Source of the DNA: Naegleria gruberi
Lineage: Eukaryota
Assembly: GCA_000004985.1 (NCBI GenBank)
Contig: GG738865.1
DNA: 64,000 nt
Direction: 5' to 3' (one strand)
In this document: one piece after another, positions 1-64,000 of the stretch
How positions within the stretch are numbered: position 1 is the first letter of the stretch
How the letters are laid out: each line of letters begins with the position of its first letter
Notes under the pieces: model-generated
The model's input: only the letters and a program-made list of their open reading frames with translations
What the model was told of the DNA's origin: nothing
Database searches by the model: none
Translations under genes and position numbers: made by a program

Positions 1-2638
1 TTTAAAAATATTTTTTCTAATTGAAAAATTATAAAAGATAAAAATCGTGCGAGCATTTTGAGTCTATCCACAAGTTTGAAAGTAATTGGAGTTGATTTGC
101 TGCAAGAAAAGGAACAAGAGTAAAGTCGGAAGAGAGAGGAATAGTACTGAACCATTTATTTGAATTTGAATGGAAATTTCTGATTCATAGTGTAGTTGAG
201 AAGGTAATAGGATGAGGAAATTGGAAGCAATTTTCTATTGTTTTCCTTTTGGTTGTTGTTAGAATTGCCGAATTGAAATAATCAAGCATTAACAATCAAG
301 ATGAAGTATTGAATTATTTTTTCATCAGCAATGAGATTCTGATTGGAGGAATGATGATATTGACATGCCAAACAGATCACTTTGTAACCTGTGATTGAAT
401 GCATTACAATAGTTATTTATCATTTAAAAAGTATTAACCCTGGCTGAGGACAATTAACAATGTATTATCAAGTATAATACGTGAATGAAGGTTTGTTACC
501 CTCACAACACAGCGAGCTACAAAAATATCATAATATTAAATACTAAAGAAGTTCTTGCCAAAACCACTCAATTGGTAGTTCACTTAATTGAAATTATAAT
601 AAACATCTATCTCTTCCTTTCCAAGAGAGCTATGAAAAACCATCAACATCAAGAAATTGTCCATTACCTCTTTGGTAACTGAGTAAATATTGTAAACTGA
701 CACTAAGGATTTATTCTCTTGATAGAGTACTCTCTCCATCCAGTTTAAACAGTCATTCGTTACAAATATAGTCCTTAATTCCTAGAAATAAAAGTGGCAA
801 GTATTGCTGTAACTTTGAGAGCTCAACTGGAAATACATCAACAAAGGTTCTTCATGGTTTTAATTTTACAACATCCAAACAGACCCATTTAATCATGGTT
901 ATCCCCAACAATGTACACATATCAACACAATCCAAAAACTTGTCATTCATGTCAGTAACTGTTTCCTTATCTCATTGTGCCGACCACCCATCATATGAAG
1001 TTTTTTTCTGTCTAAAAATACAACAAGTAGAACGTTGTGACAATTTTAACAAAAGAGCGTCCATCTAAGCAAAATAACATCTTAGAAAAAAAGCCACGAC
1101 ATCATCTACGGGAACACAATCGTTGGTTAGTTACGAAAGCAACAACAACAGGACATTTAAATGGCTCAGAGCATGTAGGTCTCAATAGCAGAATTGAAAG
1201 ACCAACGGTTAATCAAATCAATTGTGGAGAACATTTGAGTAATAGAGGTTCGTGCGAAGAAGGAAATTCTATTTAGATAGGAGGTATTTCTTCTCTTATT
1301 AAATCCCATTTGGGTTATCTATTACAATCATAGTATAATGCTAAAAAGTAACATGGGTTGTGTTCTGGCAAGCAATGGCTGCATGAGGTTTGTCCTCTAT
1401 GGTTTGAACCTTAAACCACACTTGAACAACCAAATAATATTACGTCAAAAAAACAAGATCATCAACACGTTACATTCTCAAGGTGCACAATCATCATCTT
1501 GATTGCCGTCAGATATCATTCCAAAGTGCATGCAGAAGAGGCATCAATTCAACAACTTTCCAACACGTTTTATCTTTGTAATACAAAAACGGAATATCAC
1601 TGATCTAAAACATCAACCTCTGGTTTAATCTGGGAAAGTCAACTTTGGAAACCTCATGCAAAACCGAGTTTTCTAATGCCAAAAGTTAACAAGAGAGCTC
1701 TACAGGAGAGACATGCAAAATGACTCAACAATTCTGTAGTTTTCTACATTTGACTTTACCTGTAGGTGGTGTGCCTTAGCTTTCATCGGATTCTTAAGGT
1801 CATGTAACCAACGCACAAACTTATACAATCAGTCCCAAGAGCCCATCACACAAGCTAGCTTGATTCACCAAATAACTGGAGGAAGCGACAAACAAATTGT
1901 GAAAAAAATCCAAAACCATTCAAGCACCATTGAAACTATTTTTCGTATCATTTGTATTCGTACAAAGACGAAACATAATTTCGAGAAGTGATTGAATATT
2001 TGGATTTAAAGAGGATTAGGATTTGGATTAGAGACAAGGAAAAAGGGGGAAACCACAAAGAATGAATTGCACTGGTTAATGAATACATTGCTAGTAGCTT
2101 GACCTTCTTTGTGGTCTTCCTCTTTTTTTCTTGTCTCATCGGATGGTAGTAACTGGAGGATATCATGTGTGTACATGTAGTGTTAAAATTTTCTAATTTT
2201 TATTCTATTTCACTAACTCAACTATTTACCTGAAATGGTTTGAAACTTTAATCCAAGCTTTTGACAGAGTATTAACAATATTTAATATGAGTATTGAACG
2301 GTTGTAAAAAATATTGAAATGGAAAAATATCACCAAACAAATATGCGTTGTCCATTTTTAAAAGTAATGATGTTTGACGTTTAAAGTGAAATTTTTTTAC
2401 AGCAGAAGACATTTCACACTCAATAGGCAAGCTGCAGAAGTAGACCAGCTACAACATTTTTACAATATGCTTCTTACTACAGATGAGCTGAAGGAATAAT
2501 ATTCAGACCAGCTACAGCAATTAACCTGCTGATGGGCGATCGTTGATTCGACATTTCTTCACCACACATTTTGCCGGAGAGACATCACGAATCTTCTGTT
2601 AGACAGGTGTAAAAACTGTCAAAAAAAATTAATCAATA

Positions 2639-5340
2639 ATGCCACCACTGGATTTCTTGAGAAGACATCTTCAAAAAGGAGGAAGTAATAGTTCTTCTCC
2701 CGAACCATCAGACCAATCATCACCACAACGAATTTCTTCTATTCGAATTAAACATAAATCCACAATCAATGTACAATTAAAAATTGAAATTGAAACCATT
2801 TCACAACACATAACAATTAATGAACAAAACGTTACTTGCTTTCCTGGTGATTTGATAGAAAGTTTTATCAAGGAGAAGTTGTTAAATTTTCTACCAAATA
2901 ATTCAAACTCTACAACAGATTCCTATCGATCATTTTGTGAAAAGTATGCATTGTTTGTTGTGAGAGAGTTTGGTGATAAAGGTGTTGGAGGTGATTGGAT
3001 TTTTAATTATGGAATGTCATTTGCAGATTTAAATGTGAAAGGAGTTGTAAGTGATCATTGAAAACTTTTTATTAAATTTGAAAACATTAGTGTACAATAG
3101 AATGTGTACTTCAAAAGAAGAAGATACAAGTTCAATTCGGAGTTGACCAACAATTTGCAAAACCAACAGAAATTAATGAATTAAAAACAGTGGAGGAAAT
3201 TTCATCTGAAATTGCAAAATCATTCATGATAAAGAAGGAGTTTATGGCTGATTTTTCTTTGAAGGATAATTTGCAACAATGGTTAATTCCACAATTAACA
3301 CTCCGAGAACAAGGACAACAAGTGAATGACAAATCAAAACTTCAATTATCTAAAAAATATAATTTCACATATGACCAACTATTGGAAAATGATATTAAAC
3401 TAAATGCAGTTAGTTTATCATTAACATATAGTGAAACAAAGGAGAGATTCATGAATGGAAAACTCAATTACAATATTCAAGATAGAACTGAAAGAAATAT
3501 CATTGCTAGATTGGTTGCATTGTCTATTTTAGCAGAGGGACTTGACAGAAAGTACTACAAGAGAGTGGATGATGTTTCTAAATTCGAATCACTCGTACCT
3601 CCTCACTTTTATGCTGAAATTCAAGAAACTCAAAAGATGAAAACCAAAATGAGAAAAAAGTTCATCAAGAATTTACAAAGAAACAAGACCCTTAACATTG
3701 TCGATGCTCAATGTGAATATGTGAAATTGTGTTCACAACACCCATTCTTTAAACTCAACTTGTACAAGGTTGAATTTAAGCAAGAATCAAGTGCAGAGAG
3801 TACCAATCTTAGTGATTTTACTGAAATTCTATTTGGTATTGATGATCAAGGTTTATGTACTATACACTCTACGGACAGATGCATTACTTCGAGTACTCCA
3901 TTTACAAGTATTGTGACTTATTCTGCTACCAAAGACATTTTGAGAATTGTCATCAAACAACCAGAACCAATTCTAGAATCTACAATGGTTATCAAATCAC
4001 CTTTAGCTGAGGAAATTGAACTAGTCATTGCTGGTGCTATTGATTATTCAAATAGAAATATTTTCATGACTCCTCAAGTGAAGGATTTACTGGAGGATGT
4101 TCAAGGATCTGATCGAGTTAAAAAGACATCCTTTGCATTGCCAAGAGACGTACCAACAGATGACATTCAACTCTTACTTTCAGATAGAAATATTGTGGAG
4201 AAGGCACTTCAAGGATTGACAGAATATAATAGACAAGTCAAAACCAAATCAGGTCCTATTCAGGCACTTCTTGTTGAGAAACAAGAAGAAACCTCTGCAC
4301 AAAGAAAGAAAGTTATTGGACAGTATATGGAAGAATTGAGCAAAAAGGATCCAAATGATACTCTCAACAATGAAAACATTAATGTATTCAAAAAACCATT
4401 CGAATATTTGGAAATGTATGACCCTATCAAAAATACTTGTGAACTGATAGAAGAGTCCTACCTCAGATTGATTGAGGTTGAAATGGAGAGGAAAGCTAGA
4501 GAGACTGAAGTTAGCATATTGGAAAATATTTCCAAGGGTCTCATGACAGGAATGTCTGTTAATTCTATTGATTTGGAATCAACCAACTTAGATCAACAAA
4601 AGAATAACTTGTATCCAAAACAAGTTCTCGATATGAAGAGAGAATATGATATGGCATTTAAACAAATTCAAGTCGAGTCTGTTAATATGGAATCATTGAA
4701 GCAAATCAAACAAATGTTTGATCAGCAAGCTCAATATTTGTTACAATATGAAAAGTATTTGCACGACAAGTTTTTGAGACTTAAGGAAATGCCCACAACT
4801 GGAAGTGTTGAATCAACAGCTCCAAGTACCTTCACTTCTCTCAAGAAATTCCCTACTCCACCTGTACCATCATCCAATAACAACTCCTCAAGTGCAAACA
4901 CACCAACCATATCTACCACACCAAAACCAAGTGGTGAAACTCTTTCTCCAACAGCAAATCTTCCAAGAAAGATTTCTTCTAGCACTACACCTCCTGAACC
5001 ATCAACATTAAGAACAGCATCACCAACGAGTCGTAAAACTGTTTTTACTCCAACAAGTGCCAAGTCAACCACAACCGATTCCTCACCTCCAAACAATACT
5101 CAACCAACAAATTCTAATTCATCATCACCAATTGATTCATCTGCTCCATCAACAAATTCCACAACAGCTTCTGATCCATCAGGTAACAATTCATTTAGTG
5201 ATTTGAGATCCAGATTCCTCAAACCTGCAACACCCAACACTCCTCCACCCTCCAATGCACTAGCAGAAGAACGAAAGCAAGCCTTAAAGGGAAGAACATC
5301 AACAGTTCTTGAAGCCCTCTCCAGATTCGAGAGGAAATAA
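2639..5340 (+). CDS. FERM-domain protein (talin/kindlin-like: two ubiquitin-like lobes F0 and F1, then F2 and PH-like F3) with a long S/T/P/N-rich C-terminal tail. Proposed model join(2639..3046,3091..5340) with a 44-nt GTAAGT...TAG intron.
   Basis: ORF 2639-3061 encodes a ubiquitin-like fold (TINVQLKIEIETIS...). Downstream frame-1 ORF has no ATG until 3229 but is open from 3091. A perfect GTAAGT donor at 3047 and TAG acceptor at 3089-3090 join the two in phase 0. The downstream part has an F1-like KIQVQFGVDQQF, F2-like QCEYVKLCSQHPFFKLNLYKVEFK and a PH-like F3. Confidence 0.55.
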
Positions 5341-5595
5341 ATCATCATGATGATAATTAAGCTTAATTATCCTTATCTCAACTTTTCATAAGCCTTCCAT
5401 CTGGTTTACAAGTGTTAGCAGCACTGTATCATCTTCACCCCATACGATCCATCATCTTTATCATCCTTCCATTTAAATTGATTGGGTTTTCCTCTCTTTG
5501 CAAATAAACAAACAATAATGTTATCGGCTTGTTGATAGCCAATTCCGAGACAAGGATGTATTTTTTTATTTTTAAAATAAAAACATCAAACAACG

Positions 5596-8500
5596 ATGAA
5601 GCAACTCTCAACACCTGCATCAAAGGCATTCCGATCCTTGCTTGCAACCTCGAGAACATCATCATCAGGGCTTTTCCGAAAGACTGATGTTGTGTTTGGG
5701 AAGGGAGCCAATAGTTATCAACAAGAACAGTTGAATTCATCAAGGATGATTATCGGAAGTTTGCAAGGTGATTTGAAGAGTAGATTCTTCTCTACATCAA
5801 CAATTCATAGAAACGAGAAGAAGGATGATGAAGATAATAATGATAATGATGAAAAGAAAAAGAAGGAAGAAGAAGAAGAACAGAAGGATGTTTCTGAAAA
5901 GGACAAAACACAAGAAATTAACAAAATGTTCGATGACTTTGAATCATCCAGAAAGAGTGATGAAATTAATGATATTGTAGAGGATAGTGCTGAAAGAATT
6001 GAAGAATTATTATCAGATAAGGTAAATGCTGAAGATGTTTCGGATAAAGCAAGTAAATTGCTTTCTCCTGTTAAGCAAACTGAACAATCAATTACAAGCT
6101 TCTTTGCCACTCCAACTCCACCTTTTGTTGAAATTGTCCCATTGTACAAAAAACCAGCATTCCCTGGAACTATTGTTCCTATTTTCATTACTGATACTAA
6201 ATTCATTCAATCCATGTTGGAGAGTGGTTATCATGATAAATTGGTTGGTCTTTTCCTTGTAAAGGATTTGGAAAAACGTGATCAAATGAAGAATGTTGCA
6301 TCTCTCAATGAAATTGAAACAGTAGGTACTCTTGCAAAGGTTACTAGGGTTGTACCATCTAAAGGTGGTGCTTCAGTAGTATTTGCTGCAATCAGAAGAA
6401 TTAAGGTAACTGGAACTGTAAATAATAGTAAGAGACTTACTGCAAATATTGAAGAAGTGACTGCAAATAAGGTTGACAAGAATGATCTATCAATCAAGGC
6501 TCACGTAATGGAAATTTTCCAACAAATTAAGGAATTTTTATCACACATTGATCCTGTTCAAAGAGAACAATTGAATATGGTATTGGAACAATTGGATCAT
6601 ACTGATCCTGCTGAGTTGTCTGACATTGCTGCCATTCTTTGCTCTCATGATCCTGAAACACTTCAAGAAATTTTACAAACTACAGACATTAGACTCAGAT
6701 TAGTCAAATCTCTTGAGCTCTTAAAGTCTGAAGTTGAAACTAAAAAGATTCAAGAAAAGATTCAAAGAAATCTTGAGGAAAAACTCAATAATCAACAAAG
6801 AAAGATGTACCTCACTGAACAACTTAAAATTATCAAGAAGGAACTTGGTCTTGAAAAGGATGCCAAGGAAGAATTAATGAAAAAATTCTCAGGTGCTGCT
6901 GAACAAATCAAGTCTAGAGATAATGTTCCTGAGCTTGTCAAGACTACATTGCAAGATGAATTGAACAAATTCTCCACTTTGGATCCTCATTCAAGTGAAT
7001 ATACCAATGTAAGAAATTATTTGGATTGGATGACATCTCTTCCTTGGGGATTACGTGGTATTGAAAACTTTGATTTGATCAAAGCTTCCAACATTCTCGA
7101 TCATGATCACTATGGACTCAAGAAGGTAAAGGAGAGAATTTTGGAATTTATTGCAGTTGGTAAATTGAAGAATACCACAAAGGGTAAAATTATTCTATTG
7201 ATGGGCCCTCCTGGTGTTGGTAAGACCTCTATTGGTAAATCTATTGCCTCCTCTTTGGGAAGAGAATTCCACAGATTCAGTGTTGGTGGTTTGACTGATG
7301 TCAGTGAAATTAAGGGACACAGAAGAACTTACATTGGATCTATTCCTGGTAAATTAATTAATATCATGAAACATTGCAAGACTAATAATCCTGTAATTAT
7401 GATTGATGAAATTGATAAATTGGGAAGAAGTCATCAAGGTGATCCAGCCAGTGCTCTCCTTGAAGTATTGGATCCAGAACAAAATAATGCCTTTGTTGAC
7501 CACTATTTGGATGTACCATATGATTTGAGTGATGTCTTGTTTGTTTGTACAGCTAACGTTCTCGACAGTATTCCTGGACCACTTCTTGACAGAATGGAAG
7601 TTTTGAGACTCAGTGGCTATATTCTTGAAGAAAAGGTTCATATCACCAGAAACTACCTCCTTCCAAAAAAGATTGAAGAGACTGGACTTTATGTTCAAAA
7701 GGCTAAGGAGAAGAAACCTTTGCTTACTGTTACAAATGGTCTCATTGAAAAACTAATTAGAGAACATTGTAGAGAAGCTGGTGTAAGAAACTTGGAAAAG
7801 CACATTGAACTGATCTGTCGTAAGGTTGCCTATAAAATTGCCAAATCTAATAAGAAACCAGCTCCAATCCATCTCACTGAAAATGATTTGGAAGAATTGG
7901 TAGGAAAGCCAGTATTCACATCAGATAGATACTACCTCACCACTCCTGTAGGTGTTACTATGGGTCTTGCTTGGACATCAATGGGAGGTTCCACATTGTA
8001 TATTGAAACTATTTCAGAAAAACTAGGTCAAGCCGATATCCCAGTTGCAACTACTGACAATGCCACTACAACTGCATCTGTTCCTATGAATGGCTCACTC
8101 AAGTGTACAGGTTCTATGGGAGATGTAATGAAGGAATCATCATCAATTGCTTACTCCTATGCTAAGAATCATCTGTTCAATGTTGATCCAAAGAATGACT
8201 TTTTCAGAAAGACAAATATTCACATGCACATTCCAGAAGGTGGTGTAAATAAGGATGGACCTTCTGCAGGTGTTACAATGGTGACTTCACTTCTTTCTCT
8301 TGCTCTCAATAAGCCTGTAAGACATAACTTGGCAATGACAGGAGAATTAACCATAACTGGTAAGGTTCTTGCTATTGGTGGTGTTAAGGAAAAGGTTATT
8401 GCTGCCAGAAGATCTGGAATTACAACTGTAATTCTGCCTGCTGGAAACAGAAGAGATTGGGATGAATTGGATGAAAATATCAAGAAGGGATTAGAAGTTC

Positions 8501-8619
8501 ACTTTGCTGATTATTATTCAGATGTTTTCAGAATTTCTTTTGGATATGATGAAGCTGAAAATTTGGAAGCTATTGAAAAGGATCGTCAATCACCAAATCT
8601 TATGGATCTTTCTTCTTAA
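5596..8619 (+). CDS. ATP-dependent Lon protease, mitochondrial type (single exon, 1007 aa) with an N-terminal presequence-like region and a K/E-rich acidic insert
   Basis: Lon N-domain, AAA+ Walker A GPPGVGKTS, Walker B IMIDEIDK, sensor and a C-terminal serine-protease domain (PSAGVTMVTSL, KVLAIGGVKEK). Start ATG at 5596 confirmed. Confidence 0.93.
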   Translation: MKQLSTPASKAFRSLLATSRTSSSGLFRKTDVVFGKGANSYQQEQLNSSRMIIGSLQGDLKSRFFSTSTIHRNEKKDDEDNNDNDEKKKKEEEEEQKDVSEKDKTQEINKMFDDFESSRKSDEINDIVEDSAERIEELLSDKVNAEDVSDKASKLLSPVKQTEQSITSFFATPTPPFVEIVPLYKKPAFPGTIVPIFITDTKFIQSMLESGYHDKLVGLFLVKDLEKRDQMKNVASLNEIETVGTLAKVTRVVPSKGGASVVFAAIRRIKVTGTVNNSKRLTANIEEVTANKVDKNDLSIKAHVMEIFQQIKEFLSHIDPVQREQLNMVLEQLDHTDPAELSDIAAILCSHDPETLQEILQTTDIRLRLVKSLELLKSEVETKKIQEKIQRNLEEKLNNQQRKMYLTEQLKIIKKELGLEKDAKEELMKKFSGAAEQIKSRDNVPELVKTTLQDELNKFSTLDPHSSEYTNVRNYLDWMTSLPWGLRGIENFDLIKASNILDHDHYGLKKVKERILEFIAVGKLKNTTKGKIILLMGPPGVGKTSIGKSIASSLGREFHRFSVGGLTDVSEIKGHRRTYIGSIPGKLINIMKHCKTNNPVIMIDEIDKLGRSHQGDPASALLEVLDPEQNNAFVDHYLDVPYDLSDVLFVCTANVLDSIPGPLLDRMEVLRLSGYILEEKVHITRNYLLPKKIEETGLYVQKAKEKKPLLTVTNGLIEKLIREHCREAGVRNLEKHIELICRKVAYKIAKSNKKPAPIHLTENDLEELVGKPVFTSDRYYLTTPVGVTMGLAWTSMGGSTLYIETISEKLGQADIPVATTDNATTTASVPMNGSLKCTGSMGDVMKESSSIAYSYAKNHLFNVDPKNDFFRKTNIHMHIPEGGVNKDGPSAGVTMVTSLLSLALNKPVRHNLAMTGELTITGKVLAIGGVKEKVIAARRSGITTVILPAGNRRDWDELDENIKKGLEVHFADYYSDVFRISFGYDEAENLEAIEKDRQSPNLMDLSS

Positions 8620-8641
8620 GTGTTTTATTGTAAATAATAAA

Positions 8642-10363
8642 TTATTTTTCTTTCGAGAACCTCAGCTTTAAAGTCAATCTACCTTCAGGTCCAAACAGTT
8701 CATAAACCCAATAGTAGAAGAAACCCATCATCTTCATTTTGAATGGTCTATTTACCCAATCCTCATAAGTTATTTCTTTGGAAACTTCAAGCTCACGTTT
8801 AAAGTCTTTCTCAAGCTCAGATGCCAATTTCAAATCATAGTGTTGAATTCCAATCTCTAAATTAGTTTCTAAACTCATTCTATCCAAATTGTAAGAACCC
8901 ATCGATGTGAAAAATCCATCTATTGTCATGTATTTAGCATGAAGGGTCTTTCCAAAATATTCGTATACTTTGATACCTTGCTTTAAATATTCTCCATAAA
9001 TATATGTACTGATATATCTCATGCCAGGAACGTCACTTCTTCCACAAGTTAACAGTCTCACATCACATCCATTCTTCTTTGCAGCAATAAGAGCTTGCTT
9101 TAACCTTTCAGGTGGGTAGAAATATGGTGTTGAAATGTAGCAGTGACTTCTCGAATTATTAATTACATTACAAATATTCTTGTAGAGAGCTGTTTTGTGT
9201 TTTTTAGGATCTGAAAATAATACTTGTGAATAACGTCTTTCTTCATTATTTGTTGGTACTGCTTCTTCTTCAATATTGTCTGTCATATTCCAAGAGTTAT
9301 TTGGATCTTTATCAATGTCAGTCAATAAATCCTCTCTGTTAAATTCCCTAACTATATTCTCTCCTAGTTTTGATTTGGATTGTTCCAAACTGAAAAGTAG
9401 GGATAATGTCAAATAGGATACACTTGGTCCATCAACCATGCAATGCAAATCACGCATGTGACCTATTCCTGATAGCAGTACATTATAATCAGTAGTATTA
9501 GATCTTCCCTTTTCAATATATTCATCCAACTCATCAAGTAAATTTTCATCCAAAGGAACATCCAATACGCCTTGGTCACCTTCATCAGTGAAAATCTCCT
9601 TTTCCAATTGTTCTTCTGTATACAGTGCTCTATCAAATGGATTTGAATATCTATTTTCAATATTCATTCCTCCAATCAAGCCAATTTTATCATCAACAAC
9701 GCAAACTTTCTTGTGATTTCTCAATGTTGGAGCTCTACTAGGATGTCTAAAAAAGAAATTATATAATTTCAAATCCTTATCATTAAATTTCAATATTTTC
9801 CCACCAGCTTCTTTCAATTCTTGAATTAAATCCTCCTTTTCAAAATCAATATGATAACTTCCGAAAGCATCCACTGAAAGAATAACTTCCACTCCTCTAT
9901 GAGCAGCTTGAATTAATTTCACCAAAGTTTTATCTCCAATTTGATCTGTTGAAATTGTATAACAATCAATAAATACTCTCTTCTTTGCTTTATCAATACC
10001 ATTCCATAAGGCTTTGAAATAATCAGCACCATTGAAATAAATTTCCTTTACTCTATTATTCTCGGAAAATCCTCCCAACGATATTGATTGTGCAATGGAC
10101 ATGTACCACGGAAGGGTTAAATCTCTACCAACCTTTTTAGATAATTCTTGTAAATGTGGATAGAATGATGAAATTACTTCATTTGTTGCATTTGCCACTC
10201 CACCATGTTTCCAAATCCAACTCTTTGATTTAAATGTAAATCGATGATAAATTCTCGAATAAAACAATGATGTATAATAGGAGGAAGGAACCGGTGATTT
10301 GGCTATAATAGAAGCAGCAGCAGTAGTAGTAGATGATGCCGCCGATGATACCAATCGATTCAT
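8642..10363 (-). CDS. Phospholipase D-superfamily enzyme with two HKD motifs, bacterial-type cardiolipin synthase-like. The N-terminal S/T/R-rich stretch looks like a mitochondrial presequence.
   Basis: HKD motif 1 NHKKVCVVDDKIGLIGGMNIENR and motif 2 TLHAKYMTIDGFFTSMGSYNLDRMS. Single 573-aa ORF. The N-terminus MNRLVSSAASSTTTAAASIIAKSPV lacks acidic residues. Confidence 0.75.
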   Translation of the reverse strand: MNRLVSSAASSTTTAAASIIAKSPVPSSYYTSLFYSRIYHRFTFKSKSWIWKHGGVANATNEVISSFYPHLQELSKKVGRDLTLPWYMSIAQSISLGGFSENNRVKEIYFNGADYFKALWNGIDKAKKRVFIDCYTISTDQIGDKTLVKLIQAAHRGVEVILSVDAFGSYHIDFEKEDLIQELKEAGGKILKFNDKDLKLYNFFFRHPSRAPTLRNHKKVCVVDDKIGLIGGMNIENRYSNPFDRALYTEEQLEKEIFTDEGDQGVLDVPLDENLLDELDEYIEKGRSNTTDYNVLLSGIGHMRDLHCMVDGPSVSYLTLSLLFSLEQSKSKLGENIVREFNREDLLTDIDKDPNNSWNMTDNIEEEAVPTNNEERRYSQVLFSDPKKHKTALYKNICNVINNSRSHCYISTPYFYPPERLKQALIAAKKNGCDVRLLTCGRSDVPGMRYISTYIYGEYLKQGIKVYEYFGKTLHAKYMTIDGFFTSMGSYNLDRMSLETNLEIGIQHYDLKLASELEKDFKRELEVSKEITYEDWVNRPFKMKMMGFFYYWVYELFGPEGRLTLKLRFSKEK

Positions 10364-10684
10364 TTTTATTTTTATTATTATTTAAAGATTTTGATTTATT
10401 ATTATTTATTAATTTAATTATCATTAATCATTAAATTATGAATTGATGGAATTGCAGTTGTTGCTTTTGTCGGAAAAGCACAATTATTATCCCTACATTA
10501 AAATAAGGTCAATAATAAAGTAAAGTGCCATTCATAATTTGCATGAAATTCAATCAATTTTATAAAGTGAAATGGTGACCAAAATTAAGCATCTGTGTAA
10601 TATTTTGCCATTTGAAAGTAATCATGGCTTAATTGACTTTAAAACAGGTAGGTGGAAATGTTAAACTATAAGATTAGAATTTAT

Positions 10685-11017
10685 TTACAACTTTTTTTCC
10701 ATGTATTCCTCTCTTGCAATATTGGTTTGAGTTGGTTGATTTAACATTCCACCACTTGTAGTAGTTGATTGAGGAACATTTACTCCTGTTGTTGTTGCTG
10801 GCTTGTGTGGAATTCCAACATCTTTAACTCCAAATTGACTTGCCAAGTTTGGATCAGTTTCTGCCAACTTCTTTTGTTGTCTGCTTTCGTAAGTGATATT
10901 GCTGTCAGTGTCATGAGTGAATGGATGTAAGACTTTTTCCTTAATATTGTGGATGGTTCCACTGCCGGTTGTGCTTGTTTTTTGAGGTTGCATTTTGATA
11001 TTTGTTTTTTTTTGCAT
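10685..11017 (-). CDS. Hypothetical small T/Q-rich protein (110 aa); may not be a real gene
   Basis: Isolated ORF in an otherwise ORF-free spacer between the PLD and SDR genes. Low-complexity composition, no recognisable domain. Confidence 0.25.
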   Translation of the reverse strand: MQKKTNIKMQPQKTSTTGSGTIHNIKEKVLHPFTHDTDSNITYESRQQKKLAETDPNLASQFGVKDVGIPHKPATTTGVNVPQSTTTSGGMLNQPTQTNIAREEYMEKKL

Positions 11018-11723
11018 GAAATTGTGAATATGATGTTCAGTATTTATGAGATTTTCAAGAATTACTTTATTTGGATAATTTACAAAGAAAGAAAGTTGTT
11101 TTTAGAAAATCTCAACTTGGGCAGTTATGTAAATGTCAATTATCTGAAATCAGTAATTTATTCTCAATCTAATAGGTGAAGATTTTGTCTTTTTGGCGAA
11201 TTGGAATGATTGAATTAGCAAAATTGGCATCTAGACTTTTTAAAACAAATGCACATTTCTAGATTCCTTTACAATTCAATCCATGTGTACAATCACATTA
11301 TGTTACAATAATTTACAGTTTTATTGAGTTCAGAACAACAAGCATGGCATCAGTCTGTTCTCAATCTTAAAAGGTCAGCTTTAGAACCAAAGAGTTAAGG
11401 AAAATAAGGAGGATACTTGCTTTCCTTAGATACCCACCAGACAGTGGAAGAAATACTCAGCTTAACCTTGTTTACAACAAATTGTTAATCGCCTCGTGCG
11501 TACTATTTTTACAATCAAATTATTTCAAAAAAAATAGCAAAGCAATGAAAGCAACCCTGCCAGAGGAAAAAAAGGTCCCTTCGAAAGGTTCATGTTTCAA
11601 AGCAAGTATTGTGATACCTATAAGGTTTGTTTAATTTATTGATCGATTCCGAAATAAATTGATGATTAAAGCGTGCTCGTGTTGAGTTGGATTGTTTGGG
11701 TGAATTATTCCGATCAATCAGCA

Positions 11724-12629
11724 ATGACAACTACAAATTATTACAAGACAAGTAATACCTCTAGAAGTGGATCTACCAAACAATCACTTTGTGTTGGAGC
11801 TACTTCAGGAATTGGAAAAGGAATTGCCTTGAAATTGGCCTCTCAAAATATGGATGTTTCAATCATGGGACGAAATGCACAAGCTGGAAAGGAAATTATT
11901 GAGGAAATGAAGAGAATTTTCCCACAGGGCAAATTTGAAATGATTCCAGTTGATGCATCTTCAATGAAGGACATTAAGAGAGTTTGTGAGGAATATAAGA
12001 AGAATCACAATCGATTGGATTATCTAGTTCTCTCGCAGGGAATTTCCAGCATGGCTGGAAGAACAGAGACAAAAGAAGGAATTGATGTCAAACTAGCTCT
12101 CCATTATTATGGAAGAGTCATGTTTGTTAGAGAATTACAAGATTTATTGAGATCAACTCTAACTATTTCTTCAGATGTGAGAGTGTTAACTGTTTTATCG
12201 GCTGGAATTCATGGAACCTATACCAATTTGAATGATCTGGATTTGAAAGAAGATTTCTCATTGAAGAATGCTGCTGATGCTGCTGGTTTTTACAATGACT
12301 TGGCCATGGATCAATTGTCCAGAGAGGAAGGAAATGAAAATATTTCATTCATTCATCAAGCTCCAGGATTTATAGCCACTCAATGGGGTCGTGAATTGCC
12401 AACAGCTGTCAGATGGATTATTCGTGCAGTTCAGAAATTTGCAAGATCTACAGAACAATGTGCAGAATATTTGTTTAAGGGTTTGACAGATGAGTTAACC
12501 AAGAAGGGCTTCCATGTTTTAAATCAATATGGTGAACCAACCTCAGTTACCAAGGATCATAATGAAATGTACAGACAATATATTTGGAAACACACTTTGG
12601 AATTATTGCATAAGGCACTTGGAAAATAA
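11724..12629 (+). CDS. Short-chain dehydrogenase/reductase (SDR) family oxidoreductase
   Basis: Rossmann motif GATSGIGKGIALKLA near the N-terminus and SDR-like length (about 300 aa). The true ATG at 11724 is in frame with the track ORF that starts at 11673 on a non-ATG codon. Confidence 0.8.
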   Translation: MTTTNYYKTSNTSRSGSTKQSLCVGATSGIGKGIALKLASQNMDVSIMGRNAQAGKEIIEEMKRIFPQGKFEMIPVDASSMKDIKRVCEEYKKNHNRLDYLVLSQGISSMAGRTETKEGIDVKLALHYYGRVMFVRELQDLLRSTLTISSDVRVLTVLSAGIHGTYTNLNDLDLKEDFSLKNAADAAGFYNDLAMDQLSREEGNENISFIHQAPGFIATQWGRELPTAVRWIIRAVQKFARSTEQCAEYLFKGLTDELTKKGFHVLNQYGEPTSVTKDHNEMYRQYIWKHTLELLHKALGK

Positions 12630-12862
12630 ATCCTTCTACATCATTGAAATACTTGGATTTGCCTCCACCAAAAAGTACCATATCCAATCCATAGGCTTAA
12701 ATGAGCAAAAACGCTTGCAGAAACTCTTTTACCAGCTTTCTCGAGTAACAATGTTAATGATTTTTTTTTAAAAATGAATTTCGATCTGTAAAAAATACCC
12801 AAAGCGACAATAAGGGAGAAATAGTAAGGCAGCCCCACACTAGAAAAACAATAAGGACAAGA

Positions 12863-13387
12863 ATGAAGAAGAGTTTGAATCGATCAGATATTGTTAGACA
12901 AAATTCCTCCACAACAAATGGGAGAGGAAACAATAATACGTATTCTATGGATCCGAGGAGAAGAACATCATCTCGGAACAATCAATCTCAAATTCTATCA
13001 GCCAAGGCAATAACAACCCTTGCAGAGAATATGAAAAATCTACAACCTCCTAAAACCAATGTAAATACATTTGATGATGAAATTAATGCAAGGTTAATGC
13101 AATTAGAAAGAATGGCCAAAGAATTAAATAATGAAAAGCCTCTTGTTGAACGGTTTTCAAAAAGATTTTCTGAAATGAAAGAACATATTGATAAGGAGAT
13201 GGGATCTAGAGTATTACGGATTGAATCATTGGATACAAATATTTCCATGTTGAAGAATGAATTAAATTATACAAACAAATTGGTGGAAAGATTTGCCAGA
13301 GGATTGGAAAAGTGTTTGGAAAAACATCCATCAATGATTCCCGAAAATATCGAAACTAAAAACAAGAAGGAAATTACAGATGAGTAG
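12863..13387 (+). CDS. Hypothetical coiled-coil protein (174 aa)
   Basis: ATG at 12863. Heptad-like charged region (NARLMQLERMAKELNNEKPLVERF...). No recognisable domain. Confidence 0.45.
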   Translation: MKKSLNRSDIVRQNSSTTNGRGNNNTYSMDPRRRTSSRNNQSQILSAKAITTLAENMKNLQPPKTNVNTFDDEINARLMQLERMAKELNNEKPLVERFSKRFSEMKEHIDKEMGSRVLRIESLDTNISMLKNELNYTNKLVERFARGLEKCLEKHPSMIPENIETKNKKEITDE

Positions 13388-13494
13388 TTTGATTTATTGA
13401 GGAATTTACTTAGGAATAATTTAGGTTTTATGTGATGAAGTACAATTTCACCACAAAAAGATTGGAAATTTACACATTGTGGATTCTGTCAGAT

Positions 13495-14217
13495 CTACTT
13501 GTTGAGGTTAGCCCATTGACCAAGAATAGTATCAGCAACACTTAGGTCCTCTAATTGTTTGGAAATGTCAAACTTTTCAATGATTTCTTCTGCTTTTTTG
13601 ATTTCTTCTCTCTTCTTGAATAAGTGTTGAAGTGAAAAACCTCTCTTTTCTGCTGGATTAATAGAGGATCTAGAAGCTGAGGAAAGAACAGAAGGTCTCT
13701 TTGGAGACATCATTCCAAAATCTTGATGATCCAAACCAAAAGCAAAATCCAATTCTTCTTCTGACATTTCTCCCTCTGAACTCTTTTCAGTACCAAAATA
13801 AAAACTGCCATCGTCTGAACATTCCGTGAATGTATATTCAGTATTTTCAAAGTTTTCCTTGTTTTCTTGTACTGCTTTCTTTCTAAAGATTAATCTTTTG
13901 AGACGTTTCAAATTTGATGTTTCACCACCTTCAACTGATTTTTTAGCAATCTTATCTAAAAGCTTCTTAACGGAAGGGCTGTTAAAATTCAATCTCTTCT
14001 TCTTTTGTGTGGAAGCCTTGTTGGCAGACTTTGGTGAAAACTTGGTAATTTTGGCAGGTTGTGGTGTGGAGAAGGTTTTACTAAATCTTGAAGAAGGAGA
14101 GGCAGTGGTAGTACTACCTCTGATTGAACAATTTGGAGAAATTACAATTGGTGAAAGTGGTGATCTGGCAGAAGACTTTCTATTCTCTTGTTGGTCTTTA
14201 GTTGGTGTAAATTTCAT
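13495..14217 (-). CDS. Hypothetical S/K-rich protein (240 aa), probably a nuclear or basic protein
   Basis: ATG at 14217 (minus). Clean ORF with S/T/K-rich and acidic patches. No recognisable domain. Confidence 0.45.
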   Translation of the reverse strand: MKFTPTKDQQENRKSSARSPLSPIVISPNCSIRGSTTTASPSSRFSKTFSTPQPAKITKFSPKSANKASTQKKKRLNFNSPSVKKLLDKIAKKSVEGGETSNLKRLKRLIFRKKAVQENKENFENTEYTFTECSDDGSFYFGTEKSSEGEMSEEELDFAFGLDHQDFGMMSPKRPSVLSSASRSSINPAEKRGFSLQHLFKKREEIKKAEEIIEKFDISKQLEDLSVADTILGQWANLNK

Positions 14218-14404
14218 CTTGTTTTTAATTAGTTATTTTTTTTGATGTGATTATTGACAGTTTCTGTTATTTAATATTTTTGAAATTATTAATTTAACGG
14301 TTTTTGGCGGGTTATCACAAATCACCAACAAATACTGAAAGAATACAATGTAAACAGCCATATCATCAAACAATTAAATATTTAGATTAAAAAGATTTTA
14401 AAAT

Positions 14405-17400
14405 TTAATTAGTTGTTTCTGATGGTTGTGAGGCCAATTTTTCTTCAACAAATTTGTTCCATCTGCTTGATCGTTTTTCTTTGGCAGATTTGGAAATTGG
14501 CTTGCTTTGTCTGAACATTAGGTCCTCGGTGTCTTCTACAAAGTAAAGCTTAAGGGTGGCTATACATATTTTACACTCTAGTTTGTTACGAATGAGTAAA
14601 TCGTGTTGGGACTTCTTGAGTAAAACTTGTTTCTTGTTTCTTGCAAGGTAAACACTTGATTGTTTTAACAAATCAGCAGGAGGTGGTGTTAATAAAAATT
14701 CTTGAACGTAGCGCAGAGCCTTGTTTTCAGCTTCCAACTTTTCCAAGTCCATTTCTGGTGGATCAATTTCATCAATACGAGCTTTTTGTGCTCTCTTGTT
14801 AAATTCAAGAATATAACAAACTTCATCTCCGATGAGCTTCTGAACATTCAGTCTGTAAGAATTGTCCAAAAACTTGTTAACTCTTTGAAGTTCATATTTA
14901 AATGGTTCCAAATAATCGACACACATTTGTTTGTAATCACTAATCATTGTGTAAACATGCTTTTGGAATTCAACAAACACTCTATCAAAAGTGTAAACAA
15001 TATATGAATCATATCCAAGAAGTTTCTTACAGTCCTCTTCATATGATGTTGCTGTTCCCAAACCGTTTAAGAATCTGATCATTAGTATTATAAATTGTGA
15101 ATATAATTCATCTGGTGTCTCTGGATTTGTATCAATTTCCATATTATCTGTTACAGTTGTCATTTCTTCAATTGCCTTTTCTCTTTCCTTCTCTTTTCTT
15201 TCATTGTTGAAAGCACTCTTCTCCAAGAGGGTATCGTGATCTTTCAACACACTAGCAGTATCTTGGTCTCTCTTCTTAGATTTACTTGCTCTCTTACAGG
15301 CTTCTTTAGCCTTGGAGAGTTTTTCATAGAGAGAGCAGTAATAACGGAAGAAAAGGAGAAAGTGTGAGTTCGCATAGAACAGGTTATTTCTTAGTTTGTT
15401 ATCCTTGGTAAGTTGTTGTTCTACAATTGGAGGGAATTCATTAGTGGAAGGTTCAGTTGTTGAAGTTTGAGCAAATAAATCTGTAAAGTAGACAATTGGA
15501 TTAGAATTAGGTGATTCACCTTCTGGTACTTCCTTGATTGATTCATCATAACGTTCAACTTTTTGGTATTCAGAAGCAGATAAATCAAGGAAAGGAATCA
15601 AAAAGTCAGACCAAAGTTGGTTGATACTGGAAATTTCTTCTTCAGTTAATTCATTAGTTAAATTAATTAACATGTAATAAATATCATTGTGAATGCTCTT
15701 ATCTGGGAAATCAAATACCAAAGGTCTTGAATATTCGTGTCTTTGTTTGATATCTTTGAAAATATTCTTAAAGTGGAGACGTTTCTTTTCAATAGTCTTG
15801 AAAGTATTATATTGACTTTCCATTGCTTTTTGGAAATTCTTTTCATAGATATCATGCCAAAATCTGTTCAATTCCTTTCTGGCCTTTCGCCATTCTTCAT
15901 CTTTTTGTTTAAGTCTCTTATAGACAACAGGAATTGCAACAGTTGGATTCTTTCTTAACCCTTCAAGAATATCATTACCCTTATCGGCATAAATTCTATT
16001 AATTGTAGCCTTGTGGATATCTTTAAGCATATCAATTCCAAATGTAATTGGTTCATCATTATTAATCTTTTCCATGAATGAAGTAAAGAATTTAATTGTT
16101 GAGACATTTTGTTCAACAACAATATCTAATTCTGTTCTATCATCCTCACATTGATAAATAATTTCATCATATTGGCTCTTCTTTTGAATATCTCTACTTT
16201 CTTCACTACCAGCTGGAACGGAAACAAATTCATCATTCAAGACTTGATGGCACAATTCTGTTCTCTCCGAACAAATTGGTTCAGAGTACTTTTAACAAGA
16301 GATTAATACAACATGTAAAACATTATGTTACATACATTCTTACTTTGAAGTCTATAGCTAGGACCGTAGGTATATGATTTAGATGATTCACTAGGTGGTT
16401 GTGGTCTTTCTCCTCTCTTTTGCAAATTCTCATCTGTTTATATTAAATGTCATATATAAAAACAAAATTAGTTAGTAATTATGTAAAAATTAAAAAAGTG
16501 TGAATTTACGTTGAGAAATATTCACAAGGATGGTGTCAATTGTGTTATGATGTGATTGGATGATCTGACCTATTGTATTTGTAGAAATTAATCTTTTCAA
16601 CTTCTTAAATAAATCTGAATTCTTTCTAAGAGCTTCATTTTCACTAATCATATCTATTAATTCACTTCTATCAATGATATCCGTAGTATACAAATTGATG
16701 GCCTTAAGTATTTGATTATATTCATGAATACCCAATCTTTCTTTTAGATCGTTAAAGAATTGTGGAGATTCTATATTATCATATAAAAAAGAATTAGTGT
16801 TATGTGTGTGTGTGTAAAATGTGTGAGAATAATGTTGATGTTTACCTTCATAGTAATCAAAGTCTTCCAATTGTTTTGATTTTGCTGTAATTCTTGATGT
16901 TCTTCTCTTCTTGTCATCTCCTGATGGTGTTGATTGACTTTGCTATTATTGTTATTATTGATCAATTCAATGTTATGAATTAAAAATACAAACCTTCTTG
17001 ACCTTTCTTGTTGGTTTCTTTTCAACCGGCATTGGTAAGAATTGAGCAAATTCATGTAAAAGATCATTGTGGTCTCTGAATAACTCGGATACTTGTTCGT
17101 AAACTTTCTTAATTGTTGTTTGCTGTTTTTGGTAATTATGAAGTATATCTAAAAATGATTTGTATGTTGCAGGACTATCAGCAAACCTCTTCTTAATTTT
17201 AGTTACGTATGAGATAGCTTGTTCGAAATCAATACTTCTTTCACTTCTTGTTGTGGCAGGTGGAGTAGAATCAGTTTTAGGAGTTGGAATCGTAGGTATA
17301 GGAACGCGAGGTGGAGGTGTTGGAGTGCTTGCCTTCTTCTTAACTTCAACTTCATTGTTTGTATCCAACTCAATCTTGTAACCAGGTGGAAGGAATGAGT

Positions 17401-17848
17401 TAAAACCTAGAATAAGATGAGTATGAGTTTTGAACAATTCAGAGACCTTTTGAATGACGCCAGGTGTATCAATTCTGTTAATAATAATATTATTAAATTT
17501 AAAATTAATTTTCATTGTATTGATGGAACAGCAAAATTAATCACAACTCAAAACTTGATTACTTACATATGGTTTTTGAACTCCTTCATAATCTCTAAGA
17601 ATCTAGCATATACGTGTGGTTCATTTAAATATGTTCTCTTTACGAGATCTAGATATGCGAGGGCATCTGATACTCGAAGACTGTTGACATTTAAGCTTCC
17701 AAATCCATTCCAATACTTACGCTTGTTGATTATTATTAGGAGGAGGAGGTGTTGTTGCAGAAGAACTTGTTGGTGTTTGCACCTTTGGTACTTTAGTTTT
17801 TGGGTTGGCATCATCTGCTCCAGGACCTTGTGATGATGTTCTCTTCAT
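14405..17848 (-). CDS. SIN3: Sin3 transcriptional corepressor (PAH1, PAH2, PAH3, HDAC-interaction domain, Sin3 C-terminal region). Multi-exon with at least 5 introns in the 5' half.
   Basis: Exon 1 is 17848..17721 (MKRTSSQGPGADD...). A 40-nt intron at 17681-17720 (GTAAGT...AACAG). PAH1 LRVSDALAYLDLVKRTYLNEPHVYARFLEIMKEFKNH. A 92-nt intron at 17475-17566. PAH2 AISYVTKIKKRFADSPATYKSFLDILHNY...EFAQFLP. The PAH3 exon lies in ORF 16490-16870. Two further introns of about 76 and 47 nt (GTATGT) precede the large 3' exon, whose product is ...KNYSEPICSERTELCHQVLNDEFVSVPAGSE...IYADKGNDILEGLRKNPTVAIPVV... The last exon is ORF 14405-16255. Confidence 0.9.
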
Positions 17849-18302
17849 TTTTTTAAATTTGTTTTTTAGGGGATTTTGTTTTTCTTACGCGCCACAAAGA
17901 TTATTCTTCTGTATGTCGCTTTCTTCTTGGGTTAAAGCTTTTTGAAATCAATATTGAATTTCAATAATCTTTAAATAATATTATTGAGGAATGAGTTTCA
18001 GTAAAGGTGTTGGTGTTGTATTGGAATCAATTCAACCGTTTTTTTTTCCACTGTTGATGTGAAGAAAATATTCGGATGATTGGAAACAATTGATCGACAC
18101 ACAAAGAGGAATCAAGCCAACTAAATGCACACAGTGGAAATTATTTTGGAATGATTTGATAAATAGTTATTGGAAAGAGGCTACAATCTTCTTTTGGCTT
18201 TTCTGTTGAGAGAGAAGATTTCTGAGAGTTGAGCGTGTTATTTTATTCGGGCGTGTTTCATTTCATTGGTTGTATGGGCAATTACAAAAATTTTCAACAT
18301 TA

Positions 18303-18322
18303 ATGATTGGTCAGCCAATCAG
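18303..18322. promoter_or_regulatory. Inverted pair of CCAAT boxes (TGATTGG tcag CCAATCA) in the divergent Sin3/ArfGAP intergenic region
   Basis: Perfect 7-bp inverted repeat containing ATTGG/CCAAT seen directly. It lies about 455 bp upstream of the Sin3 ATG (minus) and about 690 bp upstream of the ArfGAP ATG (plus). The CCAAT box is the NF-Y/HAP consensus. Confidence 0.35.
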
Positions 18323-19013
18323 CATAGTGAGTTGTAAAAATTTTAGTGTTTGTGTACTTGCTGTTTCACTGTGGATGGGATAGGAACTTGTTGTTTCATC
18401 GCTTAGGTCTGTTCCTTCCTTGATTGAGTTGATGAAAGATTCCTTTTGGGTACAGTCGTTGAATTAATTCTTCCTACTGATGATGGAATGAAGTTTATTC
18501 TAAAAACTGCATTTGCTATAGAAATTAATATAATTAAATATCTATTAAATGATCTTATTCTCATCTAGATTGAAGAGAATATTCAGACTTTCATAAAGGA
18601 GGCATCAGAAATTATTAATTATCAAATAATCCATCGCTTGCTCTTCTCCTCACTGCCAGCTCTTTCACCTAGCACAATATTCATTATATTAGTTGTTTTC
18701 TACTGTTGCTTCTTTTATTGACAAATGAATTATTAGTAAGGCATGTTAATGTGATCATATTAATCTAACTGTACAACTGAATCATCATGCAACAACGATA
18801 ATATTAATTCCTTTTCCTTTCAATGAACTTGTCCTTCACTCTTAAAGCTTGTCACTCCTTCAGCTATATTTCAGTGTTTGGGCACAACAATTTAAAACAG
18901 AAGAATTGTCTTGGACGTCGAACATCAAATCGGACCCTACTCATCAAAAAAATTAGCAATTCAACACTTTAGGGATTCTCTGTGTTATCGCATACTTGAA
19001 TAAACAATAGAAA

Positions 19014-20148
<1,135 letters not shown>

Positions 20149-20267
20149 AAAAAAATCAATCCTCAATCCATCCTGTCTATTCTCATCTGAGGTGAGCTTC
20201 TGAATGTTTTTATTAAATATCAAAATCTAGTGCTGATATTTTCAAAAATTCCAAAGACTGAAAAAAA

Positions 20268-22810
20268 ATGCGTCTCTTTCCACAAGCCAAAAAAACCCCG
20301 CTATGGTATGTGTTGAAATACGGCACAATCTTTATGATCCTGATGGTGATGATTGGGTGGTTTGGTCGTTTTGGACCCCTCGTTTCGGATGATCATCACT
20401 TTCGAACATCATCAAAATTATCTTCATCATCATCAAAATCGAGGTCAACGAGTAGACATTTATTGACCACCACATCATCAACAATAACAACACCAAAAAC
20501 ATCAATTAATTTATTTGCAAAGAATGATGATGATCAACAGGATAATAATAATATTTCTGCTGGAGGTTCTGGAGGAGATTCTGATGGTAATTCGAAAATT
20601 TGTCACAAAGTATCCGATTATAAATTAGACCAATGTAAATTTGTTACAGAAAATTGTCCAAATCCAATGGGAGGTGGTATGATTAATTATTTATGGTTTA
20701 GATATTGTGGATTGCAACAAGCTCCTTGGCTTTTCTTTGTGCTGTCAGTTGTTTGGGTGTTAATATTATTTTACATGTTGTCAAATACAGCTGAAGAAAA
20801 CTTTTGTCCTGCTCTTACTGAAATTTCAAGAATTTTGAGATTGTCACCGGATGTTGCTGGTGTGACATTTTTGGCTTTGGGAAATGGAGCTCGTAAGTTT
20901 CTCTTAAATTTTAGTTATTAATTTATTCGAATGTTTCTAATGTAGCTGATATTAGTAGTATTGTTGCTGGTGTTTTCTCTGGTTCGACGGGTTTTGGTAT
21001 TGGTGAACCAATTGGTGCAGGTACATTTGTAAGTTGTTTGTCAGATATTTTCAATAACATTTGAAGGTCACTAGCATGGTCATGTCAGCTGTGAGTTTAT
21101 TTTCTGATGCCAAAGTCATTCCATTCCCATTCTTGAGAGATGTTATTGCTTATTTGATAAGTGTAATTTATGTTATGGTTATTGTTATGGGAAATGGTTC
21201 AATTAATTTATGGCAAAGTATTATGTGTCTTGTTATTTATGCTTTATATGTGTTGTTTGTCATTCTCTCAAGAACTGTGATTACTCAGTATGAAAAATTC
21301 AAGAAGAGAAGAAGAGATAGAAATCATGCTATGAGTATCAATGAGGAAGATGAAGTATCAGATGAAGAAGATGTTGGAGGTGGATGGAGAAGTGGAAAAG
21401 CACCACTCTTTGAAACTCAAATTAATAAGATTTCTGATTTGACAGATGAATTAAAGAAGGAGATTATTGAGGAACAAAAACATAATGTTTTTGGAACAGT
21501 CTTCTTCCCAAAGGTTGGTATTTACCATCGTCACAAAACTACAGAGCAACCAACATCAGTTAGAGAGCAACCTCCTATTTTTGGTCGAGATGAATTACCT
21601 TCTAATAGTGCTCTTATTGTAAAGAGTATTAAACATGATGAAACCCTCCCTATTATTAATAGAGATCAAGGAGAACTTCCATCGAATAGTGCTTTGATTT
21701 CACATGCTTCAGGAGTAGAAAAGAAATCCACTTTTGCTAGTTCGGGTTCTTTAATTATTTCTGAACATTTCTCATTACCAACCGAGGATACATCATTAAT
21801 GCACACAGAAGATGAAAAGAACTTTATTGAAAAAGCTAAAACCACTCTCAGTGAAGGTTTTGAAGGATTTAAGGAATGGATTGAATGGGACGAGAAGTCA
21901 ATATTTTCCAAGATTTTCTATATTGTATTTGAAGGATTTACAGTATTTATTAGAAACTTGACTATTCCAAAAGCTGATCCAAACGACTGGAGCAAGTTTC
22001 TTGCCTGTGTTTCAATGGTTTTCATTCCACCATTTGTTTTATTCAGTGTTGGAAGTAAGTTGTGAAATATTTGCCTGATTCTTAACACTATTCTTCTTTA
22101 ATAGGCATTACATTGATGATACCTAATTCTAATTTCCCAGTTGCTATCTTGTTATTAATTGTTGGTATTATTTTGGCTACGATTGTCTTTTTCACCACAA
22201 AGAGATCCAAGCCACCAGTTTACCATTTGGTATGTTTTTATTTAACAATATGATATTTAAGAAATCAGTTCTTTGTAGTTTTGGCATTTATTATGTCAAT
22301 TTTGTGGATTTATATTATTGCAAATGAAATGGTTGACTTGTTGACATCTCTAGGTGTTATTGCTCAAGTTTCTGATGCTATTCTTTCAATTACCGTACTT
22401 TCATGGGGTAATTCACTGAGTGATATTGTTGCTGATGTGATAATTGCAAGACAAGGATTTGTGGAAATGGCTCTTGGCGGTGTTTGTAAGTATTAACCTT
22501 ATTTAAATATTTTAATTTCAATGTTTTTATTTAAGATGGTGGACCACTTTTGAATTTATTGATTGGTTTGGGTATTGCAACAACTGCATCAAACATTATG
22601 AATCCAAAACCATTCGAATTTGAACAAAACGTTACTGTTTATGTTTCATTCTTCTTTTTGCTTGCATCCTTACTGTCTTCCTTAATTGTTGTTCCTCTTT
22701 GCAAGTGGAAATCACCTAAGATTTTTGGTATCTTTTTGGGTGGTCTCTATTTGAGCTATATGATTGTCAGTGCTCTTGTGGAAACAAAGGTTCTCTTCAG
22801 TGCTAACTAA
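20268..22810 (+). CDS. Sodium/calcium exchanger-family (CaCA, NCKX/CCX-like) membrane transporter. Multi-exon; introns at about 20893-20945, 21029-21066, 22055-22104, 22230-22268, and one before 22540.
   Basis: Two alpha-repeat signatures: LALGNGAPDISSIVAG (exons 1/2) and LSWGNSLSDIVADVIIARQG. Multiple TM segments. A central acidic/hydrophilic loop of about 250 aa. C-terminal GGPLLNLLIGLGIA. Splices checked for GTAAGT/GTATGT donors and frame continuity. Confidence 0.8.
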
Positions 22811-22928
22811 TAAAAAATAATTTATTACTTTTTGAGATTCAGGATCGCAAAGCATTCAACTTTACAATCTTATTTCGTGACAATTTAATACCAATCCACC
22901 AAATTAATTTCAACCATTGAAAAATGAA

Positions 22929-23903
22929 TTACCTGAACAACATATCTGATACAAACAAGGCAACTGTAGTACCAATGGTTGTGGCAAGATTATTTTGAAG
23001 ACCACGGAAGAAGCCTGCAACTCCTTCCTCCTTGTAAGTTTTCTTGAAACAATCAATAGCATCTTTGTAGCAGCGTTCACTTTCCTCTTTGTCTGCTTGA
23101 GCTTGCATCTTTCTTTCAACAACTTCAAATGGGAAACACAAAGTCAAACTAGCCAATGCAACAAATTGACCGGTAAACAATCTAGTAAACAATCCAAGTG
23201 CATCACGATCATATGAATATGGATTAATAACTCTCAATAAATCATATAGAGCAAAGTATGAAATTCTGTAAACCAGAGTTTTTACAAGAGCCACAGAAAA
23301 TCCAGAATAAATACCAGCAATTCCATTAGGTCCCTTAACAGTTTTCTTAATAACATCCAAAGCTCCAGTATATTCTCTTTTTCCAATAGTATCCAAAGCT
23401 AATTTAACTCTACAATATTCCAAAGGTCTAAGACATGTTTGTATAAACGCACTCGTTAAATATCCTCCTCCAATACTACTCAAATAGAATTTTACAAAAT
23501 CCTGATTCGGATTAAATCTCGGAACAATCCTTCTTTGAATAGCAAAAGCAAATGGATTTAAAAAGAATTGAATAATACTCTTCATCACATCCAATGGATA
23601 ACCTCTCCAAACAGATAATATTCCCTGATCTTCAACAATTTTACTCCAAATATCTGCAGACTTATGTAAGCTATACCCATGTAACTTTGGGAGTGCTGCT
23701 GAGGTTTGTAGAATACACCTAGCATTAAACATGGCTGTTGATGGTAATTTTACAAGTGCACTTTCCATGCCAATGCCTGCTAATCTCTTCACTAATCGAA
23801 TGAGAGGATGTTGTTCAATTAAATCACTCTGTGGGTATGATCCGATTATGGACATTTTTTTTAAAGTTTTCTTGGCGCCAAAAAGATTTAATAGTAAGTT
23901 CAT
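22929..23903 (-). CDS. Mitochondrial carrier family (SLC25) protein, 324 aa
   Basis: Three carrier repeats with PLDVMKS and PFEVVERKMQ signature motifs and six hydrophobic helices. ATG at 23903 (minus). Confidence 0.8.
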   Translation of the reverse strand: MNLLLNLFGAKKTLKKMSIIGSYPQSDLIEQHPLIRLVKRLAGIGMESALVKLPSTAMFNARCILQTSAALPKLHGYSLHKSADIWSKIVEDQGILSVWRGYPLDVMKSIIQFFLNPFAFAIQRRIVPRFNPNQDFVKFYLSSIGGGYLTSAFIQTCLRPLEYCRVKLALDTIGKREYTGALDVIKKTVKGPNGIAGIYSGFSVALVKTLVYRISYFALYDLLRVINPYSYDRDALGLFTRLFTGQFVALASLTLCFPFEVVERKMQAQADKEESERCYKDAIDCFKKTYKEEGVAGFFRGLQNNLATTIGTTVALFVSDMLFR

Positions 23904-24140
23904 GATGATTACAATAACAATAAATTACTAGAAAAAAATGGAACAACATCGGACAGCAATCCCTGCCACTGCTGCATCCTCTTCGATTTCCGAAGCACCT
24001 TCTGTTCCCCTGATGACAATGAAATTCTTCCCTTTCTCCCAACTTTAATTTGTTCTTTTTGTTCTACAGTTTTTGCTAGCCCGGTTTATAGTATTTCAAG
24101 GAAACAGGCACAAGATTTGATCACAAATTATACCAAACAC

Positions 24141-24614
24141 ATGTTGAATTGTGGTTTAAAGAAGGTCGAGGAGAGGAATTGGGATATTTCTCATATTTTG
24201 CTCAGGGACTTGACGATTAGTGAAATTGTATTTGCTTCGGATGATGAAGAATCAGATGAAGATTATATTGAGAGTGATTCGGATGATGAAATGGAAGACT
24301 CGGACGCTGAATGTCTTGAGGAAAGATTGGAAAATGATCATGCTCCAGAAATAATAATAGAACAAACGACGAATGATCATGACTATATTATGTTAAAGTT
24401 TAAATTTATGAGTGGATTGAGTTTGGAAGGGAAATTCAAAAGTTCAGATTCTATTCATTTAGTTACCAGTTGGATATCAATCAAAGCTGGAATGCCCAAA
24501 GAATCAATTAGTTTGCGAGTGAATAATCAGATGTTGGACAATAGTTTGACGACAACGTTGGATGAATTGAAAATCAAATCTGGTTCTTTAATTAATTGCT
24601 ACTGTAGAATATGA
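24141..24614 (+). CDS. Hypothetical acidic protein with a C-terminal ubiquitin-like (beta-grasp) domain, about 157 aa
   Basis: First in-frame ATG at 24141. A D/E/S-rich stretch, then IMLKFKFMSGLSLEGKF...ISLRVNNQMLDNSLTTTLDELKIKSGSLI resembling a ubiquitin fold. Confidence 0.45.
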   Translation: MLNCGLKKVEERNWDISHILLRDLTISEIVFASDDEESDEDYIESDSDDEMEDSDAECLEERLENDHAPEIIIEQTTNDHDYIMLKFKFMSGLSLEGKFKSSDSIHLVTSWISIKAGMPKESISLRVNNQMLDNSLTTTLDELKIKSGSLINCYCRI

Positions 24615-24615
24615 T

Positions 24616-25499
24616 TTACTCAATTTCAGCATTTTGTTGGAACTTGTTAAAGGTTTTACTGTCGAAAAACCATGGTTGTAGTTGGAGCAATATTTCTACA
24701 AGCTTAATAGGAGTTAGTTTGAGTGTCTTATTCTGCTTAATAAATTCAGTTGCTTCTTCCCCATAAATAAAAGATTCATCTACACCAAAGGAGGCCAAGC
24801 ATCCATGATTCAAACTCATTGACCATTGAGTGCTATCTGAATCCCCTTCGTCATATCCTTCAAAATTAAATTTTGTTTTTCCAATCTTTCCTTCCAAATA
24901 AAAATTCTTTCTAAAATCTCCTACCACAACCACTTCACTACTGTGAAGAGTAAACTTGGAAAATATCTCATCTTGAATTGCTGGTTTAGTCTTTGTATCA
25001 TTGTATTTATCCAAAAACATATCCCACTTTTTGAATAGTTGATTTTTGACAGTCTGTTGAGCATCCAAAAATTCCTTCTTCCCCTTCACATAATTGGCAA
25101 CATCTTCAAATTGAATACGTGTTTTTTCTTCAGGTGTTTGCTTCTTTTCTTCTTCATCCTCATCGATGTGAATTTTCTTTTTCTTTAATGACTTGTTTTT
25201 ATGATCTTTTGCATGATCATTATCCGATCGAACTGATTTTCATTAATTATAATATTGTTAGAACGATATATTACAATCTATTTACCTCTCTTGTATTTTG
25301 ATCCTGAGAGTAAATCTTTCTTTTGTAATTCATGAAAGATCATTCTCTTGATTCTTGTGGCGAACAAATCGTTATGTTTCATGTAAATTTCCTTGTAACA
25401 ATATTGTGATGTGAGGGAGAAATTCAAGAGGGTATCTTCCAAAGAGCAAAAGTCTGCTATCGTCAGGAAAAGCTCGTTGGGCAAGGTTGTGAGAGACAT
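24616..25499 (-). CDS. F-box protein with a C-terminal conserved domain; complement(join(24616..25232,25286..25499)) with a 53-nt intron
   Basis: N-terminal F-box LTTLPNELFLTIADFCSLEDTLLNFSLTSQYCYKEI. GTAAAT...AATCAG intron in phase 1 joins in frame to KIHIDEDEEE...VKGKKEFLD... ATG at 25499 (minus). Confidence 0.6.
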
Positions 25500-25568
25500 T
25501 TTTTTATTTTGAAAATCCACCACTTTGTAGAAGTTGATTTTTACAATGGCACGTTTTCATGTTCATCA

Positions 25569-28500
25569 TTATTTCCTCTCATGTTCGTGGAGAATAGATT
25601 GGATGAATAATTCCTTCTTAGTTTTTCCCGGTGTTGGCAATAACCAGGAGACATCACAGAATTTGTCAGAGTTTAGTGACCTACTCTCGTTCATGGATAG
25701 CATTGCAATTTCATATGCTGTGAGACCGAATGAATTTACCAAATCCTTATTGGCTCCATATTTTTCAAAGAGTAGTTTTCCAACACTGAATAATAATGGG
25801 AATGGAAACTCAGCAAGTATATGCAATACACTATTGAGATCATGATTCAAAATATTGATAATGTTTGGTTGTTTTTGAACAATTTTCTCAAAAACTTCTA
25901 TTTTTGAATCTATTGGCTCTTCAGTTGATTTTTCAGCGAGAATGTGTAAACAAGTATTTCCCCAACTATCTTGATGTAAAAGTTGAGAAGGTGTCATTAC
26001 TTCAATGGCATACAACATGAAAATGGAAGGAAGTGCATGTAAATGGTGTAGAATAGTTGCTGTTTGAGGTACTAATCTAGATTTTGTTATTGCTTCATCA
26101 AGAATTGTTGGGTTAACTTTTGTTTCTAGATCTGTGATACCTTCACGATACATCATTCTCATCAATTCTTTTCTTCTTTCGAATTTGGTCTCATATTCAA
26201 ACATTTTACCAGGAGATTCTTCGACTAACTCAGTAGCAGTATTCATAAGTGTGATTGAATATGTTTTGAATGATTGTGTGGGATAGGACATTACGAATAC
26301 CTCATTGAAATTTGGGAAAACATGTTGTCCTAGTGTTAGTAAGGCCTCCACATATTCAGAATGTTTAGTCTTGATGAATAATACTAAATATGAGAAAAGC
26401 TTGTCCAATGTGAATGCCAGTTTTCGTTGTTTGTGTTGTGGATGCCCTTTTGGCTTGCATAAATAATAGAAAAATAGTTGAATGGTTTTGTAATTTCTAT
26501 TGGTGGATAGTTCAAAACTGTCCTCATTCGATAGTGGTATACTTCTTTCTACTGACTCAATTGTTTCCTTATCAGTGAATAAATTCAAATGGTGTTCCAA
26601 AAATCCAATGAACAAATCGAGCTCCGCATTTTCATAATACAGTTTGGCAAGAAACAACTTGATAAAAAGCAAGATATGCTTTGAAACAATAGTAAGTCCT
26701 GTTTCGTTCCTTTCCAATAATTGGAAAAGGGCTGTCTTTTCAAAGTCGTTAGGATTTGATATTAAATCAAGCCCGCAATAAAGGTCAAGGATGAATCCTT
26801 CGTTATAATTTAAGCTGTTTGATGGTTTTACAATTGGTGTGTTTGACAATTTTCTTCTATAGCTAAAGTATTCCTTTTGTACTCTTACATCTTCTGAATA
26901 GTTTTGGAAAGAATAAATAAAGTATGATTCCAAGAATCCCCTTTCCAAAAAGTAATCTGCCATTTCTTTCGATTTATCCAAACTCAAGTTTTTAACAATA
27001 TCTGTAACCAGTTCAGGATACCTCACCAAGTCAATATCTATCTCTCTTTCTAATTTTTCAATTTCATGTTGATCGAGCTCGTTAATGGAAGCAATAACTA
27101 TGTTTAAGCAGTTATCTTCAGGTTTAGTATTTTCAAATAAAGGGCTGCTGTTCAAAGGTTCTCCTTCAACAGTATCTTCACTTGTTATTATTTTGGTATT
27201 CCCATTAAGTGCCTTAACTTGAATTTTTTTCAATTCATATGAAAGGGTCTTGCTGACATCATGATAATTAATTGATGTATTTTGTAGGATAGCTGTTGCA
27301 ACAGTTTGATGTTGATTACGTGCCATCCTAATAGCTATTCTAAGATCTTTCATATTGGGGAAATGTGAACAAAGTAATTCTGTCTCATCTTTTACAGTGT
27401 AAACATATCTTCCATAAAACAATAAGTTGACCTTTTCAACACTATTTCCAAATGAAGGACTAGCTGCACTCTTTACGCTCTCATCAAAATTAGCATTCTC
27501 CTTTGAAAAAAGTGATAGGTAGCCAAAATTGTTATCTCTTCTTCGTCTGCTAACGTTAACATTCCTCAATATAGAATGGAAGAGGTTCAAATTAAAGTCT
27601 ACAAATGTAATTTCTGTAAGTTCATTCTTTGTGAATTTCTTTGAGAGTAACAATTCTTTGTTTAAATCTTGGGGGATTTCTTTTCCATTCTCAAGTACTA
27701 AATGTAAAATAAGATGATTGTATGGATTTCCATTGGAAGACAATATTAACGATTTGAATATTGTAATGTTGTCATCATAAATTGAGCTAAATAATTCTGG
27801 TAATTCTCTTCTTAATTTTCGTCGCATTAAAATGTTAAAATAATTCTCTTTAAAGTAATTGGTACTTGGCAATGGAACTATGAAAGGTAGTTTTGCATTG
27901 GGGAATAAAGTTTCTAACTCCTTAAACTTGGTTTTTTCAAATGAATTGTTATCAAGCTCCAAAGTGATGTCATCCATTGGAATTTCTTTAAATAATTTTA
28001 CAATATATCACACGTTAAAGTACCCCTTACCTTTGAATTCAAAAGATTTGTTTTGATATGCTCTTATTTTGTATTCTTTCATCTTTTCTTCTAAATCCTC
28101 TCTCAGAACTAAACTTTCAATACTGAACCTAATTGTGCCAACAACATCAGCGTCTATATCTTGAATATAATCTTCCTCGCTTTCAGCAATAGCTGGTTTT
28201 GGAATATATTCTGGTTCCACAAAAAGATTGCCAAACTCCTCAGTATCGTGATTTTGATAAATTGGTTCTTTTTTCTCTTCTTCAAAACCTTCCAACTCTT
28301 CTTGAACAGAGAGATTTCTAAAACTGGAATAGAAAGCAATGCTTGAATTAAAATACAATAAACCAGCCCTTGTAGAATAAGTTGTAATATTATTCACCTC
28401 AACATAACATGATTGTAAACATGAATAAATCTTTGGAAAATACTGATAGATATCAATATTCTCAATATTATTAATCTTTCCAGAAACAAACTTTCGTTTG

Positions 28501-29289
28501 GTATTGATAAATGAAAGTAAGTAAGCCACTTTTACCAAGTTCTGTAATACGTTTGGAGTTGGGCTAATTCCAAATATTTTTGCCAAGTTGAGTGAATCTA
28601 ATTCCATCAACTTTTTTTGCATTCTATTGTTAAATTCTTTGGAAATAATTCTGTATTTGTGATATGTAACAAATGCTGAATCTTTTACCTGGCAATCTAT
28701 TGCTAAATCATCAGGAAATAATTCAGACCACAATTTGAGATCATACTCTTTAACAATTCTTGATGTTGAAGGTATCATTGAAATGATCCTAAACTTGATA
28801 TCAAATGGTAACTTTGTGACTAATTCGAATATGCATGAAAATGCATCTTCTGTTTCATCCACTCTTTTCTTTTCAACTGTTTCTCGTCTTTTTCTTTGAT
28901 CTTGATTAATCCAAATTCTAGCCAAAGGTGTCAATTTTCCACCCTCCTCAGCATGAAAATCATACGTTGATCGATACGAATCAGCAGACTGATAATGATC
29001 ATCATGAATTAAATTATTTTGAATATTTACCTTCTCGGAAACTTTAGGAAACTTTGCAAAGCCTAAATTGTAACTATCATCCACATAACTATCATATTCT
29101 TGTCGATTAGCTACACTTTTAGGTACTATTTAATTTTCAAATGATCATCAATTACAATAATAATAAAGATCAAAAATTACCTCTTGATGAGGGTTGATAG
29201 AGTTTTTCATCACCCACACGATCATGAATAAAATCCATCCACTTGTGTATGGAATCAAGATCAAGCGAGAAGGGAGAATTGCTGTCCAT
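25569..29289 (-). CDS. Large hypothetical protein (about 1190 aa) with C-terminal ankyrin-like repeats; complement(join(25569..27985,28031..29125,29181..29289))
   Basis: Three exons joined by 45-nt and 55-nt GT-AG introns with consistent phases. C-terminal repeats CLHILAEKS...SVLHILAE...TAYEIAM. The N-terminal two-thirds have no recognisable domain. Confidence 0.6.
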
Positions 29290-29384
29290 TTTTTGATGTT
29301 GATTTCTGCATATACATTACACAAAAGGTACCTCAAGAGGATAGAGAAATAACATTTGATAAAGATTTAATAATCTTAATGTAA

Positions 29385-29455
29385 GCATTAGTAGTGTAAC
29401 GGTATCATACCAGCCTTCCAAGCTGGTGACCCGGGTTCGACTCCCGGCTAATGCA
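29385..29455 (+). tRNA. tRNA-Gly (anticodon UCC), 71 nt
   Basis: GCATTAGTAGTGTAACGGTATCATACCAGCCTTCCAAGCTGGTGACCCGGGTTCGACTCCCGGCTAATGCA. It has a 7-bp acceptor stem GCATTAG/CTAATGC, anticodon loop CTTCCAA and T-arm GGGTTCGACTCCC. It matches the eukaryotic tRNA-Gly(UCC) consensus with no intron. Confidence 0.92.
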
Positions 29456-29460
29456 GTTAC

Positions 29461-29465
29461 TTTTT
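29461..29465 (+). terminator. Pol III terminator T-run (TTTTT) 5 nt downstream of the tRNA-Gly
   Basis: A run of 5 T immediately after the tRNA 3' end. Eukaryotic tRNA genes are terminated by oligo-T. Confidence 0.55.
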
Positions 29466-29829
29466 ATTTTGCTTCACATTTAAATAATAAAGTTTATGAC
29501 GGTGCTTCGTATCTCTTTTTAAGAAACAATAGAAAGCTTCATTTTGTGCAGGAAAGAAATTCACAATTTCATAGTTTTCTACATGATATAGCACTCATTG
29601 TAATCTGTGTTAAAGTAGTATGCAAATTATCTTTCCAACGAGTGTAACATTCTTAAGAATCAATGCTCTGCCAAGGTCACCAAATTTGCTTTTCAAAACC
29701 CTGTAAGATCCCCACAAGATGTCTGGTTTATTGTCAACTTGAGGGCAGTCAATGTATTTTGCAAGTTTTTTATTCCTTTCTCAATAAATTTTAAATATTC
29801 CTTTTTTACATATTGATATTGTACAAGAT

Positions 29830-31878
29830 TTATTTTAATACGACATCTCCATCAAAGTAAATGTTTGTCATGAATGTAGAGTGTTTTCTATTGATAAGAC
29901 TCTTTTCTTCTTCAAGTTGTTTCTTTGAGGCATAAAGTTCAACAAGTACATCATCAGTCTTAGAGAGTTCTGTAACATACTTGGCTTGTTGTTGCACATT
30001 ACTCTTCAATACATCAATGTTACTTCTCAATCTGGATTGGTTTTCTTGGCATTCTCTAATTTCTGTATCAATTTTATAAATACGTTTCATAATTTCTGAA
30101 GATTCACTTGCCATTCTAATAGACTCTCCTAAAGCAACGATAGTTTCTGAACTGTTGATATATTTTTGATTTGCCTCCAAGGTATCTTGACTAAGCCCAT
30201 TGATTTCAATAGTTTGAATCTGGATAGCCTTCTCAGTAACTTTGAACTTTTTCTTTTCCTTTGGACCAAGACTTCCCCTAAGTCTGTAATATCTATCTGT
30301 AATATCGACAGGCTCGTTACAGTCAAATCCTGAAACTGATTCCAAATCCCAACCATCAATAAACATGTGATCAACAAACACCTCAGGGAATGATTCGTTG
30401 GACTTGTTGTCAAATGAGTATTCAATAGTTTGCTTCTTGTATCTATAAAGAGATATTGTTCCATTCTTAACTAATACATGATGGAATTCTGTTTGACTAG
30501 TGTTGAAATCTTTCAAAACTTCGATGCCCAGTTGAACAGAAATTGGGATAAGATTTTCATCTTGATTCCACATTTGGTTAATGGTTGCTTCACCAACAGC
30601 TAAATCCCTTTCATCTCTGAAAACAATTGAGCCTTCTTCTAAAACATATCCTGTACTATTTTGGAAAACAATGGCACTAAGAGGATTTCCCTTCTTGATG
30701 TTTTCGTTAAAGAGAAGCACTGGCTTGACATCCAATTCCTTTTTCAAAAAGGTGATCATAGCCCTTTGGTTTCTTTTAACATTGATAGGACACTCTATTG
30801 GGAAGAATGACAAGTTATGAGCTGTAGCAATTCTAAAAGCCTTATTTGTTGATGAAGAATCTGACCCAGATGCTCTATCATTATTAGCAACATTAACACT
30901 ACTTCCATTTTCAATATTGTAATCAGCTAAGGTTCTTCCTTCATCCAAAACTTTACCAGAAAATACCAATTTAATGCTTGAGTAAGAAGTACCTTGATAT
31001 TGAGAAACTTTTCTTTTAACTTGATCAATCAATGTAACTGGACTAAATCTAAGACTGAAAGATCCTCCACCAACAGATCTGAAATTAATTGTGATAGATC
31101 CTTCAGATTCAACATTATCAACAATAGATGGAGAACCAGTGACAAGTGTCAAGAGGACATTTTCATAATCTTCTTCTTGATCATTCTCAATCAAAGCAAG
31201 GCATTCAATAGTACCTTTAGTGTGCTCAGTATTCAAGAATTTGAATCGGTATGATGGTTTCCAAGATTTGCTCATTAAGTTATAGTTTGCCTTGACCAAA
31301 TATGGAGAATTACCTTGAGTAAAAACTGAAAGCTTGAATAAATCCTTATTTCTTTGACTGATGTAAGATTCCAAACTGTGTTGAATGAAACCTTGAATAT
31401 TTTGATCATTAAATTTGATTCCGGAAATATTAGACATGACAAATGTTTGAAGACTTGACTTGTTTGTGTAGACAGTCAAGGAAGGAACACTAACTTTGTT
31501 AGCACTGTCCATTATTTCCTCGATACCAAGAAGAATACCAGAAATTACTTCACTACTGCCATGGAATGACAAACTGATTGATGTACCCTTTAAATTCTCA
31601 AGCAAACCAGTCAATGGAGTTGATTGAGGAATATCAATAGTGAGTTTATCAGTTTCTCCCTTTGTATTTTGGTAAGAAATGCTCTTGACATCACAAGATC
31701 CATTCTCAGAACAAGGTACAGTACCAAAAGAAATTGATTTTGTCACATCATCATATGTTGAATTCTTAAAGAAGAGAACTAATTCCGTATCTCCTTGCAC
31801 TTCCTTGCTAACACGTTCAAAGGATGCAAGTCCATTGTTATAGAGAGTAATCTTCTTAAGAGGGATTTGTTGAGACAT
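29830..31878 (-). CDS. Hypothetical protein (about 680 aa) with an internal ubiquitin-like domain and a C-terminal coiled coil
   Basis: Single ORF. ITINFRSVGGGSFSLRFSPVTLIDQVKRKVSQYQGTSYSSIKLVFSGKVLDEGRTLADYNIENGSSVNV resembles a ubiquitin fold. The heptad-rich C-terminus is ...LRSNIDVLKSNVQQQAKYVTELSK... The start is ATG 31878, or alternatively the upstream ATG at 31920. Confidence 0.55.
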   Translation of the reverse strand: MSQQIPLKKITLYNNGLASFERVSKEVQGDTELVLFFKNSTYDDVTKSISFGTVPCSENGSCDVKSISYQNTKGETDKLTIDIPQSTPLTGLLENLKGTSISLSFHGSSEVISGILLGIEEIMDSANKVSVPSLTVYTNKSSLQTFVMSNISGIKFNDQNIQGFIQHSLESYISQRNKDLFKLSVFTQGNSPYLVKANYNLMSKSWKPSYRFKFLNTEHTKGTIECLALIENDQEEDYENVLLTLVTGSPSIVDNVESEGSITINFRSVGGGSFSLRFSPVTLIDQVKRKVSQYQGTSYSSIKLVFSGKVLDEGRTLADYNIENGSSVNVANNDRASGSDSSSTNKAFRIATAHNLSFFPIECPINVKRNQRAMITFLKKELDVKPVLLFNENIKKGNPLSAIVFQNSTGYVLEEGSIVFRDERDLAVGEATINQMWNQDENLIPISVQLGIEVLKDFNTSQTEFHHVLVKNGTISLYRYKKQTIEYSFDNKSNESFPEVFVDHMFIDGWDLESVSGFDCNEPVDITDRYYRLRGSLGPKEKKKFKVTEKAIQIQTIEINGLSQDTLEANQKYINSSETIVALGESIRMASESSEIMKRIYKIDTEIRECQENQSRLRSNIDVLKSNVQQQAKYVTELSKTDDVLVELYASKKQLEEEKSLINRKHSTFMTNIYFDGDVVLK

Positions 31879-32210
31879 TTTTTTTGTTGTTATGATCAAC
31901 ATCTTCGCAAGTAAGTTCATTCTCCTTTTGTAGGCCCAAATGTTAGTGCTTGTGTATGCGATGAACTACAAATGTTGCGCTTGGTGTTGGGGTTGGAACT
32001 CATTACAAAATTGTGCCAAGACAAATGGGTCATCTTTAAAGATAGGATCATCTTTTAAATGATAATAAAATCCTCTTCGCTTACTCCTCTCGAATATTTA
32101 AGGATCGCCAAATTTCGATCTCTTTAGAGAAAATTTACGTTTTGCTTTTTTTTAAAATTGGTGTTTCCTCATCAACATTTGCATCCTCATACAATAAATC
32201 AACAATAAAA

Positions 32211-32795
32211 ATGTCAAATAGTGAAAGCGGATCAAAAATAGAGTTAGAATTTGAGGTTGTTCAAAATGGTATTTATGGTAAGAAGGATTTCAGAGATGCT
32301 CTCATTTTGCAATCGTAAGTGTTGTTATGTGGAAGTTGTTGTGTGTTGAAAATATTTATCATCATCATGGAATAGAGCAAAGGATTGTCCAAGTGTAGCA
32401 ATCAAAAAGGAAGTAGAAACACACACTAATTTTGATACACACGTGTTGGTTTATGTTTCATCAGGAAATAAACCAACTGGTGGATATAGTGTTGTAGTAA
32501 AGAAAGCACAATATGATTCCGAAAAGAAGGCAATTGTTGTGCACGCAAAGGTAAGATCAAATTGTTGCTGCTTTTCAAATATATTAATAATATTAATATT
32601 TATTCCGTCGTTTGATATCAAACTTATGAATACCTGAAAATATAGGATGCTGAACCAAAGGATTCCTGTGCAACAATGGCTTTGACTGTGCCATTTTCTG
32701 TCATTCGTGTAAAGAAACTTGAACATCCATTTGAAAAGGTAAAGCTCAGATGGATGAAAAAGAAATCATCAAGCCACGAAAGTCAGCACGAATAA
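32211..32795 (+). CDS. Small protein (about 142 aa) resembling the bacterial PrcB C-terminal (TGGY) domain; join(32211..32314,32376..32550,32646..32795)
   Basis: Three short exons joined by GTAAGT...ATAG (62 nt) and GTAAGA...TATAG (95 nt) introns with consistent phases. The product contains ...VLVYVSSGNKPTGGYSVVVKKAQYDSEKKAIVVHAKDAEPKDSCATMALTVPFSVIRVKK. The domain assignment is from memory and tentative. Confidence 0.45.
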
Positions 32796-32923
32796 AGCAA
32801 AATAAATTTGTATTTTAATTTTACTTGTGAGATTGTTTTACACCCAATGTAATATCGTCAAAAGTTTGTTCATCTTGTACGTTAAAATGTTGTTATTATT
32901 GTGTTTATGATGAAAAATCCAAT

Positions 32924-33265
32924 TTAATCTTCAGCAACTTCTCCGAGGAAGACTCTTCTCAAGACCATGTTGGAGTGTGGGAGCAAAGCGTACCAAGCCC
33001 AGAAACCTAATGAAACACCCCAGAAAGCACCAGACTTAGCTCTAGGAGTCCAGACAGCTGTAGCGTTCTTCAAAAATCCAAAATAGTGCTTTGGGTACAA
33101 TGACTTTCCTTGCAAAGCATAGACTGGAAGACGGGAACCAGAAACAGATGAAACAGATGATGATTTAGCAACTTCTCCAGCAAAGACAGAGACTGGAGTG
33201 TGGTGAGGGACATCATGAACAATAACGTCCTTTGGCAAGGAGGTGGAGCCAATATTAATTTTCAT
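32924..33265 (-). CDS. Small protein (113 aa) with one hydrophobic Trp-rich helix; possibly a mitochondrial membrane or respiratory-complex accessory subunit
   Basis: ORF with locally higher GC than its surroundings. SGAFWGVSLGFWAWYALL is a hydrophobic segment. No confident family assignment. Confidence 0.4.
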   Translation of the reverse strand: MKINIGSTSLPKDVIVHDVPHHTPVSVFAGEVAKSSSVSSVSGSRLPVYALQGKSLYPKHYFGFLKNATAVWTPRAKSGAFWGVSLGFWAWYALLPHSNMVLRRVFLGEVAED

Positions 33266-33406
33266 TTTTTTTTGTTGTTTACAAAATTTACTCCTTTTGG
33301 TCTACTGGAGGAGAATTATTCATTTGAAAGATAGAACAATTGTGCATTCATTTCAGATTGTTTGAAATTTTCAACACTTTTAAACAGTACATCCAATAAT
33401 TATTTA

Positions 33407-34657
33407 TTAAAATAAATTATCATTGTGCATACTTTTAATGATTGGTGGAATGAGCGATTGTGACGACTTGTCGTAATCTATACTGAGCAGTGGATGTTGA
33501 TTCTTAATGTTGCAGTCTGCTAACCAATCTGGTACAGCATTATTGGTTTTGATAAGATGCATTTTGAATAGTTTAGAGCTAGAAAGATTTTTGAGTTTTT
33601 CCCTAATCACCTTTTCAGAATGGTCATGTTTCTCCCTCTTTATCTTATTCTTGTTATCCATATCTATGCTCCACTGAGATGGATGTAAGAACCATCTCTG
33701 TCCAAAATTTTGGGCTTTCTTTCTTTTTTGAACCAAGAATTCCTGTTCATGATTTGTCCTCGTAATAGACGTTATTTTCGTTTCCTCTTCTTCATCTGAT
33801 GAGTCTCTACCATCATCCAATCTTCTCTTATAATCCAGATAATCACTGTCTTCAACATACAGCTCTTCATCCTCAACTAAATCAGCAGGAAAATCAATGG
33901 TTTCTTTCATCTCTTGTTCCAAAGGGTGTAGCGAACAATAGGATGGAACTAAATCATCTCCACCTTCATCTGAAGATCCTCTTGATCCATTTTCATCCTC
34001 ATTATCAATTGGAGAAGGCCTTTTATTTCCTGAACCCATTGCAGACAGGTTTCCTCCAGAGCCTTGCCTCCTCATTAATCTTGGTAAAGAAATTTTCCTC
34101 TCAAATGATTGTTCTTGACCCTTTTCAATTCCTATATTATTGTACATTTTAATATCTCGCTCTCTAAGTATTTCCTCAACTTCATTCTGTTTGTGTCCAA
34201 ATTTTTCTCTATGTTTTGCTAGAACATTTGACATTGTTTCAGATATTGCAAATCTATCTTTCACAATAGGTGAAACAGGATGATAAGTCTCATCCTCTTC
34301 TCTTTTTTCTCTAATGTTATGTTCAATTTCTTGAAATAAAACCTGTTGTTTCAAAATTCTTTCATTCTTTAATTGCAAAATACCTTTCTTTTCTCTTGCA
34401 GAAATCGAACCAGATTGATCCAAGGAGGTGTCCATATAACTTTCTTCTTGATCTATTTGTTCTTCATCCATATTATAAAACCTCCAATTCTTTGAAGCTA
34501 ATTTTCTCTGAGGTACTTTTTCCGATTTATGTTTCTTCTCTATGAGTGCTGTTCGTTGCTTTGGTATTTCAAGCGATGACTTTGCCTGATTATGCCTTAC
34601 ATGCCCCGATGTTGGAATATCTTCAATTGGTGATTTTCCAAGGTAAAAGAGAGACAT
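33407..34657 (-). CDS. Hypothetical highly charged (K/E/D/R-rich) protein, 416 aa
   Basis: Single long ORF with an acidic DEEEE cluster and basic patches. No recognisable domain. Confidence 0.5.
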   Translation of the reverse strand: MSLFYLGKSPIEDIPTSGHVRHNQAKSSLEIPKQRTALIEKKHKSEKVPQRKLASKNWRFYNMDEEQIDQEESYMDTSLDQSGSISAREKKGILQLKNERILKQQVLFQEIEHNIREKREEDETYHPVSPIVKDRFAISETMSNVLAKHREKFGHKQNEVEEILRERDIKMYNNIGIEKGQEQSFERKISLPRLMRRQGSGGNLSAMGSGNKRPSPIDNEDENGSRGSSDEGGDDLVPSYCSLHPLEQEMKETIDFPADLVEDEELYVEDSDYLDYKRRLDDGRDSSDEEEETKITSITRTNHEQEFLVQKRKKAQNFGQRWFLHPSQWSIDMDNKNKIKREKHDHSEKVIREKLKNLSSSKLFKMHLIKTNNAVPDWLADCNIKNQHPLLSIDYDKSSQSLIPPIIKSMHNDNLF

Positions 34658-34915
34658 TTTACTTTGATTTTAATATGATTATGTAAATGTATGTTTTCCT
34701 ACTGAGTGTTCTTCATATTCTAATGACCAGCATTGAGGTTGAGGTTTTTTTTGCAAATGAAATTTTACTGGTTGCGAATTATTATTTACAGTATGTGCAG
34801 ATCAGAACTCTGAATTGTTCCTCATCACGAATTTAATTAGTAATTAATTAATCAAAATATCAAAATCAAATAGCATAAAAATCTAAATTACTAACATATG
34901 ATATTCTCTTAAAAA

Positions 34916-36643
34916 ATGATTTCAAGAAATGGCTCGGATCAACAAAAAATTAGTAAATCATTAAATTCCATTGAACATGATGATGCAGATGAAGAATATT
35001 ATAATGATATTATTGAATTATCTCCGAGTGAATTCATTTCCAAGTATATTGATGATTCAATTTATTTTAATGATGATGCTGTTGATGATTTTAATTCAAT
35101 GGGAATAGAAGAACCAAAAAGAAAAGCAAATTTTCATGATGTTTCAACAGATGTATTGTGTTATATTATTTTGACTTATCTGGATTGGAAGACTGTCTTT
35201 TCAAGTTGCTTGTCTGTGAGCAAGGAGTTTTTCAGAAGAATTGCAAATAATAGACTATTATTTATTAATTTATTTAATGAATTGTTTGTGATGAAACAGG
35301 AAGAAATTGATAGCTTGACATTTAATAGTACATTTAAACACAAAAACTGTCATGTGGAAGATATTGCTCAATATGCAGGGTTTGGAATACCTAATGAACA
35401 TTATCATTTTTGTAGAGATTACGATTATGAGTGGCCAAATCAATCTGAATTTAATGAAATGCACAAGCTTCTAAAAAAGCATTATGTCAATAACAGTAGA
35501 ATGACTGATGCAAAATTGAGATTAATTAGAGAAAGGTGGAATAATGCTATTTCTGTCTATAAAAAGAGTAAGAATATGAAACGAACCACATCTAAAAAGG
35601 AAGAAAACCAAGCTTTACTAAATCTCATCAAGAGAATTATCAAGGATAGATTATTTATGAGAAAGTTCTTTAATAAGGATTTGAAATCAGTGAAAATATG
35701 TCATCTTCACTATTCCCATTTCGTCAAACATGAGAGGTTGGGTTATGAGGAAGCAAGAAATAGATCTGCTAATCAACTTCCATTGAAAGATCAGGTAGAG
35801 CATCTAGTTAATGGAGAAGGCCCATATGAAATGTTTGAGCTCGAGGAAATAGTTATTGGAAACCTCAATAGTGTTTATAATCCTACAGATGAATTTATAC
35901 GTTGTTTTAAAAATTATTCATATGCAGATAGCGAAGGAATAGTTTCGTTTTTAGCGAGTAAGTTTTATTAGAATTAAAATCATTAACAATATCAAGATGA
36001 CATACCCGACAGACAAAAAATGATTTCGACAATCTCAACATATGATATTGAACCAATATTCACAACTTTCCCAAATTTGAAAGCATTTGTGAGTAGAGGT
36101 CACTTTGGAAACATCAGCCATATCAAAAGCATTAACTTGGTTGTGCTAATCTTAACAACAGGTGGCATGGATGCTTCAACATTGAATGGTATTTTAAATT
36201 GTGAATTCCCACAGCTTAAACATTTAGAGTTATGGTTTGGATCGTATGATTATGGAAATTCTATTCATGCAAATGATTTGGAAGAATTGCTTTCTCCTGA
36301 AGAAAATGGAAGATACCCGTTATTGGAATACTTTGGAATCCGTAACTCCCAAAATGTAGATCAGTTTTTAACACCAATAGCTAACTCTAACCTCTTGAAA
36401 AGATTGAGAATTCTTGACTTGTCTCTATGTGGCATGTCCACAACAGGACCTACATTTCTTGACTTCTCTAAAATGTTAGAGAAAAAAACAAGAAGCTCAT
36501 TTCCTCTATTGGAACTAGTAGATATCCATAGAAATTATATTACAAATCAGGATAGAGATGCCATTATTGAAATATTTGATAGACTTGGAATCATAGTTGA
36601 CGTCTCAATCATATATTACAGATATATTGCTGTCGGGGAATAA
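34916..36643 (+). CDS. F-box/leucine-rich-repeat protein; join(34916..35957,35997..36643) with a 39-nt intron
   Basis: F-box DVSTDVLCYIILTYLDWKTVFSSCLSVSKEFFRRI. The GTAAGT...ATCAAG intron is in phase 1. The second exon carries LRR-like LKRLRILDLSLCGMS. Confidence 0.65.
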
Positions 36644-36741
36644 TTTATAGTTAGATTCATATATAGTTGGTTAGGATTTTGGATTTTTTGTCACAGAATT
36701 GATGATGAAGATTATGAAGATTCATTTTCTACAGCAATGAT

Positions 36742-39700
36742 TTATTTACTATTCACAAGGTTGAATTTGGACATTGATTTTTCAATCATTTCAGAATCTT
36801 TGGAAAAAGAAATATAATCATCGGTAAATACAAATCTTGAGAAGGTATCTGAAAGATTTAGGATAACATTTTCCATCAATGTTTCAATACATTGAGAGAT
36901 TGAGCTAGTGTCAATCTCTTGACTTTCTTCACAATATTCCTTATACATTTTTGCAAATGACTTACTACAATTCGAAGGAATATTCACTTCCATTATTGAA
37001 CCTGCCTTGACATAATTTTCATAAATATGGGAAATTATTTCACAATTGAAATTTCCATTCTGTTGTTTGATATAGTGGTAGAGATATAAATTCTCAGTTG
37101 AAAATTCCTTCTTACAGAATTGTTCCAACAATGAAGAACCATGGCTATTTCCAAGTAAGGTAAATAATTCCTTATTATCTTCTTCATCTTGAAGTTTTTC
37201 GGCCCCTTTTCTGTTAAAAGTTTTGATTTTGTAAAGAATTGTCATCAATGAGCTGAATCCACCAAATACTAAAATGTAGAACAAAATATAAACTAATTCG
37301 AAAGCAAACGAAGCGTTATCATTAGGCAGTATTCTCACATAGCCTTCCTCTGACTTGTATCTCGATTCTAAAGTGCTCAAACCAAGTGAAATATTCAAAA
37401 TAAGAAAGAAGAAGCTCACAATAAACAAAATCATTTCCCATCTAAAGAATAGAGGTGAATCTTGTGTGAAAATCAAATCTTTGAAAGATCTGTTCTTTGA
37501 TTTGACACAACCAAAAATGAAATCAAAAAGGAATACACAAGTAATCAATGTACCCATGGTAAGAATCATCACTGCATATGAGATTACAACTATATATCCG
37601 AATGTTTCTAATGAAATTGCCTTCACACCAAGTAATATTACCCACAAAGTCCAATAACACAAATTTGCAACACAGAAAACGATCAATGTTCCAATGAAAA
37701 CCTTATTTGAGGTTAGAATTTTCAATACTTTCAATGTTGCATTCTTTGATTTGTCTTCTTTAATGGAAATGAGATCGTAGAAATATTTCAATAATTCGAA
37801 TCTAATAACTTGAATCAGATAGGACAAAATTGCTGTCAAATTGAGAGAATTGGCAAAGATCATGACAATGTTGGCAATTAGAGTTGCTGCCGAATCGGCG
37901 TTCTTACTCTCTTCACTTAAAATGTTTGTTTGACGAATTAATTGGTCAACCAGAACACTTCTCTGAACAATATAAATTAACACGCATTCAACAATCAATG
38001 CAATCATTCCAATATAGGGAGTTGCTAATCTAGAAGCTATTGGTTGACTCTTTCTAAATATGAATAAAGTTATCAAAACCATTAAGGAAATTATTAAATA
38101 GAAAATACCAAAACTAATTTGAGCAAAGTATGTATCAGATAATTGATTCATCACAGAAATGCTTGTTGCTACTCTCTTCTGACCAATAAATGTTGTAAAC
38201 AATGTGGTGTGATTACAAGCACATTCAATAAAACCATCTTGAACTTGGTTGACCAAACAACCTTCACTGCTCCACAATCTAGCTTGTTCATCCCAATAAT
38301 CACAACTATATTCTTCTGATTTGTTGATGGATTTAGACTCAAACGTCAATAAAATAGGTTGTTCCAAATTTGAAAGTTTTACAATTTGATTTTCTTTGTA
38401 AAATTTAAAGTCCATAGCTGAGGAAGAAGCATTTCTGGAATCATTGTAATGATTTTCACCATAATTGATCAATGAAATAGCACATTCTTTATCAAAGGCA
38501 TCGTATCTTGATAGAATTGCATTAGAATCGAATAGAACCTTATTGCTTCCTTGATTAATTGATTTTTGACTGTTTCCTGATTTGTAAATCTTGAATGATG
38601 ATATTATTAAATTAATATTCGTGCTATTGAATTCAATCTTTGGTAATTGTGATAGCGTTGAGTTCACTGACAATTCGCTAATGATTAGTATTTCAGAAAG
38701 TGAATTAGTCAACTTTCTAATATTATCAAAATCAGAAATTAAATTAGACAGTATACCAACTAGTTGTTCAATATCTTGCTTTGGGATCTTGTTTCTGACA
38801 AATCCAAATAGCTGATTCGAATATTGATAAGCAACTTTAGTCACACTTAACAAATCACCAAATTTAGATTCCAAATCGAAAATTACATCCTGATCTAAAA
38901 GGGCATATGTGTTGGTAAGGAATTTCAATAGAAACATGTTGGAAAATTGATTATTCAATAGAAGTTGTTTAACTAGTTGATTATTAAGTTCTTTTGATCT
39001 GTCAAGTGTCATATCTAAGGCAATGCTAGCAAGAATGTTAAAGTTAGAATTGCTATTGATAACTCTATTCATTAATTCAAGATAATTTCCATCAAATTTT
39101 GATATTTTGATAGAAAATGAACTTGTAATTGTCTCAACATTTCCATATTCATCTTTACCAATTATGGAAAGATAATAATTAGACTGTTTTAAAAATGGAA
39201 ATCTAACATTTTGTGTTCTATTATATGAAAAATCAGTAATTCTCATTAATTGTCCCATATAATGCACCCCAATTGCATATTGTAAAGATACAGAGCTGTT
39301 CCAACTATTGATTGTCAAATTGAATACATCTCTAATAGCAACACCTTCCAATGGAGTATTATTGGCGAACAAGTTATTAGAATCGACTGGTTTCATATAT
39401 TGATAAACTGGAATTTCTGAAGAATAGACAATTTCACTTCCCGCCAAATTTGTGAAATTCAAAGAAAATATCAAAGTTCCATATTGGTCAACTGAATTGC
39501 CATTGAATTGAACGAGAAGAGGTGATTTCAAACTAACTTTTTGTAATAAGGTTTCTTGTGCCATTGTCACCATTGAACTTTCGGTCTTTTTCAGATAAAC
39601 TTGTGAATTAATCATGTAATAAATTGACAATGAATACTTGGTTTCACATTTTGATTCACTCAATTTACAATCCTTCATCCATAAACTACTTATTTCATCC

Positions 39701-41283
39701 TTCATTTCAAGTTTTGAAACAATAAATGTATAATCAATAGTATTATTCTTATTGGAAATCAAAACTTGTGGCATTCCCAAAACTGTAAACAAATTATTTG
39801 AAATATTTGTGGGATGTGTGTTACTAGAAACAATTGTCAGGGTGAAATATTGCAGTGTGGAGTTCATTTCTGTGCCTTTCAATGCTTTTGCTTGGAATAA
39901 ATAGGTTCCAGTAAAACTTCCAGAGTTGATTACTAAAATTGGAGATTGAGCATTTGTTGAGTAATTGACCATATTGGAACAATTAAGACATTTCCATTCA
40001 TACGTAAGTAATTCAGTTAATGAACTAAGAATAACCACTTGGGTTGATTGAGAATCATCAATGGTTTCTTCATATTTGCTCAACCAAATATTAAATGTCT
40101 TTACAACAGGATCTGGTTGAGTAGAATTAATACTAGACATTGCAGAACAATCAGTTCCACTAAAACCAGCATTACATACACAATAGTTTTGTAAAATGCA
40201 TGTTCCATTACCTGAACAAACATTTGAATCATTTGACAATTTTCCAAAACAAGTAATGACATCTACATTAGGACTGTTTTGATAACATCTTGTCAAATTT
40301 TGAGTCAAAGAATATCCTGAATTGCATCTGGGTGTAAGTTTTCTTACCCTCTTTTCATCCCTATCAATGAAATAAATTTCTCCTTTCCAAACTTTAACTG
40401 AAATTGGAAATTTCAATGATGAAAGAGTTGCATCCAAATTATCAGCAGTGGAAACGTCAATTTGTGAACCTGCAATGATGGAAATGTTTCCATCTGGTTG
40501 AATTCTCTTAATGAATTTACCAGAAGAAACAAAGAGTTGACCTTGCTCATCCATAAATGAACTTGTTGGTTGGTCAATTGGTTGAAAATGAATTGTTTGA
40601 GAAGATATGTTAACAACATTAATCATGTTAATTCCAATATCTGAAATATAACAAAGTGAACCAGAAATGTGAATATCAACTGGTTGGCTCAAAGCTCCTG
40701 TGGTAATAGCACTTTCGGTCACAATTTTCTTCCAAACTTTTTTTTGTTTCGAATCCAAATAATAAATTGAAGAATCAGCAAGTCCTACTTGAATTCTAAA
40801 CACTTCATTCGATGTGTGAACTTTGGCAGAAGGTAACGTAGTTGAGTTCTCAAAAATCTTAAATACGAAACTTGTTGTCGAATAGAAACTGCCAAAATAA
40901 ATAGCATCTCCATCCATAACAATGCTAGTTAAATTTCCCAACGTGGCCTCACTCATTAAAACTCCAGGAGATGGATAACCAAATGTGGATGTACCAAAAA
41001 GTTTTTGCATGTGTCCAGTGGATTTGTTAATCTTTCGAATATTAAATTCATCCAATAGATAGATATCTCCTGTTTGTTCATGAATGGCTAATTCTTTAGG
41101 ATCATGTAACATGATTTGGGTTGCAAGAGTTGAGTTGTTTGTGTCCATGCTGCCACCACCAGCGATGGTTTCAATTGAGTAAGAAGGTGAAACATATTGT
41201 TGTGCATGTAGTGCCTTGAATGTGGTGAGTAGCATGGCTAAAGTAACTAACACAAGACACATCAAGCGTCCAATACCTTTCAT
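36742..41283 (-). CDS. Giant single-exon receptor (1513 aa), an adhesion-GPCR-like protein fused to RGS. In order it has: a signal peptide, NHL/beta-propeller-like repeats, an EGF-like module, a long extracellular region, a GPS motif, seven TM helices, and a C-terminal RGS domain.
   Basis: Signal peptide MKGIGRLMCLVLVTLAMLLTTFKALHA. EGF-like CSGNGTCILQNYCVCNAGFSGTDC. GPS CDYWDEQARLWSSEGCLVNQVQDGFIECACNHTTLFTTF immediately before TM1. Seven hydrophobic segments. RGS domain LEQFCKKEFSTENLYLYHYIKQQ...YENYVKAGSIMEVNI...FAKMYKEY. Confidence 0.8.
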   Translation of the reverse strand: MKGIGRLMCLVLVTLAMLLTTFKALHAQQYVSPSYSIETIAGGGSMDTNNSTLATQIMLHDPKELAIHEQTGDIYLLDEFNIRKINKSTGHMQKLFGTSTFGYPSPGVLMSEATLGNLTSIVMDGDAIYFGSFYSTTSFVFKIFENSTTLPSAKVHTSNEVFRIQVGLADSSIYYLDSKQKKVWKKIVTESAITTGALSQPVDIHISGSLCYISDIGINMINVVNISSQTIHFQPIDQPTSSFMDEQGQLFVSSGKFIKRIQPDGNISIIAGSQIDVSTADNLDATLSSLKFPISVKVWKGEIYFIDRDEKRVRKLTPRCNSGYSLTQNLTRCYQNSPNVDVITCFGKLSNDSNVCSGNGTCILQNYCVCNAGFSGTDCSAMSSINSTQPDPVVKTFNIWLSKYEETIDDSQSTQVVILSSLTELLTYEWKCLNCSNMVNYSTNAQSPILVINSGSFTGTYLFQAKALKGTEMNSTLQYFTLTIVSSNTHPTNISNNLFTVLGMPQVLISNKNNTIDYTFIVSKLEMKDEISSLWMKDCKLSESKCETKYSLSIYYMINSQVYLKKTESSMVTMAQETLLQKVSLKSPLLVQFNGNSVDQYGTLIFSLNFTNLAGSEIVYSSEIPVYQYMKPVDSNNLFANNTPLEGVAIRDVFNLTINSWNSSVSLQYAIGVHYMGQLMRITDFSYNRTQNVRFPFLKQSNYYLSIIGKDEYGNVETITSSFSIKISKFDGNYLELMNRVINSNSNFNILASIALDMTLDRSKELNNQLVKQLLLNNQFSNMFLLKFLTNTYALLDQDVIFDLESKFGDLLSVTKVAYQYSNQLFGFVRNKIPKQDIEQLVGILSNLISDFDNIRKLTNSLSEILIISELSVNSTLSQLPKIEFNSTNINLIISSFKIYKSGNSQKSINQGSNKVLFDSNAILSRYDAFDKECAISLINYGENHYNDSRNASSSAMDFKFYKENQIVKLSNLEQPILLTFESKSINKSEEYSCDYWDEQARLWSSEGCLVNQVQDGFIECACNHTTLFTTFIGQKRVATSISVMNQLSDTYFAQISFGIFYLIISLMVLITLFIFRKSQPIASRLATPYIGMIALIVECVLIYIVQRSVLVDQLIRQTNILSEESKNADSAATLIANIVMIFANSLNLTAILSYLIQVIRFELLKYFYDLISIKEDKSKNATLKVLKILTSNKVFIGTLIVFCVANLCYWTLWVILLGVKAISLETFGYIVVISYAVMILTMGTLITCVFLFDFIFGCVKSKNRSFKDLIFTQDSPLFFRWEMILFIVSFFFLILNISLGLSTLESRYKSEEGYVRILPNDNASFAFELVYILFYILVFGGFSSLMTILYKIKTFNRKGAEKLQDEEDNKELFTLLGNSHGSSLLEQFCKKEFSTENLYLYHYIKQQNGNFNCEIISHIYENYVKAGSIMEVNIPSNCSKSFAKMYKEYCEESQEIDTSSISQCIETLMENVILNLSDTFSRFVFTDDYISFSKDSEMIEKSMSKFNLVNSK

Positions 41284-41688
41284 TCTATGACCTTTCGAAT
41301 AAAAACAATTTCAGTGAAGGTGTGAATTTTTTTTTTAAGAAACAACAATACCAACAAAAGAGCATCCAAATTCACAACTATTGACTCTTCCATGCTACCA
41401 ATCGTGGAACAATTACCCGTGACTCGCTTTGTAAACTCCAAAATGATTCCCTTTTCGAAATGGATGTTTCTCATGTCCATTGGAGAACTACAAGTTAAAG
41501 CAAGAAATATCTGGAAATGTAACATGGTCACCACAGAGATATATGTTAAATGTTAGAGAACTCTTGGTTTCCTAGGAGTTGAATGCAACACAACATAATG
41601 ATTACTATTTTAATGTGTTTGGTTCAACCAAGTACTTAACAGTGATTGAATATCATCTTGGTGTGAACAGGTGGACAAACAGACCGAA

Positions 41689-43509
41689 TCATTGGTCTTC
41701 AGTTTGAAAGTTAAAGTTGTGAGCTTTGATTCTATCGGTCAGTCGAATGCTATCTTGTACGAAATTAATTGGATGAAGCATGTGTAAGTGGAAAATAAGG
41801 TCAGTACCCTTGTCTGGCATTTCTGATGGATCGAAACAAGTTGTGATGAAGGTCAGATACTTTTCTACTTGATCCTGGATCCAATCATTGGTTTCCTCTA
41901 AAGAGGGCATGCATTCGCTCAGCTCTACAACATGTTCCTTGAGGAATGCAATTGAATTGCATGGTTTTTCAAAGGAATTCATCAAGTCTGATTTGACAAT
42001 ACTAAAATTGAAATCCTCATTCTTAATTGGTGTTGCAATTAGTTCCAAAAAATCCATTTTTAAATCTGGGGGAAGTAAATGACTTGTTCTGACCTTATCT
42101 GAGTGTTGCTTTCTATTATTTAGTAATTTCCTCATGTCAATATCCGAAAGTTTGAATAGATTTTCCTGTTCAATATAATAATTATCAAGGAGTATCAAAT
42201 GTAGGCCAATTAATATATCATCTTCGACCAATAATTCATTGCAAGGAAGTTGTGGCAAGATATTTTCCATGAAATAGTTTGCCTTTTCTATCATTTTCAA
42301 CATGCATTTGTGAATCCATTCGAGTTCTTGGGGGTCCAACTGTTTGCTTATTTGAGGAGAAACTCTATTGGCAACTGATTTTAAAAATTCAATATAGAGA
42401 GGAATGGTATTTTCAAAATCAACTGAAAGTTCATTCTTTAAAATTGGCTTTTTCACACAAAATAGGCACTTCTCAAAGAGTTTCAATAGACTAGAGTCTC
42501 TTTTAAACTCTAAACAATGATCAGCATGTGGAATATAGGTATCAATTGTATGTGGTAAACAATTCACGGAAACTAGAATCTTCTTTGTTTGAATTTTGGC
42601 TAATCTTTGCATGAGAATGTGTTGTTCTGGAAGAAATCTCAAATTTTGCAATGGGTCAAAGTTCAAAATCATGAAAAAGAAAGTCTTGTCCTCAGCAGAT
42701 GCAAGCCGGTTAAACTCTTCAATAATTCTTTCTCCAAATAACTCAAATTGGAACATTCCACAAACAAAATATGTCTGCAACCAATCAAGGTCATACCACT
42801 GATTTAACTTTCTTAAGGAATCACTCTCATCTTTGAAATAACTCAATGTTCTACTCATAAATATCTGATTGACAGTATTAGAATCGTATAAAATTATCTT
42901 ATGCCACTTTGAACTAACAAATGAACATTTTTCAATGAGAAATTTGGTATCAATAAACTCAAATATCAAAGCCAACACATGATCTTCGATTGTCAATTTA
43001 AACTTCTTGTCATTTTCACCTGCAATTGATTTCTTCTGACTACTGTATGCAGCACCCTTCCAGATTATATCAATAATTTGCAAAGGATCAAGATAACGGT
43101 CATAAATAGCTTCCAAATCAATATCTATTGAGAGAATATCATTATCCATTCGTGGCACAATTGCTTTATAAGAATTGTCAGCAGAGTTGTGTAATTCAAT
43201 CGAAGTGAATGTCATTTTCATTTCTTCGACACTGTCAAATGTTGCAAATCTCTCTCCATCAACAATTTTCGAATCTCTCATATAGGGTGATTGTTCATCA
43301 TCTATTTCAATGTCTTCACTTGTTTCTCCTCCAACCGAAAGAAAGAGAAAATTATCTAGAGGACTCACATAAGAATCACATGTTGTTGATAATTTAGTAG
43401 GAATTTTGTGATTGAATAACCATTGATCGATGAGTGATGTGGCATTTAAAAATGTTCCTTCTCTGTCATCGTTGAAATCATACCATCCTCCCTCTCCATC
43501 ACACGGCAT
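41689..43509 (-). CDS. Hypothetical protein (606 aa) with an internal F-box-like motif
   Basis: Single ORF. LALIFEFIDTKFLIEKCSFVSSKWHKII resembles an F-box. The rest is unassigned. Confidence 0.5.
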   Translation of the reverse strand: MPCDGEGGWYDFNDDREGTFLNATSLIDQWLFNHKIPTKLSTTCDSYVSPLDNFLFLSVGGETSEDIEIDDEQSPYMRDSKIVDGERFATFDSVEEMKMTFTSIELHNSADNSYKAIVPRMDNDILSIDIDLEAIYDRYLDPLQIIDIIWKGAAYSSQKKSIAGENDKKFKLTIEDHVLALIFEFIDTKFLIEKCSFVSSKWHKIILYDSNTVNQIFMSRTLSYFKDESDSLRKLNQWYDLDWLQTYFVCGMFQFELFGERIIEEFNRLASAEDKTFFFMILNFDPLQNLRFLPEQHILMQRLAKIQTKKILVSVNCLPHTIDTYIPHADHCLEFKRDSSLLKLFEKCLFCVKKPILKNELSVDFENTIPLYIEFLKSVANRVSPQISKQLDPQELEWIHKCMLKMIEKANYFMENILPQLPCNELLVEDDILIGLHLILLDNYYIEQENLFKLSDIDMRKLLNNRKQHSDKVRTSHLLPPDLKMDFLELIATPIKNEDFNFSIVKSDLMNSFEKPCNSIAFLKEHVVELSECMPSLEETNDWIQDQVEKYLTFITTCFDPSEMPDKGTDLIFHLHMLHPINFVQDSIRLTDRIKAHNFNFQTEDQ

Positions 43510-44889
43510 TTTTTTTTATTTGTGAAAATGTATTGTAATAGTCCAGTTTATGAAGTAATGGGATCAATTTCGGGTATGCATTTCGGATCAAATCAGAATT
43601 GCACCAATGTGAGAATTGTAATCATCATCAAGGACTCCTTAGTTGAGTAGGAATCATAGATGGTTGAAAAACAATTAATCTATTGGAAGTAATGAATTGT
43701 TCATCCTTAAACACTGTATCAACCCATCTAGATGTATGCGTTTCGCTAATTGTTAGAAATATCTAAACTGTAACTGAGTTCAATTGGTGAGTATTATTTA
43801 TTTCAATGCGGATCTTGAGGGTGAGGCTTAATTATCATGTTGTTGAATCGATTGTTAGGTGTAACGAGTATTGCTTGTTGAAGATGTTCAATGTCAATAC
43901 TGTTACTGCAGTCGGTACGTAAATTCAATATATATATTCTGATGATTTTATTTCTAATTGTATAGAATGTCCACCTGCTGCTTGCTCTCTTTTTAAGGGT
44001 GAACGGATTAATTTGAAGAGTTGTGAATGTATAATGTTTTTAGATCAAATTACTGTTCCTGCTCTCCTTACTGTTGTCAATCCATCTAAGAATATTGGAT
44101 CTCTTTCCATGAAAGTTGGAGGTGATGAATTCTCCTCAGCTCTGGTTCCAATGGATTTGTCAATACTATTCCTCTCCAAGTTGCACACAAAAACCTCATT
44201 CTTCTCAATAATGGATCTCGAATAGTTCAATTGGGAACTATCCAGGAAGTCCAACTATTTGGTTATGTTGTTAGTGGTAAAACTCCTGTTATTTGAAAGA
44301 AATAGTTCCATTAATTTGGAACCATTGGAAAGTGCAATAAGAGCAACCACTGCAAGTTATGAAGAATTCAATTTCTGTCCATCTGCTCCAGGTAAAATAA
44401 TGATGTATTATTCTTCATTTACTCTTTCCATTCCTTTCAGCGACACAACTTGTAAACGATCTGGAAAAACAAACTATATGGGTGCTAATGTTTATATGGT
44501 TAATGTTTCCAATCTTAAAGGTGGCACTATTGAGGTATCTGATATGGTATATTAATAAACCAGTACATACCAAGTTATTATTCTACAACTTTAAAGAATA
44601 TAGTACTACAACCTTGCTAATATAATATTTTAAAGTTGAGTGGCAGCTTTGCTTCCTGGCTTGATGGTTGCTTTGCCAGGAGCAATTTTTTAAAACATTC
44701 AATTTACTGCGTGACAATTCAATTCTCAATCTTTAATAATGAGATTTAAATAAAAACAAAAGAACTGCTGTTATGGAAATAAGGCAACACCAGTCTTTCC
44801 TTTTTGAAAAATTTAGACAAATGACGTTACACTGCGGTGACAAGTAGAACTTTTAAAAAAAAATAGCTATTCACAACATTCATCAAGAA

Positions 44890-46551
44890 ATGGGTGGAAG
44901 TGGTAAGTTTCATCATCCACTATCGAAACTAAACTAAACTAAAGTTTCTAGATCAGATCTTGGTTTAAAACCATGGTTTATGCTTTACGAAATCGAAGAA
45001 AATTTAAGTACGGGAGACATTGTTTTATTTTCAACAAGATCCATACCCGGAAGAACATTCAGACATTGCACAGAATCTAAATATTGTCACGTAGGAATAA
45101 TTGTTAAACTGCCAAAATCTGACAAATCAAATTATGGAAACTCTGAGAATAGTAATATATTAAACACAACAGGAATGAAACAACCACCAACAGCAGAACA
45201 TGTCTATGTATTAGAAGCACAAGTTGATTATGATGGATTATTAGAAATTGCAAAATCAGCTGCTTCCGATTCAACCTCTACAAGTCAACAAGCTGCAATC
45301 AATTTTAAAGTTAAAACTTGGGCAAGTTTACAAAGATTGAGCTCAAAATTATATAGTGGATATTATGATTTAGTTTCGGTTAGAAAGTTGAAATATTTAC
45401 ATGGAAAGAAAGGTGCTGATAAAATTCAAGAAGAATTAATGGATTTATTATTTACTAGAGATTCTAATAATTCAGCAACTGAAGAGGGAAAGATTTCGAA
45501 TATTCTTGAGAATGGTATTTCATTTACAATTCATCCACATTATTTCCAAAACTTTTTTAGAGATTCATTGTTTGAGAATGGTTTAATTTATGCTTCTCCA
45601 GTTGAGGATCGTCAAATTATTGTGAGTGCTTATTTCACCGCTTTTATTTATCAGAGATTGGGAATTTTTGATATGGAAAACAAATCACTCATTACAAAAT
45701 TCACACCATTCCATTTTTCTGAAGATTCCACTTACAAATTACCTTTCAACAAGTCATTTGTAATGGGTTTGGAAAGTCCAATGTACATTTATTTGGATTA
45801 TGAAGTATTTGCTGATCAGGTGAAAGTGGAAAACAAACCTCTTCCGCTTCCTGTAACTGATTTTCCAATTGTTGATAAAATTGTGAGAGAGAGAATGACA
45901 TTTAATGAGTCAATTCTTGGTACATTGAGATCTGGTGATTTGATTTTTACTCAGGAGGAATCATCTGTTGGAAAGGCAATAAGAAGAGCTTGGAATGGTT
46001 CAGTATTCTCTAGAGTGGGTGTTATCATTAGAATTCAAGGTCAACACTTTGTTTATGACATAGCTCCATATTATGTGAGTCAGGAGGAAGCCAAAATACC
46101 TCAAACAAAGATTTTAGAAGGAAGAATTCAATCATTACACTCCTATATTCACTCAACTCCATTCACTAAAGTAACTGTGAGAAAATTAGAAAATGAAGGA
46201 ACCAATGTTTCTGTCAGAATGCAAGAAAAACGTGTTCATGTAGCTCTAGAATTCCAACAAACATTGGAATGTCCACTCAATAAGAAGATTCGTGAAGTTT
46301 TTGATAATATTGATGCTAACAGTTATATTCCAAGAATTAGATTTGATATTTCAGGAGTTTTCTCATGTGTATTTGTATTACTAATGCTCAAACAATTGAG
46401 ATTAATTAATGTGAGTGATGAACCAGCTGATCTTTTATCTTACACTCCTCAGAGTATTCTTGATTTTAAGAAATTGAATGGTGATTACAAATTAACTGAT
46501 GAATTAACTGTATTGAATGCCTTTGTTACAACTGGTAACCATAAAGTTTGA
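44890..46551 (+). CDS. Protein with two tandem permuted-papain-fold (YiiX/DUF830/NlpC-P60-like) domains, preceded by a 13-nt first exon encoding MGGS; join(44890..44902,44957..46551)
   Basis: Repeat 1 GDIVLFSTRSIPGRTFRHCTESKYCHVGIIVKLP...EHVYVLEAQ. Repeat 2 GDLIFTQEESSVGKAIRRAWNGSVFSRVGVIIRI. Upstream ATGGGTGGAAGTG|GTAAGT, then a 54-nt intron ending ...GATCAG, joins in frame (MGGSDLGLKPWFMLYEIEE...). This is the only phase-compatible splice found. The single-exon alternative starts at ATG 44980. Confidence 0.5.
44926..44943. repeat. (AAACT)3 microsatellite inside the proposed first intron
   Basis: aaactaaactaaactaaa seen directly. Confidence 0.5.
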
Positions 46552-46660
46552 GTTATTTGACTCTAAATGTTAACTCTCAAAATCTTTGTTGTTCTTTTAA
46601 AGTCATGAATAAAATTTTCGCGCCAAAATTGTATTATTCAAAAAAACACAAGTAAAAAAA

Positions 46661-48835
46661 ATGGTTTCATCACCTGCCATGATCGACCCACCTTCACCAA
46701 CACAAAATGATACACAGAGTAGTGTATCACAATTTCCGGAGGAGCCCGAATGGTTGAAAACAAGACAGTTTTTAACGCATGATTTTTTAAAAAAGCAAAC
46801 AGGTGAATTGAATGTTGCTCAGGGTTTTTCTCTTGAATCACTCCCATCAAAAGTACAGGAATATATTATTATTGAAGAATTATTAAATTGTTTGATGGGA
46901 TTTGAAGGAAAATATATTAGATGTGTTTCACAAATTGAAACCGATCAAGATTCGTATATGACCACTGAAGAAGGTCTTCCGATCACTGATATCACATTAT
47001 TGGAAACTTACAAATATTCTCTTCTTTGTGAAATCGACTCTTCACTCCATGATATGGTAAATAGAATATTACCACTTTGTGAAAAACATACAAGAGTGTC
47101 TAGTTTTTTGGAAAAAAGATCGGGTTATGGTAATGGTCTTGTTTGTCAGGCATTTTGCTCGGCACTGAGAGCTTTGGAAAAGGAATACCTTATGTTTATT
47201 AATCAATTGGATTTACTCTTCAAACAAGATCAAATATCTCTACAAAAATTATACTATCACCTTCAAACAGGTGCTTGGAAAACAATTGAAATTTTGGATA
47301 GATTGGTTGGAGAAATATTGAAGGATAATGCAAAAGGAGGTTCTTTATTGAATGTGCTTCAAAATGTTTCCAGAGTAATTAGTTCAGATGAGAAAACTCA
47401 AAAGTTATTCAATTTTATTTTTACCAAATCGTGTGCTCCCTATTTTGAAATGATAGAGTCGTGGATTTTTAAGGGTGAAATTGAGGATTTATACGAAGAA
47501 TTTTTCGTAGAAGAAAATAAGAATGTAAGAAAGGAACAGCTACTTGAAGATTTTAACTCATTATATTGGGATTCCAAATACTCCATAACACGAGAGGTGC
47601 CATTCTTCTTAACAAAGCTTAGTGATAAGGTTTTAACTTGTGGTAAATATTTGAGTTTACTCAAAGAATGTGGCCAGCGAGTGGATAAACGTATTGTAGA
47701 TAGAATTAATTTTGCTGATGGGAAAGCAATATCAATAATTGAAGAAGCTCACAATCATGCTGCCAAGCAAGTTTTGGATTACTTCTTTGGAGATGTCAAA
47801 GTAATGGATCGTTTAAAGTCCATTAAGTATTATTTTTTATTCGATCATGGTGACTTTTTCGTGCACTTTATGGACACAGCAGAACAAGAGAATGAACTTG
47901 CCAAGAAGAGTACGGATGTTTCGTTATCGAAACTTCAATCCTCGATAGAATTTGCTGCCAAAACTTGCTCGATACCCAACGACGAATATAAGGATAATCT
48001 CACCTGTAGTTTGAAACCTATGAATTTGGCCAACTTTTTAAGTATTATCAAACAGCTTTCCTCATCCAACAGACTGGATGCAGCAGTGCTAGAACAGCAA
48101 CAATTACAAGAATCTCCAATTGAGGGCTATGAAGCATTCTGTTTAGAATATAAGGCAGAGTGGCCAATGTCTCTCATCATCAATAGGAAGAATATTACCA
48201 AATATCAAATTTTATTCAGACACTTATTCTGCTTTAAGTATGCAGAAAGATGCCTCTGTAATACTTGGATTAATCACAAATTTTCAAAGGAGCTGAAATT
48301 GGGGACATCCTTCTCAACATTTTATGCATTAAGGCACAAGATGATACATTTCATTCAACACTTTTTATCATATGCTCTCATAGAAGTTGTTGAAAAGAAT
48401 TGGGTAGAAATGGAAAAGAAAATCAAAACAGCAACAAGTATAGATGAAGTTATCAAGAGTCACGATCAATTTTTGGATTCTTCACTGAATGGCTGTTTAG
48501 TTTCTTCCACTGATGCCTTCAAGTGCTTGACCAAGCTTGTATCTTGTTGCAACAGTTTTTCAAAATACATGAATCAATTCTCCACTGTAATTAGTAATAA
48601 TTTGAATGAAGATGTTCAGGAATCAGATGAACTAACAGATAAATTCGAAAGAAGACGTGAAAGAATAGAACAAGCATCTGAACTGGCTAAAAACACAGTC
48701 CAAGATGACAATTATAGACGAGCCATTTTAAAATTCACCCAAGTATTCGAGACAACCCTTAATCAACTCAGATCTCATACAGCTCACATTTTTACATTAT
48801 CCATGAGTTTTGACAAGGAATCAACTCACTATTAA
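46661..48835 (+). CDS. Gamma-tubulin complex component (Spc97/Spc98/GCP family, GCP2-like), 724 aa, single exon
   Basis: Conserved GCP N-terminal grip region (QEYIIIEELLNCLMGFEGKYI) and C-terminal grip (DYFFGDVKVMDRLKSIKYYFLFDHGDFFVHFMD...). The length and architecture are typical of the family. Confidence 0.8.
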   Translation: MVSSPAMIDPPSPTQNDTQSSVSQFPEEPEWLKTRQFLTHDFLKKQTGELNVAQGFSLESLPSKVQEYIIIEELLNCLMGFEGKYIRCVSQIETDQDSYMTTEEGLPITDITLLETYKYSLLCEIDSSLHDMVNRILPLCEKHTRVSSFLEKRSGYGNGLVCQAFCSALRALEKEYLMFINQLDLLFKQDQISLQKLYYHLQTGAWKTIEILDRLVGEILKDNAKGGSLLNVLQNVSRVISSDEKTQKLFNFIFTKSCAPYFEMIESWIFKGEIEDLYEEFFVEENKNVRKEQLLEDFNSLYWDSKYSITREVPFFLTKLSDKVLTCGKYLSLLKECGQRVDKRIVDRINFADGKAISIIEEAHNHAAKQVLDYFFGDVKVMDRLKSIKYYFLFDHGDFFVHFMDTAEQENELAKKSTDVSLSKLQSSIEFAAKTCSIPNDEYKDNLTCSLKPMNLANFLSIIKQLSSSNRLDAAVLEQQQLQESPIEGYEAFCLEYKAEWPMSLIINRKNITKYQILFRHLFCFKYAERCLCNTWINHKFSKELKLGTSFSTFYALRHKMIHFIQHFLSYALIEVVEKNWVEMEKKIKTATSIDEVIKSHDQFLDSSLNGCLVSSTDAFKCLTKLVSCCNSFSKYMNQFSTVISNNLNEDVQESDELTDKFERRRERIEQASELAKNTVQDDNYRRAILKFTQVFETTLNQLRSHTAHIFTLSMSFDKESTHY

Positions 48836-48862
48836 GCAAATTTATTAATAATAAATTTAAAA

Positions 48863-50038
48863 ATGGCGGCAAAATCTACAGTTTCAAAGTTAGAAAAAAT
48901 GTCTAGTGATGAGTATGATGAACCACTCTCTCCAAACACTCTCTACAGGGAGCAGTTGGGAAGTATGTTTGATACCTACAAATCAATGCAAGAGCAGAAG
49001 GAAACAATCACGTTGGAGGAAATAAGAGAAGTCATACAATTATCAAACCTGAATATTTCGATTGTGGATTTTACTGAGGCATACAAGATGAAGATCGGAA
49101 TGGATAGGAGTGCAACTAGGGAAGAATTTATTTCGATACTGAAGGATATTCTATCACCACCTTCCGATGCTGATTCAAGTCCTAAAACAGCATCACCTAG
49201 AATTAATTCCTCATTGGATTTTCAAGAAAAATGTATTATGGATGTAAAGAGAGAAAAACATTTGACGGAACATAAGAGATATATTAGGGATCACCCTTTA
49301 TTGCATCAAATATTGTTTGATTTCTTGAATACTACTTTGATTTATCAGCCGGATGATGTCTTTTCGTTTGCCTCAGAATATTTCGAAAAGCTGTCTGCAG
49401 TTTCAAGAAAAATCAAGTCAAACAAGAAGGTTCTTATAGTTTCTGGAGCTGTTGTATCGTCAAGCAATTTTGCATTCAAGGTGCAATCAACTTTCCCTCA
49501 TGACATTGAAAGAGCTGTGAGCTATACAACAAGAAAACCTAGGTCAGACGAAGTGGAAGGAGTTCATCACTTCTTTGTGCCTTCCAATGAAACAATGAAA
49601 GAAATGATGAAAGATCACATGTTTTATGAAATTGTACAGATAGGAAATGATTATTATGGAAATGCAAAGAGTGAAATTGATTCTATACTGGAAAAAGACA
49701 AGGTTTGCCTTGTGTTTGCTAACTTGAAAGGAGTTCAACAATTACAAATGATTTTCAAAGAACAAAATATCAATACTGCCACAGTTTATGTCAAACCTGT
49801 CACCACAGCCAAGTATTCAACAAGTATAACAAAGCTTTCAAACGAAGAAATGAGTTTCGATTATTGTTCAAACAGAGTTGCCATGATAGAAGAGGAGATT
49901 AAGCAAGATTTATACAGTTTCTATGATTTTGTAATTGCTTTTGATGATATCTATATGCCTGAAAGTGAAATACCACTAGAGTATGAAATGCCAAATAATC
50001 TTTACAATTTCATTTACAAATTTATTAGCAATAAATAA
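48863..50038 (+). CDS. RIIa (PKA regulatory-subunit dimerisation/docking)-domain protein with a C-terminal guanylate-kinase-like domain that has a degenerate P-loop
   Basis: RIIa-like DHPLLHQILFDFLNTTLIYQPDDVFSFASEYFEKL. GK-like SYTTRKPRSDEVEGVHHFFV...FYEIVQIGNDYYG, but the Walker A position reads VLIVSGAVVSS rather than GPSGVGK. Confidence 0.6.
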   Translation: MAAKSTVSKLEKMSSDEYDEPLSPNTLYREQLGSMFDTYKSMQEQKETITLEEIREVIQLSNLNISIVDFTEAYKMKIGMDRSATREEFISILKDILSPPSDADSSPKTASPRINSSLDFQEKCIMDVKREKHLTEHKRYIRDHPLLHQILFDFLNTTLIYQPDDVFSFASEYFEKLSAVSRKIKSNKKVLIVSGAVVSSSNFAFKVQSTFPHDIERAVSYTTRKPRSDEVEGVHHFFVPSNETMKEMMKDHMFYEIVQIGNDYYGNAKSEIDSILEKDKVCLVFANLKGVQQLQMIFKEQNINTATVYVKPVTTAKYSTSITKLSNEEMSFDYCSNRVAMIEEEIKQDLYSFYDFVIAFDDIYMPESEIPLEYEMPNNLYNFIYKFISNK

Positions 50039-50039
50039 T

Positions 50040-51284
50040 TTAAACAGATTCATTGTTTTGAGTGTTTGGATCTGACTCAGTAGTTGTATTACCGCCATCA
50101 GTTAAGAAGCTTCTAACATTTGTTCTGCAGATTGGGCACTTATCAATTCTTGAAAAACATTCATGACAAACACACTTATGTTTGCATGGTAAAATAGTAA
50201 TATCTCTTGGTTCAGAGAAACAAACAATACATTCCTCAACTTCGTTTTCATCATTCTCATCGGCACCGTATACTTCTTCCAATTCAAATAATTCTGACTC
50301 AGTTTGAGCAAATATTTTAACAACATTTCCTCTATAATATACACCTTCTTCCGAGTTTTCATATCTCTTAAAATTACAAATCACGTAAAGTGATTGGAGT
50401 TCTCTATCGTAATCAAGTGAGCTATCTTCTCCCTCATATCTTTTTAAGGTATCTGATGAATTAGTTGGTTTCAATACAATAACAAGTGGAAGTTTAGAAT
50501 CGGATTGGATTGTTTCATCTTCGTCAGCAAGTAAATCACGAGTAAGTTGATTACCCAATCTTTCTTCCTCTGTATTCTGAATTTCAGGTGCTGTTGTTTC
50601 TACTTGGCCTTCAGCATTTTCAGCTTCCTCGTTATTGGTATTATTATTTGTTTGAGGAGTTTCTCTCACAATTAGTGATGTAAAATAATTATCAACTACG
50701 TTTTGATCAATCATTTCGTCCACAGGCATTTCAAATGATTGGTTTAATCCCTTATCAAAATAAATAAGATCACTCTTTTCTACATATTCCTCATATGTCA
50801 AAAGTCTATTCATATCTATTTGAGAAAGAGGAGTTTCATAAACTGATGCTGTAATATCATCCACTTGATTTTCATTCACATCCAATAAACCTCTTTCCAT
50901 ATTTTCGTCATCCTCCAAATGTTGATCTTGTTGATAATTTTCCTTTCCTTTCTCCTTTGCTTCATTTACAATTTTTTCAAAGTTATCCTTAAAAGGTTGT
51001 AAAATTTTTCTCTTGAAAGATAATTCTGAAACACCCCAAAATAATTGAACACTTGATTTGACAAGAGTGTCAAAATTAAACTTTACACCATTCAATTTTC
51101 TTTGATCATCTTGAGCAGTAATGCATGAAAAAGTATTCTTCTTCAAATGAACAGTGCCATTAACTCTATTTACAGTTAAAACAGGTGAAGTAATACTTCC
51201 TCTAAAAAGTGCTTGGACATACGAACGAATATTTCCTTCTCCCCACATACTTTCAATATTATCAAAATTTGCAATCTTTTCCAA
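50040..51284 (-). CDS. RING-type E3 ubiquitin ligase, MGRN1/LOG2-like (C3HC4 RING at the C-terminus). One or more 5' exons probably lie at 51314-51682.
   Basis: RING CIVCFSEPRDITILPCKHKCVCHECFSRIDKCPICRTNV aligns with the MGRN1 RING. An upstream conserved region reads LQSLYVICNFKRYE. The ORF is open upstream of its first ATG with a stop just before it, so it needs a spliced 5' exon. The candidate exon MKSEHALFSS... lies at 51314-51682, but I could not resolve the splice sites. Confidence 0.65.
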   Translation of the reverse strand: MEKIANFDNIESMWGEGNIRSYVQALFRGSITSPVLTVNRVNGTVHLKKNTFSCITAQDDQRKLNGVKFNFDTLVKSSVQLFWGVSELSFKRKILQPFKDNFEKIVNEAKEKGKENYQQDQHLEDDENMERGLLDVNENQVDDITASVYETPLSQIDMNRLLTYEEYVEKSDLIYFDKGLNQSFEMPVDEMIDQNVVDNYFTSLIVRETPQTNNNTNNEEAENAEGQVETTAPEIQNTEEERLGNQLTRDLLADEDETIQSDSKLPLVIVLKPTNSSDTLKRYEGEDSSLDYDRELQSLYVICNFKRYENSEEGVYYRGNVVKIFAQTESELFELEEVYGADENDENEVEECIVCFSEPRDITILPCKHKCVCHECFSRIDKCPICRTNVRSFLTDGGNTTTESDPNTQNNESV

Positions 51285-52107
51285 TTAATGATTATTTGTT
51301 CCTATGATTATTATTAGATAATATAACATACATTCACAATATTAAATGCTCCTGATCGGATAACATAATACAAATAAGAATTTGAAAATGTAGTTTTCAA
51401 TAATCTAAAAAACCAATACAACAAGAATACATAAATCATCATTATAAATAAATTATACATTTCTGGACTGAAAACATTAGGATAAATAACATCCGATGTT
51501 GATGAAAATATGAACCACCAACTTGCAGAAGTAGTACTAGTCATTTCTCCACCAGCAGTATTACTCAACGAAGCTCCTCCTCCAACAATACTATTCGTTA
51601 CATCCCCTAGCCAACTACCAGAAGAAGCTCCTCCAACAGCCTGATTCAGAGAGGATGAGAAGAGAGCGTGCTCTGATTTCATTTTTTATCTTTGAATCTA
51701 ATGTTGTATTAGAACCTCATCATTGATGATAAGAAACTATCCTAACTGTAGACTGATGTTCCGATTGATCTATTGATGGAGAAATTATGTTGCTGAAGAA
51801 TAATTTAATGTTTTTGATGAAGAAGATGAAGCAGCCAAATTTTGATGAATCAAACAAAAGGCTTGATTTTGCAATAACAATAAAAATAAAATTAGATTCA
51901 AAAAAAAATATTCAACCACACATTGTTCCGTTTTGTTGTTGTTACTATTTTTAGCCTTGAAAATCACATTGTAGCTTGTACAAATTGTTAAATAATAATA
52001 CATCATACTCTCTGATCATCGTATTGTAGTGATATAGAGTACCTAGGAGTAAATTGATTTAATATTCCGATTGATTTTTGTATCATACAAAATATAGATT
52101 AAAAAAG

Positions 52108-53885
52108 ATGTCAGATAGTACTGTTATTTCTGCAGCACTTCCTACTCAAAAGGATTTGACTAACTCTGAAGCCATCATGGAAATTTTAAAGAAGGAAAAT
52201 AGATTCCCATCAGATGAAGAAAATAAGAAAAGAGAAGAAGTTCTTGCAAAATTGGATGGCATTATTAAAGGATGGGTTAAACAAGTGTGCCTGAAACAGG
52301 TATGTTGCTATAAAGTGAATATAAAACTAAATTATTTAATAATAATAATAGGGTTTGTCTGAGGAATTTGTATCATCAGCTGGATCCAAGTTGGTAACTT
52401 TTGGTTCCTTCCGTTTGGGAGTACATGGTCCTGGTGCGGATATTGATACGTAAGTTTAATTTGAATAGCAACAGTAGTGACATTTCATAATTTAGATTGT
52501 GCATTGTTCCTAACATGGTTGAAAAACACCACTGTTTTACAGATTTGCATGATATTTTAAAACTAAGACCTGAAATTGCAGAACTTAAACCAGTTCCAGA
52601 TGCATATGTACCTTTGATTACCATGGTTTTTGATGGTGTAGAAATTGACTTGTTGTTTGCTAGATTATCTAGAACTGTTATTCCTGCTGATTTGGATATT
52701 TTGGATGAATCAAATTTGAAAGATGCAGATGATGAAACTCAACGTAGTTTGAACGGTCCTCGTGTTGCTGATCAAATTTTGAAACTAGTTCCAAATCAAG
52801 AAAATTTCAGAACTACCTTGAGATGTATTAAATTGTGGGCAACCAGAAGAGCAATTTATGGTAACATTGTAGGATATTTGGGAGGTGTTGCTTATGCCAT
52901 TTTAACAGCAAAGATTTGTCAAATGTATCCAAATGCTGCCCCTTCAACACTGTTAACAAAATTCTTTACCGTCTACCAACAATGGAACTGGGGAAAGGTA
53001 CCTGTATTATTAAGACCAATCGAGGAAGGAACTCTTAATTTTAAAGTTTGGAATCCAAAGCTTAATCCAAGAGATAAACAACACTTAATGCCAATCATTA
53101 CACCATCATATCCATGTATGAATTCCACATTTAACGTTTCAAAAACAACTTTAAAGGATATGAAGAATGAATTTGAAAGAGGAGCATCTATTACACAAAA
53201 GGCAGAGAATGGACTTGAAAATTGGGAAACTTTATTTGAAGCAACAGACTTCTTTGTAAGATATAGTAATTACTTACAAGTTGAAATTAATACATCAAAC
53301 GAGGTTGACCACCTTAAATGGATTGGTTTCATTCAATCTAAAGTAAGATTTCTTATTCCAAAGTTAGAAGCAGTTCCTGGATTAACGATCCATATTTATC
53401 CAGACTATTTCCACAATAACCAAGGAGGAGCTTTTTCTTCATATTTTTATATAGGATTAGAATATAAACAAACCAAACCAGGAGAAGGATCAGTAGTAAA
53501 TCTTGCATCTTGTATCGCTGAATTTGAGGAATTACTTACTTGGCCAGATAAGAATGAAAATATGGAAAAACCAAAGATTCAACCAATCAAGAGAAATGCA
53601 ATTCCAGAATTTGTTATTTCAAAGAAGAAAAAGAAGGAACTCATGAAAAAGAATAAGGCACAAAAGAGAAAGGCAGAACAAGACGACGAAAAGAACAAAC
53701 CAAGTGAAGAAACGGAAGCTACTGCAACAGCCACAACTTCGACAGATGGAACTACAGAGAATGGTGAGTCCGCAGCAAAGAAGGCAAAGGTAGACGAAAC
53801 TCCAGCAGTAAAGAGAGAACATAAGGTTGAACTTTTATTGGGTGATGACGATGACGATTTACTTGCTTTGTACTCAAAAAAATAA
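52108..53885 (+). CDS. Poly(A) polymerase (nucleotidyltransferase domain, central domain, RNA-binding domain, then an acidic K/E-rich tail); join(52108..52299,52352..52449,52496..53885)
   Basis: Catalytic motif KLVTFGSFRLGVHGPGADIDT|LCIVP spans intron 2. VPDAYVPLITMVFDGVEIDLLFARLS matches canonical PAP. The introns are 52 nt (GTATGT...AATAG) and 46 nt (GTAAGT...TTTAG) with consistent phases. Confidence 0.88.
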
Positions 53886-53920
53886 ATAAAGTTTGTTAGT
53901 GTTTTCAACAAGAGAGGATT

Positions 53921-56900
53921 TTATTTGTCATCCAAGTCCACATTTTGAGCATCTAGATTAATGTTTTCAGATTTCGATTTTCCAAAGAATAATTCTTTTA
54001 AACTGAATGTTGACCTCCTGTGAGTTGAGGCAGTGGATGGTTTCCGTATTGTTGCATATTTTGAGGCAGAGGAACCTGAGCTGTCCAACTCTACATCTAA
54101 TTCTGCTGTCGAACCTGGTGATGAGAAATATTCGTCTTCCTCAGTCTTCTTTGGTTTTGATCCGCCTCCTCTTAATGGTCTTCTTACCTTAGAAGAAGTA
54201 TTTTCAATTTCGATTTGTGGTGGTGGTACTGTTACAATTTTGGTATGCTTCAAAATATCAAGTTCTCTTTTGAGCGTGTTGATAGTATCATTCAATTTGG
54301 ACCTTTCTTCGACGAACATGTCTGCCTCTTTTTTGGCTTTTCTTGTTTGTTCAACAATTATATTGTTAAGCTCTGTAAGTCTTTCTTCCTTCATTCTGAT
54401 CTTCTTCTCAGCCAGTGATAATTTCATTATAATCTCAGAGTTTTCATTATGAACTTGTGAAAGGTTAACAGTTACTTGTTCCAAGTTTCTTTCTAACCAT
54501 TCAATTTTTCTTGAATATTTCTTGATAATATTTTGATTAGATAAAGTATTGTACTTGTCTGTAATTTCATCTAGTTGTACTTCTAGTTCAATAACTTTAT
54601 CAACTCTGTTTGATAAATCTTCGAGAAGGTTATCTCTTTCAGATTTCAGATTCTTGTTGGTAACTTCCAGTTCTCTTATTCTTTCTAAAGCTTCACTAAG
54701 CCTTTCACTTTCTGGAACTTGAGTAAAAACTGATGAAGGTGCTTCTTCATTGGTTACAACAGGTTCTGTAAAGTAATCCGAGTCATCAATAGCAGTTGGT
54801 GTTGGTGGAATTTGAAGTACTACTTCTTGTGGAGGAGATGGCAGCATGAACTCTGCTTCATTGAAATCAGTGTCACCAGTTTCATCACCATCATCATCAG
54901 AATCGTCGTCAGATTCGTCCATTTCTTCTTGGATATTCTTTAAATCAGTTTTAATTTTTCTCAAAGTTAAGAAAGACTCTCTTCTCTTTCTCAATCTGTC
55001 TCTGTCTGATTCCTTTTTAGCGGTCTTTGTTATCTTTTTGAACTTTTTATCAATAAAGTTCATTACAAGCTCAAGGTCTGGATCGTCTTGTTTGGATTGA
55101 AGTGTTAAGAGTTGGATTTTTGATTCATTGAGTTGCCTACAGTAATGTTCCATTTGCTTCTTGTGTTCTTCAACTTCAGAATCTTTTTCTTTGACCACAT
55201 ACTCCAACTTTCTGCGCTCTTCTTTCATAGAGTCTTTCACTTCCTGGCATTCATTGGTTTTTAGTTGAATAATTTTCTCTAAATCATTTCTATAACTTTC
55301 AGCTGTTGCCAAGTAGTCAGATTTCTCTTTGAGCTGTTCTTTTAAGATGTGAATGTCTTCCAATGATTGCGCACCCTCTTCTTTAGCTTGATTAATTTCA
55401 TCCTTCAATTGAATGTTTTCATCCATAATCCTATTTCTGAATTGTTTTTCTTCTACCAATTCCTTCTCCAAAAGTACACACTTCTCCCTGTATTTGGAAA
55501 GGGTAGGTAAAAGTTCGTTAAGCTTTTCTTCAAGTTCTTGACGCTTTAGATCTGCTTCCTTTGCGTCAGATTCTTTGGATGTAGTTTCAGTTGGATCTTG
55601 AATTTTGATTTCGGTTTTGATTCCTCCTTTCTTGTAAATTTTCAGTTCTTCTTCTATACCATTTGTATATTCCTTCAACTCTCTGATTTCCTCCTTAGCT
55701 TTGTCCAATAATTTCTGAAGCTCCTTGGCAGAAAGTTCTCTATTTACCTTAGGCTTGTTCTTAATATTCTTAGCTCTAAAACCGAATCTAAGGGTGGAAA
55801 GTGTTTCATCCTCGTTATAGGAACTCATAGAACAGTTTATAATCAATGTTGTTCTAGAGTTACCTCCCAAAGAGTCTTGTAATAATCTTGTGAGTTTTGA
55901 ATCTCTGTATGGCACAAATTTGGACTATTTTCACAACATTAATATTATTTTGAAGTCTTAAACTTACCACACCATCTGTTAAGGCATTAATAACCATACC
56001 CAGTGCTGACAAGGATTTGTTAATATTCTTTGCTTCTTCAAGTGTTTGGCCTGATGCTCCGGTTTTCTTGACCTTTTCTGAACCAGCCAAATCTACCAAA
56101 AATAATTTACCAGTTTTTGAATCTAAATTAACCAAGTGCTTTTGTCCAATAGTGATAATAAAGATGCTGTGAGATCGTGAGCTTTCATCGTTCATTCCTT
56201 TGATCGAGTAAGATAATTAATATCTTTTAAACTTACTTGTAGAGGAAACAACACGATTTCCAGCTCCAACTTTCAATAAATTATACACTTCTTCCACACT
56301 TGTGACATATTCCTCAGTTGCTCCTTTAATATATACACCTCTTCCACTTTCTCTGTCTTCCTTAATCTTTAAATCTTGGTGATGTGCTATTCAAAGTTGT
56401 TAATACAATACTATTATAATTACTCAACATACGATCCAGTAAATCTCTTATTTTTTCCAAATAAATTTCAATATAAGATATTTGGATTGTAAACTCAATA
56501 TCAGGATCTGAATTTTCCACTCTATCAAATATTTCCTCAATCATTCTTGGAATTAATCCTTTCAAATTTGAATCAGTGCAATATCCCTTATGATCTTCAT
56601 TTGGTCCCATCATGGTATATGATTTACCTATAAGCAATTATTAGCATTTTCATGAAAGAACCAAAGTCAACATACCACTACCAGTTTGACCGTATACAAA
56701 TACAGTTCCCTATTAAGCGTTTAGTATTGTTTTATAAAACAACATCAACCTACGTTATATCCCTTAAAAATATCTAGAATGGATTTATAATGATGATGAA
56801 GAAGAATACATACCCTCAACAACAGGTTTTCCTACTACATTAAAAAGGTCACCCTGTTTGGAACCACTCTTGAAAATATGATCGAACGTAAAGTCATGCT

Positions 56901-57096
56901 TTCCGTTTTTGTTCTATTAAATCAAATGATGATGAATATTTTCTTCTCAAAATACAAAGATGATAATTACATTTAATTTACATGTTTTTCCATCAAAATC
57001 AACTACCTCTCCGCCACCCATCTGCTTTTCAAGCGTATTCAAGGGTCTAAAACGACAAACGACCTGAATATTACTTCCTCCAAATTCCTCTGTCAT
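53921..57096 (-). CDS. Kinesin-1 heavy chain (N-terminal motor domain in about 6 short exons, then a single-exon coiled-coil stalk and tail at 53921..55915)
   Basis: Motor motifs are spread over the minus-strand exons: [60 protein letters not shown]. The neck and stalk then start [29 protein letters not shown], followed by a long heptad coiled coil. ATG at 57096 (minus). Introns are about 40-105 nt with GTAAGT/GTATGT donors and were not all mapped exactly. Confidence 0.85.
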
Positions 57097-57364
57097 TTTT
57101 TTAAGGGTTGTTGGTTACGGAATTTACTTTGCTACGAAATTTTTCTAAGGAGTTGGAACAAGTCCATTCATCATCATAATTAATTTGATTTGGTTTGATG
57201 CTCAAAGTGTTAGTGTTGTAATAGAGAATATTCTCGAAATGAATTGTATCTCTGCCATGATGTGATTTGTCTGAACTGTTCCAATGTCGAATTTAATTTG
57301 CAGATTTTTCTGACATTCAATAATGTCTAGTTTTACAAATTGTAGTAAGAAAGATTCAGCTCTC

Positions 57365-58714
57365 TCAGAGGGATTGAGTTTTAGAACCTAAAATTACTGC
57401 TCGTTTAGCTCCTGTTACACTTGGGATATTGGAAACCCTCTTCTTTTCATAGAGATAGGCAAGGAGGGCAAATAACATTCCCTCTTTAGCATTAGAATCT
57501 AATGCTTGTCCGTCCTCAAGCTTTTCATGAGAATAGATTGAAATAGGTCTTTTAAAGGTAGAATTCAAGAGGTGAGAAAGTGTTTCCATTAAGAAAGAGT
57601 TCTTTTGGCCTCCACCTGCAACAATAACATCAAAATCATCGATATTCAACTTGTTGCAAACCATTTCATAAGCCTTTACAATGCTATAGGCAGTAAAGTC
57701 TGTAAATGTTCTAGCGACGATACAAAATAGTGGATCAGATTTGTTAGATGTTCTTAATTCCAAAGGTTCCAATAATTTCTCAACTTGATCTCTGCCAAAA
57801 AGTTCTCTTCCTGTAGTTTTTGGGAATGGCATTTCTAAATAATTTCCATAAATTTTCAATAGTTTGTCAAATAATGATGTATCGGCAGCAAATGTACTCC
57901 TAGCCATATCACCATTCTCATCCATTTGAAGTTCTCCACCAGAAATAACTCTAACGCAGTCATCAATTAAGGCATTTCCTGGACCAGTATCAAAAGAAAC
58001 TGTCAACGAAGAAGCATCTTCCACCTGAATATTTAGAGGAGGAACAAAGGTAACATTTCCAATTCCACCAATATTTTGGATTGCCCTCCACTTGGTTGGA
58101 TGCCTTAACATTAAAAAGTCAACTAGTAAAATTCATATGACAATTCTTTTTGAATTATAATACGTACATATGGAAGTCAATGGAGCACCTTGTCCACCCA
58201 GAGCTACATCACTAGTTCTGAAATTTGAAATAACTGGTAATCTTAAATATGCAGAAATTTCGCCAGGTTCTCCAATTTGTAATGTTGAACGAACTATAGA
58301 TTCGTCCAATGATTCACCTTCTCTGAATTTGTTACTTTCCACTTGATGATAAATAGTTTGACCATGGGATCCTATCACATCAATACTCTGCAAAGCAATA
58401 TTATTCTTTAAACAAGTATTTTCAATAGCTAATGCAAAATGCTTTCCAATCAAGGTATTCATTTCACAAAATTCCTTTGCACTCAATTGATTTGATCGCA
58501 TCAACTTGAAAATTCTATCTCTCATATTCGATTCCCAAGGAATTGATTCAAATGCTACTACTTTCATGATCGGAATGGGCAATTCATGATGTTCAATAAA
58601 TGTACTTCTTGTAGTAGTATCGTCACTAATTTCACAAATAACAACATCAATGGCATCAACTGATGTTCCAGAATTTACTCCAACACAAATTAATTTATCA
58701 TCACTCATTTTCAA
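57365..58714 (-). CDS. anmK: Anhydro-N-acetylmuramic acid kinase (AnmK/UPF0075, levoglucosan-kinase family)-like protein; complement(join(57365..58122,58168..58714)) with a 45-nt spliceosomal intron
   Basis: N-terminal GVNSGTSVDAIDVV (matches G-x-MSGTS-DGID), GSHGQTIYH, LQIGEPGEIS, GGQGAPL|TSIFD..LRHP (split by the intron), NIGGIGNV, FDTGPGNALID, PKTTGRELF, AGGGQKNSFLM. The intron GTACGT...TTTACTAG is in phase 1 and joins in frame. Confidence 0.85.
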
Positions 58715-58852
58715 GCTAATTCACCAATTAATTGTGTAAATAGTGTAGTACTATTAGAACAAGTAAATAATTAATTATTCAATATTTTGTGAAGATGCAA
58801 CTCTCCAATTTTTTGTAAAATTTTTAAAAAATAAAAAGAATCCGAATTAAAA

Positions 58853-60241
58853 ATGAACAGACTCATTCTCTGTGGCAATCATCACCAACATCATTGCCTG
58901 TTGTCGGCTTCTTTGAGTCGATCATCACCACTCTTAAAATTTGCTAGTAACAAGTGGAATATGAATAGGAATACAGGACGTAATTTTTCTTCTTCCTTCA
59001 GAGTTATGGATGTTACCTTCTCTCCGGAGGAATTACAAGTTTTGAAGGAATTGAGACAAAGTATGGATGCACCAGAACCAGAGAAGGATAATCGCGTGAA
59101 AAAAGGTTCTAAAGGAGACTTTTTACCTGATCCTGACTTTGATTATAGCAATCTTTCTCCTGATGAATTTCTTGAAGCCTTGAGAAATAAAAAACCAAGA
59201 GAAAATGAAGACGAACTCCAAGGTAGAGACTTGGAAAAGGATAAAAGAATGTTTGATTTACTTGAAGAATTGTTAAACAATCCAGAACTTGACCCAACTG
59301 AGGAACAAATTGAGGAACATAAAAGAAGAGCAACAAGATCTCTTTTGGAAATGGATGAAGACCAACTCACAAATGGACAATTACCAATTATTTCATATGA
59401 TGAATTGAATAAGAAATTTTATAGAAAGGTATATATTGAAGAAACACAAACAAAGGAAAATACTCCAGAATTCAGAGTTCGTATTGGTCAAGAACAACTT
59501 TTACGAACAACCACCAACAAGGTAGTAACAGTTCCATCAAAAGAAATTGCTGCTGTTGCTGCTGGAGAATGGGAATTGCAAGAAGAATATGTAAGACCTG
59601 CCACCCTTCCTTTCACAGAATTACTTTGCAGAATTGAGGATGTTAAACGTGAAATTGATTTCTCAGTTAGCTACAATATGAAGAAAACCATTCATGGATT
59701 TTTCGATGGAGAATTTGTTTGCTTACGTCAAGGAATGGGAGATGAAAAATTCACAAATTCAATCAAGGAACATTGGGATCCTCTTGTTCAATGGTTCAAT
59801 AAGGAATTTAACACAGAACTTGTAGTTCTTGGAGAAGATAGTAGTTTTGCTGATGATCCAGCACAAGAAGATGCTCGTATCAAGTTTATTGAACGTTATA
59901 CCACCTCCGAAGGTATAAGATTATTTAAAAAGACAGAAAGTGTAAAATATTTGTTTGACAGAATGTCACCATCTGGTTTGGTTTTATTGAATGCAATGGT
60001 TGAAGTTACAGGATCTGTAGTTATCGCATCTGCTTTATATGCTGGAAGAATTAATGCTAGACAAGCTGCATTGGCAACTCAATTACCAGTCAGAGAACAA
60101 ACAAATACTTTCGGATTAGTTATGGGTGAACATGATTTGCAATTTGCTGAACAATTTTGCAAGCTCTCAGCTTTGGAATTGCTTTTGGAAATTCATCCAC
60201 TTTCTAGAGACGTTTCTGATTCATATAGTAAGGTACTTTAA
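58853..60241 (+). CDS. ATP12: ATP12/ATPAF2 (F1-ATPase alpha-subunit assembly factor 2) with an N-terminal mitochondrial presequence
   Basis: KFYRKVYIEE...RVRIGQEQLLRTTTNKVVTVPSKEIAAVAAGEWELQEEYVRPATLPFTELLCRIED matches the ATP12 family core. The presequence-like N-terminus is MNRLILCGNHHQHHCLLSASLSRSS. Confidence 0.8.
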   Translation: MNRLILCGNHHQHHCLLSASLSRSSPLLKFASNKWNMNRNTGRNFSSSFRVMDVTFSPEELQVLKELRQSMDAPEPEKDNRVKKGSKGDFLPDPDFDYSNLSPDEFLEALRNKKPRENEDELQGRDLEKDKRMFDLLEELLNNPELDPTEEQIEEHKRRATRSLLEMDEDQLTNGQLPIISYDELNKKFYRKVYIEETQTKENTPEFRVRIGQEQLLRTTTNKVVTVPSKEIAAVAAGEWELQEEYVRPATLPFTELLCRIEDVKREIDFSVSYNMKKTIHGFFDGEFVCLRQGMGDEKFTNSIKEHWDPLVQWFNKEFNTELVVLGEDSSFADDPAQEDARIKFIERYTTSEGIRLFKKTESVKYLFDRMSPSGLVLLNAMVEVTGSVVIASALYAGRINARQAALATQLPVREQTNTFGLVMGEHDLQFAEQFCKLSALELLLEIHPLSRDVSDSYSKVL

Positions 60242-60343
60242 ATATTTATTTGAGGCGAATAAATTTTAATTTTGTAATTTGCGTTTCAATTTTATTTGCA
60301 TGTATTTGTTGCACATAAATGAATTTTCTACTAAAAATTGGAA

Positions 60344-60805
60344 ATGATAAAAATAAAATCAACCAAAAAAATGCCTCCACACACAACCACAGATTCCCAA
60401 CCTACTTTCACGGATACCCTATCGCAGCAGCCTATTCCTTCCAAAACTCAATCAGCTCTCTATCAAATATTTGAAAGAAACCGACTAGAAATGACAATCA
60501 AAGATATAAATCTTGATTTTGTTGATCAAGTTGAAGTCAAAACAAGTGAACAAACAGCAAAACTGGAATATACAGCTGGAGTGAGTGTGATCGTCAAGCT
60601 AGTCTATGATAAGTACAATTCTCATGAGCAATTAGGGTATGGAATTTCAAAGGGTGACAGTCGTCCAAAGGCTGTTTTACAAGCAAAACAATTGGCTATT
60701 GACGATGCATCCAATAGATGCGCCAAAATGTTTGGCGATATTCAGAGATGGCATCCTTATTTGATGGCTAAACGAAAGTCGAATACTTCCTCAATTAATT
60801 ATTAA
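60344..60805 (+). CDS. Rad52/Rad22-family single-strand annealing protein-like mini-protein, about 153 aa
   Basis: SVIVKLVYDKYNSHEQLGYGISKGDSRPKAVLQAKQLAIDDASNRCAKMFG aligns with the Rad52 N-terminal core (...[41 protein letters not shown]). It is much shorter than canonical Rad52. ATG at 60344. Confidence 0.55.
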   Translation: MIKIKSTKKMPPHTTTDSQPTFTDTLSQQPIPSKTQSALYQIFERNRLEMTIKDINLDFVDQVEVKTSEQTAKLEYTAGVSVIVKLVYDKYNSHEQLGYGISKGDSRPKAVLQAKQLAIDDASNRCAKMFGDIQRWHPYLMAKRKSNTSSINY

Positions 60806-61225
60806 CCTAAAGCAGCTGTAAACTAATGTAAATATATCAATTTAAAAATAAGGATCTCTTGTGTTTTACAATGAAATAATGAATATATCCACTCTTACTA
60901 TTTTCCACCAAAAAGGAAGAATGCTGATATTTTCATAAATTAGAACATTTTTAGTAACAATTTGTCTTTTACATTGACGAGTAATCACCACACTCCTCTC
61001 ATCACATAGAGAATCTTGTTGTGGTGATAGTATCCAACCTGATTGACCAGTGCAATTTTACCGCTAGAATGATTCAAAAAAACAATTCACTCTCTCACAC
61101 TCGTGTACAGTACTCTGGAGAATATTCTCTCTCTTATCGTTTTCATTGAAAGTTCTTCGTCCACTACGTAATTTTCTTCTCTTCTTGGCTTGAAGGCATC
61201 AAACCAAAAATACACTCTGAAAAAA

Positions 61226-62505
61226 ATGTCTATTATTATGAAAGGTTTGGGACTTCTTACCGGAAAGAAGCCACCAAAAGAATTAGTAAGAGATGCTGTT
61301 GAGTGTTTGAAAGTGATCGCAAAGGATCCTGAACAAACACCAGTCAAAGATTCGAAACAACAAAAAGTAAATATTAAATTTAAATTAATTTGTAAATATT
61401 GGATTACTATTAATGATGCTGATGATGATTATACGATAGGCATCTGAGGATTGTGGAAAATTATTATCCGGAATCAAACAATTACTTCTTGGTAATGCTG
61501 CAACAACAGAAAAGGAAGAACCTAAAAAATCGGATATTAATGATATTGCCAAAGAAGCTAATGATACAGATTTTCTGTTATTACTTGTACAATATTTAGA
61601 ACATTTAGATTTTGAAGTAAGTGATTCATCATCTTGTAATGCTCATCATATTAATAGTCAAGAAAAGATGGAATGATCATTTTCAACTTTTTAGTAAAAT
61701 ATCAACTGAACGGAAGATTTACAACAGTTGATTATATTTGTGAACACCCACAAATGTTGTCACTTTTACTGTCTGGGTATGTATAATAAGTAGATCAGTT
61801 TAGTAGTTTACAATAATTTAAATAGGTATGAAAAAAGTGAGGTTTCTCTTCTTTGTGGAAGTATGTTGCGTGAATGCTTCAAACATGAAATATTGACCAA
61901 GAAAATGTTATTTAGTTGTGAGGATGTTTACAAATTATTTATTTATGTTGACAATAGCAACTTTGAAATGCAAAGTGATGCTTTTGTGACTTTTAAAGAA
62001 CTTTTAACTTCAAGACACAAAGCAATTGTGGCAGAATTTCTTGAAACCAACTTTGACAAATTCTTTACTGAATATAACAATTTGTTAAATTCAAAGAACT
62101 ATGTAACAAAAAGACAATCCTTAAAGGTTAGTTGAATGAATTAATAATTAGTTTAACCTTTTTTAGATTCTCGGAGAAATAATACTGGATAGATCAAATT
62201 TCAATGTAATGAGTAAATATATTAATGACAGGAGTAATTTGAAGTTAATGATGAACTTGCTATTGGATAAGAGAAAAAACATTCAATTTGAAGCATTCCA
62301 TGTGTTTAAAGTATTTATTGCCAATCCACACAAGTCTGCACAAGTTAGAGATATTATTCGTCTTAATAGAGAGAAACTTATTAATTATTTAAGAGACTTC
62401 CAAACTGAAAGAGAAAAAGATGACGAACAATTTTTGGAAGAAAAATCACAACTTATTTCTATATTGTTAAACGAAAAAGACACTGACACAAAAGAAAATC
62501 AATAA
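61226..62505 (+). CDS. MO25: MO25/CAB39 (calcium-binding protein 39, STRAD/LKB1 scaffold); about 6 exons
   Basis: Spliced product MSIIMKGLGLLTGKKPPKELVRDAVECLKVIAKDPEQT...SDINDIAKEANDTDFLLLLVQYLEHLDFE...CEHPQMLSLLLSG...MLRECFKHEILTKKMLF...EFLETNFDKFFTEYNNLLNSKNYVTKRQSLK...ILGEIILDRSNFNVMSKYINDRSNLKLMMNLLLDKRKNIQFEAFHVFKVFIANPHK. This is near-collinear with animal MO25. The introns are 40-75 nt with GTAAAT/GTAAGT/GTATGT/GTTAGT donors. Confidence 0.88.
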
Positions 62506-62557
62506 CAAGTTTTAAATCAAAATTTTTAATCGAATTTTGTTAACATAAATAATGTAA

Positions 62558-63936
62558 TTAATATTCCTCTCCTGTTGCCTTATAAATCTTGCAAGTATTA
62601 TCTTTTGAACCTGTAATAATTGTGTCACCTTCATAATTGAAGGCGCAACTGAAAACTTCATCTTTGTGTCCTCTAAGAACTTGCAAACAATTTCCAGTCT
62701 TGGCATCCCACAATCTACAAGTCTTATCATTAGAAGCAGTAATAATCATATTACCTTGAGGATTGAATGAAACCTTGGAGATTTCAGCATGATGTCCATA
62801 ACAGACAGCAAGACACTCTCCTGTCATTGTATCATAAATTCTGGCAGAACAATCTTGGGAGGCTGTTGCTACTCTTGTTCCAGTTCCATTGAAAGACACA
62901 TCTATTACTTCATCATTATGTCCAGTTAATGTTCTTACACATGTTCCTGTATGCATACTCCATAATTTACAAGTCTTATCGATAGAACTTGAAACAACCA
63001 TATCACCTGAAAAGTTGAATTGAGTTGCTGAAACTTCGCATTCGTGGCCATGGAAATTATAAACACATTCTGCTGATCTAACATCCCAAACACGTACTGT
63101 ATTGTCGAATGATCCAGTGACAATAAAGTTACCAGCATTATTGAAACTCATACTGATAATTTCCTTATTGTGTCCTAATAAAGAATATACTTCCTTTCCA
63201 GTTTCCACATCCCAAACCTTTGCTGTTGTATCAATTGAGGCAGTTGCAATCAAGCTGCTATCTGGATTGAAAGAGACGCAAACAATTTCCAATTCATGCC
63301 CTCTAAGAGTATATTGACATTCACCAGTTTCTGCATCCCACAATTTACATGTTTTATCAAAAGATCCTGTAACAATCTTATCACCGAATGGATTATTGAA
63401 TGCAATAGCATATACTACGTTTTTGTGCCCTTCTAAACTCTTTAATTCCAATCCTGTTTCTGTATCCCATATTTTACAAGTTCTGTCATAGCTTCCAGTG
63501 ATAAATCTATCTCCTGATTTGTTGAAAGCACAATTGGTAAGAGGTAACAAGTGAGCCTGGAGTGATTTCTCTTCTTTGAATTTCTTGCATTTAAGGGATG
63601 ACAACTTGTTTACCAACTCTTTAATATGAATTAGTTTTCAAAGCCTTTAATTTTAAGTACTTACTTTCAACGAGTTGTTTAATTTGTTCAGTCTTTCCGC
63701 TCGGAATTAAAGGTTCGCTGGCAACAATATCTTCGGCCACTGTATTTACATCAGAACTGTAAAATACAAAAACAAATAATACAACACAAATTAAAACAAG
63801 ATGAAATCATTAATACATACAACTCAGTTAAATCTAATAAATCAATAGTCTTTGTACCCTCTCTGCCATTAGATCGTTCATATTCAAGTATAATGCCAGG
63901 TGGATAATATCTGAGCATAAATTTCTTCAGCTTCAT
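62558..63936 (-). CDS. DAW1: DAW1/ODA16/WDR69, a dynein-arm assembly factor with WD repeats; complement(join(62558..63618,63665..63756,63824..63936))
   Basis: N-terminus [20 protein letters not shown]...TKTIDLLDL aligns with human DAW1 [69 protein letters not shown] aligns with [34 protein letters not shown]. Eight WD repeats continue to the C-terminus. Intron 2 is 46 nt with a GTAAGT donor. Intron 1 is about 67 nt and needs an unusual GTTGTA donor to keep frame, so it is uncertain. Confidence 0.85.
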
Positions 63937-64000
63937 TTTTGCGATTTTTTATTTGGTGTGTTTGTAGTGACTTTGAGCGCCAAATTGTGCAAAGTAGTAA

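Follow-up and report, generated by a model that had tools for sequence, protein, structure and literature searches.

A gene at 62558-63936 in a stretch of Naegleria gruberi DNA raises the question of whether an apparent orthologue of the ciliary protein DAW1/ODA16 is what it seems to be and, if so, what it predicts about the cell that carries it. We call the window the whole stretch that was analysed, 64,000 nucleotides in length, from strain NEG-M of this heterolobosean amoeboflagellate. By reading the reverse complement and testing splice combinations, we recovered on the minus strand an intact three-exon DAW1/ODA16 gene with a product of 422 aa, and 62558-63936 coincides precisely with its coding sequence from ATG to stop. 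A single splice model gives an open frame, with the reading frame intact and canonical GT-AG introns, and tblastn of the 422-aa product against the 64-kb window finds this one locus only. The features of the locus are as follows.

62558..63936, minus strand: complete DAW1/ODA16 coding region in 3 exons, ATG at 63936-63934 and TAA at 62560-62558
63821..63936, minus strand: exon 1, 116 nt, amino acids 1-38 plus 2 bases of codon 39, with a GTATGT donor directly downstream (tblastn match 63936-63820)
63757..63820, minus strand: intron 1, 64 nt, GTATGT...TTTTACAG (ending ACAG), phase 2, junction gap-free against 5mzh and 5nnz
63665..63756, minus strand: exon 2, 92 nt, from the third base of codon 39 to the first base of codon 70, collinear with the ODA16 N-terminal domain
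63619..63664, minus strand: intron 2, 46 nt, GTAAGT...ATTAAAG, phase 1, with the sole in-frame AG acceptor and a gap-free alignment
62558..63618, minus strand: exon 3, 1061 nt including the TAA stop, encoding the end of the N-terminal domain and the entire WD40 propeller
63587..63936, minus strand: region of the ODA16-type N-terminal domain, aa 1-80, with both introns inside it, 47% and 51% identical to Chlamydomonas ODA16 and human DAW1, respectively
62561..63586, minus strand: region of the eight-repeat WD40 beta-propeller, aa 81-422, with Pfam WD40 in 8 stretches and 62-66% identity to the solved DAW1 propellers
62506..62557, no strand: 52-nt spacer between the stop codons of the converging genes for Mo25 (plus) and DAW1 (minus)

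The product aligns from end to end with both solved DAW1/ODA16 structures, in agreement with the preliminary description, which had called it collinear with the animal and algal proteins. In a phmmer comparison with all PDB chains, it matches Chlamydomonas reinhardtii ODA16 (5mzh) at 608.7 bits (E 4.8e-182, query residues 2-418) and human DAW1 (5nnz) at 575.9 bits (E 4.4e-172, query residues 1-415), E-values far outside chance. Pairwise identity is 62.7% to the algal protein (415 aligned residues, one single-residue gap) and 59.7% to the human protein, also known as WDR69, over 414 aligned residues from Met1 of both (MKLK...LRYYPPGI); between the algal and human proteins it is 62.2%. The splice model is validated by these alignments, which are free of gaps at the exon junctions and hold one single-residue gap each. 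N. gruberi DAW1 is of the same length class as Chlamydomonas ODA16 and shares its arrangement of an N-terminal domain and an eight-repeat WD40 propeller, but it ends without the short C-terminal extension seen in the algal protein (chain of 452 vs 422 aa), and its gene, as a further difference, has two short introns.

Ahead of the propeller, the product carries the N-terminal domain (about residues 1-80, with limits taken from PMC11879689), including the conserved RYYPPGI motif. This N-terminus, described earlier as diagnostic, reads as had been reported, and in an alignment of 28 sequences (the product and 27 homologues) its R9, Y10, P12, P13 and G14, together with D32, are invariant or at least 90% conserved. 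For the remainder, Pfam finds propeller families only, with eight WD40 repeats, and inspection reveals seven GH...WD units preceded by a first AH...WD unit at aa 91-121, at a spacing of ~42 residues; the C-terminal propeller is thus predicted to be eight-bladed. The named top matches in the protein collection searched are DAW1/WDR69 from animals, oomycetes, green algae, flatworms, insects and a kinetoplastid, at 45-61% identity, and a metagenome scan adds 118 environmental DAW1-encoding loci at 47-66%. Trypanosoma and Naegleria both belong to the supergroup Discoba, and the kinetoplastid homologue, from Angomonas, is a partial protein with 57% identity to N. gruberi DAW1. The T. brucei ODA16, an Arl3-released IFT cargo adaptor (PMC11373600), is by implication a member of the same family. 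DAW1 is the best match in the forward direction, both by phmmer and among the named database matches, with the reverse direction coming only from the literature, where Chlamydomonas ODA16 gives E=0 against Naegleria (Desai et al., 2015). On its sequence, then, the gene is a DAW1/ODA16 orthologue and not a WDR5 or PRP19.

What such a gene predicts can be read from its pattern of loss in other lineages. ODA16, like ODA8, has been lost where outer arms are absent and also where outer arms are kept without the use of IFT, and persists only in organisms that combine outer arms with IFT-dependent assembly (PMC4361367). A DAW1 gene therefore predicts both outer arms and IFT-dependent assembly, and the reasoning of the preliminary description, which went from DAW1 to motile cilia with outer dynein arms, was sound and slightly stronger than it was put. 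N. gruberi has the outer arms and the IFT-dependent flagellar assembly with which DAW1 occurs, in a flagellum of the 9+2 type. Its amoebae are without basal bodies or flagella and acquire 9+2 flagella upon transformation (Dingle and Fulton, 1966; PMC2107041), bearing out the flagellated life stage that had been proposed; flagellates have two basal bodies and two flagella (PMC9928731), and each flagellum grows by evagination from the basal body and is complete within ~10 minutes of the appearance of basal bodies (PMC2107041).

The molecular record is likewise in print. Desai et al. (2015; PMC4361367) compared Chlamydomonas proteins with N. gruberi at NCBI and took reciprocal best hits as orthologues. 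Their Supplementary Table 1 marks reciprocal best hits by shading, and its E-values for Naegleria include those of ODA16 (E=0), the outer-arm proteins HC-gamma (E=0) and IC2 (4e-128), DC2 (2e-86), ODA8 (6e-39), IFT122, IFT140 and IFT172 (each E=0), IFT88 (4e-180), IFT52 (2e-132) and IFT46 (5e-58). These entries support the outer dynein arms claimed from DAW1, and with them the checks proposed in the preliminary description are already in print; none of these tabulated ODA, IFT, DC2 and ODA8 genes lies within the 64-kb window. The flagellate stage with outer arms was a correct inference that is already published, and the substance of the DAW1 finding was all previously known, with Naegleria ODA16 tabulated since at least 2015. 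DAW1 in N. gruberi is a textbook ciliary marker in a well-known amoeba-to-flagellate organism, of little import beyond quality control: from the raw sequence of a single DAW1 gene it was possible to predict, correctly, that the organism has a flagellate stage and outer dynein arms, and the literature adds IFT-dependent assembly to that prediction.

It is very probable that the locus encodes the single-copy N. gruberi orthologue of ODA16/DAW1 (WDR69), with its N-terminal domain set on an eight-bladed propeller, and that this protein can be expected to serve as a cargo adaptor during flagellate conversion. Our literature search found no experiments on the N. gruberi DAW1 protein, and we infer its binding partners and its use in differentiation from Chlamydomonas and Trypanosoma. 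On that model, as the amoeba turns flagellate, the propeller would carry pre-assembled outer dynein arms, the cleft between the N-terminal domain and the propeller would dock on the N-terminus of IFT46 in anterograde IFT trains and, inside the flagellum, Arl3-GTP on the opposite face of the propeller would free the adaptor. ODA16 consists of an N-terminal domain (residues 1-80) atop a C-terminal propeller, and IFT46 binding needs both (PMC11879689). The Chlamydomonas N-terminal domain makes up half of the IFT46-binding cleft, a positively charged inter-domain groove into which IFT46 residues 23-44, with their Nxxx(D/E)E motif, fit as a peptide with a Kd of ~1 uM; association with outer-arm dynein requires the propeller, to whose opposite face Arl3 and IDA3 bind, displacing IFT46 (PMC11879689). 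In Chlamydomonas flagella, the IFT46 N-terminus is needed to bring in ODA16 and outer arms (PMC5576905), and in T. brucei it is Arl3-GTP that takes ODA16 off IFT trains (PMC11373600). Since the N. gruberi product has both domains in well-conserved form, its most likely role would be to load pre-assembled outer arms onto IFT-B trains while the two flagella rapidly grow out. The completion of the Naegleria flagellum within ~10 minutes of basal-body appearance (PMC2107041) could suit synchronous timing of ODA16-dependent dynein import, and Naegleria may be of modest interest as a synchronous system for that purpose.

The best-surviving alternative accepts the orthology and questions only the docking partner: a true DAW1 orthologue might aid outer-arm import or maturation without docking on IFT46, through another IFT-B subunit or by acting mainly in the cytoplasm. 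Human DAW1 does not directly bind human IFT46, despite a conserved cleft, because the IFT46 Nxxx(D/E)E motif has been lost in mammals (PMC11879689); IFT46 is thus not a universal docking partner, and mammals seem to use another IFT-B subunit to dock ODA16. Zebrafish Daw1, furthermore, sets the timely onset of motility, and its loss delays motility rather than abolishing it (PMC9270974). The IFT46 motif is nonetheless conserved in T. brucei, Tetrahymena, zebrafish, Xenopus and C. elegans (PMC11879689), a breadth which suggests that IFT46 docking is likely ancestral and its loss apparently restricted to mammals. The published table lists a Naegleria match to IFT46 at 5e-58 (PMC4361367), and the two ODA16 domains required for IFT46 binding are both found, conserved, in the N. 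gruberi product. We therefore regard an IFT46-independent adaptor as improbable in N. gruberi and retain IFT46-docked loading of outer arms as the preferred reading.

A far weaker objection concerns the orthology itself, namely that the gene could encode a generic WD40 protein of the WDR5, PRP19, LIS1 or FBXW7 type, resembling DAW1 merely through its repeats. The propeller by itself is indeed unspecific: Pfam lists 53 propeller families for the product, and a search of 1.84 billion representatives with the exon 3 ORF, which holds the propeller only, returns ~430,000 proteins at E<=1e-3, headed by giant multi-propeller proteins at 25-46% identity, and was set aside as uninformative on orthology or on the Naegleria entry. 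Against this, the next-best PDB chain after the two DAW1/ODA16 structures, the cyanobacterial WD40 protein 2ymu, reaches only 387.9 bits (query residues 84-420), with an FBXW7 chain at ~256 bits and WDR5 at ~193, so that 609 and 576 bits stand against 388 and the DAW1/ODA16 chains lead the best generic chain by ~190-220 bits; the best match is accordingly neither WDR5 nor a PRP19-like protein. The generic single-propeller proteins (WDR5, LIS1/PAFAH1B1, FBXW7 and 2YMU) share the WD40 repeats of the propeller, at 193-388 bits, but have no counterpart of residues 1-82, and most of the WDR5, LIS1 and FBXW7 matches in the PDB span only part of the propeller. No PDB chain other than DAW1 covers query residues 1-82, generic matches beginning at ~83, and the N-terminal 80 residues can be aligned to DAW1/ODA16 only, at the 47-51% identity given above. 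In published searches with ODA16, moreover, organisms without a real orthologue have best WD40 matches of 2e-53 (Dictyostelium), 3e-52 (Physcomitrella), 3e-26 (Plasmodium) and 3e-25 (Caenorhabditis), as against E=0 for Naegleria (PMC4361367). The generic reading, which we rate as hardly credible, is effectively refuted already.

That the gene is a decaying or unexpressed relic copy is equally hard to credit, for although no public protein entry for the N. gruberi DAW1 product was recovered, its 422-codon frame is uninterrupted with canonical GT-AG introns, its ~60% identity to algal and animal orthologues is as high as that between those orthologues, it is the one copy that tblastn finds in the window, and N. 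gruberi builds functional flagella.

The missing entry merits a closer look, as the protein database search with the DAW1 product returned no DAW1 from Naegleria or Willaertia at all, and the exact 422-aa product is absent from the collection searched, while the same collection does contain N. lovaniensis and W. magna homologues of the Lon and guanylate-kinase-like (GK-like) neighbours. It is conceivable, if unlikely, that current heterolobosean annotations omit the DAW1 gene or carry a seriously faulty model of it, in which case ciliary phylogenetic profiles based on proteomes would misscore Heterolobosea for ODA16. A gap in the database searched is the simplest and likelier cause, and for N. 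gruberi itself an annotation gap is made less likely by the published BLASTp E=0 (PMC4361367). The gene order GCP/Spc97, GK-like, RING finger, poly(A) polymerase, kinesin and AnmK is shared between window positions 46661-58714 and N. lovaniensis PYSW02000037.1 (L081). Past AnmK, N. lovaniensis has a guanylate-cyclase-like gene where N. gruberi has ATP12, Rad52-like, Mo25 and DAW1, and no syntenic DAW1 occurs in N. lovaniensis within 10 kb of the conserved block; neither DAW1, WDR69 nor ODA16 is mentioned in the supplements of the Naegleria pangenome paper. Four other ORFs in the window (8642-10363, 29830-31920, 48863-50038 and 58853-60241) are single-exon and complete-looking and have no exact counterpart in the protein collection, whereas neighbouring ORFs have one; the cause is either reference gene models with other starts or introns, or incomplete coverage of the N. 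gruberi genome in the collection.

Two supporting strands of the preliminary description are weak. The first was an RIIa-domain protein at 48863-50038 (plus strand), offered as further support for a flagellum. The RIIa match (PF02197) of this 391-aa protein scores 21.0 bits (E 2.7e-4, aa 149-177), below the Pfam gathering threshold of 22.4 bits, although its RIIa-like motif, RDHPLLHQILFDFLNTTLIYQPDDVFSFASEYFEKL, is invariant in five heterolobosean homologues, and an RIIa-like fold in a docking-domain protein is plausible. Only five homologues are detectable, from Naegleria, Willaertia or environmental contigs, and a protein so restricted to heteroloboseans is not a recognised ciliary marker and contributes little to the case for a flagellum. 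It does have a clear guanylate-kinase-like domain (82.5 bits), whose P-loop appears degenerate, with VSGAVVSSSNFAFK in place of GxxGxGK[ST], which suggests a non-catalytic scaffold.

The second was a TACTAAC branch signal in the introns: the window holds 4 such sequences against 4.7 expected by chance, and the DAW1 introns have none. The rest of the intron description stands, as the introns are short (64 and 46 nt in DAW1, 40 nt in Mo25) and GTAAGT and GTATGT donors are present; the 40-nt intron in the neighbouring Mo25 gene has a GTTAGT donor. Mo25 and DAW1 converge with 52 nt from stop to stop, so that their 3' UTRs must be very short or overlapping.

The origin of the DNA had been narrowed to a chytrid-like fungus or a flagellated protist, and dictyostelids had been excluded. 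The source, N. gruberi NEG-M, is no dictyostelid, and the protist part of the proposal was right, for an organism that is an amoeba for most of its life, whereas the chytrid-like fungus was not. The window itself speaks clearly for this source. Three of its ORFs are exact N. gruberi NEG-M proteins (XP_002677727.1, XP_002677728.1 and XP_002677827.1, all from a single 820,293-bp contig), and the Lon protease ORF at 5596-8619 matches the N. gruberi lon protease at 100% identity along its whole length, as against 74% to N. lovaniensis and 69% to Willaertia magna. G+C is 30-36% throughout, and long ORFs are densely packed. A ciliate-type non-standard genetic code was ruled out, given that TAA, TAG and TGA all end long ORFs, and a parabasalid origin was rejected because the parabasalid intron motif is missing from the window. 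No rRNA was found in the window, where a tRNA-Gly(TCC) at 29385-29455 (plus strand) is the sole Rfam or ARAGORN match in 64 kb, and the taxonomy rests on the exact protein matches.

Several other genes in the window deserve mention. The multi-exon kinesin gene at 53921-57096 (minus strand) encodes a motor end and neck that resemble conventional kinesin-1 and not the IFT motor kinesin-2, and this kinesin-1-like appearance adds no evidence for cilia. A 1513-aa single-exon protein at 36742-41283 (minus strand), the exact XP_002677827.1, has an EGF-like module, a GPS motif (GPCR proteolysis site) and, after these, hydrophobic segments; its C-terminal stretch looks RGS-box-like by eye (LLEQFCKKEFSTENLYLY), with no RGS match from Pfam at E<=1e-5. 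Finally, at 57365-58714 (minus strand) lies a homologue of bacterial-type anhydro-N-acetylmuramic acid kinase (AnmK, PF03702), read as two ORFs that are presumably split by an intron. An AnmK is unusual for a eukaryote without peptidoglycan and may possibly reflect an old gene transfer; in N. lovaniensis its counterpart keeps the syntenic position (L081 19109-20599).
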